A stretch of DNA of 64,000 bases. It comes from Candidatus Cloacimonadales bacterium (GTDB lineage Bacteria > Cloacimonadota > Cloacimonadia > Cloacimonadales > DAONDQ01). The position numbers were made by a program, and so were the translations under genes. Shown here piece by piece: positions 1 through 64,000 of this stretch; positions within the stretch are counted from its first letter, which is position 1; every line of letters begins with the position of its first letter. The DNA lies in contig OY759316.1 of the NCBI GenBank assembly GCA_963662275.1, positions 2,880,001 through 2,944,000 of the forward strand, read 5' to 3'. The notes beneath the pieces were generated by a model that was not told the DNA's origin, did not search any database, and saw only the letters and a program-made list of their open reading frames with translations.

Positions 1-803
1 TCATTATCAGTTATATCATTTGAGCCATTTCCTGCCCATGTGTTCCAATCATCTGCTGTAGAAAAAATCTGTGAGCCTATTTCAGTCAGCATATCCGTTA
101 CTGTATAACTTGGATGTCCATAACTGTTATTACCGGATAAGATGACTGATATGGCAGGTGTTGCTTCAGCCAGGAAAGCAGTTGTTGTACCCGTGGTTGA
201 GCCATGATGACTCACTTTGAGAACATCGATATTCATATCATAGGTGTTGAGAATACGCGTAATCGTTGAAGATTCCATGTCCCCTGTAAAGAGGAAGCTG
301 ATATTTCCGAAAATCATCTTCAATACAATTGAATTATTGTTTGTACTACCTGTAGCACTCGGTAAAGGATTGAGTATTTGCGTATCCACTGCCCAATTAA
401 GTGTTGAATCTGTATTCACTACCTGTACAGGAATGTGCAATGTATCGATCAGTGTCATCAAATCCAAACCTGCCTGGCTTGTGAAATCATCACTATTTTT
501 GATGAACTTGTCTATCGTGACATAATTAGACAGTATCAGGTCTTCAAATTCACCTGTATGATCTATATCAGGATGAGACATCATACAAGCATTCAAATGA
601 GTGATATGATGGATAAACAGATAGACTTGAAGTTTATCGCTGGACTGGCTTTTGCCTGAATCGATGAGGTAATTGGAACTATCTCTTTGAATGAGGATTG
701 CATCTCCCTGGAGCACATCAATGAAAGTAACTTTCATCATCTCAGCAGAAAGAGAACTTAAAAACAGGACAAAGATCAGAATTAGCGTTCGTTTATTAAT
801 CAT
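1..803 (-). CDS. ComEC/Rec2-like MBL-fold metallo-hydrolase, secreted; partial, 3' end runs off the window
   Basis: Manual translation from ATG 803: signal peptide MINKRTLILIFVLFLSSLSA, then FIDVLQGDAILI, SHPDIDH, LKVSHHGS and YGHP motifs. No stop before base 1. Confidence 0.8.
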   Translation of the reverse strand, partial: MINKRTLILIFVLFLSSLSAEMMKVTFIDVLQGDAILIQRDSSNYLIDSGKSQSSDKLQVYLFIHHITHLNACMMSHPDIDHTGEFEDLILSNYVTIDKFIKNSDDFTSQAGLDLMTLIDTLHIPVQVVNTDSTLNWAVDTQILNPLPSATGSTNNNSIVLKMIFGNISFLFTGDMESSTITRILNTYDMNIDVLKVSHHGSTTGTTTAFLAEATPAISVILSGNNSYGHPSYTVTDMLTEIGSQIFSTADDWNTWAGNGSNDITDN

Positions 804-1263
804 GGAAGTTTCCTTTATCAAATATCTCCATCATAAAATAGGGATTGTTTTTGTGAAGAGAAAGTTTTGATGAATATTAGAATAGCACGAAAGGAGCCCT
901 TTTTCGGAACTGTAATGACAAGTTTGTAGCACTACCTTCAGACGGTTTATTTATACACCAATCTTTCCTGAGGTTCACACCTTAGGCTGAGATTTCACAT
1001 CTTCGATGTTAAAGACAATTCCACCCATCCTCAATCTTTAATTCTGCTCTCCTGAACATTTCGATACAATTTCATTCAAGCTTAACTCATCCCCAGCCCT
1101 TCTTTTGTTCCATATGAGGGTAGCAAAGTATGTAACCATTTTTACAGAATTCTGAAGAGCATCAAACTCTCCGACCTAAAGGTCACCTCCCTTCATCTGA
1201 AGGGAGGAATGGGTCTGCAGATGAGGCTATAAGCTTCTGCAATTTTTAACTTTTAATTTTTAA

Positions 1264-2943
1264 TTATATGCGGTTGATTTTCCTATATGTAATCCGTTTT
1301 GGTATCAGGGCTTTCTCACCCAGTCGCATTAGCTTGTTTTCCTCATAATCACTGAAGTTACCTTCATACCATTTGACAGTACTATCGCCTTCGAAAGCAA
1401 GGATATGGGAGCAAACTCTATCCAGGAAATAGCGGTCATGGCTGATTACCACAGCACACCCTGCGAATTCCAGCAATGCTTCTTCTAAAGCATGGATTGT
1501 ATAAACATCCAGGTCATTAGTGGGTTCGTCCAACAGCAGGACATTGCCTCCAGTCTGCAAGGTCAGAGCCAGGTATGCACGATTCTTTTCTCCACCGCTA
1601 AGGACATTGACCGGCTTGATATGTTCACGTGAAGTAAAGTTGAATTTGCTGAGATACTCACGAACATTGATTTCCCTATCTCCCAGCTTCATTATGTCTC
1701 TTCCTTCACCGATCAGGTCAAGCAATGATTTTGTTTCATCCATCAACCTGGACTGATCCACATAGGAGAACTTCACCGTCTCACCGATAGTGAAAGACCC
1801 GCTATCCGGCTGTATTCTTCCCAGGATCATGTTGAAGAGAGTTGTTTTGCCAGCACCATTAGCTCCGATGACTCCGATGATACCACCGGCAGGTAGGTTG
1901 AATTCCAGGTTTTCATAGAGCAGCTTATCACCAAAGGCTTTGGAGATACCGTTTGCTTTGATGACATTATGACCCAGGTGCGGTCCCTTAGGGATGATCA
2001 TCTGGTCAGTGGTGTTTTCCCGTTTATATTCTGCAGAAGCCATCTTTTCATAGTTCACGATCCTGGCTTTGCTCTTTGCCTGGCGTGCTTTAGGACTACT
2101 GCGAATCCATTCCAATTCCTCTGCCAGGGCTTTCTGGCGTTTGCTTTCGCCTTTGGTCTCAATCGCAAGCCTGGCTTGTTTCTGTTCCAGCCAGGAGGAA
2201 TAGTTACCCTGGTAAGGTATGCCCTCTCCCCTGTCCAATTCCAATATCCAGCCAGCCACGTTATCGAGGAAATACCTGTCATGGGTAATGGCAATGACTG
2301 TGCCTTTGTAATTGAGAAGATAGTGCTCCAGCCACAGGATCATCTCAGCATCCAAGTGGTTGGTGGGTTCATCTAATAGCAATATATCCGGCTCCTGCAG
2401 CAGGAGACGACACAGGGATACCCGACGCCTTTCACCACCGGAGATCACACTGACATCCATATTGGGCGGAGGACAACGCAAAGCTTCCATCGCCTGTTCC
2501 AAGCGGCTGTCCAAATCCCAGGCATTGGTGGCATCCAACTTATCCTGCACCTTGCCCTGCTCCTCCAGGAGGTTATTCATCTCATCGTCACTCATGGGTT
2601 CGCTGAATTGATTATTTATCTCTTCATACCTGGCAAGTAATGCAACTACATCCGCTACAGCCTCACTGACTGTTTCCAGCACTGTCTTACCGGGTGTAAG
2701 CTGAGGATCTTGTTCCAAATAACCGATTGTGTAACCTTTAGACATCGACACCTCACCGAGGTAGTCCTTATCAATACCTGCCATGATCTTAAGCAGGGAG
2801 CTTTTACCTGAACCATTCAGACCCACTACTCCTATCTTTGCCCCATAATAATAACCAAGATAGATATCCTTAAGAATCTGTTTATTACCATCCACTACTT
2901 TACCGATGCCGTTCATCGAATAGATTACTTTATTCTCTTCCAT
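1264..2943 (-). CDS. ettA: Energy-dependent translational throttle protein EttA (ABC-F ATPase)
   Basis: Two ABC cassettes (GLNGSGKS/SGGE/LLLDEPTNHLD; GANGAGKT/LSGGE/LLLDEPTNDLD), linker ELEWIRSSPKARQAKSKAR, 559 aa. Confidence 0.93.
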   Translation of the reverse strand: MEENKVIYSMNGIGKVVDGNKQILKDIYLGYYYGAKIGVVGLNGSGKSSLLKIMAGIDKDYLGEVSMSKGYTIGYLEQDPQLTPGKTVLETVSEAVADVVALLARYEEINNQFSEPMSDDEMNNLLEEQGKVQDKLDATNAWDLDSRLEQAMEALRCPPPNMDVSVISGGERRRVSLCRLLLQEPDILLLDEPTNHLDAEMILWLEHYLLNYKGTVIAITHDRYFLDNVAGWILELDRGEGIPYQGNYSSWLEQKQARLAIETKGESKRQKALAEELEWIRSSPKARQAKSKARIVNYEKMASAEYKRENTTDQMIIPKGPHLGHNVIKANGISKAFGDKLLYENLEFNLPAGGIIGVIGANGAGKTTLFNMILGRIQPDSGSFTIGETVKFSYVDQSRLMDETKSLLDLIGEGRDIMKLGDREINVREYLSKFNFTSREHIKPVNVLSGGEKNRAYLALTLQTGGNVLLLDEPTNDLDVYTIHALEEALLEFAGCAVVISHDRYFLDRVCSHILAFEGDSTVKWYEGNFSDYEENKLMRLGEKALIPKRITYRKINRI

Positions 2944-3064
2944 GCGTTCCTCTGTATCTTATTGTAGATTAAATTGGAGCATTTTTGGATATGGGTTTGG
3001 TGTCAAGATGCAAACAAGTGGCTCCGCATTTACGCTGTTGGGTGCTGCTGACTTCAGCCGGTTT

Positions 3065-3109
3065 GGAACGCTGTTTTCTATTGGAACGTTGTTTTCAAAT
3101 GGCTATGCA
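3065..3109. repeat. REP-like family GGAACGCTGTTTTCAAACGGCTATGC
   Basis: Partial plus full copy here. Further copies at ~5324-5347 and ~5379-5404, and in reverse orientation at ~13432-13457 and ~15307-15331. Internal hairpin GCTGTTT-TC-AAACGGC. Confidence 0.7.
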
Positions 3110-3116
3110 TCTGAAA

Positions 3117-3151
3117 CTTCGAACTTCGTACTTCGTATATCGCACTTCGAA
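3117..3151. repeat. Heptamer tandem repeat (CTTCGAA/CTTCGTA/CTTCGCA)
   Basis: The same unit recurs at ~23474-23506 (reverse), ~49219-49238, ~55277-55313, ~56537-56620 and ~58303-58331. Confidence 0.75.
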
Positions 3152-3159
3152 ATAGCTTA

Positions 3160-4915
3160 CTATAGGAAGGTTAGAAAATTAAGGTAGAAAAACCTCCCTC
3201 GTTGATATACATAGATCAAATCAACAAAGGAGGTAACAATGATTACCACATCAAAATCTAACCCAAAGAGGTTTTTTGTCAACTCAGAAATGATGCTTGT
3301 TGGCATTGATATCAGCAAGCACAAACACAGTGTGTATTTTTGTGATTTTACAGGTGAACGGAAGCGTAAGCCATTTTTTATTACAAACAATCATGATGGT
3401 TTTCAGTATCTGCTAAAAGAAGCAGAACAGCAAAAGCGTTTGTGGAATCTGAACGAGATTGTATTTGGAATGGAACCAACAGGTTCATATGTAAAGCCAC
3501 TCCAGTACTTCTTGGAAGAACGCTGCTATCAAATCCAAAGCATCAACCCATTACACACTAAAAGATGGAAGGATATTGAAGATAATCATCCATCCAAGAA
3601 TGATTTGAAAGACAGTATTATCATTACCTCTCTGTTAAGAATGGGCAAGAGCATCCATCATCGGAGACCTGAAGGTGTTTTCGCGGAGTTGAACAACTAT
3701 GCAGCTTATTATCACCAGTTAATCACAGATATTCGCAGGCAGAGGAACTATCTGGAAGCCTCTTATGCCTGTTACTTTCCTGAATTGAGTAACTTTTTCA
3801 AATTTAACAGTACGGGAGTAATGTATATCATGGAGTGTTTTCCTCTTCCTCAGGATATCGTAAATGCAGGATATGAGAATTTTCTGAAGATTATGAAAAC
3901 AAAAAGCAAAGGGTGCATAGCTACAGAGAAGCTTCACAGTTTATATCAGGTATCTCTAACAAGTATTGGCATGAGTCAGGGAGCGGATAGTGCGAGAGTG
4001 GTCATAAATGCGATCTATGAGGATATCAGCTATAAACAATACCATCTCAAACAAATCAAAACAGCAATCATGACATGTGTAGATAAAATCAGTTATGGAT
4101 CGTTATTGGTGACAATACCTGGTTTGAGTAAAGTATCAGTGGGGTTAATTCTGGCGGAGACTGGAGATATCAATCAATATGGTCGATATCAGGATTTAGT
4201 CAAACTTGCCGGATTGAGTTTAAAACACAATCAATCAGGAGAATACCATGGGCAATATCATATCTCTAAGGTAGGAAGAGTAAGGTTGCGAAGGATCTTG
4301 TATATGCTTACTCTGGAAATGATTATAAACAATCAATTAATCAATCAGATATATAATTATCAAGTAAAAAAGCGAGGTAATAACAAGGTCAAAACTATCG
4401 TTTCTTTGAGCAGTAAATTACTGGGAATCATGTACTCAATGGTTAAATATGAAAGGTCGTTTGATCCTGAACAGCGAAAGCTATATGCAGGTTATTTAAC
4501 TGAAAATAATCAGTGAGCCAAGAAAAAAAAGTAGTCAAAAAATAATGGAGGTGTTTAGATTGGTTCACTCGCCGGATGATGTAGTCATTAGGCACTAAGG
4601 CTTGTTTACAAGACCTTCTACCATAGCTCATTATAGCACACCGGCGGGTATTATCTCAGATAGGATAAAGTAAGAATAGGATACCATCAGAAGGTAATCC
4701 AGTATATCAGCAAGATCGGGATGTAGAACCAAGAGAGCTTTGATAAGTAATATTCGATTTAATCATAGAATTCAGATCGAAAATCAGCGTCTCTGGAACC
4801 CTGCAATGACGCTTCGGTACCCTACGCGTCATTGCAGGGTTCCAGAAAGCCAAGTACTATGAATATATTATAATATATAACTATCTAACTATATCAGCCT
4901 AATAAATAAAGCGTT
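3160..4915 (+). mobile_element. IS110/IS1111-family element; ends approximate
   Basis: Transposase with a short 5' and a ~400-nt 3' non-coding end containing a long hairpin (~4792-4846). No clear terminal IR or TSD, which is normal for the family. Confidence 0.55.
3239..4516 (+). CDS. IS110-family (DEDD) transposase/recombinase
   Basis: VGIDISK, MEPTGSY and KNDLKDS form the RuvC-like DEDD set. C-terminal GLSLKHNQSG...ISKVGRVRLRRILY carries the conserved Ser. RBS AAGGAGG. Confidence 0.92.
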   Translation: MITTSKSNPKRFFVNSEMMLVGIDISKHKHSVYFCDFTGERKRKPFFITNNHDGFQYLLKEAEQQKRLWNLNEIVFGMEPTGSYVKPLQYFLEERCYQIQSINPLHTKRWKDIEDNHPSKNDLKDSIIITSLLRMGKSIHHRRPEGVFAELNNYAAYYHQLITDIRRQRNYLEASYACYFPELSNFFKFNSTGVMYIMECFPLPQDIVNAGYENFLKIMKTKSKGCIATEKLHSLYQVSLTSIGMSQGADSARVVINAIYEDISYKQYHLKQIKTAIMTCVDKISYGSLLVTIPGLSKVSVGLILAETGDINQYGRYQDLVKLAGLSLKHNQSGEYHGQYHISKVGRVRLRRILYMLTLEMIINNQLINQIYNYQVKKRGNNKVKTIVSLSSKLLGIMYSMVKYERSFDPEQRKLYAGYLTENNQ

Positions 4916-5175
4916 CCGGCCTTTGAAAAGAGTGATCCAAGTCCCTAATCTGTTAAAATAGCTCTTCTCTGCAATCCCTAAAGTCTACTAGCTATACTCT
5001 ATAAGCTTCTGCCATGCCAATTCGTAATTCGTAATTCTTAATTTATCCCCCCATGACACATAATTTCCTCAGCAGTTTGAACTTATCTCCATCCAATTTA
5101 CCAGTACACCACGCTTTTTTTAGCAAAAGAGCACAATAGATAACCTCTTAAACCCTCTCATAATCCTCTTAATTA

Positions 5176-5309
5176 ATACCAGGTTATATCCAAGTTTAAT
5201 CTCAGTCTAATCCTATCTCATACCAATTTCTCGAAACAGGAATGAAACAGGTATGAAACAGGTATGAAACAGGATTGAAACAGGTATGAAATAGGATTGA
5301 ACTTGGTAC
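5176..5309. repeat. 11-bp tandem array GAAACAGGTAT (~7 units) preceded by a degenerate inverted arm
   Basis: 5233-5309 reads gaaacaggaat/gaaacaggtat/gaaacaggtat/gaaacaggatt/gaaacaggtat/gaaataggatt/gaacttggtac. 5176-5230 resembles its reverse complement. Confidence 0.75.
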
Positions 5310-5480
5310 AATACATGTGGACTGAACGCTGTTTCCAAACGGCTATACAATATTTACACTTGACTTTGGGCAATTGTTGGAACATTATTTTCAAACGGTT
5401 ATGCTGGTTTCACTGGCTAGTACTTCAAATACCAGCATTATCCTGTTATTTTTAAAATATTATAGAAGCATCTATATAAA

Positions 5481-5510
5481 AGGAAGCCAGGTTATAAAAC
5501 CTGGCTTCCT
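5481..5510 (-). terminator. Probable intrinsic terminator of the 5534-6553 gene
   Basis: AGGAAGCCAGGTT-ataa-AACCTGGCTTCCT hairpin just past the stop, followed by a T-run on the minus strand. Confidence 0.75.
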
Positions 5511-5533
5511 ATGATAAAAAAGTTGCTTTGATA

Positions 5534-6553
5534 CTACTTTACAATCATCATTTTCTTTGTTATTGTTGTGCTGGGTGAATCAAATCGATAGAAATAGATA
5601 CCGCTTCCACATGTCGAACCTTGTTCATCTCGTCCATCCCAGGTTATTGTGTATGAGCCTTCTGTGCGAGTGAATGTCTTCACTTTCTGTCCAAGAATAT
5701 TATAAACAGAAAGAGTAGCATTTTCCCCTGTCTTTACATCTATTTCAACTTTTGTTGATGCATTTGCATGGAAAGGATTGGGATAAGCACTTTTCATGTT
5801 CGTTGTACTGGGGATTACTGGTAAATCACTTCCGGTATTCACTGAAACAACATTACTGAAGCTGCTGGAACCATCAAAGTTCACAATCTCCAGCCAATAA
5901 TAATAACTGGTGATTCCAGTATCAATTTCGTGATCTTCGAAATGATAACTATGTGAAGAAGAAGTGTTTGTACCTGCGATGAGATCAATATTAAGCTTTC
6001 TCGCAGTGAGAATATTACTCTCGTTGGAACGGTAGATATTGAAACCAAGATTACTAGTTTCTGATTGGGTAATCCATTGCAAATCAACTAGCGTCTCAGC
6101 AGCTAAAACTGCATTAAAGCTGCTAAGTTCCACCGGCAGAGTGGGCATATAAGGATTATGCAAAGATGAGCTTGCATTCCATTGCCAACTTAAATTATTT
6201 GCCGCTACATAGGCGATGTAGTCTTTAGCTGGATCAAGCACCAATGGATGATCAAACTTGTAAACTCCCGGGGATTCAATCCAGTTTCCCAGAGGACCAT
6301 CGTAACCCGGCAGAAGACCACTGTTCCAGGGCGGTTCTTCACTGCCTGTGAATGGGGGATTATAAATCCTGTCTGTTGAAGCTAAACAAATGTAATAAAG
6401 ATCAACATATAAGGATGGTTCTGCTGACCATCTTACGGTTCCGGTGGTTGGTGTAGTACGTTCGAAAGTTACCCAATCCGGTCCACTCGGAATTTGAGCC
6501 AGACATAAACTAGCGACAAGCAATAAGCCAAGAACCAGTAATGTTCTTTTCAT
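5534..6553 (-). CDS. Secreted protein with C-terminal T9SS type-A/FlgD-Ig-like sorting domain
   Basis: Signal peptide; TLPVELSSF...WITQSETSNLGFNIYRS module; AYPNPF...VYNILGQKVK...WDGRD...SGIYFYR...KKMMIVK. Confidence 0.85.
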   Translation of the reverse strand: MKRTLLVLGLLLVASLCLAQIPSGPDWVTFERTTPTTGTVRWSAEPSLYVDLYYICLASTDRIYNPPFTGSEEPPWNSGLLPGYDGPLGNWIESPGVYKFDHPLVLDPAKDYIAYVAANNLSWQWNASSSLHNPYMPTLPVELSSFNAVLAAETLVDLQWITQSETSNLGFNIYRSNESNILTARKLNIDLIAGTNTSSSHSYHFEDHEIDTGITSYYYWLEIVNFDGSSSFSNVVSVNTGSDLPVIPSTTNMKSAYPNPFHANASTKVEIDVKTGENATLSVYNILGQKVKTFTRTEGSYTITWDGRDEQGSTCGSGIYFYRFDSPSTTITKKMMIVK

Positions 6554-6610
6554 TTTGTTACCTCTCTTTTAGTTAATACTCATGTGGTATTTCATCGAAT
6601 CAATAATAAG

Positions 6611-6625
6611 GCAATGCCTGTTCCA
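6611..6625 (-). promoter_or_regulatory. Sigma-54 -24/-12 promoter for 5534-6553
   Basis: Minus strand TGGAAC-AGGCA-TTGC (consensus TGGCAC-N5-TTGC), 58 nt upstream of the ATG and downstream of a sigma-54 activator gene. Confidence 0.7.
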
Positions 6626-6781
6626 AAACTATCATCGTATAAGTAAAATATGTATCTATTCATATATCAATAACATACATAAGCGATAGATAGAAATGTT
6701 GGAGTACATTTCATTAAAACAAAGCGTGAAATTGCAAAATTGCAATGCAATAATGAAATCGACATTGTCGTAGAATTACTC

Positions 6782-7024
6782 CTAATGATTTTTAAGATAC
6801 CTTTTATGCATAGCCTGGATTCGGATAGTAACATCATAATAATTGAAGGGATTGTAGTCTATCACTACATTTTCAATTCTGCCATCGGGATATGTGACAA
6901 TGAATCCCTGATACCCAGTACCGTCAGGAGGATAGGTAACAGTTTCGAATATTTCACTCACTTGAAGAGCAGATTCAAGACGTTGTTTTCTCATAACAGG
7001 ATTTATAAGCAAAGATAAAGCCAA
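6782..7024 (-). CDS. Small hypothetical ORF, possibly the remnant of a frameshifted gene
   Basis: 80-aa ORF with a TTG start and no clear RBS. An RBS-led 16-codon ORF lies just upstream at 7049-7099. Confidence 0.3.
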   Translation of the reverse strand: MALSLLINPVMRKQRLESALQVSEIFETVTYPPDGTGYQGFIVTYPDGRIENVVIDYNPFNYYDVTIRIQAMHKRYLKNH

Positions 7025-7167
7025 AAAAGGATATTATGGGATTGTAATCTAAGTTGCTGTGACAGTATTCATTATGACAAAGACGGAGAAAATCTTCATC
7101 TTAAATATACTCCTTTTACCAATGCAATTGCACACTTGCATTCCGAAAATGCAATTATATGTGCTTC

Positions 7168-9420
7168 TTACATTTTTTGAATACCAAGCTTTTTAATCCT
7201 GCGACATAGGGTGCTTTCTGTCATCTTCAATAACCGGGCAGCATCTTTTTGGATCCAACCACACTGATCAAGAGCATTGATGATGATATCGCTTTGCTGT
7301 TGATTGATATGGACAGTAAAAGAAACATCAGAAGACTTATGAGGAGTACAAGACGGTATCAGTCCTTCAACAAGGGTAGCAGTCCATACAGCTTGGGGTT
7401 TGAGAATAAATATACGTTCAATAATGTTCATAAGTTCGCGCACGTTACCCGGAAAAGAATACCGACGCAGGCAATCATAAAACTCTTCACTTAGCTTTGG
7501 TAGTGGTAAACCAAGTTCTTTGGAAAAGCGTTTAACAAAGTGCTCGCAAAGCAGTTCCAAATCGCTGAGTCGTTCCCGAAGAGGAGGAAGATATATTTCA
7601 ACTTTATTTATTCGATGGTACAAGTCCAATCGAAACTTATTTTCGCGTATCAAGTCAGACATCTTACTGTTGGTTGCACAAATTATTCTGCACCTGACGG
7701 TAATTTCCTTATCACTGCCAACCGGAGTTATACTCTGATTCTCTATAGCCCGCAGCAGTTTTGCCTGGCATTCAATCGGCATCTCAGAAATCTCATCCAA
7801 AAACAAAGTACCGTTGTTTGCGAGCAGGAATTTACCTTTTTGTTCATTTGTTGCTCCTGTGAAAGCCCCTTTTACGTGTCCAAATAGCTCGCTTTCGATC
7901 AGAGTTTGAGTAATAGCAGAAGTATTTAAAGCTACCAAAGGTTTTTTTTCCTGACTTGTATTGTGGATAATTCTGGCTATGATTTCCTTGCCAGTTCCTG
8001 ATTCACCAGAGATTAAAACATTTACAAAAGGGTGTTGTGCTGCCAATAAAGAATCGACAAGTGCTTTCTTTATGGCAGGATGCTCTCCGACCATTTCGGG
8101 ATGAAAGCTAGAGCTGGATACAAGCTCAAGGTCATGGCAGCGATGCTTCATCTTCAGGAATTCATTACGGAGTTCTTCTATGCGTTTACTATATTTCTTT
8201 GCTTGTTTATTAAAATTGTCATTGAAATATCTGCTGCTTACCTGATCAAGCTCTTCCATGCTATTGAATGCCGATTGATAATCCTCTTTGGCTTCGTTAA
8301 GTCGTGCTTCACAGAGATAACAATTCTGAAGGAAATTGTATTGCTTGCTGGTGCTAAAAAATTTAATAGCTTCCGTGATAAGTGCTTCTGCTTTTTCGTA
8401 TTCTTTCATTTCAATCAGGACATCTGCCAGATTGACATGCAGTATATATCTATCTTGTTCGTTCCCGACGGCTATTGCTTTTTCTATCAGATGATAATGA
8501 AGTTGTTTCGATTGTTCCAATTCACCGCATGATGCCAGGGCATTGGCTTTATTACACATCACTTTTGCCATCAGCTTCGGATGCAGGCTTTCTTCATTAA
8601 TCATCAACGCTATAGACTTGTCATACATGGCAATGCCCGTCAGGATATCACCATACCTTGTCAAACCTATTCCCAAATTGATATAGATTTGGGTAAGCAA
8701 CGCTGTATAACCTTTCGCCTGAGCAATTTCAATGGCTTGTTCAAGAGCTGCTTTTGCTTGCTGGTATTGCTTGACCACCATCAGAATAACTCCCTGTTGA
8801 TTCAGCATCTGAGCGTATTTATTGGGAGACCGGCTCTGATCAATGAATTCCTGGATAAGCATTAATTCACGATTTGCCATATCCGGCAAATTATGCATAT
8901 GATAGATTTGAATATAAGCAATATACACATCCAGCATCAATTCTATGTAATTACATTCGCTTGCTGCCTGCATCGCTTCCTGAAGCATATCTTCACTTTG
9001 TGTGATCTCCCGATCAGACATCCCGGATAGACATTTAGCAACAAGCACCATACATGCCAAGGATGGAACACGATGCAGTTGCCAATGCTTTTCTGCAGCT
9101 TCAAGCGCTTTACCGGCTCTTTCCTTGCCAGTATCTGAATAGGATGAGATTTGATATTGCAATAGGTTGTAACGGCATAGGCAGAAGTGATTCATTGACT
9201 TATCGAGTTCAGGCTTGATCTGGTCCAGTGTTTCCTGAGCTTTCTTGTATTGTCCCAAGGCTAAATATGCAGTAACCAAATTTAAAGAAATGACAACTCT
9301 TGGCAATTGCATGTTGTTTTTTGTATGAGGTAATGATGAAATAAACTCACGTGGTGAGTTTATTGCCTGAGATTCCATCTCAAAAAACTTGTCTTCAGTA
9401 AAGTTATAGCCCATATTCAA
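7168..9420 (-). CDS. Sigma-54-dependent transcriptional activator with N-terminal TPR repeats
   Basis: [46 protein letters not shown] and a C-terminal Fis-type HTH. The helical TPR-like N-terminus has no receiver domain. Confidence 0.92.
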
Positions 9421-9609
9421 AATATCTCTTCGTTTATTTTTTTCTAAATATATTGCTTTTTACAACCATCTTTGTCAAGATATTTTACCATCCATCATGT
9501 ACACCCACATTCAATTATGCAAAGTTATCTTCTAGATGCTCTGTAGGAGCGAAATCCATTAAAATTCTCGCCAAGAAAATACACAAGTCTAGAGGAGAAG
9601 AGTAGAATC

Positions 9610-9657
9610 AAACTCTCCGACACTGAAGTGCCACCTCCCTTCATCTTAAGGGAGGAA
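9610..9657 (+). repeat. REP-like family AAACTCTCCGACCTAAAGGTCACCTCCCTT-N6-AAGGGAGGAA
   Basis: Other copies at ~1164-1210, ~55091-55138 and ~58065-58112, with iterated hairpins at ~55166-55188, ~58138-58163 and ~58194-58218. Confidence 0.8.
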
Positions 9658-11518
9658 GAGACTGTTCAGGCAGTTATTCATAAGATACAACAATTTAGGA
9701 AGTATCAAGTTGAAAAAAGTGGTCGAAACGGTCATAATTTAACATACCTTCCAGAATTGACAGATAAGCTCTGCTAAGGACACCAAATCACAAGTTAAGC
9801 TTTTTGACTAAAAATATCAAACACGCGAGTATAAGTAATTTCTCGAAGTCGTTTCTGACTATAAGTGTATCTAAAATCATATAAAATAGTTCTTTACATG
9901 TTTATTGCTATAGCTTCAATGGCATTTGTTACCTGGTAACAAAAGGGAGGATATTATGACAAAAAAACACTCCAATTCAAGAAGCTGTAAGTGTCAGTCA
10001 TGAAAGTAACCAATACTATGTAAGTATTAACGTACCATGTTCATTTTGTTTGCCTGAAACGACATCCAACCACAAGTTCTTAATAGCGTTTCTACGCTTA
10101 TTAGTAGGAATAGGCGGAGACAACCTCCTTACACTTCAGCAAATAGCTGATCTGTTTAACTACGCAGACCGCAGGAATGTACATAATTTCTGGCAAGAGT
10201 TTGAGCAGCATGGTCATGATATCCTGGCATATTTAAGCCGGAAAGTTGACCTGCTGGAGTGTATTCCTCAGATCGAGAATTTTGTTATCAATAACCTGCT
10301 TTTACCTTTAAATGTCATGTATCAGGAGTTCATCAGCCATCATGATTTTAAAATGTCCTATACCACTTTCTGCAAATATGCTTCTCAGGTCAATTCTCTG
10401 TCTGTAGTTAAGCAAGCTCAGAAGCTTCTTCTGAAAAAGACAGTAGGCGGTGATGCTGTACATCTGCTGAAACTGCTTGCCGGTCAGCAGAATACACCTG
10501 TTATCTGTGACAGACTCCTGGAACAAATGAAGACTGCTAAAGGCAATACATCCCATAGAACCGCCGATGCAAAGCCGTTCCATAGTCTGGAACGCAAGAA
10601 CCTGTGTCTGCTGGTACATTACCTGGTTGGAAGCGGTATGAACTTCGAGACGATAGCTTTGCTGCTCAACACCTGTAAAGCTACAGTCTCAAATCTCTGG
10701 CATGAAATCGCTGACCTGCAGAGCCTGATTCTGAACTCAATCGGTAAGTGGAGCGGAAAGATCAGCATTGATGAGAAATATGTGAAGATCAAAGGTATTC
10801 CGTACTATGTCATCAGTATTGTTGATTTTGTGACTCACATCCCTCTGTTTTGTGAGTTGTATCCTGACACAAAGAAAGAATCATTCGAAGCATGTTTCAG
10901 AACCTTCAGACAGCTCTACAGGAAAGATCCAACCCTGATTGTCAGTGATGGCAGTAAATCGTTAGCAGTTGCAAGAAAAACAGTGTTTCCAAAAGTCCAT
11001 TACCAACTCTGTAAGTTCCATAAGATACGAAATCTCTTCAAAAGAATCAGTCAATGTCATCTCCCTGAAGACAGGGACAAGTTCTTTAAGAAGAGGATTA
11101 TGAAAGCTTTCCGAAGAGAAACGGCGGGCGGAAGGAAAAAGGGTATCGCAAGCCTGACAGCTATTACTCCCCCAACCGCCGCCGAATACATCAAAAGCAA
11201 TATCATTAGTGATTGGAGACACCTCAGCAAAGGTTTGACTTCCAATGTCTCTGAACGCTGGAACCGCAAAATCAAGAAGGTGACATCCGGTAGATTTGGA
11301 CTAAAATCTGAAGAAACCACCCGCAACCTTGTGTTTTCGCTTTGGTTCAAAGAACTGGTCGATAAAGGTCAACCAATCATGCGTCAGGAATCACTTTTAG
11401 CAAGTTTAAATATCTCCCGCATATGTCAAGAAAATGTGGATTGGTCGCACTTAGACCACTTTTTCTCTGTCACTACCAATAAGGCTGCGTAAAATGGAGG
11501 TTAATTTTGAACAGTCTC
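9658..11518 (+). mobile_element. DDE insertion sequence (IS6/IS256-like motifs; family uncertain)
   Basis: Terminal inverted repeats GAGACTGTTCA (9658-9668) and TGAACAGTCTC (11508-11518) enclose one transposase. Confidence 0.75.
10050..11492 (+). CDS. DDE transposase; the true start is probably ATG 9956, across a frameshift
   Basis: SIDEKYVKIKG, IVSDG, QLCKFH and TSNVSERWNRKIK motifs. The frame stays open upstream to 9960. Confidence 0.82.
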   Translation: MPETTSNHKFLIAFLRLLVGIGGDNLLTLQQIADLFNYADRRNVHNFWQEFEQHGHDILAYLSRKVDLLECIPQIENFVINNLLLPLNVMYQEFISHHDFKMSYTTFCKYASQVNSLSVVKQAQKLLLKKTVGGDAVHLLKLLAGQQNTPVICDRLLEQMKTAKGNTSHRTADAKPFHSLERKNLCLLVHYLVGSGMNFETIALLLNTCKATVSNLWHEIADLQSLILNSIGKWSGKISIDEKYVKIKGIPYYVISIVDFVTHIPLFCELYPDTKKESFEACFRTFRQLYRKDPTLIVSDGSKSLAVARKTVFPKVHYQLCKFHKIRNLFKRISQCHLPEDRDKFFKKRIMKAFRRETAGGRKKGIASLTAITPPTAAEYIKSNIISDWRHLSKGLTSNVSERWNRKIKKVTSGRFGLKSEETTRNLVFSLWFKELVDKGQPIMRQESLLASLNISRICQENVDWSHLDHFFSVTTNKAA

Positions 11519-11774
11519 TTAAAAAGGCATTGCGCTCTTTGAAATATTAATCTTGACACAATGTTGAAACAAATCCATTTGAGATGTAGAGAGCAAATAT
11601 ACATAACTGAAGAATCTTTTGGTTTGAGAGAAAATCAAAAAAGGAACTTTATGAAAACTACGATTTGTAGTTATTGTGTTTTATTGTATTTGCTTTTCAT
11701 CATATTGAATTGCATTATACTTATTTTCTCAAATTTACAGTTCATCCTTCATTTATCACATATTAGGAGCATAT

Positions 11775-13421
11775 ATGCGTAACTATTCTTCTGCCCTTCT
11801 TGCCTTCCTGTTTTTCTGCTCAATTCTCACTGCCCAGAACCACATGGATATTATGACCACTATGACAGGGGAACATGATCATTCTTCGATGGGCAGACTC
11901 ATGACTACTCTCGACTGGAATGGAGATGGCAATGATGATTTAATTATAACTTCACCTAATTGGGATCCCAGAGGTTATACACCTTCTTATCCACCATACC
12001 CATATGGTAAACTATACATTTATTTTGGCGGTCCCAATTTTGATAATGTTCCGGAAATGGAAATCACCGGTCACCATGAGATAGAATATGGACTTTCATA
12101 CTCCATGTGCAATGCGGGCGATATGAATGGTGATGGGATAGATGACCTGGCTTTGTTTAGGGCGACGATGTATGAAGAGAATATTGAGCAGTTCTATGAC
12201 TTGCAGCTCTGCGTCTTTTACGGCGGTGCGAATCCCGATACTGTCCCCGATTATGTGCTCACTTTCCCGAGGGAGGAATGGGATAATACCTTTTGTCACG
12301 TTCGTGGTTTAGGTGATATCAATCACGATGGTTATAATGATATTGGATACATTATAGGTAAAAATTATCCTATTGCTTCTTACACATTTGGAATCGTAAA
12401 CGGTGATAGTATGATTGGTACAGCTTTTATAGAAGCTGGTACAACACTGGATTGGGCTGATATTTGCGGAGTGGGTGATGTCAATGCAGATGGTGTTGAT
12501 GATTTTTGCCTGGGTTATAAATATAAAATAAACAATGTAAGATATTCCAAAGTAATTCTATATTATGGGAATCCATCTGACGTTTATAGTGACAGTCTTG
12601 TGATTTGTGATGGTTCAAATTTCAGAATTCCTTTCGCTTATCCCGCAGGTGATATAAATGGCGATGGTTATTCAGACTTTGTCAGCTCATTTACTATGAC
12701 AGAAGCTAAAATATATTTCGGAGGACCTGGTTTTAACGGAACCAATTGTGTAAACATTGCTCCTCCCTATAATGGAGGCAATTGGGAAAATGGCTTTGAT
12801 CACGGCGATGTGAATGGTAATGGCACAGATGATCTGATGGGCACCAATGTTACCCAGTTTAGCGGTTATGGAGACGCCTACCTGTGGATAGGAGGCATTC
12901 CTATGAACGGAGGTCCCGATCTGCATTTGACACCACCATATCTTGATGTGGAAACTGACATGTATGGCTTCTGCCTGACCATGGGCGATTATAACGGTGA
13001 CGGCTGCTGCGATGCTGCCATTTCGGCACCGTTTGATTATGCAGCTTTTCCTACACCTGGTCGTGTATTTGTCTATGCCGGAAACACGCAACTGGATGAT
13101 CCAACCCCCAATGCTGATGAAACAAATACTCCCGCTATCTCCAAACTGCAGTTGTACCCCAATCCGCTGCAGTCTTGGAATTCTGAACTTAATGTCAGAT
13201 TCACTGTTGACCCCCCTACCCCCCTTCCCAAGGGGGGAGCTTCTACCTTCGAAATCTATAATATCCGGGGACAGAAAGTCAAGTCGTTTACTATGAATGC
13301 AGAGCAAGCCAAATCCGGTTCTGCAACTTACAATTTAAATGATCTTTCATCAGGGGTTTATGTGTGTGTATTCACCAGCGGTGAAGCACAGCAGAAAAAG
13401 AAGATGACGGTGATTCGGTAG
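11775..13421 (+). CDS. FG-GAP repeat (integrin-like beta-propeller) secreted protein with T9SS-type CTD, paralog 1
   Basis: Signal peptide; repeated GDxNGDGxDD; LYPNP...IYNIRGQKVK...SSGVY...KKMTVIR. Confidence 0.88.
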   Translation: MRNYSSALLAFLFFCSILTAQNHMDIMTTMTGEHDHSSMGRLMTTLDWNGDGNDDLIITSPNWDPRGYTPSYPPYPYGKLYIYFGGPNFDNVPEMEITGHHEIEYGLSYSMCNAGDMNGDGIDDLALFRATMYEENIEQFYDLQLCVFYGGANPDTVPDYVLTFPREEWDNTFCHVRGLGDINHDGYNDIGYIIGKNYPIASYTFGIVNGDSMIGTAFIEAGTTLDWADICGVGDVNADGVDDFCLGYKYKINNVRYSKVILYYGNPSDVYSDSLVICDGSNFRIPFAYPAGDINGDGYSDFVSSFTMTEAKIYFGGPGFNGTNCVNIAPPYNGGNWENGFDHGDVNGNGTDDLMGTNVTQFSGYGDAYLWIGGIPMNGGPDLHLTPPYLDVETDMYGFCLTMGDYNGDGCCDAAISAPFDYAAFPTPGRVFVYAGNTQLDDPTPNADETNTPAISKLQLYPNPLQSWNSELNVRFTVDPPTPLPKGGASTFEIYNIRGQKVKSFTMNAEQAKSGSATYNLNDLSSGVYVCVFTSGEAQQKKKMTVIR

Positions 13422-13636
13422 CTGCCAAACTGCATAGCCGTTTGAAAACAGCGTTCCGAAAAGCAAGGTGAACCATGCTGCCACGATTCCTGAAGTAATC
13501 ACCACAGGTGCAACGCTGATTGTTTATCTAATAAAAAATAATTTGTATTACTTGCATATTAGAGTATTATACAAATATGTCCTTAATAAGATTCATTATA
13601 AGTTACTCTATTAATTTAAATTGATATGGAGAATTT

Positions 13637-15295
13637 ATGACTAAACATATTCTATTTTTTCTCGCTTTACTTCTTTTCACAGGAATTCTCTCTGCCCAAA
13701 ACCACATGGATATTATGACCACCATGACAGGGGAATTTGATTTTGCAGAAATGGGTTGGATCATGACCACACTCGACTGGAATGGTGATAATTATGATGA
13801 TCTTGTTATTATGGAAAGTGGTTGGCGACCACCTGAACATGTTGGAGACCCAACAGTAAAATCATATGGAAAACTGAATTTCTATTTGGGAGGACCAGAC
13901 TTTGATAATATACCTGAAATAACATTGCCCGGCAGTTATGAACGTGAGTATTGGGCAACCTATTCCATGTGCAATGCGGGCGATATGAATGGTGATGGGA
14001 TAGATGACCTGGCATTGTTTAGGGCAACGATGTATGAAGAGAATATAGATCAGTACTATGACTTGCAGCTCTGCGTCTTTTACGGCGGTGCGAATCCCGA
14101 TACTATCCCCGATTATGTGCTCACTTTCCCGAGGGAGGAATGGGATAATACCTTTTGTCACGTTCGTGGTTTAGGTGATATCAATCACGATGGTTTCGCG
14201 GATATCGGATATATTTCGCTAAGACATGGTTATCCATATCAGATCCAGATTGGTATTACCTATGGTGGAGGTATGTTAAATACAGTATTTGATGAAATTA
14301 GTAATGTCCAGGATAACGCTGATATCTGCGGAATAAGTGATGTCAATGCAGATGGTATAGATGACTTTTATCTCGGATATGGATATGGTTCAAACAGTAA
14401 TCCAACTCATAGGATTGTTCTTTATTATGGCAATTTATCAGGAATATATAGCGATAGTTTAGTGATCGCAGATGATTCAAATCTGAGGAATTCTTTCGCC
14501 TATCCAGCAGGTGACGTAAATGGCGATGGTTATGCAGATATTGTGACCGCATTTAGAGGTTCGAATGCCATACTAGTTTTTGGGGGACCTGGTTTTAATG
14601 GAACAAACTATGTGAATATATCACCACCTTATAACGGAGATGCTGGTGGTGAGGGTTTTGGTCATGGTGATGTGAATGGTAATGGCACAGATGATCTGAT
14701 GGGCACAAATGTTACCCAGTTTAGCGGTTATGGAGACGCCTACCTGTGGATAGGAGGCATTCCTATGAACGGAGGTCCTGATCTGCATTTGACACCACCT
14801 GATCTGCCTTGGCCATTGGAAGTTGATTTGGAGATGTTTGGTTTCTGCCTGACTATGGGCGATTACAATGGCGATGGCTGTTGCGATGCTGCCATTTCGG
14901 CACCTTTTGATTATGCTGGTTTTGCAACTCCTGGACTGGTATTTGTCTATGCCGGAAACACGCAACTGGATGACCCAACCCCCATCTCTGATTATACAAA
15001 TACTCCAGCAATCTCTAAACTGCAGTTGTACCCCAATCCGCTGCAGTCTTGGAATTCTGAACTTAATGTCAGATTTACGGTTACCCCCCCTACCCCCCTT
15101 CCCAAGGGGGGAGCTTCTACCTTTGAAATTTATAATATCAGGGGACAGAAAGTCAAGTCGTTTACTATGAACGCAGAACAAGCCAAATCAGGTTCTGCAA
15201 CTTACAATTTAAATGATCTTTCATCAGGGGTTTATGTGTGTGTTTTCACAAGCGGTGAAGCACAGCAGAAACAGAAGATTACGGTGATTCGGTAG
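13637..15295 (+). CDS. FG-GAP repeat secreted protein with T9SS-type CTD, paralog 2
   Basis: Same architecture as 11775-13421, with long near-identical blocks. Confidence 0.88.
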   Translation: MTKHILFFLALLLFTGILSAQNHMDIMTTMTGEFDFAEMGWIMTTLDWNGDNYDDLVIMESGWRPPEHVGDPTVKSYGKLNFYLGGPDFDNIPEITLPGSYEREYWATYSMCNAGDMNGDGIDDLALFRATMYEENIDQYYDLQLCVFYGGANPDTIPDYVLTFPREEWDNTFCHVRGLGDINHDGFADIGYISLRHGYPYQIQIGITYGGGMLNTVFDEISNVQDNADICGISDVNADGIDDFYLGYGYGSNSNPTHRIVLYYGNLSGIYSDSLVIADDSNLRNSFAYPAGDVNGDGYADIVTAFRGSNAILVFGGPGFNGTNYVNISPPYNGDAGGEGFGHGDVNGNGTDDLMGTNVTQFSGYGDAYLWIGGIPMNGGPDLHLTPPDLPWPLEVDLEMFGFCLTMGDYNGDGCCDAAISAPFDYAGFATPGLVFVYAGNTQLDDPTPISDYTNTPAISKLQLYPNPLQSWNSELNVRFTVTPPTPLPKGGASTFEIYNIRGQKVKSFTMNAEQAKSGSATYNLNDLSSGVYVCVFTSGEAQQKQKITVIR

Positions 15296-15404
15296 CAGCC
15301 AAATTGCATAGCCGTTTGAAAACAGCGTTCCGAAAAGCAAGGTGAACCATGCTGCCACGATTCCTTAAGTAATCACCACAGGTGCTGCGTTCTAAGGAGG
15401 ACAC

Positions 15405-18400
15405 GTGAAAAAGCTACTTATATTTTTGTTAGTTTGTCTTTGTTTGTCTATTTCTATATATGCCCAGAATACCTATGACTTCATCATTGGTGCCGATGCT
15501 ATAGTGAATGGACCTTATGGCTTAGATGTACTGCCGATAATCAAGGATGCTAATTATAATTGCTTAGAAGCTGTTAATTTTAACCATAATGATTTTCCAG
15601 CTATATATAACGCTCTCATGAAAAATGGTTTCAAAGCTAATGTGAATGACCGATTGGATTATGACTTAAATGGAGGCAGAGGCATCGAATTCCTCACCAG
15701 CAGTAATTATTTCCGGTTTGAATCGGAATATAGTACTGTGAATACGGAAGTGAACCTGGGTGATTTGAATGCAGATACTCTTTTTTATCGCTTTCAAAGA
15801 GATGCTGGGCATGTGGGTTTATTTGATCAAAATGTATCAAATAAACGATCCTGGGTTTGTGATTATAATCCAGTCAACGATAGCACCTGGAAGGTCATCT
15901 CCGGTGACATGTACTGGCGCTGGTATTCACCGCCTGATACGCATGACTTTGATTGCGTCTCGCATATCTGTAAATTCAGCAAGGATTGGAACGGTAATAA
16001 TAACGATTACATACAGCAGCAATATCTTAATGACGATAGTCTGTACATCAGTATTGCCCTGAATTGGACGTCCTTGCCGGATACTTCTTCTCATTATAAT
16101 GATGAATTAATTCAGATCGATTTCTTTGGTTATAATTACAGAGCACCTGATGTGAATGATGCGGATGCGGACACCTTACATAATATCAACTTCCAGGGAT
16201 TTCATGGTAAATATTCTACGACTCTCAAGATCTCGGACTGGCGGTTTGGAACACAGATACTCAATACTGATTTCCGAACCTTCACTTATGGCATCAGTTT
16301 AGCAGAACTTGACAAGCCAATACAAAATTCACCAGTCACTTTACTGGGAGGCAGATATGCTTTAGATTATCTGGTTCCTATCATTAAGTGGAATCAGAAT
16401 CATACAGTATCACTGGACTATATAGAATACGAGGATAACATCCATCGCAAGATGCGGGATCAAAACATACTTGATGCATGGATTGCTGAAAGATTAGAAG
16501 ATCAGTATTCTAGTTACCCGCAAACCAGCATCTTATCCTATATGGGTGTGAATGAGGCATATTACGGCAATTTTGATTCGTGCAAGCGTGTAAATGACTA
16601 TCTCATACATTCAGCATCTCCAGCAGCCCATCCATTGGTTACCAATTATATTCCGGGGTATAATGGGCTGTTTGAGAGAAAAAAAGCCAATGGTAAAAGC
16701 TTCTCCTTAACGAAAGTCTTCAACACTAAAGCAAAACCGTCGATTCAGAAATTTCATTATTATCCCATTCGATATAATACCAGTTTTAATGATACGACCA
16801 GCAGCACTTTTATCCAAAAGAATTTAGATACCATGCTGGAGAAATATCAGTTTGCCAAGGAAACGGGTTTACCATTCTATCCGGTAGTCCAGACTTATGG
16901 GGATTGGGACATTAATGATCAACAATGGTGGGGAGCTATGTATCCGGATTCAACATCACAAAAATGTCTGCAATATTTGCCTTTATGCTACGGACCTTCA
17001 GGTATCCTCAATTATACCGTTTATAAAGGTGATAATAAGGAACCGGCACTGATTAATCCAGATGGTTCACTAGCGCCTAATTACAATATAATCAAGGCAG
17101 CAAATAAGAAAATTGAAGTCTATGGACCTTATGTTAAGCAAAATGGAGCCTGGTATGGGTCTGAATGTATAAAGACACCATTAACATCCTACCCTGATTT
17201 TTCTATTGCAGGTCACCCTGGTCAGCGGTTAATGGATATCAGCTTGCCTTTTCCAGACTCTACAAATAATGATATATATGATGGTTATATTCAATGCGGT
17301 TACTATCATACTGGTCAGGATAATTATTATATGCTGGTTAATCGGAGAACATCTCGGGTCTTCAATAGTGCAATTCCTTTAACAACCGCTTATACAGATT
17401 ACGAAAACACCTATGCTCCGTATGGTCCGCAGACTGTCAGGTTTTCACTTCTCCAGAATGCACGCAATCTGTATGGTTCTAATCCGGGATTATATGATCC
17501 CTATTCTCACGATCTCCGGATGCTTACAAATGATTATATTGATATAACATTGCAGCCAGGAGATGCAAGCCTTTGGCAGCTTGTAAGTGTCTTGCCACCA
17601 AGTATAAACACAAATTACACAGCAACTCGTGATGTTTGCATGCAGGGAGATTTGCATATTAACGATGGTGTGAGCGTTACCATCCCGGCAGGGAAAACCT
17701 TAAATATCCTGGAAAGTGGAAGAATTTATGTTACTGATTGTTCATCTCTCAATATAGAGGGTAACCTCACGGCAAATGCCTTTAGTAAAATCTATGTGTC
17801 CCAGGGAAGTTCATTACATATCAGCAATGCCACTTGTAACATGGGTGATTCCACATTGATCAAAATAAGCGATGGTAATTTAGTAATGTCACATTCCACT
17901 TTTCAAACAAAAAATGGGACTATCTGGTACGGTTTTAATTGCCTGCGAAGTACAATCACTGTTGCTGATTGTGACGCTTATAATGCTAAAACAGCAATTG
18001 AACTGAATGCTACGAGTTTCAACATGGTGAACAGTAAACTATATGTTCCCGCATATGGAACAGGAATCTGCATTACTGCTCGTAATTCAACAGATGCTGT
18101 GAATCTTATCGGTTTTGAGGATAATACAAATCTCATAAAATGCATTGCAACGCCAAACACTCATTCAACTGGAATCTCAATGAAAAGCCGAGAAAATCCA
18201 CTTAGCTGTAATTGGTCAATCTTCGAGAATCTGGCAACAGGAATTGATTATTCTTTGTCTGTTGATAAAGCAGATTCTGTATCCAATTGCACATTTAATG
18301 GTTGTAATACAGGAATTTGCGTAACCGGTAGCGAAGGTTTAGAAAAAATAAGAGAATGCAAATTTACGATTCAAATTTCTCAAAAGGGAATAGACACAAG

Positions 18401-19847
18401 CACATATATTCCGCTTATTGATAAGTGCGAATTTTCCTCTACTCACGCAACTTCTTCTGCTGGGATATATCTTGATTTAGCCCAAGGTGGTTATCTTATG
18501 AATCTTGAAAATCGGGTGAGAGAAAATATCAGGAATTGCAAATTCACAGGTTTATACAAAGGAATTGAGAGCCGGGTTTCATCTGCAAGACTGAAAGAAA
18601 ACGAGTTTACTCTGAATACCATGGGTATTCTGATTCGGCAGAACTCATTTATTGATTGCAGTGATAACGCTAAAAATTCTTTTCGTAACACACAAGCTAA
18701 TTTTGCACTATATCCTATTAATTCTATTGTTGTAGATTCAGCATTTTATACTATTCAGCTAATAGCAGGGCATAATAATATTTATCATGACTTTCACTTA
18801 TGTAATGATTTTCTCTTTAATATTTCTGATCCGACACAGATAAATTCCGGTACTATTGATGCTTCCGGTAATTTTTGGGCAGAAACAATAGGCTCTCATA
18901 CTGATTACACTGCAAAGGTATACCCCAGAACCCCATTATTCGCTCATGTAGTTGATGTAGGTATTTGTGATACCCTTCCTAATGTTCCAGATCTACAAAA
19001 TGCTATGATCATGCCTCAGAACAGATATGAAGAAGCCCTTTCTTTGGAAGAGTTAGGAGATTTTACAGTTGCTTATATGCTTTACAGGCAGATATTGAGT
19101 GACCAGTTAATTGAAGAAAAGGACTTCTGGGGTTTCTGCGTACCAAGCATCTATCGAATTGCAAAAAGCTGTAATCTTGATATGAATGAATTAATAATGA
19201 ATTATGACATGGAACTTGCAGATACTTCAATGGTTGATCAACAACAACTGATGTACCTGATCAGGTCATATATTGTGAATGCCTATTTATCGGAAAATGA
19301 TTATCAGTCAGCAGCAGATCTCATCAGTGAAAGAATTAATAAGCCTATTTCTGAAATAGATTCCCTGAATGCTGTCTTGGACTTGGAAATTGTATATATG
19401 CTGCGTGATTTGGATGTTTCCAAAAAACCATTAACAACTATGTACTCCCGGTATCATTATCCTGATCTTCCGACATACAAAATCAAGCATGAGGATAACA
19501 GGTTAAAGCTGGAAGCCCTGATGAACAAATTACTGGAAAATGGAGAAGAAACGCCGTCCCCTATCCCGACGGCTGTATTTTTGAACAGGAATTATCCGAA
19601 CCCGTTCAATCCCACGACCACGATAGAATTTGGAGTACCTAAAGCAACGAAGGTATCGATCAGGATTTACAATATCCGTGGGCAGCTTGTGAAAGAGCTG
19701 GTGAATCAGAAATATGAACCGGGTAAATTCAAAGTCGTATGGGAAGGTAAAAATTCATTTGGCAAACCTGTAGCAACAGGTGTGTATTTCTATCGCCTGG
19801 AGGCAGGAGGTAAGTGCTTTACACATAAGATGCTGATGCTGAAATAG
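15405..19847 (+). CDS. Large secreted protein with beta-helix-like region and T9SS/FlgD-Ig CTD
   Basis: GTG start after AAGGAGG; signal peptide; repeated xCxFxxxxxGI motifs; NYPNPFNPTTTI...IYNIRGQLVK...GVYFYRL...KMLMLK. Confidence 0.8.
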   Translation: MKKLLIFLLVCLCLSISIYAQNTYDFIIGADAIVNGPYGLDVLPIIKDANYNCLEAVNFNHNDFPAIYNALMKNGFKANVNDRLDYDLNGGRGIEFLTSSNYFRFESEYSTVNTEVNLGDLNADTLFYRFQRDAGHVGLFDQNVSNKRSWVCDYNPVNDSTWKVISGDMYWRWYSPPDTHDFDCVSHICKFSKDWNGNNNDYIQQQYLNDDSLYISIALNWTSLPDTSSHYNDELIQIDFFGYNYRAPDVNDADADTLHNINFQGFHGKYSTTLKISDWRFGTQILNTDFRTFTYGISLAELDKPIQNSPVTLLGGRYALDYLVPIIKWNQNHTVSLDYIEYEDNIHRKMRDQNILDAWIAERLEDQYSSYPQTSILSYMGVNEAYYGNFDSCKRVNDYLIHSASPAAHPLVTNYIPGYNGLFERKKANGKSFSLTKVFNTKAKPSIQKFHYYPIRYNTSFNDTTSSTFIQKNLDTMLEKYQFAKETGLPFYPVVQTYGDWDINDQQWWGAMYPDSTSQKCLQYLPLCYGPSGILNYTVYKGDNKEPALINPDGSLAPNYNIIKAANKKIEVYGPYVKQNGAWYGSECIKTPLTSYPDFSIAGHPGQRLMDISLPFPDSTNNDIYDGYIQCGYYHTGQDNYYMLVNRRTSRVFNSAIPLTTAYTDYENTYAPYGPQTVRFSLLQNARNLYGSNPGLYDPYSHDLRMLTNDYIDITLQPGDASLWQLVSVLPPSINTNYTATRDVCMQGDLHINDGVSVTIPAGKTLNILESGRIYVTDCSSLNIEGNLTANAFSKIYVSQGSSLHISNATCNMGDSTLIKISDGNLVMSHSTFQTKNGTIWYGFNCLRSTITVADCDAYNAKTAIELNATSFNMVNSKLYVPAYGTGICITARNSTDAVNLIGFEDNTNLIKCIATPNTHSTGISMKSRENPLSCNWSIFENLATGIDYSLSVDKADSVSNCTFNGCNTGICVTGSEGLEKIRECKFTIQISQKGIDTSTYIPLIDKCEFSSTHATSSAGIYLDLAQGGYLMNLENRVRENIRNCKFTGLYKGIESRVSSARLKENEFTLNTMGILIRQNSFIDCSDNAKNSFRNTQANFALYPINSIVVDSAFYTIQLIAGHNNIYHDFHLCNDFLFNISDPTQINSGTIDASGNFWAETIGSHTDYTAKVYPRTPLFAHVVDVGICDTLPNVPDLQNAMIMPQNRYEEALSLEELGDFTVAYMLYRQILSDQLIEEKDFWGFCVPSIYRIAKSCNLDMNELIMNYDMELADTSMVDQQQLMYLIRSYIVNAYLSENDYQSAADLISERINKPISEIDSLNAVLDLEIVYMLRDLDVSKKPLTTMYSRYHYPDLPTYKIKHEDNRLKLEALMNKLLENGEETPSPIPTAVFLNRNYPNPFNPTTTIEFGVPKATKVSIRIYNIRGQLVKELVNQKYEPGKFKVVWEGKNSFGKPVATGVYFYRLEAGGKCFTHKMLMLK

Positions 19848-19879
19848 CAGGGCAGAAGAGACTAAAAGTTGGAAATAAA

Positions 19880-19908
19880 AACGGGTTACTCATTGTGGGT
19901 AGCCCGTT
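19880..19908 (+). terminator. Probable intrinsic terminator
   Basis: AACGGGTTAC(TCATTGTGG)GTAGCCCGTT hairpin ~30 nt after the stop. Confidence 0.6.
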
Positions 19909-20149
19909 ATAGTATCTTCAACAGATTATCATGGAATGTAACTACAACCCATAAAATGATTTAACTTAGAGTGTTAGAGCACCACCTGAATACTAACCAC
20001 CACAGAGGAATGATATAGAGGGGGATAAATAAATTCTTGACTTCAATTGGCAAGCCTCGTGTTTACTACTATTAAGCAATCCAGGTGATATTGGATGAAT
20101 ATGAAAGGCAGGATAAACAGAATTTGAGAGACTCGATTCCTAATCGGAT

Positions 20150-23100
20150 ATGAAGAAAAAACACTTCTTTCTCATGTGCTTTGTGATACTGATGGCAGGT
20201 TTGAATGGCTATACTTTTTATTCACCGACCATCAGGGCAGAATATTTGCGTGTTTTGGATGAACAAACTACTTGGAATTTACAAAATCAACCCATTATTA
20301 TTCAATCCGAGAAAGTGGTTCAGGATTCAGCGATATTACAGAAAGATATTGATTACTCGATTAACTACCAAACCGGACTACTGAAACTGAAAAAAGTACT
20401 ACCTGTGAATACACTGCTTGAAGTTCAGTACCAAATCTATCCTCCTTTCCTGTTGCAGAAATTCTATACGTACCAGGTTTTGAATTATTCAGATTCTTTG
20501 AAAATAAAAGAAATCAAGAGCAGGAATCCATTTCAGTCATCCGGTGAAAAAATCAATCTAACCGGTTCAAAGACGATATCTATCTCAATTGCCAATAACG
20601 AGGATTTTGACTTAAAACAATCCTTATTTTTGAAACTGGATGGAGAGCTTAGTGCCGATATGAAGATAGAAGCTCAATTATCAGATAGTCAATCCCCGAT
20701 AACACCGGAAGGTGATTCTCGTGAATTGAGCAGTCTTGACCAAGTGTTTATCCGACTTTATGGAAAGCATTATGAGTTTGCCTTTGGTGATTTGGAAATG
20801 AATTTCACAAATACGCGGATGATTAATTATAATCCAAAGTTTGAAGGTCTGAAGGTTAGTTATTTTGCCAAAAACAGCTTCGCCAGTGCATATGCTTTAT
20901 CCAAGGGAAAAAAGGCAGATATGAGTTTCCTGGGAGTGGAAGGAAAGCAAGGACCATATTACCTGACAGTTTCCAATAGTCCTCAGGGTGTTTTAATAGT
21001 TCCCGGGAGTGAAGAGGTATTCTTAGATGGAATCCAGGTACAGCGAGGTTCAGAATATACAATCGATTACAGTGAAGGAACGATAACCTTTAAATCGCTG
21101 ATTACTTCAAATACAAAAGTACTCGTGCATTTTCAATATTCAGATGCATTCTACAGACAGAATCTGTTTCTGAACTCTTCCGCCTGGAAAATTACAGATC
21201 ATTTACTAGTTACGGATCATCTGATTATGCAGACCGATGACAGGAAAAATCCAATAGAACAGAACCTGACTCCTGATGATATTCGTATCCTGAAAGAAGC
21301 AGGAGATAATCAGGCACATGGGAAAGGCATCTTCCAAGTCAATCCGGGAGAGGGATTATATGTAACAGTAAATCATGATTCAACAGATTCCTTAACTTTG
21401 GATACTGAAATTATCTATCAATATGTTGGTCCTAATAAAAATGGAGATTACCTGCTCTATTTCAGTTATGTTGGTGTCGGAAATGGAGATTATCAGCAGG
21501 TTGCACCTTCACAATATGAATGGGTGGGGCATAACAACGGTGAATGGATGCCCTGGAAGAACTTGCCATCTCCGCAATCCCAAGCTAATTATGATCTTCA
21601 ATTTGTCTATGACAGGGATACTTGGAAATTCGACATGGAAGGTTTATTCACTAATTATGATCAAAATACTTTTTCTTCTCAAGATGATGGTGATAATACC
21701 GGATTTGTGGGGCATTTCAATTTCCTTCTTAAACCTGATTATGATAAAGTGAATCCAGAGCTTGAAGCCTACTACCGTAAGAAAACAAGTAATGTGAAAG
21801 CATTCGGTGTTTTAACAGATGCCCAGGATGATTATGATCTTGTACAAGTACCGACTGCTGATTCTCTTGCCAGTGATGAATATGGAACTAAATTCCAATT
21901 GAATTTTCCTAATCTTTTTACTCCAATGTTTCGATATCGTTATCAATCAGTCAAAAATACATACACCCAGAATTACGGTTCATTCACCGGGAGCTTGAAG
22001 CAGAAATGGCTATTGCCAGAAACTTATTATCGTATCGTATATACGAAACAGGATTTTCAGGATAATACATTGTTACAATCAATTATCAATCGACAGGATT
22101 TCCGGGAAAGCCATCAAGTGAGTATCTTCCATTTTGGCTCACAATTCCAGAGATACATTTACGAGAATCACTATTTATACAATTCTAAGAATGGAACTCT
22201 TTTTTCCCAGGATGGCTACTTTGTCGGTTTAAATAAACAGAAGCTTTATTCAGCACAAGTCACTTATGGCAATGATAAAAACTCTGTTGAAAACGGAACA
22301 TCAAACCATTGGGTCAAACAGAAGCAGTCCAATACTGTAACAGTCAACCAGGTACTGAATACAAGCAATCATACTTTACGGCTTGATTATACGCATCGTC
22401 GTTCTCAGACAACCCTGGAAGAAGAAGAGGATCAGAAGTATGATCTAGTTGAATTACACAGTACTCATAATCTGGTAAAACACGCAATTACCGGTACAAC
22501 AAGTTACCAAGTGAATAACCTCGAGTTTTATCCAAAGGTCAGGAAGCTGGTATACATTGGTAATGATCTTGGTTCCTATGATAGTACAGGTGTTTTTGTT
22601 TCAAATGGTGATTACAACTATGACATGGTGAATGTGGGGAAAGCAGAACTCTCCACTGAAGTGAATACTGAGGCAACTGTTAATATCACTCCTATTGAGA
22701 TACCCGGGATTCAGAAGAATAGCTTTTTTGCCAAAATGCAATCAGAAACATATACGCAGATAAACGAGAATTCACGTTCTGCAACCAAGGTTCCGATTTA
22801 CCTTATGAATCCTGAATACCTGATGAACCAGAAGTATACGATCTATGGAAAGCAGATATTTCGGCAAACCTTATGGTATAATCTGATACCAAAAACAAGT
22901 TTGACTAAATTGAAATATCAAAGGGAACGAAGCCTGGATAATCGTTATAATGAGAATAGTTGGAATAGTAAGGTTTTCTGGGAAAGCATGCTCCGTTATA
23001 ATCATTTAATCGGGGCTGACTGGGAACTTACAGGCGAATGGAATCACGAGCTGGATTCAAGATACAAATCAGATATCAGGATTCAGCGTATGGGACTTGA

Positions 23101-23473
23101 TATCCGACAAAGGAAATCCAATCAATTGATCTTGGAAACGGACTTCACTTTTAGTGAAGAAAATGGACAAGGAGTCGGACTTACAACGAATTATCATCTT
23201 ACAGGTATCGGAGCTTCAGAGTCTGTAACGCTATTCTGGAAGCAGAATTACCGCATCTTCAGTAAAATTGATATACGCCATAATCAACGTTCAGGCTCCA
23301 GTTATCTTGGTTTCCTTCCTGAAAAAAAAGCAGGTATGATCATATTATGGAATCTTTCAATCAATTATAAAATGAATAGCTATACAACAGCAGCCTTGGA
23401 TTATGCTGGTAATCAATATCCTAATCAACAGGTCATTCATAAGGCAACGATGGAGCTGAGAGCAGAGTTCTAG
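20150..23473 (+). CDS. Hypothetical outer-membrane protein (probable beta-barrel)
   Basis: Signal peptide, two DYxI(N/D)YxxG motifs, amphipathic beta-rich C-terminal half, terminal Phe (LRAEF). Confidence 0.7.
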   Translation: MKKKHFFLMCFVILMAGLNGYTFYSPTIRAEYLRVLDEQTTWNLQNQPIIIQSEKVVQDSAILQKDIDYSINYQTGLLKLKKVLPVNTLLEVQYQIYPPFLLQKFYTYQVLNYSDSLKIKEIKSRNPFQSSGEKINLTGSKTISISIANNEDFDLKQSLFLKLDGELSADMKIEAQLSDSQSPITPEGDSRELSSLDQVFIRLYGKHYEFAFGDLEMNFTNTRMINYNPKFEGLKVSYFAKNSFASAYALSKGKKADMSFLGVEGKQGPYYLTVSNSPQGVLIVPGSEEVFLDGIQVQRGSEYTIDYSEGTITFKSLITSNTKVLVHFQYSDAFYRQNLFLNSSAWKITDHLLVTDHLIMQTDDRKNPIEQNLTPDDIRILKEAGDNQAHGKGIFQVNPGEGLYVTVNHDSTDSLTLDTEIIYQYVGPNKNGDYLLYFSYVGVGNGDYQQVAPSQYEWVGHNNGEWMPWKNLPSPQSQANYDLQFVYDRDTWKFDMEGLFTNYDQNTFSSQDDGDNTGFVGHFNFLLKPDYDKVNPELEAYYRKKTSNVKAFGVLTDAQDDYDLVQVPTADSLASDEYGTKFQLNFPNLFTPMFRYRYQSVKNTYTQNYGSFTGSLKQKWLLPETYYRIVYTKQDFQDNTLLQSIINRQDFRESHQVSIFHFGSQFQRYIYENHYLYNSKNGTLFSQDGYFVGLNKQKLYSAQVTYGNDKNSVENGTSNHWVKQKQSNTVTVNQVLNTSNHTLRLDYTHRRSQTTLEEEEDQKYDLVELHSTHNLVKHAITGTTSYQVNNLEFYPKVRKLVYIGNDLGSYDSTGVFVSNGDYNYDMVNVGKAELSTEVNTEATVNITPIEIPGIQKNSFFAKMQSETYTQINENSRSATKVPIYLMNPEYLMNQKYTIYGKQIFRQTLWYNLIPKTSLTKLKYQRERSLDNRYNENSWNSKVFWESMLRYNHLIGADWELTGEWNHELDSRYKSDIRIQRMGLDIRQRKSNQLILETDFTFSEENGQGVGLTTNYHLTGIGASESVTLFWKQNYRIFSKIDIRHNQRSGSSYLGFLPEKKAGMIILWNLSINYKMNSYTTAALDYAGNQYPNQQVIHKATMELRAEF

Positions 23474-23490
23474 GAAGTACGAAGTTCGAA

Positions 23491-24420
23491 TTACGAAGTA
23501 CGAAGTTGCAGAGCATGCAGATTGCGTAGGATATGACCATGCAATTCTGGAAAACCAAATTGTTCAAAACGTACTTTCAGAGAATCAGGCAATTCGTTGA
23601 ACTCGTTAGTGTTTAAAAGAATCTCAGTTTCAGTTTCATCGAAACCTGGTAAAGATTCAGTATCATTCACAAATTGACTGTTAGCAGGACAGATATCCTG
23701 GCATTTAATGCAACCCAGCCAGCAGTTATGCCATTCTGGTTTAATCCAATCAGGAAAGACACCAGGATTGCGATTAAAATATGTAAGACATTTCTCTCCA
23801 TGGATGAGAATCCTGTCATCACTGATTGCTTCAGTAGGGCAGTTTGCAATGCACGACCTGCAGTTCGTGCATTCTTGCATCAGTTCCGCTTCCTGCCAGT
23901 AATCCTGTTCATAAGGCAGGTCTGTGATAAAAGAACCCAGGAAATGATGACTTCCGAAGCCTTCTACATAAGATATATTATTTCTGCCATACTTCGCAAG
24001 TCCTGTTCTTGCAGCTAACAACTTAACAGAAACGATAATTCGTTCGCATTTGTATCCCAACGGAGCTAGGGTTTCCCCAATAGTTCTTTGCAAATTGACC
24101 TGCTTACTGCGGAACTTCACATATCCGGGGGGAAGCAATACTTCATGATTCTTTCCTCTATATCGAAAATTCACTCTATGGCAGGGATTATACTGAGAAG
24201 CAACGATGACTGATTTCATCTCAGGGAACTTGTCCAGTAATTGAAAATTATATGCATAAGCTACATATTCAGCAAAATCACTGTCTGAAATATCTTTTTC
24301 AAGAGTATTGTTTATTTGGTCAGCCAATTCCTGTAATCGTGTAATTTGTACGATTCGATATAGAATACCATGTTTATTCATTTCTGATGCGAATTGCTCT
24401 TGCTTTTCCTTAATTATCAT
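23491..24420 (-). CDS. Epoxyqueuosine reductase (QueG)-like 2x[4Fe-4S] protein
   Basis: AARTGLAKYGRNN, FGS, CTNCRSCIANCPTEA, GCIKCQDICP. Confidence 0.75.
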   Translation of the reverse strand: MIIKEKQEQFASEMNKHGILYRIVQITRLQELADQINNTLEKDISDSDFAEYVAYAYNFQLLDKFPEMKSVIVASQYNPCHRVNFRYRGKNHEVLLPPGYVKFRSKQVNLQRTIGETLAPLGYKCERIIVSVKLLAARTGLAKYGRNNISYVEGFGSHHFLGSFITDLPYEQDYWQEAELMQECTNCRSCIANCPTEAISDDRILIHGEKCLTYFNRNPGVFPDWIKPEWHNCWLGCIKCQDICPANSQFVNDTESLPGFDETETEILLNTNEFNELPDSLKVRFEQFGFPELHGHILRNLHALQLRTS

Positions 24421-24459
24421 TTGAATTATTCCTTTTGTAATTAGATAATAGCTACCATG

Positions 24460-25356
24460 TTATCCATTTGGCAACTTGGCATGTTTTTCCGTGATTTTGA
24501 ATCTTTCTTTAAACAAGATATATCCATCCTCGAAAGTGCAGGGAAAACCAATGAAGGAATCCATCATTAAACCTATGGGGCATCTTTTGAAATAGAGCAT
24601 TGCTCTTTGCAGCAGATGCTCATCTTTTTCACCGTTATACAGATCGAAAACACGATTGGTGAAATCAGTTCCATAGCATAATAAGCTGGCAAAATCTATT
24701 GCCGGGTCTCCGTATGAACAATCTGAAAAATCTATGATATTAATTTGTTTCTGCTTAGAATCCCACAGTATATGCTCATCTGTCAGGTCATTGTGAACAA
24801 GTGATTTAGAATAGATATAATCAAGAGAGCCTTTTAGTTCAGTAAAATATTCTTCGATTAACTGTATATCTTCTTTTGCTAACTTGGGTAGAAGTATCTT
24901 TCGGATATCTCGAAGAAATGCATCATAATGTTTCTTTGGATCACCAATTTCTATCTTGCACCTGTTTATTATTTCTCGTGGAGTCGCATGAAGAGTGTTT
25001 ATAAATTCAGCAATTTGTTTAGCTACCGATTCTTTATCCGTGATAGTTAATCTCTTGAATAGGGAAACATTAAGCTCCTTGCCTTTTAAAATATCATAGC
25101 CGGCGAGAGAATGATCTTTTGAGAAAAATCTATATTCAGGAATACTGACCTTGAGTTTGGGTTTCAGATAATTCAGTAATTCAATTTCACTTGTGAAGTA
25201 ATTTTGATAATGCACATCCTTTGAAGCACGGATGACTATCTTTTCATCAAGAATAATAACGTCATGATCCCAACCATTAGTTAGATATTGATAACTTTTC
25301 CACTCGATTTCAGGAAATTCGTCTCTGATTCGTTGTAAGTAGAAATCAATTTTCAT
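24460..25356 (-). CDS. APH/choline-kinase-family phosphotransferase
   Basis: GWDH, LVHNDL..EHIL and IIDFSD...GDPAIDF motifs. Confidence 0.85.
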   Translation of the reverse strand: MKIDFYLQRIRDEFPEIEWKSYQYLTNGWDHDVIILDEKIVIRASKDVHYQNYFTSEIELLNYLKPKLKVSIPEYRFFSKDHSLAGYDILKGKELNVSLFKRLTITDKESVAKQIAEFINTLHATPREIINRCKIEIGDPKKHYDAFLRDIRKILLPKLAKEDIQLIEEYFTELKGSLDYIYSKSLVHNDLTDEHILWDSKQKQINIIDFSDCSYGDPAIDFASLLCYGTDFTNRVFDLYNGEKDEHLLQRAMLYFKRCPIGLMMDSFIGFPCTFEDGYILFKERFKITEKHAKLPNG

Positions 25357-27080
25357 AAAATACTACCATCTAAAGCTTTTTTTCCTTCAGCGAGTACAAA
25401 ATACATCTTCATTTTCCCCTTGCCTTTGATCTCAGATTCAGAACGTTCTTCACAAATGAAATCATCCTTGATTAGCTGGTACACATCTTCGCTGATGTTG
25501 ATATAATTCACTTCTGAATTTGATTCCATTCGACTGGCAGTATTGATAGTATCACCAAATACATCGTAGATATACTTCTTGATACCGACAATTCCTCCAA
25601 CCACAAAGCCAGTATGCATGCCGATGCGGATATTCCATTTTCGCTCATTGTTTGAATTTCTTTCCTCAAGGTATGACAATATTCCTATGGCAACTTTGGT
25701 CATTCTGATAGCATGGTCAGGTTGTGTGATAGGTAAACCGCAAACGGCAAGATATGCATCTCCAATTGTCTTAATACGTTCACAGCCAAATTCTTCCACA
25801 AGGTTATCGAAAGCTGTAAATATCTCTGAAAGATCTGCTATCAACTCTGCGGGGTCAATCGTGGAAGACATATTTGTAAAGTTCGCAAAGTCGGAAAACA
25901 ATACAGTTACATTCTTGAAAGTCTGAGGCGTAGCTTTACCAAATCTTTTCAGTTCCCTGGCAACTTGGCGAGGAAGGATGTTGAGTAAGAGCTTCTCTGA
26001 TTTGCGTTTTTCCTTCACAATAAAGAAAGTTGCTATCAAACCTAACAGGATAAAGGCAACCAATCCTGCTAGCTGCATTCTTTGCTTCTGAAGATTCAAT
26101 CTGAGTATGCGATTTTCCAATTCTTGCTTCTCAACGGCAAATTGCGTTTGCAGGTTAGCAATATTACGGTTGGTTTCTTCATTGGAAAGGCTATCTCTTA
26201 CGTCTGTATAAAGCTTATAAAACTGAAGCGATTTTAAAGTATTACCCTGCTGCTTATAAATCAGATAACGGTTAAAATAGATATCCCTGGCAACACTAGG
26301 TGCACCAACTTTACGAGAAAGCGTATAAGCTTCATTATAATAATCCAGGGCTGTTGGAATGTTCTGCTTCAATTGGTACAAATATCCTACAATAAGAAGG
26401 TTGACTGCCACTCGCATATCATCATTGTTTGAACGATACAATGCCAATGACTGAAGATTATAGACCAGTGAAGAATCGATTTCTGATTGCATGAGGAAAT
26501 AATTTCCAATATTGTTGAGAGAGTGTGCCTCACCTTCAGTATATTTTACTGTTCTGCACAAAGTAAGAGCTTGTTGATAATAATTATATGCCTTAACAGG
26601 ATTTTTCAGATAATGCAAAGTGAAAATACCTATGTTATTCAACGCATCTGCCAGAGCTTTCTTATCACCCGATTGCCGTCTCAGTTGAAGTGATTGGGTA
26701 AAGTATTCTTTTACTTTATCACCGCTTTGCAGCCTTAAGTAAATATAGCCCATCTGTTCTAAAGCATCTGCCTTACCCTTATTATCATGCGTTGCTTCAA
26801 ATCCCTGTAGTGCCTGGTGACATCGTTCCAGAGCCTTATCATTGGCACCGGCTTTAAAATATCCCTTTGAAAGATAAAGCTGTGCCTTTGCTACTGCATT
26901 GGTATTGTTCTCTTGCTGTGCCAAGAGCAGTGCTTTCCCGGCATAATCCATAGCTTTATCAACAGATTGCTTCAGATTTTGATCTGCCAAAGTTAACAAT
27001 CCGCTGATTTCAGAAGATTTGTCAGCAGTTAAAAACAGACAACGACATAGTAATAGACAGATAAGCAAGTATTTATTCAT
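25353..27080 (-). CDS. Membrane-anchored class III adenylate/guanylate cyclase with extracytoplasmic TPR repeats
   Basis: Signal peptide, TPRs, one TM segment, LLLNILP, VLFSDFANFT, KTIGDAY, YDVFGDTINTASRMES. Confidence 0.92.
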   Translation of the reverse strand: MNKYLLICLLLCRCLFLTADKSSEISGLLTLADQNLKQSVDKAMDYAGKALLLAQQENNTNAVAKAQLYLSKGYFKAGANDKALERCHQALQGFEATHDNKGKADALEQMGYIYLRLQSGDKVKEYFTQSLQLRRQSGDKKALADALNNIGIFTLHYLKNPVKAYNYYQQALTLCRTVKYTEGEAHSLNNIGNYFLMQSEIDSSLVYNLQSLALYRSNNDDMRVAVNLLIVGYLYQLKQNIPTALDYYNEAYTLSRKVGAPSVARDIYFNRYLIYKQQGNTLKSLQFYKLYTDVRDSLSNEETNRNIANLQTQFAVEKQELENRILRLNLQKQRMQLAGLVAFILLGLIATFFIVKEKRKSEKLLLNILPRQVARELKRFGKATPQTFKNVTVLFSDFANFTNMSSTIDPAELIADLSEIFTAFDNLVEEFGCERIKTIGDAYLAVCGLPITQPDHAIRMTKVAIGILSYLEERNSNNERKWNIRIGMHTGFVVGGIVGIKKYIYDVFGDTINTASRMESNSEVNYINISEDVYQLIKDDFICEERSESEIKGKGKMKMYFVLAEGKKALDGSIL

Positions 27081-27287
27081 GAAATAAAACTATTAATTTT
27101 CAAGCTTCTCGTCAACAAAATAAACAGGGAACAGAATAAAAAGCTTATAGCTAGGCACGAAAATCTCTTCTCTAAGGGAGGAGTGGCAGTATATCAAAGA
27201 CATAATAACTTCCTTAAACTGCAAGAAATGTATCTACAGCGTATAGAATAAAAAAACGAAATAATAAAAGAGATTTGCACTTTCAAA

Positions 27288-27336
27288 GGATGCTGTATGG
27301 ATACTTTATCGATGCTTTATGCATGCTGTATGAATC
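27288..27336. repeat. 11-bp tandem repeat (~4 units)
   Basis: ggatgctgtat/ggatactttat/cgatgctttat/gcatgctgtat. Confidence 0.6.
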
Positions 27337-27626
27337 CAAAATATTACATGTGCAAGTTAAGTCTCTTTTCAAGATTCTACCGTGAATGATCTGCCCCCGT
27401 AGAGCCAGTTAAAACTATATTCTAGCACTGAACAAATCTGTGGATGAGTGAAAGTCCAAACAGTTCTAACAATACTGTGAAAACAATTTGTATGCAATCA
27501 CAAAAAATATATTTTTAATTCTTGACTTAAAATAATAACATAGGTAAATACTGAATCATATTCATTTATTAAATCCTATGTGGGTTTTATACAATTATGA
27601 CTACAATAACTACCGGGAGGTGTTGT

Positions 27627-30600
27627 GTGAAGAACATTCTTTGTGTTTTGGTTTTCATTATTTTGTGTTGTATGAATTGCTTCTGTTTTGGCGCGAATAA
27701 GGTCTCAAAAACTAATTTGTCAAATCATAAACAAATAGCCATTCCACAAATAGGACAATTCAATAAAACAGATTTCAGGGATGCAAATCCCCCTAGTGAT
27801 GTAACGATTTCTGTCAATGCAGGGATTGTCACTTTATCTTGGTCAGCAGTTTTTAATGCTGCCAGTTATAAAGTAGAAGCTTCGAATACAAATAATCGAG
27901 GTTTTACTGATGTTACTACATCGGGGACATTCAATATTCAAACCGGCATTATTAGTTGGTCAAAATCTGTTACGGAAGATTATGCATTTTTTAGAATTAG
28001 ATCTTTTACCAGTCCGATTCCAAGTAATTTTGTTTTGGTTCAGCGCGGTACTTTTTTTAATGGAACATCTGATGTGACAATTTCATCATTCTATATGAAT
28101 AAATATGAAATTACACAGTCTGAATTCATGGCTGTAATGGGGATGAATCCCTCAAGTTATTATGGGATTTATGGAATAGGAGATGATTTTCCCGTTTACA
28201 ACATCACTTGGGCAAATGCAATCGTTTATTGCAACAAGAGAAGTATTAGCGAAGGATTGACTCCATGTTATAGCTATACAGAACCATATGATGGAACAAA
28301 TTATGGGTCAAATCCCACTAGTTGGCCAACGGATTGGTATTTGGAGGTTTGGATTCCTGAGACCCCCCCTATACCTTCATATTCGTATCAGAAATCCTGG
28401 GGCTTAGCATGTAATTGGGAAGCAAATGGTTATCGCTTACCAACAGAAATGGAGTGGATGTTTGCTGCACGAGGAGGAAATTTATCTCATGACTATTTCT
28501 ATAGTGGAGGAAATGAAATAGATTCTGTTGCCTGGTGGGGAGGAACTAACTTTGGAGGTAATTCTTCTGATTCGATACATGTAGTAGGAACAAAATCTCC
28601 AAATGAACTGGGTCTCTATGATCTGAGTGGTAACGTTAATGAATGGTGTTGGGATATGTACGATATCTATCCAGCAGGAGCACAAGTCAATCCCCATGGA
28701 CCGACATTGCAGAATACTCGTGTCTTCCGAGGTGGTTGCTGTGAAAGTGCGGCATCGAATTGCTTAGTTTCATATCGTAATGACAATTCAATCGATGGAA
28801 ACGTTTCTGAAATCGGCTTCCGAATCTGTCTGAATGATCCAAATACGGTCCTGCCTCCCACGTTTTCTCCTGTTACAGGGACATACTTAATTCCCCAAAA
28901 TGTGAGTATTACTTCAAATACTTTCGGTGCAACTATTCGCTACACAATCGATGGTTCTACACCTTCTACCACAACTGGCATGATTTACAGCTCTCCTATC
29001 CTGGTGGATCATACACTTTCGATCAAAGCAATTGCATATAAAAGCGGATATACTACTTCCGAAATAACCAGTGCTTTGTATACGATCAATCTCACAGTAA
29101 CGAAACCGACCTTCTCTCCTCCCGGCGGACAGTATAGCAGTTCCCAATCAGTTAGTATCATATGTCCGATTACTGGGGCTCAGATCAGATATACGACAGA
29201 TGGCAGCAATCCTACTGAAAGCTCGAGCCTGTATCAAAATCCTATTAGTGTGAATCAGTTCACGACCATTAAAGCCAAGGCATACAAAACGGGATGGACT
29301 GCATCTCAAATATCGACAGCAGTCTATACATTCAGTTCTGACTTTGCGCTTGTGACAGGGGGCATCTATAATACTGGATTGGGCACCATTACTGTTCCAA
29401 GTTTCTATGTGGAAAAACATGAAATTACTAAAGATGAATATGAAGCTATTATGTTTTACAGTTCCTCTGTTTTCACTGGAGTTCTTAATGGACCTGTAAA
29501 TAATGTCACATGGTTCAACGCAATTGAGTATTGTAATAGAAGAAGTATTCAAGAAGGACTTACTCCTTGCTACAGTTTCAATAATGGAACAGATTATGGA
29601 ACGAATCCTTCCTATTGGCCTCTGGATTGGAACCAGGAATGGTATGAAGAAGGATATTCTGAAGTCCGTAATTACTCCATGTATGTGTTATGCAATTGGA
29701 ATGCCAGTGGTTATCGTCTTCCATCAACTTCTGAATGGGTTTTTGCATCCCGTGGTGGAAACCTGACTCATAATTATTCCTTCAGTGGAAGCAACACAAT
29801 TGGAGATGTTTCCTGGTATCTAACGAATTCCATTAACACAACACATAGTGTAGGCTTAAAAACAGCCAATGAGCTTGGCATATTCGATATGTCGGGCAAC
29901 GTCTGGGAATGGTGTTGGGATGCATATTTTGATGAAATGAACATGACTCCCAGTATGGGTGAAAGTCATTATCTTGAAGGTGGAAGCTGGAATAGCGAAA
30001 GCTACAACATGTATTCATCTTGGGATAATGCTTTGAGTTATAATAATTATTCCGGTTTCAGGATATACCGTCGCGATCCTAATATGGTGGCAATTCCATC
30101 ATTTTCACCTGCCGGAGGGGCATACTCGAGTACACAGACAGTAAGTATCTCATGTACAATTCCCGGAGTACAGATACGTTATACAACCAATGGTACAGAA
30201 CCAACTGAATCCTCTTCACTATATAATTCAGCACTCACGATTTCTCAGACGACAATCTTAAAAGCAAGAGCTTTTAAATCAGGTTTTACACCTTCGGAAA
30301 TCAAGGCAGCAGGATATGTAATTGGTTCTCCATCCTCACAAATGGTAACAGTTACGGGAGGAACATTCAACAACGGATTTGAGGATGTCACAATCTCTAC
30401 TTTCATGATGAATAAATATGAAGTTTCTCAAGCTTCATTCCTGGCAGTGATGGGATATAACCCATCGTATTGTTATGGTGTCAGTGCCAACTATCCCGTT
30501 TATTACATCACCTGGTTCAATGCAATTGAGTATTGCAACAAACGCAGCATAACTGAAGGTTTGACTCCTTGCTATCGTTTTAATAACGGTACTGATTATG

Positions 30601-33600
30601 GTACTGATCCAAACAACTGGCCTTCTTCATGGACAGCTATGTGGAATATGCCTGGTATGTGGTTTCCAAATAATAATTCGACTAGCATATTTTATAATTC
30701 CCTGGCGAACGGTTATCGCTTGCCCTCTAGATCTGAATGGATGTTTGCTGCACGCGGTGGGAACCTGACTCATAATTATACATACAGCGGCAGCAATACC
30801 ATTGGAAATGTAGCCTGGTATAGTACAAATTCAAGTTCTGCAGTTCACCAGGTAGGGACAAAAACAGCAAATGAGCTTGCTCTCTACGATATGACAGGCA
30901 ATGTAAGCGAATGGTGCTCAAATAATCCTGATTATGATCCTTTGATGCCTCCGTGGATCATGTGGGAAGAATATCAATACAGCCGTAATATCGTAGGTGG
31001 CAGTTGGAGTAGCCCTGATACAGATTGTGCAGTAGCTTCACAACTCGGCTACAGCCATACTTCATATACGTCAAATTCATATGGCTTCCGGGTTTGCAGA
31101 TTTGAATTCGAAACAGTTGCCCCACCTGTGCTTTCTCCTGTTGGTACAACCTATAACAATACCCAGTCTGTATCCATCTCTACAGCAACAATCGGTGCAA
31201 CAATACGATATACAACGAATGGATCAACACCTTCCACGACCGTAGGTACGATTTATAGCAGTCCGATTAGTGTTACAACCAGCCAGACCATCAAGGCTAT
31301 AGCTTATAAAACCGGTTGTATAACTTCAACAATAGCCTCAGAGACCTATAGTTTAGTAGTTGATGTACCTGTCTTTTCTCTTCTGCCGGGAACCTACCTT
31401 TCTTCACAGACTACCACTATCACGACCAACACTACGGGAGCATCCATCAGATATACTACTGATGGTTCAACACCAACTTCTACAACAGGCACTCTTTATT
31501 CATCTCCTATCAGTATCAATTCGAGTCAAACAGTGAAAGCCATTGCCTATAAAACCGGTATGGTCTCATCAAATGTAATCTCTTCTGTATATACAGTAAA
31601 CCTGACAGTTAGCAGCCCTACTTTTTCCCATGCCAGCGGTGCTTATACGAACGCTATTACGGTGGCTATCAACTGTTCTACTTCCGGGTCTACGATTAGA
31701 TATACTCTCGATGGCAGTGAACCTACCATTTCATCTCAACAAAGTTATGGTTCAGTTTACATAAATGCTACTCGAATCCTCAAAGCAAAAGCTTTTAAAA
31801 CGGATTGGACCGCTTCTGCAACTTCCACAGCTCTATATTCTTTTATTAGCTCTCAGTCGGAAATGGTCTATATCGCAGGGGGAACATTCAATAATGGTAC
31901 ATCGAATGTCACATTATCTTCCTTCTATATCGATAAATATGAATGCACCCAGGTTGATTATCAATCAGTCATAGGCAGTAATCCTTCATCACAATTTGGA
32001 ATTGGATCGAATTATCCTGCTTACGGTATGGGATTCAGGGGAGCAATTGAATATTGTAATAAGCGTAGCATCATTGAAGGTTTGACACCATGCTACAGTT
32101 ACAGTACTTATGGCACAGCTACAAGTAGCTGGCCTTATAATTGGTGTTATGAGGCGAACCATGTCAATCTAAGCTGCAATTGGACAGCCAATGGTTACAG
32201 GTTACCGTCTGAAATGGAATGGATGTATGCTGCCAGGGGTGGGAGTTCAACCCATAATTACACTTACAGTGGAAGCAATGATGTAACAGCGGTGGGCTGG
32301 TGTTACCCTTATGCGGCGAATACAACACATACAGTTGGTTCTAAAAATTCGAATGAACTTGGGCTATATGATATGACGGGGAACTTGAGTGAATATTGTT
32401 GGGATATCTGGTCTGAAACATATCCTAGTGGTCAACAAACAAATCCGCATGGACCTGCTTCTGGTACGACAAGAGTAGTTCGAGGTGGAAATTTCGATTA
32501 TGAGCCAGTGTTTTCTACTGTTTCTTATCGAGATTATAGCAGTACTGATGCAGGATCTTCAAACTACGGTTTTCGTCTTTGCAGAACCTCTGTATCCATA
32601 CCTATGCAACAGCATTTTACCAGGGTAGAAGGAGGTACTTTCAATAATGGAGCTTCAGATGTTACTTTATCACCTATCCTCCTCGATAAATACGAAGTAA
32701 CACAATCATCATACCAGTCAATAATGGGAAGTATCCCCTCTACTTCGTATGGGAACGGTTCGGATTATCCTGTATATGGTGTTTCCTGGTTCAATGCATT
32801 TGAATATTGCAATAGAAGAAGTTTGAGTGAAGGTTTGATTCCATGCTACAGTTATCGAACTTACGGAACAAACCCGAACACTTGGCCCACCGGATGGAAT
32901 TCTAGTGGTAATAACTTCACATATTTTACCTGTAACTGGGAAGCGAACGGTTATCGTTTACCTACTGAAATGGAGTGGATGTTTGCAGCCAGGGGTGGTA
33001 ATCTTACACAAGGTTATACTTACAGTGGCAGCAATAATATAAATACCGTAGCATGGTATAACTCCAACTCTAGCTATGCAACTCATATTGTGGGATCGAA
33101 AACAGCGAATGAATTGGGGTTATACGATATGAGCGGAAATGTCAATGAATGGTGCTGGGATTCATACGGCAGTTATCCTTACGGACCTCAAACCAATCCT
33201 CACGGAGCAACAGATGGATACTATCAGGATTACCGTATTCTTCGCGGTGGAGGATTTGATGGCTCAAGTACAAGTTGTACAACAAGTTATAGAAGCTACA
33301 ATCTTGCTTATTACACTAACTTGTATGGCTACAACTATGGTTTCCGTATCTGTAGGAATGCACCATCTCAAATCGTTGCTACACCAACTTTTAACATGGC
33401 TGCAGGTATTTATAACAACGCGATTGATGTGAGCATCAGTTGTTCAACACCTGGTGCCAGTATCTACTATACAATCAATAATTCACTTCCTACAGAAAGC
33501 TCGATGCTTTATCAAAACCCGGTAACAATCAGCCAGACTACATACCTCAGGGCAATAGCATTTAAGACAGGATGGACACCTTCAGAGGAAAAACATGAAT

Positions 33601-36600
33601 CGTATAACCTGACCATAGCAACTCCTACTTTTTCTGTTGCCGGTGGTGTCTACACAAGTACTCAGACTGTTAATCTACAGACAGTGACAACCGGTACTGA
33701 AATCCGCTATACAACGAATGGCAGTGAACCCACCGAGACATCGTCTCTCTACACAAATCCGCTCAGTATTTTTCAAACTACCACGTTAAAAGTAAAAGCC
33801 TATCGTACTGGCTGGAATCCTTCTTCTACAGCAACTGCCATCTATACAATCAATAACTTAGTCCTTGTCGATGGCGGTACCTTTAATAATGGCACTTCGA
33901 ATGTGACAGTGAGCAGTTTCTATCTGGATAAGTACGAACTAACACAAGCTGCCTATCAGGCTGTGATGGGTACGAATCCTGCTTCAAGCTATGGTGTAGG
34001 CAGTTCATATCCCGTATATTTTGTATCTTGGTTCAATGCTATAGAATATTGTAACAAGAGAAGTATCTCCGAAGGACTGACTCCCTGCTATAGTTACAGC
34101 ACTTATGGCACAAATCCGACAGCATGGCCTTCCGGCTGGAATACCAGTGATGACAACCATACCAACGTGACTTGCAACTGGACAGTAAATGGATACAGAC
34201 TTCCAACTGAAGCGGAATGGGAATTTGCTGCACGAGGCGGTAATTCAACCCATGGTTATACCTATAGCGGTAGTAATACCATTGACGGGGTAGCGTGGTA
34301 TAGTTCAAATTCAAGCAGCATTTCACATGTCATTGGTTCCAAAGCAGCAAATGAGCTTGGTATCTATGATATGAGCGGTAACGTCTGGGAATGGAATTGG
34401 GACATTTATGGCACCTATCCCAGCGGATCGCAAAATAATCCGCATGGAGTAGTCAGCGGGTCTGCCCGTGTGTTACGTGGCGGTTGCTGGGCAGACGTTA
34501 CTGGCGGCTGCGCTAGTTCCTTTCGGAACCATTTCAGTGCGTCTTCCGGCGCTGGCACTATAGGCATCCGCATCTGCAAGAATGTACCTGCTCCGCCAAT
34601 ACAGGAATCCTATGTGTTGGTGGATGGTGGTACTTTCAACAACGGTACATCCGATGTTGCTTTATCATCCTTCTATATGTATAAGACGGAACTCACTCAA
34701 TCTTTATATCAAACTGTGATGGGAACTAATCCAGCATCAGGGTATGGAGTCGGAAACGATTATCCTGTATATAATGTTAACTGGTTTAAAGCCATAGAAT
34801 ACTGTAATAGACGGAGTATTAACGAAGGACTGACTCCGTGTTACAGTTACAGTACATATGGTGGAAATACTGCTAACTGGCCTTCTGGTTGGAACACAAG
34901 TAACTCTAACCATACGAATGTATCTTGTAACTGGACTGCTGATGGATATCGTTTACCTACAGAAATGGAATGGCAATTTGCAGCTCGAGGTGGTAATCTG
35001 TCACATAATTATACATATAGCGGTAGTAATACTCTCAATTCAGTAGCTTGGAACTCTTCAAACGCACCATACACAACCCATTCTGTGGGAACACTAACTG
35101 CAAATGAACTTGGCATCTATGATATGAGTGGTAATATTTGCGAATGGGTGTGGGATATATACGATAATTATCCAAGCAGTACTCAGATTAATCCACATGG
35201 TCCAACAAGTGGTCTTTACCATGTCCAGCGCGGAGGAAGTTGGGGTTTTTATCCTGAAAATTGTGCAGTTTCATCTCGAGTTGTCAACAATCCCACAGAC
35301 AGTAACTACTTTCTTGGTTTCCGTCTCTGCCGCAGCATCCCAGCACCACCTGTATTGGAAAGCTATCTTCCGGTACCTGGCGGTACTTTCAACAACGGCA
35401 CTTCAGATGTGACAATATCATCTTTCTCTATAAGCAACTATGAAGTGACTCAATATGCCTACAAGTTAGTCATGGGTACAAATCCTTCCTATTTCAGCAA
35501 TGATTTGAACAAACCCGTTGATTCCGTTACATGGTTCAATGCCATTGAATATTGTAATCGGAAAAGCATCAGTGAAGGATTAACTCCGTGTTACACGTAT
35601 ATTGGTTATGGTACAAATCCTTCAAGTTGGCCTTCCGGGTGGAATACCAGTAACGCCAACCATGTTTACATCTCCTGCAATTGGGCAGCATTTGGTTATC
35701 GTCTTCCTACTGAAATGGAATGGCAGTTTGCTGCAAGAGGTGGTACATTAACAAATAATTATTCCTATGCCGGTAGCAACACTATAGATGCTGTTGCCTG
35801 GTATCTCACTAATGCCGGTAATTACACTCACCAGGTTGGAACAAAAGCATCTAATGAACTTAGTCTGTATGATATGAGCGGTAACGTCTGGGAATGGAAT
35901 TGGGATATTTATGGCACATATTCCAGCGGACTGCAAGCTAACCCTCATGGCGTCGTCAGCGGGTCTGCCCGTGTAGTACGCGGCGGTAGCTGGACAGACG
36001 TTCCCGGCGGTTGCACAGTTTCCGGTCGGAACAGCCTCAATGCGACTGACATCGGTCCCAATATAGGTTTCCGTATCTGCAGGATCATGCCAATCCAAAA
36101 TGCATTGATTTCCGTACCTGGCGGAACATTCAATAATGGAACTTCGGATGTGACGATCTCAACATTCTCAATGGAAAAATATGAAACAACTCAAACAGCT
36201 TATCAAGCTGTCATGGGTAATAATCCTTCTTATCGGACGAGTATAGCCAATGGACCTGTCGAGCAGGTTACATGGTACAATGCTATCGAATATTGCAACA
36301 GGAGAAGCATCAGTGAAGGTCTGACTCCCTGCTATAGTTACAGCACTTATGGTACAAATCCTTCGAACTGGCCTGCTAATTGGAATGCAGTTGTTAACAT
36401 TACGAATTTAACGTGCGATTGGGCAACAGCCAATGGTTATCGGTTACCTACTGAAATGGAATGGCAATTCGCTGCCCGTGGTGGTAACCTGACGCATAAT
36501 TACGCATATAGCGGGAGCAATACTGTGACTACGGTAGCTTGGTGTAATTCAAATTCCGGAAGCACAACACATACTGTTGGAGATAAGCTCCCGAATGAGT

Positions 36601-37574
36601 TAGGTTTATATGATATGAGCGGTAATGTCATGGAATGGGTATGGGACAAATATGCAAGCACTTATCCCAGCTTTAATCAGTTTAATCCCCATGGACCGAG
36701 CACAGGGGAAGGAAGAATATATAGGGGAGGCGGTTATATGATTTCTGATACCCAATGCCAGGTTACATTACGTAGCTACGATTATGAAGCTAGTTGGTCA
36801 TTTTACATGGGCTTCCGTGTCTGTAAAAATAACCCGAGTTTTGTATTTGTTCCGGGTGGTACGTTTAATAATGGCACTTCTAATGTGACAGTATCAGATT
36901 TCAAGATGGAAAAATGGGAAGTTAGGCAGGCTGACTACCAAGCAGTAATGGGAACGAATCCAGCATATGATTATGGAGTCAGCAGCAATCATCCTGTGCA
37001 CTACGTGTCATGGTTCAATACTGTTGAGTACTGTAATAAACGCAGCATACAGGAGGGATTTACACCTTGTTATAGCTATGGAACTTATGGTACTAATCCT
37101 TCCAGTTGGCCTTCCGGGTGGAATACATCAAATGATAATCATGTGAATGTGAATTGCAATTGGATGGTGAATGGTTATCGTCTTCCCACAGAAGCTGAAT
37201 GGGAATTCGCTGCAAGAGGTAGTAATCTAACCCATAATTATATTTATAGTGGTAGTAATACGATTGATAATATAGGATGGTATCAGTCAAATTCTGGTAA
37301 TACTAGCCATATTGTTGCAACCAAAACTGCCAATGAACTTGGCATTTATGATATGACCGGGAATGTATGGGAATGGTGTTGGGATATATATGATACTTAC
37401 CCAGCAAATTCACAGACGAATCCTCACGGAGCAATTTCAGGGATATACCGTATTAATCGTGGTGGAGCTTTTTCAAATGTGGATTACGGTTGTACAATAG
37501 CCAATAGGAATTACGGATCGGCAACTATTAATCACAATTACTATGGATTCCATATCTGTCAGAATGCACAATGA
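27627..37574 (+). CDS. Giant surface protein: 10 FGE-sulfatase (CLec-fold) domains and 8 CHB_HEX_C/Fn3-associated spacer domains
   Basis: Ten units of GGTFNNG...YExTQ...GYRLPTExEW...NELGxYDMSGNVxEW...RGG...GFR. Eight units of PTFS...IRYTxDGxxP. GTG 27627 follows the RBS GGGAGG (the ORF track starts at 27597). Confidence 0.9.
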   Translation: MKNILCVLVFIILCCMNCFCFGANKVSKTNLSNHKQIAIPQIGQFNKTDFRDANPPSDVTISVNAGIVTLSWSAVFNAASYKVEASNTNNRGFTDVTTSGTFNIQTGIISWSKSVTEDYAFFRIRSFTSPIPSNFVLVQRGTFFNGTSDVTISSFYMNKYEITQSEFMAVMGMNPSSYYGIYGIGDDFPVYNITWANAIVYCNKRSISEGLTPCYSYTEPYDGTNYGSNPTSWPTDWYLEVWIPETPPIPSYSYQKSWGLACNWEANGYRLPTEMEWMFAARGGNLSHDYFYSGGNEIDSVAWWGGTNFGGNSSDSIHVVGTKSPNELGLYDLSGNVNEWCWDMYDIYPAGAQVNPHGPTLQNTRVFRGGCCESAASNCLVSYRNDNSIDGNVSEIGFRICLNDPNTVLPPTFSPVTGTYLIPQNVSITSNTFGATIRYTIDGSTPSTTTGMIYSSPILVDHTLSIKAIAYKSGYTTSEITSALYTINLTVTKPTFSPPGGQYSSSQSVSIICPITGAQIRYTTDGSNPTESSSLYQNPISVNQFTTIKAKAYKTGWTASQISTAVYTFSSDFALVTGGIYNTGLGTITVPSFYVEKHEITKDEYEAIMFYSSSVFTGVLNGPVNNVTWFNAIEYCNRRSIQEGLTPCYSFNNGTDYGTNPSYWPLDWNQEWYEEGYSEVRNYSMYVLCNWNASGYRLPSTSEWVFASRGGNLTHNYSFSGSNTIGDVSWYLTNSINTTHSVGLKTANELGIFDMSGNVWEWCWDAYFDEMNMTPSMGESHYLEGGSWNSESYNMYSSWDNALSYNNYSGFRIYRRDPNMVAIPSFSPAGGAYSSTQTVSISCTIPGVQIRYTTNGTEPTESSSLYNSALTISQTTILKARAFKSGFTPSEIKAAGYVIGSPSSQMVTVTGGTFNNGFEDVTISTFMMNKYEVSQASFLAVMGYNPSYCYGVSANYPVYYITWFNAIEYCNKRSITEGLTPCYRFNNGTDYGTDPNNWPSSWTAMWNMPGMWFPNNNSTSIFYNSLANGYRLPSRSEWMFAARGGNLTHNYTYSGSNTIGNVAWYSTNSSSAVHQVGTKTANELALYDMTGNVSEWCSNNPDYDPLMPPWIMWEEYQYSRNIVGGSWSSPDTDCAVASQLGYSHTSYTSNSYGFRVCRFEFETVAPPVLSPVGTTYNNTQSVSISTATIGATIRYTTNGSTPSTTVGTIYSSPISVTTSQTIKAIAYKTGCITSTIASETYSLVVDVPVFSLLPGTYLSSQTTTITTNTTGASIRYTTDGSTPTSTTGTLYSSPISINSSQTVKAIAYKTGMVSSNVISSVYTVNLTVSSPTFSHASGAYTNAITVAINCSTSGSTIRYTLDGSEPTISSQQSYGSVYINATRILKAKAFKTDWTASATSTALYSFISSQSEMVYIAGGTFNNGTSNVTLSSFYIDKYECTQVDYQSVIGSNPSSQFGIGSNYPAYGMGFRGAIEYCNKRSIIEGLTPCYSYSTYGTATSSWPYNWCYEANHVNLSCNWTANGYRLPSEMEWMYAARGGSSTHNYTYSGSNDVTAVGWCYPYAANTTHTVGSKNSNELGLYDMTGNLSEYCWDIWSETYPSGQQTNPHGPASGTTRVVRGGNFDYEPVFSTVSYRDYSSTDAGSSNYGFRLCRTSVSIPMQQHFTRVEGGTFNNGASDVTLSPILLDKYEVTQSSYQSIMGSIPSTSYGNGSDYPVYGVSWFNAFEYCNRRSLSEGLIPCYSYRTYGTNPNTWPTGWNSSGNNFTYFTCNWEANGYRLPTEMEWMFAARGGNLTQGYTYSGSNNINTVAWYNSNSSYATHIVGSKTANELGLYDMSGNVNEWCWDSYGSYPYGPQTNPHGATDGYYQDYRILRGGGFDGSSTSCTTSYRSYNLAYYTNLYGYNYGFRICRNAPSQIVATPTFNMAAGIYNNAIDVSISCSTPGASIYYTINNSLPTESSMLYQNPVTISQTTYLRAIAFKTGWTPSEEKHESYNLTIATPTFSVAGGVYTSTQTVNLQTVTTGTEIRYTTNGSEPTETSSLYTNPLSIFQTTTLKVKAYRTGWNPSSTATAIYTINNLVLVDGGTFNNGTSNVTVSSFYLDKYELTQAAYQAVMGTNPASSYGVGSSYPVYFVSWFNAIEYCNKRSISEGLTPCYSYSTYGTNPTAWPSGWNTSDDNHTNVTCNWTVNGYRLPTEAEWEFAARGGNSTHGYTYSGSNTIDGVAWYSSNSSSISHVIGSKAANELGIYDMSGNVWEWNWDIYGTYPSGSQNNPHGVVSGSARVLRGGCWADVTGGCASSFRNHFSASSGAGTIGIRICKNVPAPPIQESYVLVDGGTFNNGTSDVALSSFYMYKTELTQSLYQTVMGTNPASGYGVGNDYPVYNVNWFKAIEYCNRRSINEGLTPCYSYSTYGGNTANWPSGWNTSNSNHTNVSCNWTADGYRLPTEMEWQFAARGGNLSHNYTYSGSNTLNSVAWNSSNAPYTTHSVGTLTANELGIYDMSGNICEWVWDIYDNYPSSTQINPHGPTSGLYHVQRGGSWGFYPENCAVSSRVVNNPTDSNYFLGFRLCRSIPAPPVLESYLPVPGGTFNNGTSDVTISSFSISNYEVTQYAYKLVMGTNPSYFSNDLNKPVDSVTWFNAIEYCNRKSISEGLTPCYTYIGYGTNPSSWPSGWNTSNANHVYISCNWAAFGYRLPTEMEWQFAARGGTLTNNYSYAGSNTIDAVAWYLTNAGNYTHQVGTKASNELSLYDMSGNVWEWNWDIYGTYSSGLQANPHGVVSGSARVVRGGSWTDVPGGCTVSGRNSLNATDIGPNIGFRICRIMPIQNALISVPGGTFNNGTSDVTISTFSMEKYETTQTAYQAVMGNNPSYRTSIANGPVEQVTWYNAIEYCNRRSISEGLTPCYSYSTYGTNPSNWPANWNAVVNITNLTCDWATANGYRLPTEMEWQFAARGGNLTHNYAYSGSNTVTTVAWCNSNSGSTTHTVGDKLPNELGLYDMSGNVMEWVWDKYASTYPSFNQFNPHGPSTGEGRIYRGGGYMISDTQCQVTLRSYDYEASWSFYMGFRVCKNNPSFVFVPGGTFNNGTSNVTVSDFKMEKWEVRQADYQAVMGTNPAYDYGVSSNHPVHYVSWFNTVEYCNKRSIQEGFTPCYSYGTYGTNPSSWPSGWNTSNDNHVNVNCNWMVNGYRLPTEAEWEFAARGSNLTHNYIYSGSNTIDNIGWYQSNSGNTSHIVATKTANELGIYDMTGNVWEWCWDIYDTYPANSQTNPHGAISGIYRINRGGAFSNVDYGCTIANRNYGSATINHNYYGFHICQNAQ

Positions 37575-37582
37575 TAACATAC

Positions 37583-37612
37583 AGGGGGCTGGAGACTAGT
37601 CTCTAGCCCCTT
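37583..37612 (+). terminator. Hairpin after the giant gene (terminator-like)
   Basis: GGGGCTGGAGA-CTAG-TCTCTAGCCCC followed by TTT. Confidence 0.6.
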
Positions 37613-37732
37613 TCTCTAGCCACTGGTCTCTTGTCTCTATTCTCTTCCCACTCCTTCTTAACAATTAAAACATTTGACAATTATTAAGCAAACTACAATA
37701 GGATAATTATTATTTATTAACTTGGAGATCGA

Positions 37733-40700
37733 ATGTCTAATATCAGTTTTATCGAGTATGAGCCGCAATATGCAAAAGCAGTTGCCGATATGTGGAACAG
37801 GAGCAGCAGCGTCTGGAATGGACGAATCTTCAATAGCAGTGAAAAAAAAGTCCTTCAGGAAGAAGAGAATTCAACTTACCTGAATTTGTATCTTGCTGTC
37901 ATCGATTCATTGGTCATTGGCTATGCAAAGTTTTCTCCATACCCTGAAGAAAAGGGAGTTTCCTACATTGATATGTTGGGTGTAGATCCTGAGTGGCATG
38001 GTAAAGGCATCGGGAAAGTTTTAGTGCAGAAATGTGTGCTCAGGGCTGCTGAGTTAGGATATGATAGAATTGATCTCTTTACCTGGCCTGGTAATACCAA
38101 AGCGGTTCCTCTCTACAAGAAGTGTGGCTTTTTCTGGGAAAAGATGGAAATGCAAGTGACTCATCTAATGAACTTTATTCCTGGATTACTCAACAATGAA
38201 CTGATCAAGCCTTATTTTGATTACTTTGACTGGTATCTTGATTCTAAGAGAGAAATAGAGATAAAGCCTGACGGAAGATGTGATAATGGCTTTGAAATCT
38301 ATGATTATATATGGGAAAAAGAAGATAAAAAACTCCAGATTTCTTTTGAAAAAAGAGGAAGAGGTATCATTGCTATCACAACTTCTGATTTTCATATTTC
38401 CACTTATACTCCTGAAGCGAAACCAGTATTCGGAACAGAATACCCTATCACATACAGGCTGGAATCCTTTATGGACGAACCAATTGAAGTATTTCTCCAG
38501 GGAGAGAATGATCGTGAAATTGACTTTACTTTTGCTCATTCACAGAGCTTAGTTAATAAATTAGAATTGAATGCAGGTTTCTATCTGAATTCAATCACAA
38601 AAGAACTAACTGAATGGGATACTTTACCCAGTGTAGTAACAAAACTAAACATTATGGGTAAATCCGTAAGGATGAAAACAGGGTTGAAGATTCAATATCC
38701 GCTAGATACTACGTTTGCGATGGAAAAAAGCTTAGTGACACCCAGCCATGATCAAGTTCTTTATCTGAATGTACAGAATTGTTTTTCATGCAAATGCTTA
38801 TATCGGATAGATTTTGAGAATGAAGAACCGCTGCAATTGGAAAGAAAGAGTTTTGAAATTAACCTCAAACCACGCGAAAGGAGTTATATTCCCATCAAAT
38901 TCACAACTCCCGAGGCTTGTATCATCTATCCGACATTAAAGATAACAGCCCTGCCGGAAAACGGAAAAGAAGTTCAATTTAACCGGCAAATTCATTACCA
39001 AATCTACACTCTCACATCCAAAGCACAGAAAGTTTTACCTAATCAGTACATTTTGCTCAATGGTAGGATGAGTGTCAGTTTTGATCAATTGGGAAACAAG
39101 AATTGGGGAATGTTTCAAATTATGCAGGGTATGGGTTTCAATCTTTGCCCTCCAAGAGTTGGAAAGCCATATTCTGAAGAGTTTGACCAGGAACTACCCT
39201 ATGATGTACAAGTGAATGATCTCGGTGTGGCGAATGAGTTAGTCATGTATTTCCGTTCCAAAGAGTTTCAAGGAGTTGAGTTTGCTTATGTTTACAAGCT
39301 GTATCCAACCGGGCTGATGGAATTTCATATCAGGATCATCAATCTGCCAATCCAGGAACAGAATGTCTTTGCGAAACTAAGGTTTTGTATTTATGGTGAA
39401 AATCTCGTTTGTGAACTGGGTGGAAGGTTGATCAAATTAGAAAACGATATGCCTGGATTAGATACAAATAATCTGGATGGTGAAGAGTTTAGTAAAAACT
39501 GGGCATTTTCCAAATATGATGATTGTACAAGTGCCATGATTTGGGATAAGAATTGGCATGCATGTATCGACAGATGGTTTGTTTGTTGGGATATTAACTT
39601 AAGCGATTATTATGCTCGAGGTTTACAAGAAACAGAGCCGGTTCTTCTTTACATTGATGTCTTTCAAAATGCTTTTGAAGTGAGAAATGTTGCTGAAGAA
39701 TGTAATAAAAAAGTGGAACCTATGTATCCATCTCTTGAGCTTGTTATTAACAATGAGGATCCATTCCCTGGTCATGCATATGAAGTGAAACTCATCCAGC
39801 ACCAGACTGAAAACTTGAGAGGAAGCTTCATTTTAAGTTCTTCTACAAATGCAATATTACGTGAAGAAATCAAGCATAAATTTGAGGATGAAGTACGCGA
39901 AATCAAATGGACAGTTGAAGCCCATTCAAAGAAACCAATGGAGGTGATCAACTGTGAAGCCAGGTTGCCACTCTATACAGTAGAGCGAAAGCAAATTGTT
40001 TTTCATGAAAAAGGTGAAGTCAGATTCGCTGAAACTAGTGATATTAACGATACACTCCTTGTTGCCGATAATGGCATCATTCAAATCACAACCGCCAAGG
40101 ATGCACGAATACCCAATTTGCTCTCTCTTATTCATGAGGGAAGGGAGTGGCTGGATAATAGTTATCCTGAATATGCTCCTAAATCAAATTACAATCCTTA
40201 TCCTGGGGGAATGACCATAACACCTTGGCAGCTTAGGATCATGAATCTGATGAATGAAACGCACGAAATAAAGAAGGCTAGCCTGTTAGATCAGTGGGGG
40301 CATAAGTGGGAAGGATTGGAAATGAGATCCTCAATTACTAATTTCGACCCTTTACAAGGTTTGGTATATGTACAATATTATCTGATGAGACCTGGTGTAC
40401 CAATTCTTGCAATCACAACCAAGATCATCACAGATACCGGTCATGCCGAATACATACCCTTTTGTTTGAATATGTTTTTCAAACCAAATGGTGAAATACA
40501 GAATAGCAGTATCGACATTCCCTGTGAAGATAATCGTTGGCATATGCTTCATGCTGGGAGTGAGGCTTTTTATCTTCGGAATTCATATCGGCATGTAAAG
40601 ATAAAAAACATGAAATCAGATTATATGCTCAATATCTTAAGTTTGGGGAAATCCTATCACGATATTCACATTGATCCGCAAATTCTCAGGGATAAGTGTT

Positions 40701-40819
40701 ATCTGTACAGTGATTTTGCAAAAACAGTACCTTCTATGTTACGACCTATGTTTATCATATTCTCCGGATCAGATATTGAACATGAATGGCTGTATTCGCT
40801 GCTGAACACAAGGTTTTAG
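37733..40819 (+). CDS. GNAT acetyltransferase fused to a large uncharacterised C-terminal region
   Basis: VDPEWHGKGIGKVL and NTKAVPLYKKCGF in the first ~140 aa of 1028. Confidence 0.8.
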   Translation: MSNISFIEYEPQYAKAVADMWNRSSSVWNGRIFNSSEKKVLQEEENSTYLNLYLAVIDSLVIGYAKFSPYPEEKGVSYIDMLGVDPEWHGKGIGKVLVQKCVLRAAELGYDRIDLFTWPGNTKAVPLYKKCGFFWEKMEMQVTHLMNFIPGLLNNELIKPYFDYFDWYLDSKREIEIKPDGRCDNGFEIYDYIWEKEDKKLQISFEKRGRGIIAITTSDFHISTYTPEAKPVFGTEYPITYRLESFMDEPIEVFLQGENDREIDFTFAHSQSLVNKLELNAGFYLNSITKELTEWDTLPSVVTKLNIMGKSVRMKTGLKIQYPLDTTFAMEKSLVTPSHDQVLYLNVQNCFSCKCLYRIDFENEEPLQLERKSFEINLKPRERSYIPIKFTTPEACIIYPTLKITALPENGKEVQFNRQIHYQIYTLTSKAQKVLPNQYILLNGRMSVSFDQLGNKNWGMFQIMQGMGFNLCPPRVGKPYSEEFDQELPYDVQVNDLGVANELVMYFRSKEFQGVEFAYVYKLYPTGLMEFHIRIINLPIQEQNVFAKLRFCIYGENLVCELGGRLIKLENDMPGLDTNNLDGEEFSKNWAFSKYDDCTSAMIWDKNWHACIDRWFVCWDINLSDYYARGLQETEPVLLYIDVFQNAFEVRNVAEECNKKVEPMYPSLELVINNEDPFPGHAYEVKLIQHQTENLRGSFILSSSTNAILREEIKHKFEDEVREIKWTVEAHSKKPMEVINCEARLPLYTVERKQIVFHEKGEVRFAETSDINDTLLVADNGIIQITTAKDARIPNLLSLIHEGREWLDNSYPEYAPKSNYNPYPGGMTITPWQLRIMNLMNETHEIKKASLLDQWGHKWEGLEMRSSITNFDPLQGLVYVQYYLMRPGVPILAITTKIITDTGHAEYIPFCLNMFFKPNGEIQNSSIDIPCEDNRWHMLHAGSEAFYLRNSYRHVKIKNMKSDYMLNILSLGKSYHDIHIDPQILRDKCYLYSDFAKTVPSMLRPMFIIFSGSDIEHEWLYSLLNTRF

Positions 40820-40892
40820 GTTTTAGGTGCTAGGTGTTAGGTGCTAGTGAATTAATTTTGAAGATTGCCCCGAGATCAGTCCCGACTAAGAG

Positions 40893-41090
40893 TTTGGAGT
40901 TCAAATGCCCTAAACAAATTATCATTGAATACTTAACTAAAAGGGCATTCGGACTTCAAACCCGACCTTTCATCCTCGGTAGCGAAAACCTGTTTTCATG
41001 AAGTTCAGAATCTAATTGTAGGAAGTTTGAAGTCCACACATCCTGAAGTCACTTATCTTTGATGATCTCGAAGGATGAATGAACTCCAAA
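40893..41090. repeat. Inverted pair of TTTGGAGTTC...GGACTTCAAA long-loop hairpins
   Basis: Copy A 40893-40960 (+) and copy B 41026-41090 (-), between convergent genes. Five more copies occur in the window. Confidence 0.8.
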
Positions 41091-41103
41091 CTTCCAGAAC
41101 AAA

Positions 41104-41127
41104 GGGCGCACTTCCGTGCGCCCCTAC
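41104..41127 (-). repeat. GTAG-type REP hairpin just after the sppA stop
   Basis: Minus strand GTAGGGGCGCAC-GGAA-GTGCGCCC. A degenerate relative lies at ~56321-56344. Confidence 0.6.
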
Positions 41128-41131
41128 ATTT

Positions 41132-43567
41132 CTATTTATCCCATTGCTTTAAGTCAATTGGAGTCAGCATCAGGCATTTCTCGCCCTGGTACTGCTGCCA
41201 ATCGAGATATATCTTTTGAAGCATGTCCATTTCGGCTGGTAGTTCCACTTTGGGACCTAAAACACCAACGCCAATATTTATAGAAATGGCATTTCCATTG
41301 GCATTTGATGAATATTCAACCAGTTCAGCTTCACCTTTGCATTTGATGAGTTTCTTCATTTCATCCACAGCAGTCTTCATACCACCCAATTGATCGACTA
41401 AACCATTAGCTAACGCCTGGTTACCTGTCCATACGCGACCCTGGGCAATGGCATCGATCTCGTCAAATGTCTTACTACGACCGGTTGCGCAGACATTGAC
41501 GAACTTCTTGTAGAAGGATTCTGTCATAGCACGCATCATTTCAGTCTCTTCGGTTGTCGGTTTGCGTGTTGTGGAACCGAGATCAGAATGTTCACCATAT
41601 TTGATCGTTGACCAATTAATATGAATTTTCTTATACATGCGTTCTGCATGAAGACCAAGACCTGTTACACCGATGGAACCGGTGATAGTAGATGGCTCTG
41701 CAATGATCTTATTGGCAAATGCAGAAATATAATATCCTCCAGATGCAGCAGCACCGGACATGGAAACAACAACAGGTTTCGGGTGTTTGCCGGTCTTGCA
41801 TAATTTAACTTCATTGGCAATGATGTCAGATGCTTGTCCTGAACCTCCACCGCTATTCACACGCAGGATGATGCCATCGATTTCTTTGTCTTTACGGGCT
41901 TTCGCAATTGTTTCTGATAAAGTGACAGAGCCGATCGTTTTACCGGGAACGCTCTTACCCATCATAATATTTCCTGAGGCATAGATCACGGCAATTTTGG
42001 AACCAGGCATGATTGCCCAGTCATTTTTATAATAATCAGGAAGTTCCTTGGTCTTGTTCTTCCAACCGAAGTCTTTCTTCAAAACATCTTTCAACTGGTC
42101 TTCATAGATCAATTGATCCACAAGACCCAGTTCCACGACTTTGTCAGAATCATAATATGGTCCTTCATCGATAATCTGCTGCACAGGTTTTTTCAGCTTA
42201 TCGCCGCGTCCGTTCTGGATCATCTTCACATATTCCGCATAGAGATCTGATACGAAGGAAGAAAGTGCAATGCGTTCTTCCGGTGTCATTTGCTTTTCAG
42301 TAAACATATTGAAAGCTGATTTGTACTTATGGCTTTGATAGCTGACGAAATCGATTCCCAGGGTATCAGCCAATTCCTTGAAATATGGAGAATTGATAGC
42401 AATACCGCGCAGATCGATGGTACCAATGGGATTCAAATAGATTTTATCACCTATCGCAGCAGCGAAGGCATAACTCCCGTTTCCGATATTATCGAAATAG
42501 AAGACAACTTTTTTACCTTTTGCCTTGAAGGCTGTCAAAGCATCGATGAGTTCCTGGCGATGTGCAAAGGAGGCTGTAAAATTTGTATTCCTGAAAAGAA
42601 TCCCACCTATTTCAGGTTCATCAGAAACCTTTTTAATCGTCTTCAAGATATCCAGCATCGCTGTCTGTTTTCCGTCCACAATTGTGAATGGTCCGATCTG
42701 CATACCGCTTTTTTGATCAACGAGAGACTGTTTGATACCTAATTCATAATATACTGGCTTCTTCTTTCCATGAGTATTGTAACGGAACGCCTTGTCAGTC
42801 AATGAAACGTAGTCATAATAATAATTGTTGTTATCCTCTATGTGGTAACGTGAACCCGTTGCTGCTTTCTTACCGCGGAAGCTTAAATTCAAACCGTAAG
42901 TTTCGGTTTCGCTATTGTAGGAACCACCGAGCACTAAGCCATTGATCACTTCCGTGTTAGCACCGAAAATAGGCTTTTGTGATTTGTAATCAGCACCGTC
43001 TTTGAGGTAATTCATATCGGCTGTCAATTCAACACGATTGGAAACTTTCCCTTTCAGGATAAGCGGACGAATACCAACACCCATGCGATAAGAAGGTGAC
43101 ATTTCGTATGGATTGGAAAGGACGAAACCAAGGGAAAGAGCATTATGTGGTGCCCAGAGCCAGGAAGAACGAATATCACCATATTTCATATCCTTGTTTT
43201 TCCAATCATAGCCCATACCAATATACATATTGGGAATAGTCTTTCCAACTGAAAGATCACCACCAAAGGCTAGGGTGTTGTAATTCAGATGGTTGCTTTC
43301 CTTTTGAATCACATAAGCAAATTCACCTGTATTGATAAACACTGAATACGGATTCAGGTACTTGTCATCGCGATAAGGCTGAATAAATGTGATGCCTCCG
43401 CCGTTTTCACGACCCATTGCTGCAGGATTTACCAGCGGTGCCAGGTAATCATCCGTTGAAGCCACGGGTGCATCGTTATAGTTAAAAGAATGGAAAGATG
43501 TGCTTTGTGATTGAGCAAACACACATGTGAGGCTCAATACAAAAATCATAATTAGAATGTACTTCAT
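41132..43567 (-). CDS. sppA: Signal peptide peptidase SppA (S49) with an extra N-terminal ~280-aa beta-rich domain
   Basis: KYKSA, LRVNSGGGS, SMSGAAASGGYYIS, TITGSIGV, AQGRVWTG. Likely start ATG 43567 after AAGGAG. Confidence 0.88.
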   Translation of the reverse strand: MKYILIMIFVLSLTCVFAQSQSTSFHSFNYNDAPVASTDDYLAPLVNPAAMGRENGGGITFIQPYRDDKYLNPYSVFINTGEFAYVIQKESNHLNYNTLAFGGDLSVGKTIPNMYIGMGYDWKNKDMKYGDIRSSWLWAPHNALSLGFVLSNPYEMSPSYRMGVGIRPLILKGKVSNRVELTADMNYLKDGADYKSQKPIFGANTEVINGLVLGGSYNSETETYGLNLSFRGKKAATGSRYHIEDNNNYYYDYVSLTDKAFRYNTHGKKKPVYYELGIKQSLVDQKSGMQIGPFTIVDGKQTAMLDILKTIKKVSDEPEIGGILFRNTNFTASFAHRQELIDALTAFKAKGKKVVFYFDNIGNGSYAFAAAIGDKIYLNPIGTIDLRGIAINSPYFKELADTLGIDFVSYQSHKYKSAFNMFTEKQMTPEERIALSSFVSDLYAEYVKMIQNGRGDKLKKPVQQIIDEGPYYDSDKVVELGLVDQLIYEDQLKDVLKKDFGWKNKTKELPDYYKNDWAIMPGSKIAVIYASGNIMMGKSVPGKTIGSVTLSETIAKARKDKEIDGIILRVNSGGGSGQASDIIANEVKLCKTGKHPKPVVVSMSGAAASGGYYISAFANKIIAEPSTITGSIGVTGLGLHAERMYKKIHINWSTIKYGEHSDLGSTTRKPTTEETEMMRAMTESFYKKFVNVCATGRSKTFDEIDAIAQGRVWTGNQALANGLVDQLGGMKTAVDEMKKLIKCKGEAELVEYSSNANGNAISINIGVGVLGPKVELPAEMDMLQKIYLDWQQYQGEKCLMLTPIDLKQWDK

Positions 43568-43583
43568 ATTTTTACTCCTTTTT

Positions 43584-44522
43584 TTACTGTTGTATTTCAC
43601 GTTTTTGATAGATATAGGTTGCGATCACATAGAGAGCTGCGCAAATTAATAGCTTTTCCAGGATTTGCCAAGTGAAAAGCGTACTCCACATAGTGGATAA
43701 GAAATCTGCAGGGAGCCTGAATTGTGTTATATCTCCCATTTTCCCTTGTACTGCAGTAAATGCCCCGTATTTCTGCATTTGAATCTGTGTCGATAAATTA
43801 CCAAAACCTGACATAATGAATTTGAAAAATGAGCCAATAGGGGATGGTATTTTCAATCCCATAAGGTAATTCACGATCTGTGTGGCTATTTCAACTCCAC
43901 CTATTCCCAACATTCCTTTCCCAAAAGCGTTCGACTTAAATAATGAAGACAGGATAAAACAAATGGAACCAAGCAGCAGCAAGGCTACACTGATATGCAG
44001 GAAGCTAAGGATTAATCCGTTTAATGACATCCACCAATCGACACGAAGCGGAGTCGCTATGGTAGAAACGATATTCACTACGATCATGTTAATGAATCCT
44101 AGCGCAAAAGCTACAGCAAGTGAACCGATAATGCCAACCAGGTATCTTGAACCGGTAATCTGCCATACTGATACAGGCTGGGAACGATGGAACAGTTCAC
44201 ATTTATGCTGTATATCATGATTCAGTAACGTTGAACTGATCACCACCATGGAGATACCCACAACAACCCCAAAGAAACTCATGAACATGATTGCCTGGAT
44301 GGAAAAGGATATCATGGAATGAAAATCCATATTCGTAAGGAATGGTGCTGGAATATCAGCAAAATTCATATTGAAATTTGCATTTCCACCTGTATGCAAT
44401 TTGGCATAGATATATGCTGCTATCGAAAAAATGTAGATTCCTGCAAGAATATATACAGGTACAACCAAACCTTTTTTAGTAGTCCGATAGTCTTTTAAGA
44501 GTAAAGCTTGTAATGGACTCAT
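43584..44522 (-). CDS. ABC transporter permease
   Basis: Several TM segments and SQPVSVWQITGSRY. Start ATG 44522 overlaps the upstream stop (ATGA). Confidence 0.78.
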   Translation of the reverse strand: MSPLQALLLKDYRTTKKGLVVPVYILAGIYIFSIAAYIYAKLHTGGNANFNMNFADIPAPFLTNMDFHSMISFSIQAIMFMSFFGVVVGISMVVISSTLLNHDIQHKCELFHRSQPVSVWQITGSRYLVGIIGSLAVAFALGFINMIVVNIVSTIATPLRVDWWMSLNGLILSFLHISVALLLLGSICFILSSLFKSNAFGKGMLGIGGVEIATQIVNYLMGLKIPSPIGSFFKFIMSGFGNLSTQIQMQKYGAFTAVQGKMGDITQFRLPADFLSTMWSTLFTWQILEKLLICAALYVIATYIYQKREIQQ

Positions 44523-45364
44523 GAGCGACCTCCTACTTTGGCAAGGAACAGATCTACAAGCTGTGGTGCCGAATATTCTGCTTCCGGGACATCGATCTCT
44601 TCTGTAACGAGGGCATGGACATATCCCAGTCCTTCCCAAACCTGTAACGGATTATGCAGCATCAGGGCTGCCATATGTTCCCTTGGGACTTTCACTTCCT
44701 TGTATTTCTGTTTCAAAACTTCAATATCTTCAAACAGGACTACTTCTCCCTCATCAAGGAAGATAATGTCCTGGAGAATATGTTCCACTTCATCCACCTG
44801 GTGGGTTGAAATGATTATCGTTTTCGATTCATCAAAGAACTCACCGAGAATAGTATTGAAGAACTCCTTGCGGAATACGATATCCAGCCCGATAGTTGGC
44901 TCATCCAATAAGAGGAATTCCACATCGAGTGATAGAACAAGTAACAGGTACAGCTTGGTCTTCATACCTTTGGAAAGGTTTTTGACCTTCTGCTTCAAGG
45001 GCAGGTCACTCTTTTCCAGAAGTGCATCTGACTTCTGGTCATTCCAACTGGGATTGACACCTTTCACATACTGGATGGTCTGGGCAACGGTAAGTCTGTC
45101 ATCAAGGGCACTGACATCCGGGATGAAAGCAATCTTCTTGAATAAAAGTGTGTCGTTATGTTCGATAGTAGTTCCATGATAGAGAATCTCTCCCTGGTAT
45201 TTCAGGAAACCTAACATGCAGCGCATGAGTGTTGATTTCCCGGCACCGTTCTTTCCTAAAAGACCGATAATGCGTCCCTGGGGTATCTCAAGATTTACAT
45301 CCTTGAGTGCCTGTAATTTTCCGAAGTTCTTGTTAAGGTTCTTAATCTCCATGATTGCTGTCAT
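44519..45364 (-). CDS. ABC transporter ATP-binding protein (YtrB-like)
   Basis: GKNGAGKS, LSKGM, LLLDEPT, STH. Confidence 0.9.
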   Translation of the reverse strand: MTAIMEIKNLNKNFGKLQALKDVNLEIPQGRIIGLLGKNGAGKSTLMRCMLGFLKYQGEILYHGTTIEHNDTLLFKKIAFIPDVSALDDRLTVAQTIQYVKGVNPSWNDQKSDALLEKSDLPLKQKVKNLSKGMKTKLYLLLVLSLDVEFLLLDEPTIGLDIVFRKEFFNTILGEFFDESKTIIISTHQVDEVEHILQDIIFLDEGEVVLFEDIEVLKQKYKEVKVPREHMAALMLHNPLQVWEGLGYVHALVTEEIDVPEAEYSAPQLVDLFLAKVGGRS

Positions 45365-45737
45365 GTGCTTCCTCCGTAGTATACGTGGTTTTTATCATAT
45401 TTATAAATTCATTAAGAGTAATACCAAGCTGTTTTGCCTTATTAACAAAAACTTTTAATTCATAGTCAAGGAATTCTGTCACTTTTTTCCTCCTTAATTC
45501 GGATAATGCGTCTTTTGCGACGTAAAAACCAACGCCGCGCTGCTTTACTAAAATGCCATCATCCACCAATTCCGAGATGGCTTTCGAAACTGTGAGTGGA
45601 TTAATTGCGTATTGCTGTGCCAGCACTCGTATCGATTGCACCATTTCCTCTTCTTTCAAGACACCTGAAAGAATGGCATCCTCCACTTCCGATCGCATCT
45701 GCAGATAGATCGGCGTGGTATCGTTGAACTTTTTCAT
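45342..45737 (-). CDS. GntR-family regulator, YtrA subfamily
   Basis: PIYLQ...SIRVLA...INPLTVSKA...RGVGFYV with a short C-terminus, heading an ABC operon. Confidence 0.9.
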   Translation of the reverse strand: MKKFNDTTPIYLQMRSEVEDAILSGVLKEEEMVQSIRVLAQQYAINPLTVSKAISELVDDGILVKQRGVGFYVAKDALSELRRKKVTEFLDYELKVFVNKAKQLGITLNEFINMIKTTYTTEEAHDSNHGD

Positions 45738-45756
45738 AGCACCTCCTTTGTGTTGG

Positions 45757-45776
45757 TGTCATAGTCAAGTAATACA
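45757..45776. promoter_or_regulatory. Putative YtrA-type operator
   Basis: Imperfect palindrome TGTCATA-GTCAAG-TAATACA, 20 nt upstream of the GntR start. Confidence 0.6.
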
Positions 45777-46072
45777 GTACTACAAAAACAGTCAAGTTTT
45801 ATTTGAAAAAATATCTGTTTTTTTTTGAATACCCCCCTACCCGAGGGGGGGATTAAGGGGGGGTTGAAATCTGATCTGAGCTATTTGCTATTCCCTATTA
45901 GCTATTCCCTTCTTCAACAGTATCAAGGTTTCTTCAATAACTAAGAAGATCGAAGAGACCATGACAGTTAAAAAAGGTGCCAACCTCTTCAATATGAAGA
46001 ATAAATATATTGTCTTTATTCGAAATTTGGTCTGAATCTAGTATATCACAAAAAAATCAGTAAAAATATCTA

Positions 46073-46885
46073 TTACCTTAATCTATCATTTTGCATCGGG
46101 TGTTTCAGCATAGTAGAGCTTAGTCCAAATCCACTTCTCTTAGTCTCGTTGGTAGCTTCGGTGCGTGCGATAGTACATACAAGATTGTTTTGATATTCAG
46201 TAAAATTATACTCTGCAATTCTAATGATATAGTATAACCAATTCTCTACATTAACGCTAGAGGATGGTATTGAGTATGATCTTGCTGATCGAGGTACAAC
46301 AGATGAAAAATAATCATCATAATCAGAACTAAATAACCAAATTTCTGCTGTTTGTGTATGGCTATCTTTGTTTACATCCCAAGTAAGCGGAATTGCCTGA
46401 TTGGGATCAAGATTACTGGGAACTTGTAAATTATGTGGAAATTCCGTTACTGCAACAGAACAATCTAGCAAAACAATCTGGTTCCTTTTAAATATGACAT
46501 GAATTGAGGGTGTTCGATCCAAAGGTACAACATTATCATCATTGAAATCTAACAAAACCTGATTATCTATACTTGAAATAGAAACAGGAACTGATACATC
46601 ATTCAATACCAATTCGAAAACATCGTCTGCAGTAATATTATGTTCATTAATATCATTCGAATTGTTATTGGGAGCATGTGGAAATATATACATCATTGAC
46701 TTGTCCTTGGCAGATTCATGGATGAAAAGCTCTAAATCCCAATCATGAGAATTTACAAAATCTAAAAATTCTGTTAAGTTCGCAAAGTTGTATTTCCCGT
46801 TATTTTCATCATTAGCAGAGTCTTTATTACAAGCTACAAAGAAAAGCGATATACAAAATACTAAAATCATTATGACTAATCTCAT
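46073..46885 (-). CDS. Hypothetical lipoprotein
   Basis: MRLVIMILVFCISLFFVA-C lipobox-like N-terminus from ATG 46885, after AGGAG. Confidence 0.7.
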   Translation of the reverse strand: MRLVIMILVFCISLFFVACNKDSANDENNGKYNFANLTEFLDFVNSHDWDLELFIHESAKDKSMMYIFPHAPNNNSNDINEHNITADDVFELVLNDVSVPVSISSIDNQVLLDFNDDNVVPLDRTPSIHVIFKRNQIVLLDCSVAVTEFPHNLQVPSNLDPNQAIPLTWDVNKDSHTQTAEIWLFSSDYDDYFSSVVPRSARSYSIPSSSVNVENWLYYIIRIAEYNFTEYQNNLVCTIARTEATNETKRSGFGLSSTMLKHPMQNDRLR

Positions 46886-47140
46886 TATTATCTCCTGTAC
46901 ATTTACTATATACACATGAATATTTGTTCATTTTGCATTGTCAAGTAATAAATAATCCAGGGATAATTCTCTTACCGAAGCGGATAATGAAGGGCTACTT
47001 TCGAACTTTACATGAACGCTAATAGTTTGGAGTTCAAATTTCCATCTAATCACCTACGACTTCTCAAGTAATAGGAAATTCGGACTTCAAAATCGACATT
47101 TCTTTCCAGGAAGCGAAAACCTGATAAGCGGGTGATGTCC

Positions 47141-47190
47141 GAAACGCACGGGGTGCATTTTGCCACCTCACGGGGTGAGGCGTTCCGGTC
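47141..47190. repeat. Double-hairpin repeat GAAACGCACGGGGTGCGTTTTGCCACCTCACGGGGTGAGGCGTTCCGGTC
   Basis: Near-identical copy at ~56486-56535. Confidence 0.8.
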
Positions 47191-47221
47191 TTCTCTGCCA
47201 ATTCGTAATTCTTAATTGCTC

Positions 47222-48193
47222 TCACTCCTCTTTCAAAGCTACTTCATAAACACTAATCGTTTTGTCATTATAATTACAGGTTATCAGTCTGTTTCCAATG
47301 ATATCGACAATCCCTGATTTATTGAAATTCTCCTTCAGCAGAATAAATAGTCCCGTTATTTTATGTCCAAGAGTATCATAGACAGCTGCTGTTGCTGTTG
47401 GCTTCCAGGCATTGTTGACGGTATTGATTATAACAAAGTTCTGACCCGTAAATAACTGGTTCAAATGATCATTCCGGTGTCTTTTAATTGTGGATTTCCT
47501 CTCCCCTGTCCCTGCAAAGAAGCGTAGTAAATAGCTATCCTTCTTTTCCTCCACCATTGCCATTTGACTGTCCTTATTTGTATCTAGCAGGAAACCCCAT
47601 GAGAAAAAGCCTGCTTTGTTGCCTGTTCTCTCAAAAGATATTTTCCGCAAAGGCCATAACTTTCCTTCATATTCCCTGTACCAGGTCATGGAAGTGGTGA
47701 TTATTTCATTATTTGGCATACCAGCTTCAAGGATTCTCCAGTATCGATAATACATGGTACTATCATAATCTACTGCATCTCCATAAACTCCATCAGGAGA
47801 GAAGTAAGTGCTATCATCCAGAGTTCTTAACTGATTCATTAATTTACCCTGGATAGAAAATAGATTGATTCCTTCATAAGAACTCATTGCGATTTGTTTT
47901 TTACCATACAGATATCGAAACAGTAGCGGTTGCCTTCTGGTATAATCTACAGGTAAGTGAAAAGCATCTATACTGTTTCCCTGATAATCATAACAGAATG
48001 TCTTGATTTGAGTAGAATCAGCAGTATCGAGTACAATGATGATCGTATCGGCAACGCAGATTTCAGTGAAACTGGGATCAAAAGCAACTTCCTTTGCACT
48101 GAAAGTATTAATCAGTTTGGTTTCAAAGACAGGTTTTGAGAAAAGAAGTATGGATATAAAAATCCAGATCAAAGAAAGAACCAGCTTTTTCAT
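47222..48193 (-). CDS. Hypothetical secreted protein (possible beta-propeller)
   Basis: 323-aa ORF with a signal peptide and beta-rich composition. Confidence 0.65.
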   Translation of the reverse strand: MKKLVLSLIWIFISILLFSKPVFETKLINTFSAKEVAFDPSFTEICVADTIIIVLDTADSTQIKTFCYDYQGNSIDAFHLPVDYTRRQPLLFRYLYGKKQIAMSSYEGINLFSIQGKLMNQLRTLDDSTYFSPDGVYGDAVDYDSTMYYRYWRILEAGMPNNEIITTSMTWYREYEGKLWPLRKISFERTGNKAGFFSWGFLLDTNKDSQMAMVEEKKDSYLLRFFAGTGERKSTIKRHRNDHLNQLFTGQNFVIINTVNNAWKPTATAAVYDTLGHKITGLFILLKENFNKSGIVDIIGNRLITCNYNDKTISVYEVALKEE

Positions 48194-48285
48194 AATCTCT
48201 CCAAATTAGATTGTACAAAGTACTTACATGTGGTATCAGAATGAGAGGAACTATACATTCTACGCTTAAATGGAAACAATTTCAT

Positions 48286-48582
48286 TTACTCTGCAACTTT
48301 GTCGGGTCGTTTCTTAGCATTTTCTACCTGAACTGAATAATTTTCCTGATATTCAAATCCGAAATAGACATCATAGATGTTATTCTCAACAAAAAAGCTG
48401 TAGAATAACTCGCCAGCAAACTTTTCAAATTCAGGATTCGAAAATTCATAATCACTTCTATTATGACATATCTTTGTAGTTTGCGTTACTTCGTTATCCT
48501 GGAGCCATAAAAGCATATCAGGATATTGTGCTTGAAGGTCTTTCATAAATGAATCAATTAGCTTCTTTACTTCTGGTTTCAT
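48286..48582 (-). CDS. Small acidic hypothetical protein coupled to the HEPN gene
   Basis: 98 aa, ATGA overlap with the upstream ORF. Confidence 0.65.
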   Translation of the reverse strand: MKPEVKKLIDSFMKDLQAQYPDMLLWLQDNEVTQTTKICHNRSDYEFSNPEFEKFAGELFYSFFVENNIYDVYFGFEYQENYSVQVENAKKRPDKVAE

Positions 48583-48995
48583 CTGATCTCCAATGTTAGA
48601 ATGTTAGGAATCAAACCACCTTCAACAAGTTTTGTTAGAATACAATTGTATGTATTCCTGAATTTGTTCTGATAATCAGAAAAAGACATTAATTTGTCAT
48701 TGAAATAATCCGCTTGAACTCTCATTTTTACTAAATCATTGATGTAATGAATATACTGATAGTATTTTCTATCCATTTTCTTAAGTTCAGCTAATTGCTG
48801 TAATTCCATAGTTAATTTGTGAGTCCCACCAATTCTGGCATCTGGAAAATACAGATGATTAATCTCTAATTCAGATATCAACCGATTATGTAATGAATAA
48901 TAAAATCTACTTACAGCAACATCATAACATTTCTCATTTTCTGCATACTGAGCAATATGGAAATTTTGTTTACTTTTTTCAGTCAATACACTCAT
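48579..48995 (-). CDS. HEPN-domain protein
   Basis: AVSRFYYSLH, GTH and LVKMRVQADY match the all-helical HEPN pattern. ATG 48995 follows an AGGGAG RBS. Confidence 0.68.
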   Translation of the reverse strand: MSVLTEKSKQNFHIAQYAENEKCYDVAVSRFYYSLHNRLISELEINHLYFPDARIGGTHKLTMELQQLAELKKMDRKYYQYIHYINDLVKMRVQADYFNDKLMSFSDYQNKFRNTYNCILTKLVEGGLIPNILTLEIR

Positions 48996-49294
48996 AGAAT
49001 ATACTCCCTCTATAAAAATAGACAATGATACATTTCAAACCTAGCTGTCAATAAATTCGTTTTGACCATACTTTGTCATCGTGGCTTCTGACACCAAACT
49101 TCCATCTTCCATTCTGCAAGCTCTGCCTACAAGCTATCAGCTATAATCTTATGTATACCAATTCATAATCTTGTCATCCTCGATCTGATCGGGGATCGTA
49201 ATACGTAATTTACCCAAGCTTCGTACTTCGCACTTCGAGAGAGTTAGACTTCTCTGCGATGTCACTAAACTGCGTTTTAAATCATTGATAATAT

Positions 49295-49412
49295 GTAGAG
49301 CAGGACATTAAGATCGGTATCTTACTCCACACAGATAGCAGGACGGCATCCTACTCTACAACCGCGTAAATGCGGAGCTACAACAGGCAGCAGGATCGGC
49401 GTCCTGCTCTAC
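49295..49412. repeat. GTAG-type REP cluster (REPIN-like)
   Basis: GTAGAGCAGGAC at ~49295 is inverted relative to ATCCTACTCTAC (~49348-49359) and GTCCTGCTCTAC (~49401-49412). Confidence 0.6.
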
Positions 49413-50168
49413 ACTATTGCAACAGTGAAGTTTTGGCTGATATCCACAGCCCAAAAGAATATTCAAATGAGATATTGGGAGTAGTTCTCCGTGGTGACAG
49501 TTTGTAACACTGCATTGGGATAGTGATTTAGGAATCCTTTGAACTTACCGGCTTTCCGAGGATTCCACTTTATCTCATAAGCTGTGAGCTTGTTATCAGC
49601 CAGTTCGAGATAGTCTATTTCGCTACCGGTAGTGGAACGCCAGAAGTACTCTTTGTGGTATAATCTGAAGTGTCTGATGTCAACAGATATATGGCTATAT
49701 TTTAGATTATAATCAAATAATAATGGCTTAATAGTAGATTATACTCTACATTTTAGCTGTGCAACCTTTGTTGGTGTTCCTCTTGATGACATTTGAGAAG
49801 TTATGGCGGACAAAATGCATACGGATGGCTCTCCAATGAGAAGCTAATCAGCACCTAATCAGATCCTAATCAGTTCCTAACCAGCTCCTAAAGTATTTTA
49901 GATTTTCTTTAGCTTCTGATTAGCTGATGTTCCTTTCTTATGACTTGGATATTTAGTAGCCATGAGGGAGCGGTATGATTTGGGTGACAACAATGCAGTC
50001 AGGTACTGACGACAGGTAATAACGCTCGGATTTTAATCAGGCGAAATGTGCACAGCAGAAAACCAAGTACCCCTGTACGCTATAGATAGTAGTTATGTGT
50101 CGTCCTGATGGGACTGGACGCGTTGCGAATGCTCATCACCGGATTGAAATCCAGTGTTAATATCTTTC

Positions 50169-52061
50169 GGAGATGTCCCGAAACTAAATGATAGAAAAAT
50201 AGCAACTATTAAATATTAATCATATTACTTGACATATTGTTATAGGGTGTATTGTTGCCTTTAAAAACTAAGCATAGAGAGAATTATGAATTTCAGAGAG
50301 CACAATCCGAATCAGGGGACACTCTATGGACTTAATATTGAAGAGAGAATACCTCCCCAGCACATGGTTCGTTATGTTAACGATGTCGTTGAGCAACTGG
50401 ACTTATCTGAGCTATATACAAGATACTCTGATGAAGGTACACCTGCTTATCATCCCAAGATGATGTTGAAGATCATTGTGTATGCCTATATCAATGGTAT
50501 TTATACCTGTCGGAAGATAGCTAAGGCTGTTCGGGAGAACATCAATTTTATCTGGCTGGCAGGAGAACAGGAACCTGATTTCAGAACGATCAACACCTTT
50601 GCCTGGACTAAGTGTTCTGATATTCTTATTGATGTATTTTATCAGGTAGTACTGAAAGCATCATCATTAGGATATCTTGATCTCGACACCTGTTTTGTTG
50701 ACGGGACGACGATTCACGCAAATGCCGGCAAGAATTCCTACATCTGGAAAAGCAATGCGCTTCGTTATCAGGAACTGGTCAAGACACGAGTTGAGGGATT
50801 GTTTAAAAAGATCGAGGAATATAATCAGGAAGAGCAACAGCAATATGGAACCGCTGATCTTCTTGAGCTTGGTGAGCAATTGCATGCGGTTGAATCAGAG
50901 AAAACTGCTACAGTCGCATCTGAACAGATCAGAGATAGACTGGTCTCAGCAGAAAACAAGCTGAAAGAAGCAATGTCCCGACTACAGAAAAATCATCCGT
51001 CAGATACTCGGGCTATCAAGAAAATCAAATCTCTTTTGCGCGAAATCTCCAAATCAAAGAGCAATGATATAACTAAGCTGGAGAAATATGAGCAACAGCT
51101 TGAGATAATTGGAGAAGGACGCAGCAGCACATCCAAGACTGATAATGATGCCACATTTATGCGATTGAAAAATGGACAGCTGGCACCGGGTTATGTTGCC
51201 AGTATCGGAACTTCAGAGCAATTTGTCACAGGCATTCACTTATTCAATATCCCTAAAGAAACCGTTGAATTTCCCAATCTCATGGAGCAAATGCATGATG
51301 AATTGGGACAATATCCTACCGACGTTGTTGGAGATGCTGCCTATGGCACTGCGCTGAATTTGAATTATGCTGCTGAAAAAGAGATAACAAGCTATCTCAA
51401 GACCCAGGATTATAAGAGAGATTATCGGGACTCTCTTCTGACAGGCTTCAGCTATGATGAGGAGCATGATGAGTGGGTCTGTCAATTTAATCGGAGACTG
51501 GTCAAAATCAAGGAAGAAGAGACAGAGAAGAACGGTCCGAAACGAATCGTGAAAACCTATATATGTAATGACTGCAGAGAATGTCCTCACAATAAAAAGT
51601 GTATTCCCTACAAGGATAAAACACATAAATCACTGACCTACGATCCTCATATAGCTCCACTAAAACGTCAGACCGTCAATAATCTGCTTTCTGAAAAAGG
51701 CGACAAGCTGAGAAAGCAAAGAGGCATCGAACCGGAGGCTGTATTTGCTTTCATGAAGTGGAACAGGAAGTTTGAGAGATTTACTGTCCGTTCATTGAGA
51801 AAATGCAAGGAACAGTTATCCCTCCTCTTTTTAGGACATAATATAGGGAAAATGTTTCTGCACTTACAAAATACTGAAGGAAAAGCCTGATGAAGACTCT
51901 TCCTACCAGAATTCAAACATGAATTAGGTAAATATTACTCCGTTTTTCCTTGTCTTTGCATCGCTTTTCGGAAAATATTGAGTAATTTAGTTTGCCTGTA
52001 AAAACAATCACATATTTTACAACAGAAGAAAATAAAATCATGCTAGTTTCGGGACATCTCC
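50169..52061 (+). mobile_element. IS1182-family insertion sequence
   Basis: Perfect 18-bp terminal IR GGAGATGTCCCGAAACTA (50169-50186) / TAGTTTCGGGACATCTCC (52044-52061). Confidence 0.88.
50286..51890 (+). CDS. IS1182-family transposase
   Basis: GTPAYHPKMMLK, PDFRTI, FVDGTTIHANA, SKTDNDATFM, GDAAYG, CNDCRECP, IEPEAVF. Confidence 0.92.
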   Translation: MNFREHNPNQGTLYGLNIEERIPPQHMVRYVNDVVEQLDLSELYTRYSDEGTPAYHPKMMLKIIVYAYINGIYTCRKIAKAVRENINFIWLAGEQEPDFRTINTFAWTKCSDILIDVFYQVVLKASSLGYLDLDTCFVDGTTIHANAGKNSYIWKSNALRYQELVKTRVEGLFKKIEEYNQEEQQQYGTADLLELGEQLHAVESEKTATVASEQIRDRLVSAENKLKEAMSRLQKNHPSDTRAIKKIKSLLREISKSKSNDITKLEKYEQQLEIIGEGRSSTSKTDNDATFMRLKNGQLAPGYVASIGTSEQFVTGIHLFNIPKETVEFPNLMEQMHDELGQYPTDVVGDAAYGTALNLNYAAEKEITSYLKTQDYKRDYRDSLLTGFSYDEEHDEWVCQFNRRLVKIKEEETEKNGPKRIVKTYICNDCRECPHNKKCIPYKDKTHKSLTYDPHIAPLKRQTVNNLLSEKGDKLRKQRGIEPEAVFAFMKWNRKFERFTVRSLRKCKEQLSLLFLGHNIGKMFLHLQNTEGKA

Positions 52062-52351
52062 TCAGTCTATGTTTCAGACTCATCACCGGATTGAAATCCA
52101 GTGTTATTATCTTTCTTCCCGATGAGATTAAGAGCTGATTACAGCAATACACAATCATCCATGCAGTTATTTCTAACGATATATTGTAAAGGGATATTCG
52201 GGTATATGCTTTTGAACTTTTAATACTTGTTGAACGAAGCTGCAAGCAGCAGTACCGTTCGCAGTAAACTCGTGTTTCATGCATTTAAACTATTGATATA
52301 CTGAACCCTCACTAAAAGCATACTTACCCCCAAAATTAACTGGAGGTAAGT

Positions 52352-53224
52352 ATGGAATCATACGAAGTTCGCTTTTTAGAGTGCCTTGATCTTCGAGGCG
52401 TGTCCCGAGAGACAAAATACAATTACATCAGACAAGTCACTTCTTTAGCATCATATTATGGTCAAGACCCCGGCACACTATCTATTGAACAGGTAAGAAC
52501 ATATTTTGTCTACCTGCATAACGTCAAGAATTATAGTCCTCAGAGTTTAAAATCAGCCTATTATGGCATCAGATTTTTTTTCATCCATGTTGTTGGTTTC
52601 AGGCAAGAGGATTTTACCTTTTTTAAGGCAAAGATTGAGCACAAACTTCCTGTGATTCTGACCACAGACGAAGTTAGAATGCTTATCTCCCGCATTCATA
52701 CTTATGATTATCGACTCTTACTGACTCTTACCTATCAATGCGGATTAAGGATTTCGGAAGCAGTCAAGATTAAAATAGCCGATATCAACCGGGAATTGAT
52801 GACCATCACGGTAAGGCAATCCAAAGGCAACAAAGACAGGTCAATACCTCTGCCTGAAAAATTGTATCAGGAACTCCGGGAATATTGGAAAACCCATCAG
52901 AACAGACAGCTTTTATTCCCGAGCAGAAGCACCAGACAGGCTGATATTAACAGAATGACAACCTCGAACCAGATTTCTGTCCAAACTCTTCGGTCAGCTC
53001 TGAAGTCAGCCTTAAAGGAGACACGCATCCCTAAGCATGTAACCTGTCATACACTCAGACATTCTTATGCCACACATTTATTGGAAGCAGGTGTCAGTAT
53101 CATCATCATCAAAGACTTGCTCGGGCACGAAAGTCTTAGAGCGACCATGGTATACGTGCATTTGACTAACGTTTCCCGAGAGCAGTCATGTAAAATCATC
53201 AATGAACTGATGAATAAGATGTAA
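52352..53224 (+). CDS. Tyrosine recombinase/site-specific integrase
   Basis: GLRISE, KGNKDR, HTLRHSYATHLLE, LGHESLRATMVY. Confidence 0.92.
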   Translation: MESYEVRFLECLDLRGVSRETKYNYIRQVTSLASYYGQDPGTLSIEQVRTYFVYLHNVKNYSPQSLKSAYYGIRFFFIHVVGFRQEDFTFFKAKIEHKLPVILTTDEVRMLISRIHTYDYRLLLTLTYQCGLRISEAVKIKIADINRELMTITVRQSKGNKDRSIPLPEKLYQELREYWKTHQNRQLLFPSRSTRQADINRMTTSNQISVQTLRSALKSALKETRIPKHVTCHTLRHSYATHLLEAGVSIIIIKDLLGHESLRATMVYVHLTNVSREQSCKIINELMNKM

Positions 53225-54367
53225 ATGGATTTTAGCAGGATTCTCAAAAACAACCTGTCCGAGTATCTGGAAAAATATGGAAACCAGTCACCGGAAAGCC
53301 ATTTAAGAGCGATCAGAGATATTCTCCTTTGCCGGACACCTGAACTGGGCGGAGAAGTCTATTTATGCCAGGAATGTGCGGAACTGCATTATTCCTATCA
53401 TTCCTGCAAAAACCGTCACTGCCCGAAGTGTGGCCGTAATGATTCAGCGAAATGGCTGGAAAAGCAGCTTGCCAAACTGCTGCCGGTTAAGTACTTCATG
53501 GTAACTTTCACCATACCCCGGGAACTGCACAAAACATGCCTGTCAAATCAGAAACTGCTTTATGATCTTCAGTTCAAAGCATCATCTGAAGCCTTAAAGA
53601 CATTGCTTTCAGATCCCAAATATGCCGGTGGCGTTTCAGGCTTTACCGGGGTACTTCATACCTGGACAAGGCAGCTTGAATATCATCCTCATATTCATTA
53701 TATAGTCCCCGGCGGAGCTTGGAATAAAGAACGAAAGGAATGGCAAAAAGCAGGCAATAAGTTCCTGATTCCGGTCAAAGCTCTTTCGGTGATTTACCGG
53801 GCAAAATTCCGTGATTTGCTTCGACTGGAAAATCAGCATCTGTTTGGTCGGATATCCCCGCTAGTCTGGCAGCAAAAAGAGTTTGTCACAGACTCCCGAC
53901 CCGTCGGAAAAGGTCGGGAGGCTCTGACTTATTTGGCCAATTATGTGTATCGGACCGCCATCACCAACAATCGCATCCTTTGGGAAAAGGACGGGCTGGT
54001 AACCTTTAAATACAAGCCGGCAGGTTCAGCTAAATTCGCCTTTAAAAGCGTCGACTCCGTGGAGTTTATCAATAAGTTCCTGATGCATGTTCTGCCGCAG
54101 GGATTTCAGAAAATCAGATACTACGGATTTCTCAGTCCGGCGGCAAAATCTGTCTGGGAGATGGTCAACAGCTTTTTCCCAGCAAAGTCCGATTCTAATG
54201 ACAAGAATCAGACAGCTAAAACTTTTGTAATTCCCAAATTTGAAAAAGACCTCTGCCCTAATTGCAAATCAAAGATGACACAGCATGCTTCAATTACCGG
54301 AAAACCAAGATCACCGCCTTGGTCGCTGTTGTTTTTGGCAAATTGCTTTGATGGCGGTAAACTGTAA
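53225..54367 (+). CDS. IS91-family (Y2 HUH) transposase with zinc-binding N-terminus
   Basis: CQEC...HSCKNRHCPKC, HPHIH (HUH), YLANY, HVLPQGFQKIRYYGFL. Confidence 0.92.
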   Translation: MDFSRILKNNLSEYLEKYGNQSPESHLRAIRDILLCRTPELGGEVYLCQECAELHYSYHSCKNRHCPKCGRNDSAKWLEKQLAKLLPVKYFMVTFTIPRELHKTCLSNQKLLYDLQFKASSEALKTLLSDPKYAGGVSGFTGVLHTWTRQLEYHPHIHYIVPGGAWNKERKEWQKAGNKFLIPVKALSVIYRAKFRDLLRLENQHLFGRISPLVWQQKEFVTDSRPVGKGREALTYLANYVYRTAITNNRILWEKDGLVTFKYKPAGSAKFAFKSVDSVEFINKFLMHVLPQGFQKIRYYGFLSPAAKSVWEMVNSFFPAKSDSNDKNQTAKTFVIPKFEKDLCPNCKSKMTQHASITGKPRSPPWSLLFLANCFDGGKL

Positions 54368-54828
54368 GTTAATTTTACCGACGGGATTGTCTTGCCTAAA
54401 TTATAGAAACAACCGAAATATTACAGGCAATTTGCTAAAATACTTGAAAACAATATCAGCCCATACACAAAAAGTCTGATCTCAAAGTGATTTGATAACT
54501 TCTGAAAAGAAAATCATCTCTTCCATTGGTAAAAGACTCTGCTAAAATTGTAAAAATCCAATTCAACCCAAGAAATCTTCAAAAAGCAATTTCCAAATAC
54601 ATATTCAAAATCACCCTGCTACTTGAGCTTGTTCAACAGCATATCCAATCATGCCTATGATGGGAAATGCTTATTATGTTAGTTTTGATTTGTTTGCCAG
54701 TCCATTTTACTTCGAAGGCATGCTGATCATCAATTTAGTTTATAATGTATCTGGCGAAGGGCTGTTGTCTTGCCGGTCTGTCTGGAACCGGCCAATGGAA
54801 TGGCTGTTTGACTTGGTAACCATGTATT

Positions 54829-54997
54829 TCTGGAGTTCAAAGCTCCTTCGAATTCGATGTTGTAAATAGACTATTAGGAGCTGCGGACTTCAGAAATGAC
54901 TTTACTATTAGACTTTTTAATGGATCAGCTTTGAAGTCCGCATGCCCTTCTAATCAGGTATTCAATGATAATTTGTTTAGGGCATTTGAACTCCAAA
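54829..54997. repeat. Inverted pair of GGAGTTC...GGACTTC long-loop hairpins
   Basis: Copy D 54829-54894 (+) and copy E 54930-54997 (-). Confidence 0.8.
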
Positions 54998-55489
54998 CTG
55001 ACCTTCAATGTAAGGGCTTTGATGAAAACTCTGGCATCATCCAGACTGTTTTTCTTTGTATCCAAAGCCATTCTTCCCGCCAGCTTTATCAAACTCTCCG
55101 ACCTAAAGGTCACCTCCCTTTATCCAAAGGGAGGAATGGGTAAATACCCGCATCCTGTCTGATCTCCCTCCCTTTGGATAAAGGGAGGGATTAAGGGAGA
55201 GTTTGATTCTCTGTTCTGAAACCTGATACATGATACCTGACACCTTCTGCAAATGGATTGAGTTTTTCCTCTTTACTTCGAACTTCGCACTTCGAACTTC
55301 GCACTTCGAACTTCTAAGAACAGACAGTGCTTGACAACAACATATAATTAGGGAAATTACTTTTAATTGTCAACTATTATGATATCTTGAGACAACGAGG
55401 TAGCGAATAATAACATCAAAATCAAGGATTACGATCTCATGGAACATTTATACTTCAATCACTATTGAGAAACGGAAGGGGAATGATAA

Positions 55490-56269
55490 ATGGATTTTAA
55501 GATGGAGCATAGCAAATCGCGGTTGGTGAGATTTCTCAGCCGGGATAAGCATCTGAATATGTATTCACTGGGCGACCTGGATGATCGGTTTTGGGAACAT
55601 AATATCTGGTATTCTCATAGAAACGGAAAAGATATCAGGAACTTAATTCAAATATATACTCACTTCGATACCCCAACACTTATTTCATTTCCTGAGGATT
55701 TGGAATCATATAAAACCTTTCTTGATAAGGTGGCTGCATATCTACCAGTCAAAGTGATGTTTCATCTGTCGCCAGATGCTTTGGATGTATATAGGCAATA
55801 TTACCGGATAAGCAGTCAGACAAGGATGCTGAATATGAGTTTGAAGGATATTCCATCTCTTAAATTACATCAGGCAGAAGAAACCATTCAACTGAAAATG
55901 AGCCATTTAACGATCATAAAGCAGTTGTATGCTGAAGCTTATCCGGATAACTTCTTTGATCCGGAGATTCTCAAAACCGGTATGTTCTACGGGATACTGA
56001 AAGATTACAGACTGGTATCCATTGCCGGAATACATGTTTATTCACCCAGGTACAAAATCGCAGCGCTGGGAAGCATCACTACTCATCCTGATTACCGTAA
56101 TAGGGGATTTGCAGGTATATTAGTGTCAAAAGTGTGCACAGAACTGTTGAGAAAAGTGGATACGATTGGTTTAAATGTGAATGCAGAAAATGGCAGTGCT
56201 ATCCATTTGTATGAAAAGCTGGGGTTTGTGAAGAATAAAGAATTCATCGAAGGGTTTCTTCTCAAGTAA
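55490..56269 (+). CDS. GNAT acetyltransferase (FR47-like C-terminal domain)
   Basis: ITTHPDYRNRGFA and LNVNAENGSAIHLYEKLGF. Confidence 0.87.
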   Translation: MDFKMEHSKSRLVRFLSRDKHLNMYSLGDLDDRFWEHNIWYSHRNGKDIRNLIQIYTHFDTPTLISFPEDLESYKTFLDKVAAYLPVKVMFHLSPDALDVYRQYYRISSQTRMLNMSLKDIPSLKLHQAEETIQLKMSHLTIIKQLYAEAYPDNFFDPEILKTGMFYGILKDYRLVSIAGIHVYSPRYKIAALGSITTHPDYRNRGFAGILVSKVCTELLRKVDTIGLNVNAENGSAIHLYEKLGFVKNKEFIEGFLLK

Positions 56270-56747
56270 TGGTAAAGGATGCTCTGCTCTGTCCCTCGCT
56301 TCAGATGAAGAGAGGGTGGCGTAGGGGCTTGCGGAAGTATGCCCTTCTCGGGAGAGTTTGATTCTTTTTCACACGCACTTCAAGAAGGGTGAAGTGTTCC
56401 AGTCCGCTTGGCAGCTTTTCACTTTTAGTTATTAGCTTTTTCAGTTTCTCGGCATTCCACCCTCAATAGCGAAAACATAGAGTTAGAAACGCACGGGGTG
56501 CGTTTTGCCACCTCACGGGGTGAGGCGTTCCGGTCACTTCGAACATCGTACTTCGCACTTCAAGCTGGGGTGAGGAGTTCTGGTCACTTCGAACTTCGAA
56601 CTTCGCACTTCGCACTTCAATATGAAGTAAGCTTCATCTAGGGATTATCTAGGCTTCATCTAGGGATCATCTAGACTTTTTTAGATTTTCTTACATTTGT
56701 GCTTTCTTTTTGCGTTTTCAGTCTTTTTCTGGATATTTATGTCATAT

Positions 56748-56953
56748 TATGAAGTCCACTTGCCCTTTTAATCCTATATTCATTTGAAGTTAACTTGGGC
56801 AAATGAACTCCAAAATCTTAGCTTTAAATAAACGGGTTTGAACTTCCCTGAAAACAAGTTTTCGCTACCGAGGATGAAAGGTCGGGTTTGAAGTCCGAAT
56901 GCCCTTTTAGTCAGGTATTCAATGATAATTTGTTTAGGGCATTTGAACTCAAA
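56748..56953 (-). repeat. Two further long-loop hairpin copies
   Basis: Copy F 56748-56814 and copy G 56887-56953. The span ~56849-56960 is a near-identical reverse complement of ~40886-40998. Confidence 0.8.
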
Positions 56954-57016
56954 CTCTTAGCTTTCATGTAAACTCTAAACATTCTCTGCAACCTTTTAAT
57001 TTTTAACTTTTAATTT

Positions 57017-57802
57017 TTAATTCTTCCCATCCGGGAACATCTCTTCTACTTTAACATCGGGATGATGATAACGTCCTCTTGTCAGTGTCGCTTTCTTGTA
57101 TTGTATTGCAGCTTTCGGACACCAGTGAATACAGGCTAAACATTGGTGGCAGTCATGATTCCATACAGGCTTTCCCTTTGGAAGCGTGATATTGGCAGAA
57201 GGACAGATTTTTGCACAGATACCGCAATTGATACAATCGTCTGTACTCCAGAAGTTATGATCTGTTTTCTTTTTATTATAACCTATTTGATAAACTATTT
57301 CTGCGAATGCATTCAACACCCAGGGGTGCTTGGGAGTCGATTTCAGGACGTTATTATTGATATCCTCAGAAATCTGAACTACGGCTTTCTTAGCGTCCCC
57401 AAATAACTCAGCTTGTTTATTTTCTGCCGTAGTCGGATACATGAGTATGTAATTGCCGGGCATGAGCCGATTGACTCCATAGGAGAGTTTTAAGCCCTTT
57501 GAAGCAAGTATTCTTTCTACCTGGAGCAGCGAGATAACATCTGTCCCTCCCATATCAGCTACGGCAAAACAATATGTCCCTCGTGCGATATTGAGCTTTG
57601 TGATAAAATCCATCATCATCCTTGGCAGCCCGAAAAAATATACAGGATAAACAAAGCCCACCCGATCAGCCTGGGGCAGTTCCATCTTCAAAGTATAATG
57701 ATTGACCGGAATCAACTGAGTATCACCAAGCTTGCCGGCAATGTCTTTCGCCAGAGCCAGGGAATTACCTGTTCCGCTGAAATAATAGATCACGTTTTTC
57801 AT
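57017..57802 (-). CDS. EFR1-family flavodoxin-ferredoxin fusion
   Basis: YYFSGTGNS, GFVYPVY, MPGNY, CINCGICAKICP, CHQCLACIHWCP. Confidence 0.9.
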   Translation of the reverse strand: MKNVIYYFSGTGNSLALAKDIAGKLGDTQLIPVNHYTLKMELPQADRVGFVYPVYFFGLPRMMMDFITKLNIARGTYCFAVADMGGTDVISLLQVERILASKGLKLSYGVNRLMPGNYILMYPTTAENKQAELFGDAKKAVVQISEDINNNVLKSTPKHPWVLNAFAEIVYQIGYNKKKTDHNFWSTDDCINCGICAKICPSANITLPKGKPVWNHDCHQCLACIHWCPKAAIQYKKATLTRGRYHHPDVKVEEMFPDGKN

Positions 57803-57881
57803 ACTCACTTCCTATGGGTTGGTATTAGTTTAGTTATATGTATTATAGTTCACAAAAAAAGTCAAGATTCATTTGATAAAG

Positions 57882-57956
57882 AGAGACCCCCCTACCCCCC
57901 TTCTCAAGGGGGGATATGATGAATCCCCCCTTGAGAAGGGGGGTAGGGGGGTCTCT
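57882..57956. repeat. Perfect ~34-bp-arm palindrome of C/G-run REP units
   Basis: AGAGACCCCCCTACCCCCCTTCTCAAGGGGGGAT-atgatga-ATCCCCCCTTGAGAAGGGGGGTAGGGGGGTCTCT. A related unit lies at ~45832-45863. Confidence 0.85.
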
Positions 57957-58536
57957 TCACTGACACCTGAAACCTGACACCTTCTGCATAGGTTGAGTTT
58001 GATTCTTCTCTCTTCTGTATTCTGACTTTGCACTTAGAACTTCGAACTCCCCTTCAGCTTTATCAAACTCTCCGACCTAAAGGTCACCTCCCTTTATCCA
58101 AAGGGAGGAATGAGCCAATACTCGCATCCTGTCTGGTTTCCCTCCCTTTATCCAAAGGGAGGAATGAGCCAATACCTGCATCTTGTCTGGTTTCCCTCCC
58201 TTTATCCAAAGGGAGGGATTAAGGGAGAGTTTGATTCTCTGTTCTGAACCAGAGACCTGACACCTTCTGGATAGTGTGAGTTTGATTCTTCTGTATTCAG
58301 GCTTCGCACTTCGCACTTCGTCCTTCGCACTTTAAAAGCCTACCTCCTCAAGAATTAGCTTGACTTTAAGCTTGCATAACGATTTCTGAATTAAATATGG
58401 TATTGCGATATGTACTTTGTAGCTTATAGTGAAATTTCTGTTTCACTGCTTTCCAGTTCAGAATTGTGAATTTTTATTTGTCATTCTGAAAGTAGAGAAT
58501 AGTACAAAAAATTAAATTGATATTGATGGAGATTTT

Positions 58537-60777
58537 ATGAGCGATATGCTATCTATGGCAGCAATTAGAAATCTTGATATACAATCTGAAATTAATCCTC
58601 AGCAGACAATTGAACAAATTAAAGTGTTGTTGACCCAGGATTTTTCACCCGATTCCCAGAGAGCGTTGAGATACTATGAGGCTAAATCTCTGTTTACTAT
58701 GCGGCAATTTGATAAAGTAGTGCAAATTACGATCGAGTGTTTAGGTGAATCCATCAAGGATAAAGACTATTTTATTCTTGTACGCTGCAATGTCCTGCAG
58801 GGTTTATGTTATCATAATATGAACGATGAGTTAAGGAACAGACCATGTTTGGAAATGGCTCTTGAATACGCTATCCAGGCAGATGACTTTGAATTATTAA
58901 TCTATGCAAGTTGTTACTACCTTACATTCTTAAGAAAAATTCCTGCTTTCGATCTGGCATTGGAAGAAGAAAAGAGAATTCTTGACCTGGTGAAACGAAT
59001 CCCGGCTACCTACACTTCTATTATTGCTCTTATGCAAGTGTCGAGCCTATATATTGACTTGCATAAGATAGATAAAGCCATTAAAGTCCTGCTCACGGCA
59101 TACGAATATTCCCAAGCTCTTAATATCATACATATCAAACTGACAATTATCAATAACCTGGCAACACTGTACTCAAAAATAGAAGATTACACTAAAGCTA
59201 AAATGCTGCTTGAAAATGGGTTAAATGCTGCAATTGAAATTCAGAATCCACAGCAACAAGCTTTGATGCAGTTCAATCTGGGGAATCTGATGATTGCAAT
59301 GGATAATTACCATGCAGCGCTGGATTATTTTGACAACAGTATTTCTGCTGCACAGGAATGTAAGTTTATCTCTCCTCTTTTTTTAATCGATATATACAAC
59401 AATTATTCCATGTGTTACTCACGCTTGGATGATCTCGTCAAATCAATTGAATATATAGATAAGGCGATAACGATTGCCGAGGAGAACAAGCTCGAAAATG
59501 ACAAAATCCAGATGGAAGAAAGCAAAGCTAATATTCTGTATCAAATGGGGAATTTTGAAGCGACCAAAACCATACTTAAAAATGCGATCAAGTTCTTCAA
59601 GAAAACTAATCAATACCCCCATTTACTTAGGGCAAACATTTCTCTAGCCAAGTTTTATGCCCAAAACAAGGATTTTAAGGGTAGTGTAAAGGTCTATGAG
59701 CGCTTGAGTAATATCTTTGACGAATATGTCACTCAGATTATGAATAAACAGATAGAATCAGAAACAGGTAAGCTTAATGTAAAAGAGCTGTTTGCGAGTA
59801 CTCCCACTTTCAATCCTACTGGGACAATAGCCAACACTATGCAGGGCTTTGTAGGAAAGAGTAAAGCCTCCCAGGATGTTTTGAATGCAGCACTCCTGGC
59901 TGCACAGCATCAAAATACCAATGTGATGATCGTAGGAGAGTCAGGCACCGGTAAGGAAGTAATTGCGCGGATAATTCATAACAACAGTTTGCGGCGTAAC
60001 TATAACTTTGTTTCCGTTAATGTATCATCACTCTCGGCAAATCTGATAGAAAGTGAGCTGTTCGGTCATACGAGAGGAGCTTTTACAGGAGCTCAGGAAC
60101 AAACAAAGGGCTTTTTTCTGCAGGCAGATAAAGGTAGTATCTTCCTGGATGAAATAACAGAATTGCCATATGAACTACAGAGTAAACTGTTACGTGTTAT
60201 AGAGACTCAAAAAGTTGTATCAGTGGGCAGTAGTATAGAAACCGGCTATGATAGCAGAATCATCTGTGCTACCAATCAAAGCCCTCGTGAGCAAATATCT
60301 CTGAATAAATTTCGTCTGGATCTGTATCATCGGCTTAACACGATAGAGATCGTTATTCCCCCATTAAGGGAACGTCCGGAAGATATTGAGCCCATTTTGA
60401 TGCATTATGTCGATAAGTATGCCACTGAACTGAAAAAACCTAAACCATTCATTGATAAGTCACTGATAAGCCTGATGCAGCAGTATGCATACCCCGGCAA
60501 TGTTCGTGAGCTTAAAAATATGGTGGAAAGAATGTATATCCTTAGTAGCAGCCTACAATGGGATGCTACTCTTCTATGTAGAATTAACCCATATATAGAA
60601 GCCCCTTCAGAAGTAGAAGAGATACAGCTCAAAGAAGAAGAGCTGATTCTCAAAGCTCTGATAAAAGCAAAAGGCAAACAAAAGGATGCTGCTATAGCAC
60701 TGGGTATATCAGAGGCTACAATCCATCGTAGAATAGCCAAATACAATCTTCAGCAATATACGAGTAAAGGAAACTAA
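58537..60777 (+). CDS. Sigma-54-dependent activator with N-terminal TPR repeats (paralog of 7168-9420)
   Basis: [45 protein letters not shown] and a C-terminal HTH. Confidence 0.92.
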
Positions 60778-60924
60778 ATTTTAAATTCCTAATTATTTCA
60801 TGTGAAATTTCACTTTCAGTGAATTTCAGCTTCTTGTGAAAGAATCACCAATAAGCCATTTTGCAATTATAGCATAAACTCATATTTATCATATAGTTAC
60901 ACGATTATTAAAAAAAACTTTTGT

Positions 60925-60940
60925 TGGAACCTATCTTGCA
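60925..60940 (+). promoter_or_regulatory. Sigma-54 -24/-12 promoter
   Basis: TGGAAC-CTATC-TTGCA, ~150 nt after the activator gene. Confidence 0.72.
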
Positions 60941-60953
60941 CTCTCTCCTTAGT

Positions 60954-61166
60954 ATGAATAAAAATAAAAGCAAAAACAACACTCCTAAAGTCAGTCCCAT
61001 CATAGAAACTACTGATGAGACTGGAAGAAAACTGTTAGGTTTTACCATCATACTGGCAGATGCTAGTTTCGAAAACACTGTGGTTGAGTTTACAAAAGAG
61101 AATCATGACCAGGTATATGCTGAATTGAAGCAACTTCGAATGAAAAAAATAAAATCTATTAAATAG
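60954..61166 (+). CDS. Small hypothetical protein (70 aa)
   Basis: ATG lies just after the predicted sigma-54 start site, and the ORF ends 13 nt before the next gene. No SD sequence. Confidence 0.4.
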   Translation: MNKNKSKNNTPKVSPIIETTDETGRKLLGFTIILADASFENTVVEFTKENHDQVYAELKQLRMKKIKSIK

Positions 61167-61179
61167 CAAAGGAGAGAAC

Positions 61180-64000
61180 ATGAAAGCATCAAAGTTCAAA
61201 GTTTTTATGCTGACAATTCTTATCATCATGTTAGCTGGCAGCCTATTTGGTGAGACCATCTATAATGAAACGATCGGAAGCGCAGGCACAACCACAGGAG
61301 TCAGCTCTTATACCGGTTGGCTGAATTACGGTACGGTAACCTACACCGGAACAACTGATGCCAGAAACACCTATACTTCCACTGGTGATTATACCGGTGC
61401 CAGTGGTGGCGGCAATGTGTATTTTGTCGGTGGTTCCTCAGACTATTTGCAGATAGCCGGTATCAATACTTTAGGCTATACAAACATCAGGCTGGCTTGT
61501 GGAATTTACAAAACCAATTCCAACACAAATACATCCAATGCTGAAAACGGTTCCAATTTCCAGATCAGGTATAGCACTGACGGAACTACCTGGTCATCTC
61601 CTTTAGCCTACACCTTGCCTACAGGCGCAGGTACAGATGCAACGTATTTTTGGATTACCTTTAACGAAGCTTTGCCCGCAGTGGCAAGTTTGTATCTGAA
61701 ATTCACCGATGTGGGTGCATCTGAAGCTATTCACTTCAGGCTGGATGACATTACTCTCACAGGTACCACCTTCAATCTCTACAATGAAACAGTGGGAGTT
61801 GGAGCAAATTACACTCCCATATCTAGTTATTCCGGATGGTCAAACACATCGCCGATTTCCTATGTGGGCACTTCAACTGTAGATAATTCCTACACATCTG
61901 CTGGTTCTTATTCCAATGCCACAGGCACAGGAAATGTCTATATATCAAACGGTACTTACTTCCAGATCGAAGGACTCAATACAGCAGGTTATAGTGATCT
62001 CTGGCTTTCTTTCGCTGTGCATAAAGACACTGGTTCAGAAACGGGTACAAATCTGAAAGTGGAAGCGTATGATGGTTCAACTCTTACCGGGACATACTAT
62101 GTTAATATTCCCACTAGTTCCGGAGATATCTGGATCAATCGGACAATTAGCACTGCCCTTCCTGCAACAGCAACTCTTATACTGAAGTTTTCAGATATAC
62201 ATGCCAGCAGGGACTTCAGGATCGATGATATCAGGATTCGGGCTGGAATCAAAACGCCAGATATATCCTCGCCTATATGTTTAGGTAAATTGAATACTAA
62301 TGCTCTGCTGGGAGCAAGCATTACTGCATTTAACAACAGTAATGCCACGGAAAGAGGTATCTACTACTCTACAACCAGCGGTTTTGCCGATGGTACTGGG
62401 ACCAAAGTGTCAGTAACAGGAACATTCAGTGTTACAGGTGCGTTCACTATAAATGTCACAGGGCTAACTGAAAATACCGTTTATTATTATAAAGGCTTTG
62501 CTACAAATGCTGCCGGAAGCAGTTATACTAGTCAGGCAACTTTTACAACTAGGAATATCTATCCCCCAACATTAACCCTGCCTACTGCTACGGATATAAC
62601 CAATACCACCGCAGTCCTGGGAGCAAGCATCACAGCTCTGAATAATGACAATGCCTTCGCCAAGGGTATCGTCTACTCCACAATAGATGGCTTTTCCGAA
62701 AACACTGGGACTTTTGTGAGCACATCCTGCTATATCAGTCAACCCACTGCTTTTACCATGAATGTTACAGGGCTGTCGCCAAATACAGTGTACTATTACA
62801 AAGGCTTAGCAGTAAATAATGCCGGTGAAGGGTTTACAGCGCAGGCATCTTTTACAACGGCAAATGTCGTGCCGACTCTAACACTTCCTACAGCCATCAG
62901 CATCACTAATACAACGGCGGTACTTGGAGCCAGCATTACTGCCCTGAACGGCAGCACAGCAACTGAAAGAGGCATCTACTACTCTACCACCAGCGGTTTT
63001 GCTGATGGCACAGGCACCAAGGTCTCTACTACAGGAACATACAGTTCCACCGGCGCATTCACAATGAATGTAACAGGGCTGGTTGTAAATACTGTTTATT
63101 TTTATAAAGGCTTTGCCACTGATGATGCGGGTACCGGATATACTGCCCAGGCTACATTTACCACTACCAATATCCTGCCTCCAACGGTAACGTTGCCTAC
63201 TGCTGCCAGCATTACGAATACAACTGCAGTTTTGGGGGCAAGTATTACGGCATTTAACGGCAGTTATGTAACAGAAAGAGGCATCTACTACTCAACGACA
63301 AGTGGTTTTGCCGATGGTTCCGGCACTAAGGTCTCTGAAACAGGGACATTTATCAGTACTGGTGCTTTTACCCTTAATGTTACCGGTTTATCAGCAAATA
63401 CGGTGTACTACTATAAGGGTTTTGCCACGAATGATACCGGTACTCAATTTACTACCCAGGAAACTTTCACAACTACCAATGCCTTACCACCGACAGTAAC
63501 GTTGCCTACTGCTGCAAGCGTAACGAATACAACAGCCATCCTGGAAGCTAACATCAGTTCTCTTAATAATGGTAATGTAACTGAAAGAGGTATCTTCTAT
63601 TCAACAACGAGTGGTTTTGCCGATGGCACCGGAACAAAAGTGTCTGAAACAGGTACGTTCAGTTCCACCGGAGTTTTTACAATCAATGTTACCGGTTTGT
63701 CCCCAAATACTTTGTACTTTTACAAAGGTTTCGCCACTAATGCGGGTGGAAGTGGATACTCCGCTCAGGCTTCCTTTACCACTACCAATGTCTTCCCGCC
63801 AACGGTAACATCACCTACAGCCACGGGGATTACATATACATCAGCGGTTCTGGGTGCAAATATTACTGCCCTGAACGATAGCCTTGTCACTGAAAGAGGC
63901 TTCTACTACTCCACTACCAGCGGCTTTGCAGATGGCACTGGGACCAAAGTATCGGAAACAGGGACATTCAGTACCACCGGGGCTTTCACATTTAATGTCA
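61180..64000 (+). CDS. Large secreted Thr/Gly-rich protein with tandem ~102-103-aa Fn3-like repeats; partial, runs off the window
   Basis: ATG 61180 after AAAGGAG; signal peptide MKASKFKVFMLTILIIMLAGSLFG. The repeat TERGIYYSTTSGFADGTGTKV...VTGL..NTVYYYKGFATN recurs every ~306-309 bp from ~62250. Frame spot-checked at 61261, 62341 and 63901. Confidence 0.85.
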   Translation, partial: MKASKFKVFMLTILIIMLAGSLFGETIYNETIGSAGTTTGVSSYTGWLNYGTVTYTGTTDARNTYTSTGDYTGASGGGNVYFVGGSSDYLQIAGINTLGYTNIRLACGIYKTNSNTNTSNAENGSNFQIRYSTDGTTWSSPLAYTLPTGAGTDATYFWITFNEALPAVASLYLKFTDVGASEAIHFRLDDITLTGTTFNLYNETVGVGANYTPISSYSGWSNTSPISYVGTSTVDNSYTSAGSYSNATGTGNVYISNGTYFQIEGLNTAGYSDLWLSFAVHKDTGSETGTNLKVEAYDGSTLTGTYYVNIPTSSGDIWINRTISTALPATATLILKFSDIHASRDFRIDDIRIRAGIKTPDISSPICLGKLNTNALLGASITAFNNSNATERGIYYSTTSGFADGTGTKVSVTGTFSVTGAFTINVTGLTENTVYYYKGFATNAAGSSYTSQATFTTRNIYPPTLTLPTATDITNTTAVLGASITALNNDNAFAKGIVYSTIDGFSENTGTFVSTSCYISQPTAFTMNVTGLSPNTVYYYKGLAVNNAGEGFTAQASFTTANVVPTLTLPTAISITNTTAVLGASITALNGSTATERGIYYSTTSGFADGTGTKVSTTGTYSSTGAFTMNVTGLVVNTVYFYKGFATDDAGTGYTAQATFTTTNILPPTVTLPTAASITNTTAVLGASITAFNGSYVTERGIYYSTTSGFADGSGTKVSETGTFISTGAFTLNVTGLSANTVYYYKGFATNDTGTQFTTQETFTTTNALPPTVTLPTAASVTNTTAILEANISSLNNGNVTERGIFYSTTSGFADGTGTKVSETGTFSSTGVFTINVTGLSPNTLYFYKGFATNAGGSGYSAQASFTTTNVFPPTVTSPTATGITYTSAVLGANITALNDSLVTERGFYYSTTSGFADGTGTKVSETGTFSTTGAFTFNV

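Follow-up and report, generated by a model that had tools for sequence, protein, structure and literature searches.

The largest FGE gene of this Candidatus Cloacimonadales genome encodes ten FGE-type domains in one chain. The explanation that best accounts for it, which we hold at a probability of about 70%, is a multivalent, non-enzymatic protein in which ten TvpA-type (FGE-subclass C-type-lectin-fold) domains sit on Ig-like CHB_HEX_C_1 spacers, and which is in part an archive of binding tips that were once written by a DGR and are now frozen. The gene lies within the window (the whole 64,000-nucleotide stretch analysed), and nothing in the present assembly would make it a DGR target that is still active.

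Architecture and export of the ten-domain protein

The single ORF has an in-frame alternative start ten codons further in, which is the start used by the database copy P0002 (Table 1). Pfam places ten FGE-sulfatase stretches and eight CHB_HEX_C_1/Fn3_assoc stretches in the protein, and the PF03781 profile scores 1124.7 bits over its whole length (cut-off 23.3). The gaps after D1, D2, D3 and D5 match two, one, three and two spacers in size, respectively, in agreement with the domain and spacer counts of the preliminary description; the linkers between D4 and D5 and from D6 to D10 measure only 6–13 aa. A T9SS C-terminal sorting domain (Por_Secre_tail or CHU_C) was not found in the protein by Pfam search, as had been noticed earlier, whereas four neighbouring proteins carry a tail of this type. 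The protein is predicted to be Sec-exported. With a different tip displayed by every domain, it would be a multivalent and multi-specific ligand binder, possibly serving as an adhesin or capture protein.

Table 1. Features of the ten-domain gene and its 3′ flank (window coordinates)
Feature	Position	Strand	Remarks
Complete ORF	27597..37574	+	3325 aa; 3315 aa from start 27627
N-terminal region	27597..28031	+	signal-like hydrophobic segment, then ~85 aa up to the first FGE domain; without firm Pfam assignment
D1, FGE/CLec	28032..28829	+	insertion after WP motif; without DGR footprint
Spacer block after D1	28830..29345	+	172 aa; size of two CHB_HEX_C_1 domains
D2, FGE/CLec	29346..30068	+	without DGR signature
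Spacer block after D2	30069..30344	+	92 aa; size of one CHB_HEX_C_1 domain
D3, FGE/CLec	30345..31097	+	–
Spacer block after D3	31098..31865	+	256 aa; size of three CHB_HEX_C_1 domains
D4, FGE/CLec	31866..32582	+	without DGR signature
D5, FGE/CLec	32619..33353	+	C3 8/14 at TR-Asn columns; identity to provirus TR at non-A positions just 0.46
Spacer block after D5	33354..33860	+	169 aa; size of two CHB_HEX_C_1 domains
D6, FGE/CLec	33861..34577	+	tail 34476-34577: DGR footprint; non-A identity to provirus TR 0.82; T at 3/3 AAT columns
D7, FGE/CLec	34614..35330	+	tail 35229-35330: weak footprint; T at 3/3 AAT, C3 at 6/11 AAC columns; identity 0.64
D8, FGE/CLec	35367..36080	+	tail 35979-36080: DGR footprint; identity 0.83; framework codons common to paralogs
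D9, FGE/CLec	36108..36824	+	without footprint
D10, FGE/CLec, terminal	36843..37559	+	tail 37458-37559; without footprint or IMH-like end
Stem-loop	37583..37612	+	putative terminator; 13-bp stem, 4-nt loop, then TTTCTCT

Variable tips and their codon footprint

The tip of each domain comprises around 26 residues from RGG to GFR and is different in all ten, while the scaffold retains 43 invariant columns. Pairwise nucleotide identity is 55%–70% between scaffolds and 26%–51% between RGG..GFR tails (the tails of D6 and D8, at 68%, are the exception), and D1–D3 carry insertions past the WP motif; conserved scaffolds with divergent tails and WP loops had been described beforehand, and this picture holds. 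Because synonymous sites are saturated at 55%–70% nucleotide identity, entropy and codon tests were used to compare the domains in place of dN/dS. Columns at which the template repeats (TRs) of real DGRs encode Asn (TR-Asn columns) are the most variable: in the ten domains, entropy over the 14 such columns is 2.43 bits, compared with 1.43 for the other columns covered by a TR (p = 2e-4) and 0.99 for all remaining columns (p = 1e-8), and across all 40 domains the values are 3.20, 1.70, and 1.20 bits. When all 239 columns are ranked by variability, 13 of the 14 fall in the top 30. Evenly spread variability, the observation named at the outset as speaking against diversified tips, is thus not seen.

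Third-base C (C3), conditional on the amino acid, is in excess, at 47 of 131 codons in the ten-domain gene (33.8 expected; z = 2.8) and 188 of 399 in the other 30 domains (111.6 expected; z = 9.1). At 12 variable scaffold columns, which served as a control, z is −0.5 and −1.2, respectively; at the interleaved non-Asn columns of the 30 paralog domains, C3 is also somewhat in excess (z = 4.1). The choice between third-base T and C follows the AAT and AAC columns of the TR of a relative (L106), with T3:C3 ratios in the other 30 domains of 62:17 at AAT columns versus 102:171 at AAC columns (p = 1e-10), and in the ten-domain gene of 15:4 versus 47:43 (p = 0.04), albeit all codon p-values are overstated, as the domains are paralogs and their counts non-independent.

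Within the ten-domain gene the footprint is modest (z = 2.8; T/C p = 0.04) and comes mainly from D6 and D8, with five or six domains showing none. The NNC/NNT signature at TR-Asn positions is present in D6 and D8, weak in D7 and D5, and absent from D1, D2, D4, D9, and D10; D10, for example, has C3 at 3/11 AAC columns and an identity to the provirus TR of 0.47 at non-A positions. Family-wide, about 14 of 40 full domains, D6, D8, and weakly D7 included, keep NNC/NNT codons patterned as in the TRs of relatives. These footprint-bearing domains are 82%–94% identical at non-A positions to the TR on an IMG/VR provirus fragment (L116); four paralogs reach 0.94, 0.91, 0.88, and 0.85, followed by D8 and D6 (Table 1), and most remaining domains of the ten-domain protein lie at 0.36–0.54. 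Conserved residues force a part of this non-A identity; its baseline is ~0.45–0.55. The tails that bear the footprint, those of D6 and D8 among them, also have framework codons in common.

The internal domains all end in C[RK]xx[PQ], as do the stand-alone paralogs, and then continue with a sense codon where the paralogs have TGA, a pattern consistent with a chain put together from modules that were once terminal. Similarity to active VRs of relatives identifies an IMH-like end (AGG GTT TCC CCT TGA), which is present in single-domain paralogs, mostly decayed after D6–D8, and absent after D10. The protein terminates four residues past D10, and the hairpin reported to follow is indeed there (−23.3 kcal/mol; z = −2.4; 5/200 shuffles fold equally well). 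Strong hairpins lie downstream of 18% of the 33 FGE genes and 18% of 200 other ORFs; the stem-loop was therefore rejected as a DGR element and is most simply read as an intrinsic terminator. The suggestion that this 3′ end has the layout typical of DGR targets does not survive, as D10 lacks both footprint and IMH-like end and hairpins are equally common elsewhere.

A genome without a DGR

A DGR-type reverse transcriptase (RT) was not found in the complete genome, in which DGR RT queries (L060 and L116) match just 17 group II places at 26%–30% identity. The 18 RVT_1 matches of the genome are 17 group II RT copies and one RT-Cas1; three RT loci that were scanned score 378–417 bits on TIGR04416 (cut-off 300). 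Nor was a TR found in the window or the complete genome by a scan that was validated on real TR/VR pairs and recovers such pairs in relatives; its matches in L024, L061, and L065 had the appearance of tandem or ambiguous repeats. Two FGE-like matches outside ORFs (genome positions 1701000–1701390 and 1953187–1953400) were considered as TRs and rejected as truncated pseudogene fragments. Because the complete genome is without reverse transcriptase and template repeat, the tips are probably frozen now. In 2016, genomes lacking RT or TR were described whose VRs differ from the TRs of related genomes mainly at adenines, and their authors read them as remnants (PMC4891356). Probable VR remnants in a genome without RT or TR are likewise found here; that study, however, compares strains of one species, whereas the present case is a 33-ORF family in a Cloacimonadota-like genome, and the closest template found belongs to a provirus fragment of other origin.

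Of 201 genomes from the same order, 44 have DGR-like RTs, and a scan of 16 such loci found adjacent TR/VR pairs in 11. The provirus fragment carries an RT together with a TR of the predicted framework; a full FGE target was not found in its 26.5-kb record, which is 23% complete. Such an element raises the alternative that the family is still a live target in trans, its tips, including the internal ones of the ten-domain gene, being rewritten by an RT and TR on a phage, provirus, or plasmid that lies outside the assembly or is only intermittently present. The provirus fragment itself speaks for this, as does the want of a full FGE target of its own, though in a record so incomplete, and the IMH-like end of the single-domain paralogs resembles that of active VRs in relatives. 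Remote DGR targets are known (PMC8144416 and PMC5758913), and the latter paper (Wu et al. 2018) documents a target in which three FGE-sulfatase domains stand in tandem and every one is diversified; it shares with the present protein the presence of several FGE domains per ORF and of internal variable regions. That target, however, is served by an active cassette and stops at three domains; here there are ten, with a footprint in only two or three and no cassette. Against continued rewriting, the best tail in the genome agrees with the provirus TR at 0.94 of non-A positions, whereas in genome G003 the identity between the active VR and its TR is 0.99. The capsid-like protein of the provirus was not found in the genome, the ends of D6–D8 lack most of the IMH-like motif, and contigs of four runs show no variant letters over the gene, which is weak evidence as contigs drop rare variants. 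Rewriting in trans is, on balance, unlikely.

A second alternative dispenses with DGR history: duplication and diversifying selection on a binding surface would have produced the tips, and preferences for certain amino acids, or local ones for certain codons, would have generated the codon pattern incidentally. Binding sites are in any case typically rich in Tyr, Ser, Asn, Asp, and Gly, the scaffolds are old (55%–70% nucleotide identity), and half or more of the ten domains are without footprint. The C3 excess nevertheless survives conditioning on the amino acid and is missing at variable scaffold columns, the use of T versus C by column tracks an independent TR, and synonymous framework codons agree with the provirus TR at up to 94%. 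Ordinary divergence is improbable as a general account: it fits poorly with D6, D8, and those paralogs that have a single domain, but is viable for D1, D2, D4, D9, and D10.

Fold and loss of catalysis

In formylglycine-generating enzymes (FGEs), the RGG/KGG motif is followed by a conserved, catalytic pair of active-site cysteines (C-x4-C). Its first Cys is kept in 0/10 domains and its second in 8/10, and in an alignment with 6muj the first corresponds to an Asp in D8; retention of the full catalytic pair, named in advance as a case against a binding role, is not seen. Among solved structures, TvpA (2y3c_A) comes closest, with E = 4.7e-37 over D8 residues 13–237, whereas catalytic FGEs match at ~1e-10. 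These results support the view that all ten domains are non-catalytic, binding-type CLec/FGE modules. An array of catalytic formylglycine-generating enzymes or related oxidases in a single chain, as the PF03781 matches and the NCBI title of a relative ('SUMF1/EgtB/PvdO family nonheme iron enzyme') might suggest, is scarcely credible given the loss of the first Cys throughout and the much greater nearness of TvpA than of every enzyme.

TvpA of Treponema denticola (PDB 2Y3C) is a DGR variable protein of the FGE-subclass C-type-lectin fold, with a C-terminal RGG...GFR tip in the same place as here, and is described in PMC5758913 as non-catalytic, as the present domains appear to be. It differs in being a single domain with a cognate TR and RT, as opposed to ten domains in one chain and a genome without either. 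AlphaFold2, given an alignment of 10 rows, modelled D8 poorly (mean pLDDT 57.6; <50 at the tip), and the tip would be a variable surface by homology with TvpA.

Family and relatives

The genome encodes 33 FGE ORFs with 49 domain matches, and 29 of the 33 terminate 2–5 aa past the domain. Many paralogs carry lipoprotein-like or Sec signals. A tree of 50 domains and a scaffold-only tree of 49 (long-branch row g3561114.d1 left out, last 42 aa trimmed) are both star-like; the ten domains intermix with paralogs (8 changes), and an AU test does not reject their forming a single clade (p = 0.297). We therefore claim neither that the domains were shuffled nor that they arose by one tandem expansion.

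A multi-domain orthologue was not found in a DNA search of 20 relatives, which returned single-domain matches only, at ≤70%. In a genome of the same genus (G001), the downstream gene has an orthologue (52% identity), but the genes ahead of it are housekeeping genes with no FGE gene among them, and the upstream cyclase has a 32% domain match only. Arrays of 9–11 FGE domains do occur in other proteins from public metagenomes. The alternation of FGE and CHB_HEX_C_1 domains is the same in P0003 (7 FGE + 6 CHB_HEX) and P0018 (5 + 4; 'Candidatus Cloacimonas sp.'), and P0021, P0023, P0032, and P0036 have 11 FGE domains each, three of the four with a dockerin as well. None of these giant proteins is orthologous to the ten-domain protein (best local identity 52% over 25% of the query), the comparison being of proteins only. 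A metagenome scan with P0003 gave 79 loci and did not return the seven-domain locus; one FGE domain was found in 85 ORFs, two in 4, and three in 2, and TR/VR pairs were present in 12 of the 79 loci, the 8 assignable ones all in single-domain genes.

Concatenation of separate FGE genes by the assembly, a danger recognised from the start, is very improbable: Logan contigs from runs of two studies, which may include the source sample, tile 27000–38200 with 0 differences and contain every domain junction internally, the genome forms a single, N-free contig, and the domains share just 55%–70% identity, the only contrary point being that Logan unitigs break at shared motifs within domains.

Proposed history and meaning

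The favoured reading of the ten-domain protein as a partial archive would run as follows. The 33-ORF FGE family would descend from DGR targets, and mutagenic retrohoming from an AAC/AAT-rich TR would have written the tips of about one-third of the family's domains, including D6, D8, and weakly D7. That TR would have been nearly identical to the one on the provirus fragment and related to DGR TRs in genomes of the same order. RT and TR would since have disappeared from the genome, leaving the tips frozen; those of D1, D2, D4, D9, and D10 would be much older or would have diverged by ordinary mutation and selection. The relative order of fusion and diversification is something we infer. As first proposed, the protein was an archive of differently diversified binding modules. 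Distinct tips, variation at DGR-mutable columns, and the footprint of D6 and D8 (weaker in D7) uphold this in part; it does not extend to the five domains without a DGR signature, and neither RT nor TR is present.

A more tentative scenario, which we put forward as possible, is that a mobile, provirus-borne DGR acted in trans on the whole chromosomal family, wrote the tips of at least 14 lectin-fold domains (internal ones of the ten-domain protein included), and then left. The host would keep a fixed library of specificities, with the giant protein as concatenated frozen products. If this were true, a related element could, on re-entry, rewrite those single-domain paralogs whose IMH-like end is intact.

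DGR surveys seek an RT and a nearby TR/VR pair, and thus genomes like the present one are scored as DGR-free. Such a DGR-free, complete genome nonetheless still shows the writing template in about one-third of an FGE-domain family, both at third codon positions and in synonymous codons of the framework; scoring NNC/NNT column patterns against the TRs of relatives would be a simple, testable means of detecting past DGR activity. The present case also suggests that paralog expansion and fusion into multivalent proteins can preserve what a DGR has written over long periods, and the FGE family represents a large outlay on exported, putative binding proteins by a Cloacimonadota-like anaerobe.

Architecture and integrity of the ten-domain gene

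Positions 27597–37574 on the plus strand of the window form a single reading frame of 3325 aa; the start given in the preliminary description, 27627, is in frame ten codons further on and is also that of the database copy, P0002 (3315 aa). Pfam detects ten domains of the formylglycine-generating-enzyme (FGE) type, FGE-sulfatase (D1–D10 in chain order), and eight CHB_HEX_C_1/Fn3_assoc stretches, matching the ten domains and eight spacers of the preliminary description. Its spacer counts of two, one, three and two after D1, D2, D3 and D5 are compatible with gaps of 172, 92, 256 and 169 aa, the remaining junctions measuring 6–13 aa. The N terminus carries a hydrophobic, signal-like segment, and the C terminus lies four residues past D10. 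As had been claimed, Pfam finds no T9SS sorting domain here but does so in four neighbouring proteins. The chain is unlikely to result from misassembly: contigs in Logan from runs of two studies, possibly including the source sample, tile 27000–38200 without a difference and place each domain junction inside a contig, and the genome is a single 4.38-Mb contig with no N.

Conserved scaffolds and divergent RGG...GFR tails, also claimed earlier, are borne out by nucleotide identities of 55–70% and 26–51%, respectively, the exception being the D6/D8 tails (68%). The domains are old copies. Among solved chains, D8 comes closest to TvpA of Treponema denticola (2y3c_A, E = 4.7e-37), a variable protein of a diversity-generating retroelement (DGR); catalytic FGEs score about 1e-10. 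In FGE, a C-x4-C cysteine pair is catalytic; D8 aligned to Streptomyces FGE 6muj places Asp opposite the first cysteine, which is present in 0/10 domains (the second in 8/10). The domains thus appear to be binding-type modules rather than enzymes.

Coordinates of features (domain bounds set by the conserved frame; FGE paralogs are examples among others)
Feature	Location	Strand	Basis or remark
D1	protein residues 146-411	+	GGTFNNG...GFRxC frame
D2	584-824	+	GGTFNNG...GFRxC frame
D3	917-1167	+	GGTFNNG...GFRxC frame
D4	1424-1662	+	GGTFNNG...GFRxC frame
D5	1675-1919	+	GGTFNNG...GFRxC frame
D6	2089-2327	+	GGTFNNG...GFRxC frame
D7	2340-2578	+	GGTFNNG...GFRxC frame
D8	2591-2828	+	GGTFNNG...GFRxC frame
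D9	2838-3076	+	GGTFNNG...GFRxC frame
D10	3083-3321	+	GGTFNNG...GFRxC frame
Single-domain FGE paralog	genome 134760-136091		
Single-domain FGE paralog	genome 458917-460389		
Single-domain FGE paralog	genome 2269172-2270293		
Single-domain FGE paralog	genome 2780300-2782228		
Single-domain FGE paralog	genome 3267885-3268829		
Single-domain FGE paralog	genome 3646008-3646895		
Single-domain FGE paralog	genome 3761663-3762553		
Single-domain FGE paralog	genome 3951846-3952943		
Single-domain FGE paralog	genome 4247351-4248478		
Single-domain FGE paralog	genome 4325562-4326449		
FGE fragment	genome 1701000-1701390		pseudogene
FGE fragment	genome 1953187-1953400		pseudogene
30-nt element	genome 460424-460453		
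30-nt element	genome 2268926-2268955		
30-nt element	genome 3951726-3951811		
Group II intron RT/maturase	genome 735026-736393		one of 17 places
Group II intron RT/maturase	genome 754380-755711		one of 17 places
RT-Cas1 fusion	genome 3092718-3095399		893 aa
Transposase/integrase	window 3239-4516		
Transposase/integrase	window 10050-11492		
Transposase/integrase	window 50286-51890		
Transposase/integrase	window 52352-54367		
FG-GAP protein	window 11775-13421		T9SS tail
FG-GAP protein	window 13637-15295		T9SS tail
TPR + sigma-54 activator	window 7168-9420		
TPR + sigma-54 activator	window 58537-60777		
VR, L112 (G003:C1)	locus 8047-8190	-	in-frame TGA
TR/VR pair, L036	locus 10526-11002		Bacteroidales MAG
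TR/VR pair, L031	locus 10450-10956		unclassified MAG

The window region is rich in mobile DNA, its four transposase/integrase genes representing the IS110 and Mutator families, DDE_Tnp_1_6, and a pair of an integrase and an IS91-type Y2 transposase. It also holds two adjacent paralogous FG-GAP proteins and two paralogous TPR and sigma-54 activator proteins.

The FGE family in the genome and its relatives

A profile HMM built from the ten domains matches 49 domains in 33 ORFs of the genome, one of them a three-domain protein; most paralogs carry Sec or lipoprotein-like signals. Two truncated fragments retain recognisable tails. The closest relatives outside Cloacimonadota are in Treponema and Spirochaetaceae. 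Neither a DNA search of 20 relatives nor the syntenic place in a genome of the same genus (G001) yielded a ten-domain ortholog. Among metagenome proteins, P0003 combines seven FGE with six CHB_HEX_C_1 domains, P0018 five with four, and four unrelated proteins hold 11 FGE stretches each. PMC5758913 describes one DGR target in which three FGE domains stand in tandem and each is diversified; outside supplementary files, no paper was found on multi-FGE arrays of this size, nor any description of DGR footprints in Cloacimonadota.

A codon footprint in the tails

The genome's 40 full-length domains were aligned with four real variable regions (VRs), and the 14 columns with Asn in two or more of three real template repeats (TRs) were designated TR-Asn columns. 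Entropy at these columns, at other TR-covered columns and elsewhere is 2.43, 1.43 and 0.99 bits for the ten domains, and 3.20, 1.70 and 1.20 bits for all 40. This contrast, with 13/14 TR-Asn columns ranking in the top 30 of 239 for variability, shows that variability is not evenly spread but concentrated where DGRs mutate.

Given the amino acid, third-base C at TR-Asn columns exceeds expectation in the ten domains (47/131 against 33.8, z = 2.8) and in the other 30 (188/399 against 111.6, z = 9.1). At interleaved non-Asn columns the excess is smaller (z = 1.1 and 4.1), and at twelve equally variable scaffold columns it is absent (z = -0.5 and -1.2). Such an excess is the expected residue of AAC-to-NNC mutagenesis. 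Tails bearing the footprint, those of D6 and D8 included, share synonymous framework codons such as CGG (Arg), GTT TCC and GCG ACT. Moreover, columns at which a relative's TR (L106) reads AAT instead of AAC favour T over C: T3:C3 is 62:17 at AAT against 102:171 at AAC columns in the other 30 (p = 1e-10), while the ten domains give 15:4 and 47:43 (p = 0.04), with T at 3/3 AAT columns in each of D6, D7 and D8.

DGR machinery and a candidate template

In the present assembly, the ten-domain gene is no active DGR target. The 18 RVT_1 matches of the genome comprise 17 reverse transcriptase (RT) copies, in two sequence families with one copy truncated, and an RT-Cas1 fusion; three RT loci scanned score 378–417 bits on the NCBIfam group II intron RT/maturase model (cut-off 300). 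DGR RT queries (a bona fide one from L060 and the provirus RT of L116, described below) reached only those 17 places, at 26–30% identity. No TR was recovered by BLAST of the tails against the genome, by adenine-mismatch repeat scans of the window or the genome (33 matches, 0 at FGE genes), or by a nucleotide HMM of the tails (36 matches in FGE ORFs plus the two pseudogene fragments); the only sites to match a degenerate TR motif were two VR-like ones, with 3 mismatches each. The adenine-mismatch scan gave 3 clear TR/VR pairs among 79 related loci, and pairs in 11/16 same-order loci adjoining DGR-like RTs and in 12/79 metagenome loci. At two loci with TR/VR pairs, the flanking ORFs scanned in Pfam included no RT; they include DNA pol III tau at L036 and, at L031, Uma2 along with a transketolase and an epimerase-like gene.

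DGR-like RTs (E <= 1e-25) are absent from this genome and its genus-mate but occur in 44/201 genomes of the order (34/133 high-quality ones), and the TRs of these DGRs share the framework of the tails. Cloacimonadota DGR RTs are mentioned in PMC11661182. In L112, of a complete same-order genome (G003), the VR of an apparently active DGR target has an in-frame TGA replacing TR AAA; its own mutagenesis has thus knocked this copy out.

The degenerate framework motif found one IMG/VR record (G201), classed as a provirus (26.5 kb, 23% complete), with an RT (343 aa) and Asn-rich TR at the fragment end (about 25400–26555 of 26555) adjoining ORFs that, by eye, resemble phage structural genes. No full FGE target lies on this partial record. 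PMC8144416 acknowledges that remote targets escape cassette-based surveys. The provirus TR has the codon framework previously inferred from the paralogs. At its non-A positions, four single-domain paralogs are 0.94, 0.91, 0.88 and 0.85 identical, D8 0.83, D6 0.82, D7 0.64 and the remaining domains 0.36–0.54; for comparison, identity between the active VR and its cognate TR in G003 is 0.99. Single-domain paralogs such as those tabulated have NNC at 9–12/14 TR-Asn columns and 0.74–0.94 identity to the provirus TR outside its adenines, and their IMH-like 3′ ends are intact; they are better candidates than the ten-domain gene for recent or re-activatable DGR targets.

Gene ends and overall reading

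The terminal tail and hairpin had been taken as a DGR-target layout. A genuine hairpin does lie at 37583–37612 (stem of 13 bp, -23.3 kcal/mol, z = -2.4), but the argument fails: strong hairpins follow 18% of FGE genes (n = 33) and 18% of other ORFs (n = 200), and this one is best read as a terminator. Ending directly after the tail is a family trait, as 29/33 FGE ORFs stop 2–5 residues beyond the domain. Separately, a 30-nt hairpin-forming element occurs at 10 places in the genome (<=3 mismatches), 7 immediately downstream of five footprint-bearing FGE paralogs, some in tandem.

Single-domain paralogs keep the 3′ end AGG GTT TCC CCT TGA and a T-rich tract, as after relatives' active VRs; TRs diverge there from VRs as IMH* does from IMH. 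The C[RK]xx[PQ] motif with which stand-alone proteins end is retained by all ten domains, and after it a sense codon takes the place of the paralogs' TGA, consistent with a chain assembled from terminal modules.

The features first noted in the sequence are confirmed, and the proposed multivalent repertoire of differently diversified modules survives in part. Binding-type modules, with variation at the DGR-mutable surface, stand, and of the internal tips two or three are probably ex-DGR products; a live target in this assembly does not, and D10 has neither footprint nor IMH-like end. The case would gain in interest if chromosomal families proved to be written in trans by a mobile DGR.

Follow-up and report, generated by a model that had tools for sequence, protein, structure and literature searches.

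A giant FGE-sulfatase protein of a Cloacimonadales bacterium probably carries fossil DGR variable regions in two of its internal modules

Background

Some isolates of Treponema denticola lack the reverse transcriptase (RT) and template repeat (TR) of a diversity-generating retroelement (DGR) and yet retain target genes whose mismatches to the TRs of relatives fall mostly on adenines; the relevant passages of the paper describing these leftovers explain them by loss of the DGR (Nimkulrat et al. 2016, PMC4891356). For Nostoc sp. PCC 7120, parts of another study describe all3226, a paralogue with remnant homology between TR and variable repeat (VR); in the view of its authors, the paralogue dispersed and the components of diversification were afterwards removed (Vallota-Eastman et al. 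2020, PMC7517822). The RTs of the DGR clade bear the motif [LIV]GxxxSQ (PMC3575424). A literature search joining DGR, variable repeat, paralogs and loss yielded no paper, and the terms searched in Roux et al. 2021 (PMC8144416) led to no passage about FGE or the loss of DGRs.

Here we analyze a 64,000-nt stretch of the genome of a Candidatus Cloacimonadales bacterium (the window), in which an earlier note, made from the sequence alone, had seen a DGR-like signature in two internal FGE domains of a giant protein. We conclude that FGE domain 6 and FGE domain 8 probably each have a fossil DGR variable region as their C-terminal ~126 nt. The DGR reading of these tails is supported as history and not as current activity: because the DGR is active in related bacteria and absent here, the tails read as frozen relics of a known system.

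Results

The giant protein and its modules

The protein (Table 1) holds ten FGE-sulfatase and eight CHB_HEX_C_1/Fn3_assoc stretches. PF03781 matches it over the ten stretches with a whole-protein E of 0 and 1124.7 bits, a significant family match, and domain 6 covers positions 4-253 of the 255 in the profile; by sequence, the FGE domains are predicted to have the C-type-lectin fold. The parse into ten FGE stretches also bears out the assignment of the two tails to domains 6 and 8. No Por_Secre_tail was found in the giant ORF. An exact-sequence cluster look-up showed the protein to be absent from the protein collection, and a DNA search with positions 33800-36200 found no orthologue of the gene in 30 relatives (best identity 70%). 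The genome as a whole shows an expansion of FGE domains, with 48 Pfam matches, and the body of domain 6, tail left out, is 78% identical in amino acids to the product of a stand-alone orphan-VR gene at G000:C1:3951849-3952967 of the same genome.

Table 1 Features of the giant gene and its FGE domains 6 to 8 (window coordinates)
Feature	Position	Strand	Remarks
Giant ORF, 3325 aa	27597..37574	+	N-terminal hydrophobic signal-like segment; FGE-sulfatase and CHB_HEX_C_1/Fn3_assoc modules
FGE domain 6	33855..34574	+	Pfam PF03781 match
Domain 6 tail, probable fossil VR	34455..34580	+	Gapless homology to DGR template/variable repeats of relatives
14-codon core, domain 6	34521..34562	+	Sits on second AAY cluster of relatives' TRs
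FGE domain 7	34614..35330	+	Tail more decayed, 27/85 non-adenine mismatches vs best TR
FGE domain 8	35370..36080	+	Pfam PF03781 match
Domain 8 tail, probable fossil VR	35958..36083	+	Continues into domain 9 linker; no stop, no 3' flank
14-codon core, domain 8	36024..36065	+	Codon comparison with domain 6 core

The two tails compared with each other

The segments 34452-34580 and 35955-36083, both in frame with the giant ORF, align without gaps as had been claimed, with 97 of 129 positions identical, and the ten differing codon pairs listed in the earlier note are all present. The 14-codon cores differ at 16 nucleotides, seven at codon position 1, eight at position 2 and one at position 3. This retention of the third base, on which the earlier note had leaned, is real as a count and is not significant alone: the core shows third-position differences at 1/14 and the remainder of the 249-nt repeat shared by the two domains at 18/69 (~0.09 by a binomial calculated by hand). 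The pyrimidine endings of the differing codons, also emphasized there, are likewise present and, being general in the FGE tails of this genome, are no evidence by themselves. Among the 41 of 45 FGE domains that were parsed, 777 of 1056 tail codons (0.74) end in a pyrimidine, and outside the tails the fraction is 0.61; at four-fold sites the fractions are 0.63 and 0.57.

When sites are classified by the TRs of relatives, the 42-nt cores of domains 6 and 8 differ at 14 of 22 TR-adenine sites and at 2 of 20 others (Fisher p = 0.0004), and over 126 nt the differences fall on 18 of 39 consensus TR-adenine sites as against 13 of 75 never-adenine sites (p = 0.0017). Divergence at adenine sites, 46%, also exceeds the 20% (7/35) at non-adenine third positions, taken as the near-neutral rate (p = 0.026).

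The shared 249-nt stretch (79% identity) begins 116 nt upstream of the TR-homologous part, and domains 6 and 8 may therefore be duplicates of one module. Identity between them is 83% at non-adenine tail sites and, upstream, 79% over 150 nt and 71% over 600 nt; with upstream identity nearly as high, there is no sign of template-driven homogenization of the two tails, unlike the stand-alone pair 3951858/3646020, where the corresponding values are 92% and 76%. Furthermore, the pair is not exceptional within its own genome, ranking 22nd of 990 tail pairs in the fit of a model with A at variable sites to real TRs, and the excess of differences at such sites is partly confounded with ordinary diversifying selection. 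The signal of domains 6 and 8 is strong only once it is anchored on the real template repeats of relatives.

DGR cassettes in the same order

Of 151 genomes of the order, 24 gave an RT match at E <= 1e-40 when probed with the Brt of phage BPP-1, the matching ORFs being 332-570 aa long (31-40% identity, E down to 4e-54). The single congener in this set carries no DGR RT. The RTs of these relatives bear VGNLTSQ or IGNLTSQ, and the cassettes (genomes G003, G073, G083 and others) comprise an FGE target, an HRDC-like ORF, Avd, an RT with [LIV]GxxxSQ and a TR. In G003 the order is FGE target with VR, a 146-aa ORF, Avd, a 344-aa RT (VGNLTSQ/YMDD) and TR, with 19 of the 25 positions that differ between TR and VR being A-to-N. 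Used as a blastn query, the G003 TR matches 18 of 20 RT loci, 12 of them with two copies, one TR-like and one VR-like.

Ten cognate VR/TR pairs show mismatches at 16-25 of ~41 adenines and at 1-6 of ~85 other sites, and VRs compared with non-cognate TRs of the same DGR family show 5-22 non-adenine mismatches. Because four VRs of G073 lie within 3 non-adenine mismatches of one TR, DGRs of this family can be said to serve several remote targets. Nine VR-like copies were inspected in genomes G073 and G050; all of them, like the VR of G003, stand at the 3' end of a gene and are followed by a stop codon and a conserved flank; real targets end in CRVSP and stop, and then run into a T-rich ...CCTTTTTGCC... 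flank.

The tails anchored on the templates of relatives

The TRs of relatives align without gaps with the tails of both domains. Against L032, the best TR for each, domain 6 mismatches at 30 of 41 adenine and 17 of 85 other sites (p = 1e-8) and domain 8 at 22 of 41 and 15 of 85 (p = 6e-5), and these non-adenine mismatches fall within the range of bona fide VRs compared with non-cognate TRs. Scaffold codons (RGGSW, C-T-V-S, R-N, A-T, I-G-F-R) are common to the TRs and both tails at the nucleotide level, and the variable codons fall on AAY codons of the TR. The G083 TR has 16 AAN codons; among these, positions 1-2 are altered in 15 cases in domain 6 and 13 in domain 8, and the third base of the template is preserved at 13/16 in each, as compared with 12-15/16 in true VRs and a mean of 5.3/16 in the 23 most diverged tails of the same genome.

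The AAY-rich template reconstructed in the earlier note from the two tails proved close to real ones, matching the TR of G083 (L026) at 42 of 45 positions and that of G073 (L032) at 41 of 45 (hand counts on the alignment); a mechanical model with A wherever domains 6 and 8 differ reaches 38/45 and 37/45 against the two TRs. That note had also held that its reading would fall if template and RT were missing from the genome and its relatives alike, and it does not fall on this count because relatives have both.

Among relatives, domain 6 is matched best, with 70% nucleotide identity, by the DGR target of G003, which lies ~1.2 kb from the RT. A tree built with the tails left out places domains 6, 7, 8 and 10 in a 36-row clade (SH-aLRT 85) with nine of ten type-1 DGR targets; the tree is weakly resolved, with 28 of 52 inner branches open and weak support within the clade. 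Domains 6 and 8 keep the CR(I/N)xP end and then continue into the next module, and the stop and 3' homing flank of real targets are absent at both. The divergence at non-adenine sites, ~17-18% from the best TR and 13/75 between domains 6 and 8, indicates that the template that wrote the tails is unobserved and that the event is old.

The genome of the window and its other FGE tails

The genome, a single contig, is 99.97% complete and holds 18 RT loci, 17 of the group II intron type (QGxxxSP) and one Cas6-RT-Cas1. No DGR RT was found in it, Brt and two DGR RTs of the order reaching only those 18 loci, at 24-30% identity. Whole-genome blastn with both tails and five real TRs gave, among the matches listed, no non-coding adenine-rich copy; those listed for the L026 and L032 TRs were FGE tails only, with an A fraction of at most 0.33. 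The earlier note had proposed such a search with its two segments, which returned only other FGE tails and no non-coding template, and its statement that the window lacks an RT and a template repeat extends to the complete genome. The HRDC-like ORF of relatives has no match in this genome.

Two FGE fragments (G000:C1:615264-615689 and 1700913-1701380), truncated beside identical 433-aa transposase ORFs, were rejected as TRs, being coding FGE remnants with an A fraction of ~0.2. Also rejected, as DGR remnants, were four strong stand-alone Avd-like genes (PF05635), which are only 26-27% identical to the Avd of G003 and have no RT within 10 kb.

Two stand-alone genes are near-pristine orphan VRs, with 6/85 and 8/85 non-adenine mismatches, and four stand-alone genes retain the 3' flank of the targets of relatives. 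No DGR remains were found around the two best orphan-VR genes; one of the two has an RT 3.5 kb away, which is of the group II intron kind and not a DGR RT.

Population variation

Assembled contigs, which drop rare variants, show 0 differences in both tails for runs X1 and X3 of two studies (34373-35897 and 35879-36350), and 0 differences in the domain 6 tail for X4 (34373-35523) and X5 (34373-34741). One of these runs may be the source of the assembly. The comparison draws on covered stretches only and leaves aside depth values and the many joints between paralogous modules.

Discussion

The earlier note had offered two alternatives, diversification in trans and capture of fixed DGR products, and it is the second that fits; the first does not because there is no DGR RT or TR, no 3' flank and no difference between contigs. 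On the favored account, an ancestor or donor would have had a DGR of this order's family, which by adenine-specific error-prone reverse transcription and retrohoming would have rewritten the tails with which single-domain FGE/C-type-lectin surface proteins bind their ligands. Differently written modules would then have been joined one after another to make up the giant protein, losing the stop codon and the 3' homing flank; later the cassette would have been lost and the tails would have drifted by ordinary mutation (~17% at non-adenine sites). Each module would now probably be a fixed binding site of distinct specificity.

A different order of events, in which a now-lost resident DGR rewrote domains 6 and 8 in situ when they were already internal and the cassette was lost later, appears unlikely. 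It would explain why the 249-nt repeat extends 116 nt upstream, as expected of one duplicated module, with the 18/39 adenine and 13/75 other differences arising as if rewriting had followed duplication, and remote targets are served by DGRs of this family, as by that of G073 with its four VRs and one TR. Homing in BPP-1, however, needs a 3' cis element, and every VR inspected, the nine of G073 and G050 as well as that of G003, is terminal in its gene with stop and flank, features that domains 6 and 8 do not have; moreover, the body of domain 6 is nearer to stand-alone genes (78% in amino acids, G000_3951858) than to its sister modules.

It is less probable still that no DGR was ever involved and that the tails are the hypervariable ligand-binding loops of FGE/C-type-lectin paralogues, shaped by point mutation and diversifying selection, with the TRs of relatives being merely copies of such tails. 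Such a history would account for pyrimidine endings as a general property of FGE tails in a DGR-free genome, for a third-position deficit short of significance in the core and for a non-adenine divergence of about 17-18% from every TR. It fits poorly with AAN codons that have positions 1-2 replaced in 13-15 of 16 cases and the third base kept in 13, as in true VRs and not as in diverged tails, or with a divergence at adenine sites in excess of that at third positions. Also, members of this gene family have demonstrably been rewritten by a DGR in relatives, and the genome itself holds the two near-pristine orphan VRs.

Present diversification of the tails in trans, by a DGR that this organism would carry on an unassembled plasmid or phage, is scarcely credible, even though DGRs can reach remote targets and their RT, Avd and TR can act in trans according to passages in PMC5758913 and four stand-alone Avd-like genes are present, given a complete chromosome with no DGR RT or TR, Avd-like genes of low identity far from any RT, tails identical in contigs of two studies, non-adenine mismatches far above those of serviced VRs and the missing 3' flank.

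Within the reading of the tails as fossil VRs, we raise tentatively, and as somewhat doubtful, the view of the giant protein as a 'frozen library' in which C-type-lectin modules, each written by a DGR to a binding specificity of its own, were serially captured into one 3325-aa surface protein before the retroelement was lost; somatic-style hypermutation would therefore have fed germline domain accretion. In a bolder sub-case, the DGR of this lineage could have homed into internal modules that lack the usual 3' flank.

These findings suggest that a DGR history can be recognized after loss of the retroelement by anchoring suspect tails on the template repeats of related genomes, and that lectin-fold modules written by a DGR can persist, in fixed form, in the interior of a very large multi-module surface protein, besides forming C-terminal tips. 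They bear on the hard-wiring of DGR-generated specificities and on the expansion of FGE domains in the order. The mechanism is not new, since orphaned DGR targets have been published, and the internal position of the VRs is the sole unusual feature.

The prototype system of Bordetella phage BPP-1 (mtd-avd-TR-brt) shares with this locus the principle of adenine-specific rewriting of a C-type-lectin-fold tail; it is a phage tail-fibre system with a Mtd-type fold, and none of its machinery is present in the genome of the window. The multi-target DGRs of the order are alike in their ungapped TR alignment, in scaffold codons shared at the nucleotide level and in the placement of AAY codons, and differ in being complete, with C-terminal VRs that carry at most 6/85 non-adenine mismatches and a 3' flank, whereas this genome is without machinery. 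Like the tails described here, all3226 of Nostoc, as far as the cited parts of that study describe it, represents a dispersed paralogue of a DGR variable protein with TR-VR homology and no RT nearby; the Nostoc genome still holds its DGR, unlike this one, and the Nostoc proteins, most of them cytosolic kinases, carry a single lectin domain at the C terminus, in contrast to a tandem array. The TvpA family of Treponema, judging from the passages cited above, has in common with this locus FGE-sulfatase/C-type-lectin-fold surface proteins with adenine-biased mismatches whose RT and TR are gone. The Treponema leftovers are stand-alone proteins with a C-terminal VR, whereas the tails here, without a stop or 3' flank and with more non-adenine drift, belong to internal modules 6 and 8 of ten.

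Adenine-biased divergence between the d6 and d8 tails

The giant ORF contains ten FGE-sulfatase (PF03781) stretches, d1 to d10, and eight CHB_HEX_C_1/Fn3_assoc stretches (Table); no Por_Secre_tail sorting domain was detected in the protein. The tails of d6 and d8 align without gaps at 97/129 identity and form the terminal part of a 249-nt direct repeat with 79% identity. Realignment of the 14-codon core (34521-34562 versus 36024-36065) confirmed the pattern described in the earlier note, including every codon pair listed there, with the 16 differences distributed over first (7), second (8) and third (1) codon positions. As signs of a diversity-generating retroelement (DGR), however, two of the features that it stressed are weak when taken alone. 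The third-position counts are correct, but 1 of 14 such positions differs in the core versus 18 of 69 in the rest of the repeat (hand-calculated binomial, about 0.09). Likewise, pyrimidine-ending codons are present but typify FGE tails throughout the genome, at 777/1056 (0.74; tails parsed in 41 of the 45 FGE domains) versus 5164/8437 (0.61) for the remainder of the domains, and 0.63 versus 0.57 at four-fold sites.

Using consensus template repeats (TRs) from relatives, d6 and d8 were found to differ at 18/39 TR-adenine sites versus 13/75 never-adenine sites (p = 0.0017), or versus 7/35 when non-adenine third positions alone are counted (p = 0.026); within the core, the contrast is 14/22 versus 2/20 (p = 0.0004). 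This enrichment is partly confounded with selection, because the TR adenine codons occupy surface positions where the fold is naturally variable. By fit to real TRs, the pair ranks 22 among 990 tail pairs in the genome, and its non-adenine identity (83%) barely exceeds the 79% found over the preceding 150 nt.

Table. Features of the window and of its own genome (G000:C1)
Feature	Location	Strand	Remarks
Giant ORF, 3325 aa	window 27597-37574	+	
d6 tail, 6th FGE domain	window 34452-34580	+	in frame
d8 tail, 8th FGE domain	window 35955-36083	+	in frame
FG-GAP proteins and 1480-aa protein	window 11775-13421, 13637-15295, 15405-19847	+	each with Por_Secre_tail; upstream of giant ORF
TPR-adenylate/guanylate cyclase	window 25353-27080	-	upstream neighbour, opposite strand
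Stand-alone FGE gene (G000_3951858)	G000:C1:3951849-3952967	-	near-pristine orphan VR; 6/85 non-adenine mismatches, G083 TR
Stand-alone FGE gene	G000:C1:3646011-3646904	-	near-pristine orphan VR; 8/85 non-adenine mismatches, G083 TR
FGE genes with T-rich flank	G000:C1, ends 3646020, 4326434, 4247363, 3762538		
Group II intron-type RT loci (examples)	G000:C1:724066-725463, 754380-755714		
Cas6-RT-Cas1-like fusion ORF, 896 aa	G000:C1:3092718-3095408		RVT_1
Avd-like four-helix-bundle genes (four)	G000:C1:4057914-4058228, 1305744-1306058, 1265377-1265691, 4195650-4195955		PF05635, E down to 4e-43

Real templates in the same order

Reverse transcriptases (RTs) resembling Brt of phage BPP-1 (E <= 1e-40) occur in 24 of 151 genomes of the order, and are absent from the only congener in that sample. 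One relative, G003, has a complete cassette consisting of an FGE target with its variable region (VR), a 146-aa ORF, Avd, a 344-aa RT (VGNLTSQ, YMDD) and a 144-nt TR; 19 of the 25 TR-VR mismatches are A-to-N, and the target gene is the top match of d6 among relatives (70% nt identity). This VR (G003:C1:1384000-1398000, reverse strand 5812-5955) has an in-frame TGA exactly where the TR has AAA; the retroelement, in this assembly, wrote a stop into its own target. By blastn, the G003 TR matches 18 of 20 fetched RT loci; 12 of these contain two matches, one TR-like and one VR-like. In ten cognate VR/TR pairs, mismatches number 16-25 at about 41 adenines and 1-6 at about 85 other sites. Four VRs on four contigs of G073 each have at most three non-adenine mismatches to a single TR, and a second RT type in G007 accompanies two C-terminal VRs, so DGRs with several FGE-protein targets are commonplace in the order. 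Besides that single TR, the G073 loci (L058, L063, L068, L070, L072, L073, L074) hold two further TR-like copies, the second frame-shifted and the third partial.

Both tails, from 34449 (d6) and 35952 (d8), align without gaps to all relatives' TRs examined. The 45-nt template proposed in the earlier note matches the G083 TR at 42/45 and the G073 TR at 41/45, counted by hand on the TR alignment, which supports its DGR-type template; a mechanical model placing A wherever d6 and d8 differ scores 38/45 and 37/45. Against its best TR, d6 mismatches at 30/41 adenine and 17/85 other sites, and d8 at 22/41 and 15/85; true VRs compared with non-cognate TRs of the same family have 5-22 non-adenine mismatches. 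The G083 TR has 16 AAN codons; at these, positions 1-2 are replaced in 15 (d6) and 13 (d8), while the exact third base is kept in 13/16 in each, compared with 12-15/16 in true VRs and a mean of 5.3/16 in the 23 most diverged tails of the genome. In a phylogeny from which the tails were omitted (55 rows, after exclusion of two short fragments), d6, d7, d8 and d10 fall in a 36-row clade (SH-aLRT 85) with nine of ten type-1 DGR targets, and d1-d5 and d9 fall outside; resolution within the clade is poor.

A genome without a DGR

The genome, a single 4.38-Mb contig rated 99.97% complete, is without a DGR. The RVT_1 profile found 18 RT loci: 17 of group II intron type (QGxxxSP) in two families, with ORFs of 459-465 aa (11), 444 aa (six) and 412 aa (one), and the Cas6-RT-Cas1-like fusion ORF. 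Probing with BPP-1 Brt and both DGR RT types of the relatives returned these loci alone, at 24-30% identity. Blastn of the whole genome with both tails and the relatives' TRs yielded no non-coding adenine-rich copy, other FGE tails being the sole matches. The four Avd-like genes are unlinked to any RT or FGE gene and share only 26-27% identity with the DGR Avd of a relative. Two C-terminal FGE fragments (G000:C1:615264-615689 and 1700913-1701380; open frames of 142 and 156 aa) were rejected as TRs; these truncated coding remnants, each 0.2-2 kb away from transposase-like ORFs of 433 aa that are identical to one another, are apparently FGE genes cut by an insertion sequence.

The genome's clearest orphan VRs lie outside the window, in the two stand-alone genes of the Table, which have no RT, TR or Avd nearby. 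These VRs differ at 23/39 adenine sites versus 6/75 others, although identity over the 600 nt preceding them is only 76%; it looks as though both were rewritten from one template, now gone.

Origin of the internal tails

In G073, G050 and G003, all VR-like copies inspected are gene ends, '...CRVSP' followed by a stop and a conserved T-rich ...CCTTTTTGCC/AAAATGC flank that may be a homing cis element. Four stand-alone FGE genes of the present genome keep this flank; three other orphans have in common a different downstream repeat of about 60 nt. The d6 and d8 tails retain the CR(I/N)xP end, with a sense codon at the stop position, and read on into the next module. This pattern, together with a d6 body closer to stand-alone G000_3951858 (78% aa) than to its sister modules, favours modules already written by a DGR and then fused into the giant protein. 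Rewriting of d6 and d8 in situ, by a DGR since lost, would accommodate the 79% identity that begins 116 nt before the part homologous to the template, and we regard it as unlikely. Continuing diversification in trans, one of two origins offered in the earlier note, is not supported, given a genome without a DGR and non-adenine divergence of 17-18%, far above that of serviced VRs. Assembled contigs agree to a limited degree, since they do not show rare variants and the assembly may derive from one of the runs: contigs of runs from two studies show no difference from the window across both tails, and those of two additional runs match it across the d6 tail. The other origin, fixed DGR products, is supported. 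The tails of d6 and d8 are thus probably fossil VRs, carried in internal positions of a protein with ten modules.

Orphaned VRs are already known, and only the position is unusual here. Remote targets and action in trans are treated in a review (PMC5758913), and an account of Nostoc includes a dispersed paralogue with remnant TR-VR homology (PMC7517822). Treponema denticola isolates lacking RT and TR retain leftover target genes whose mismatches to relatives' TRs lie mostly at adenines (PMC4891356); d6 and d8 share with these leftovers both the adenine-biased mismatches and a genome devoid of RT and TR.
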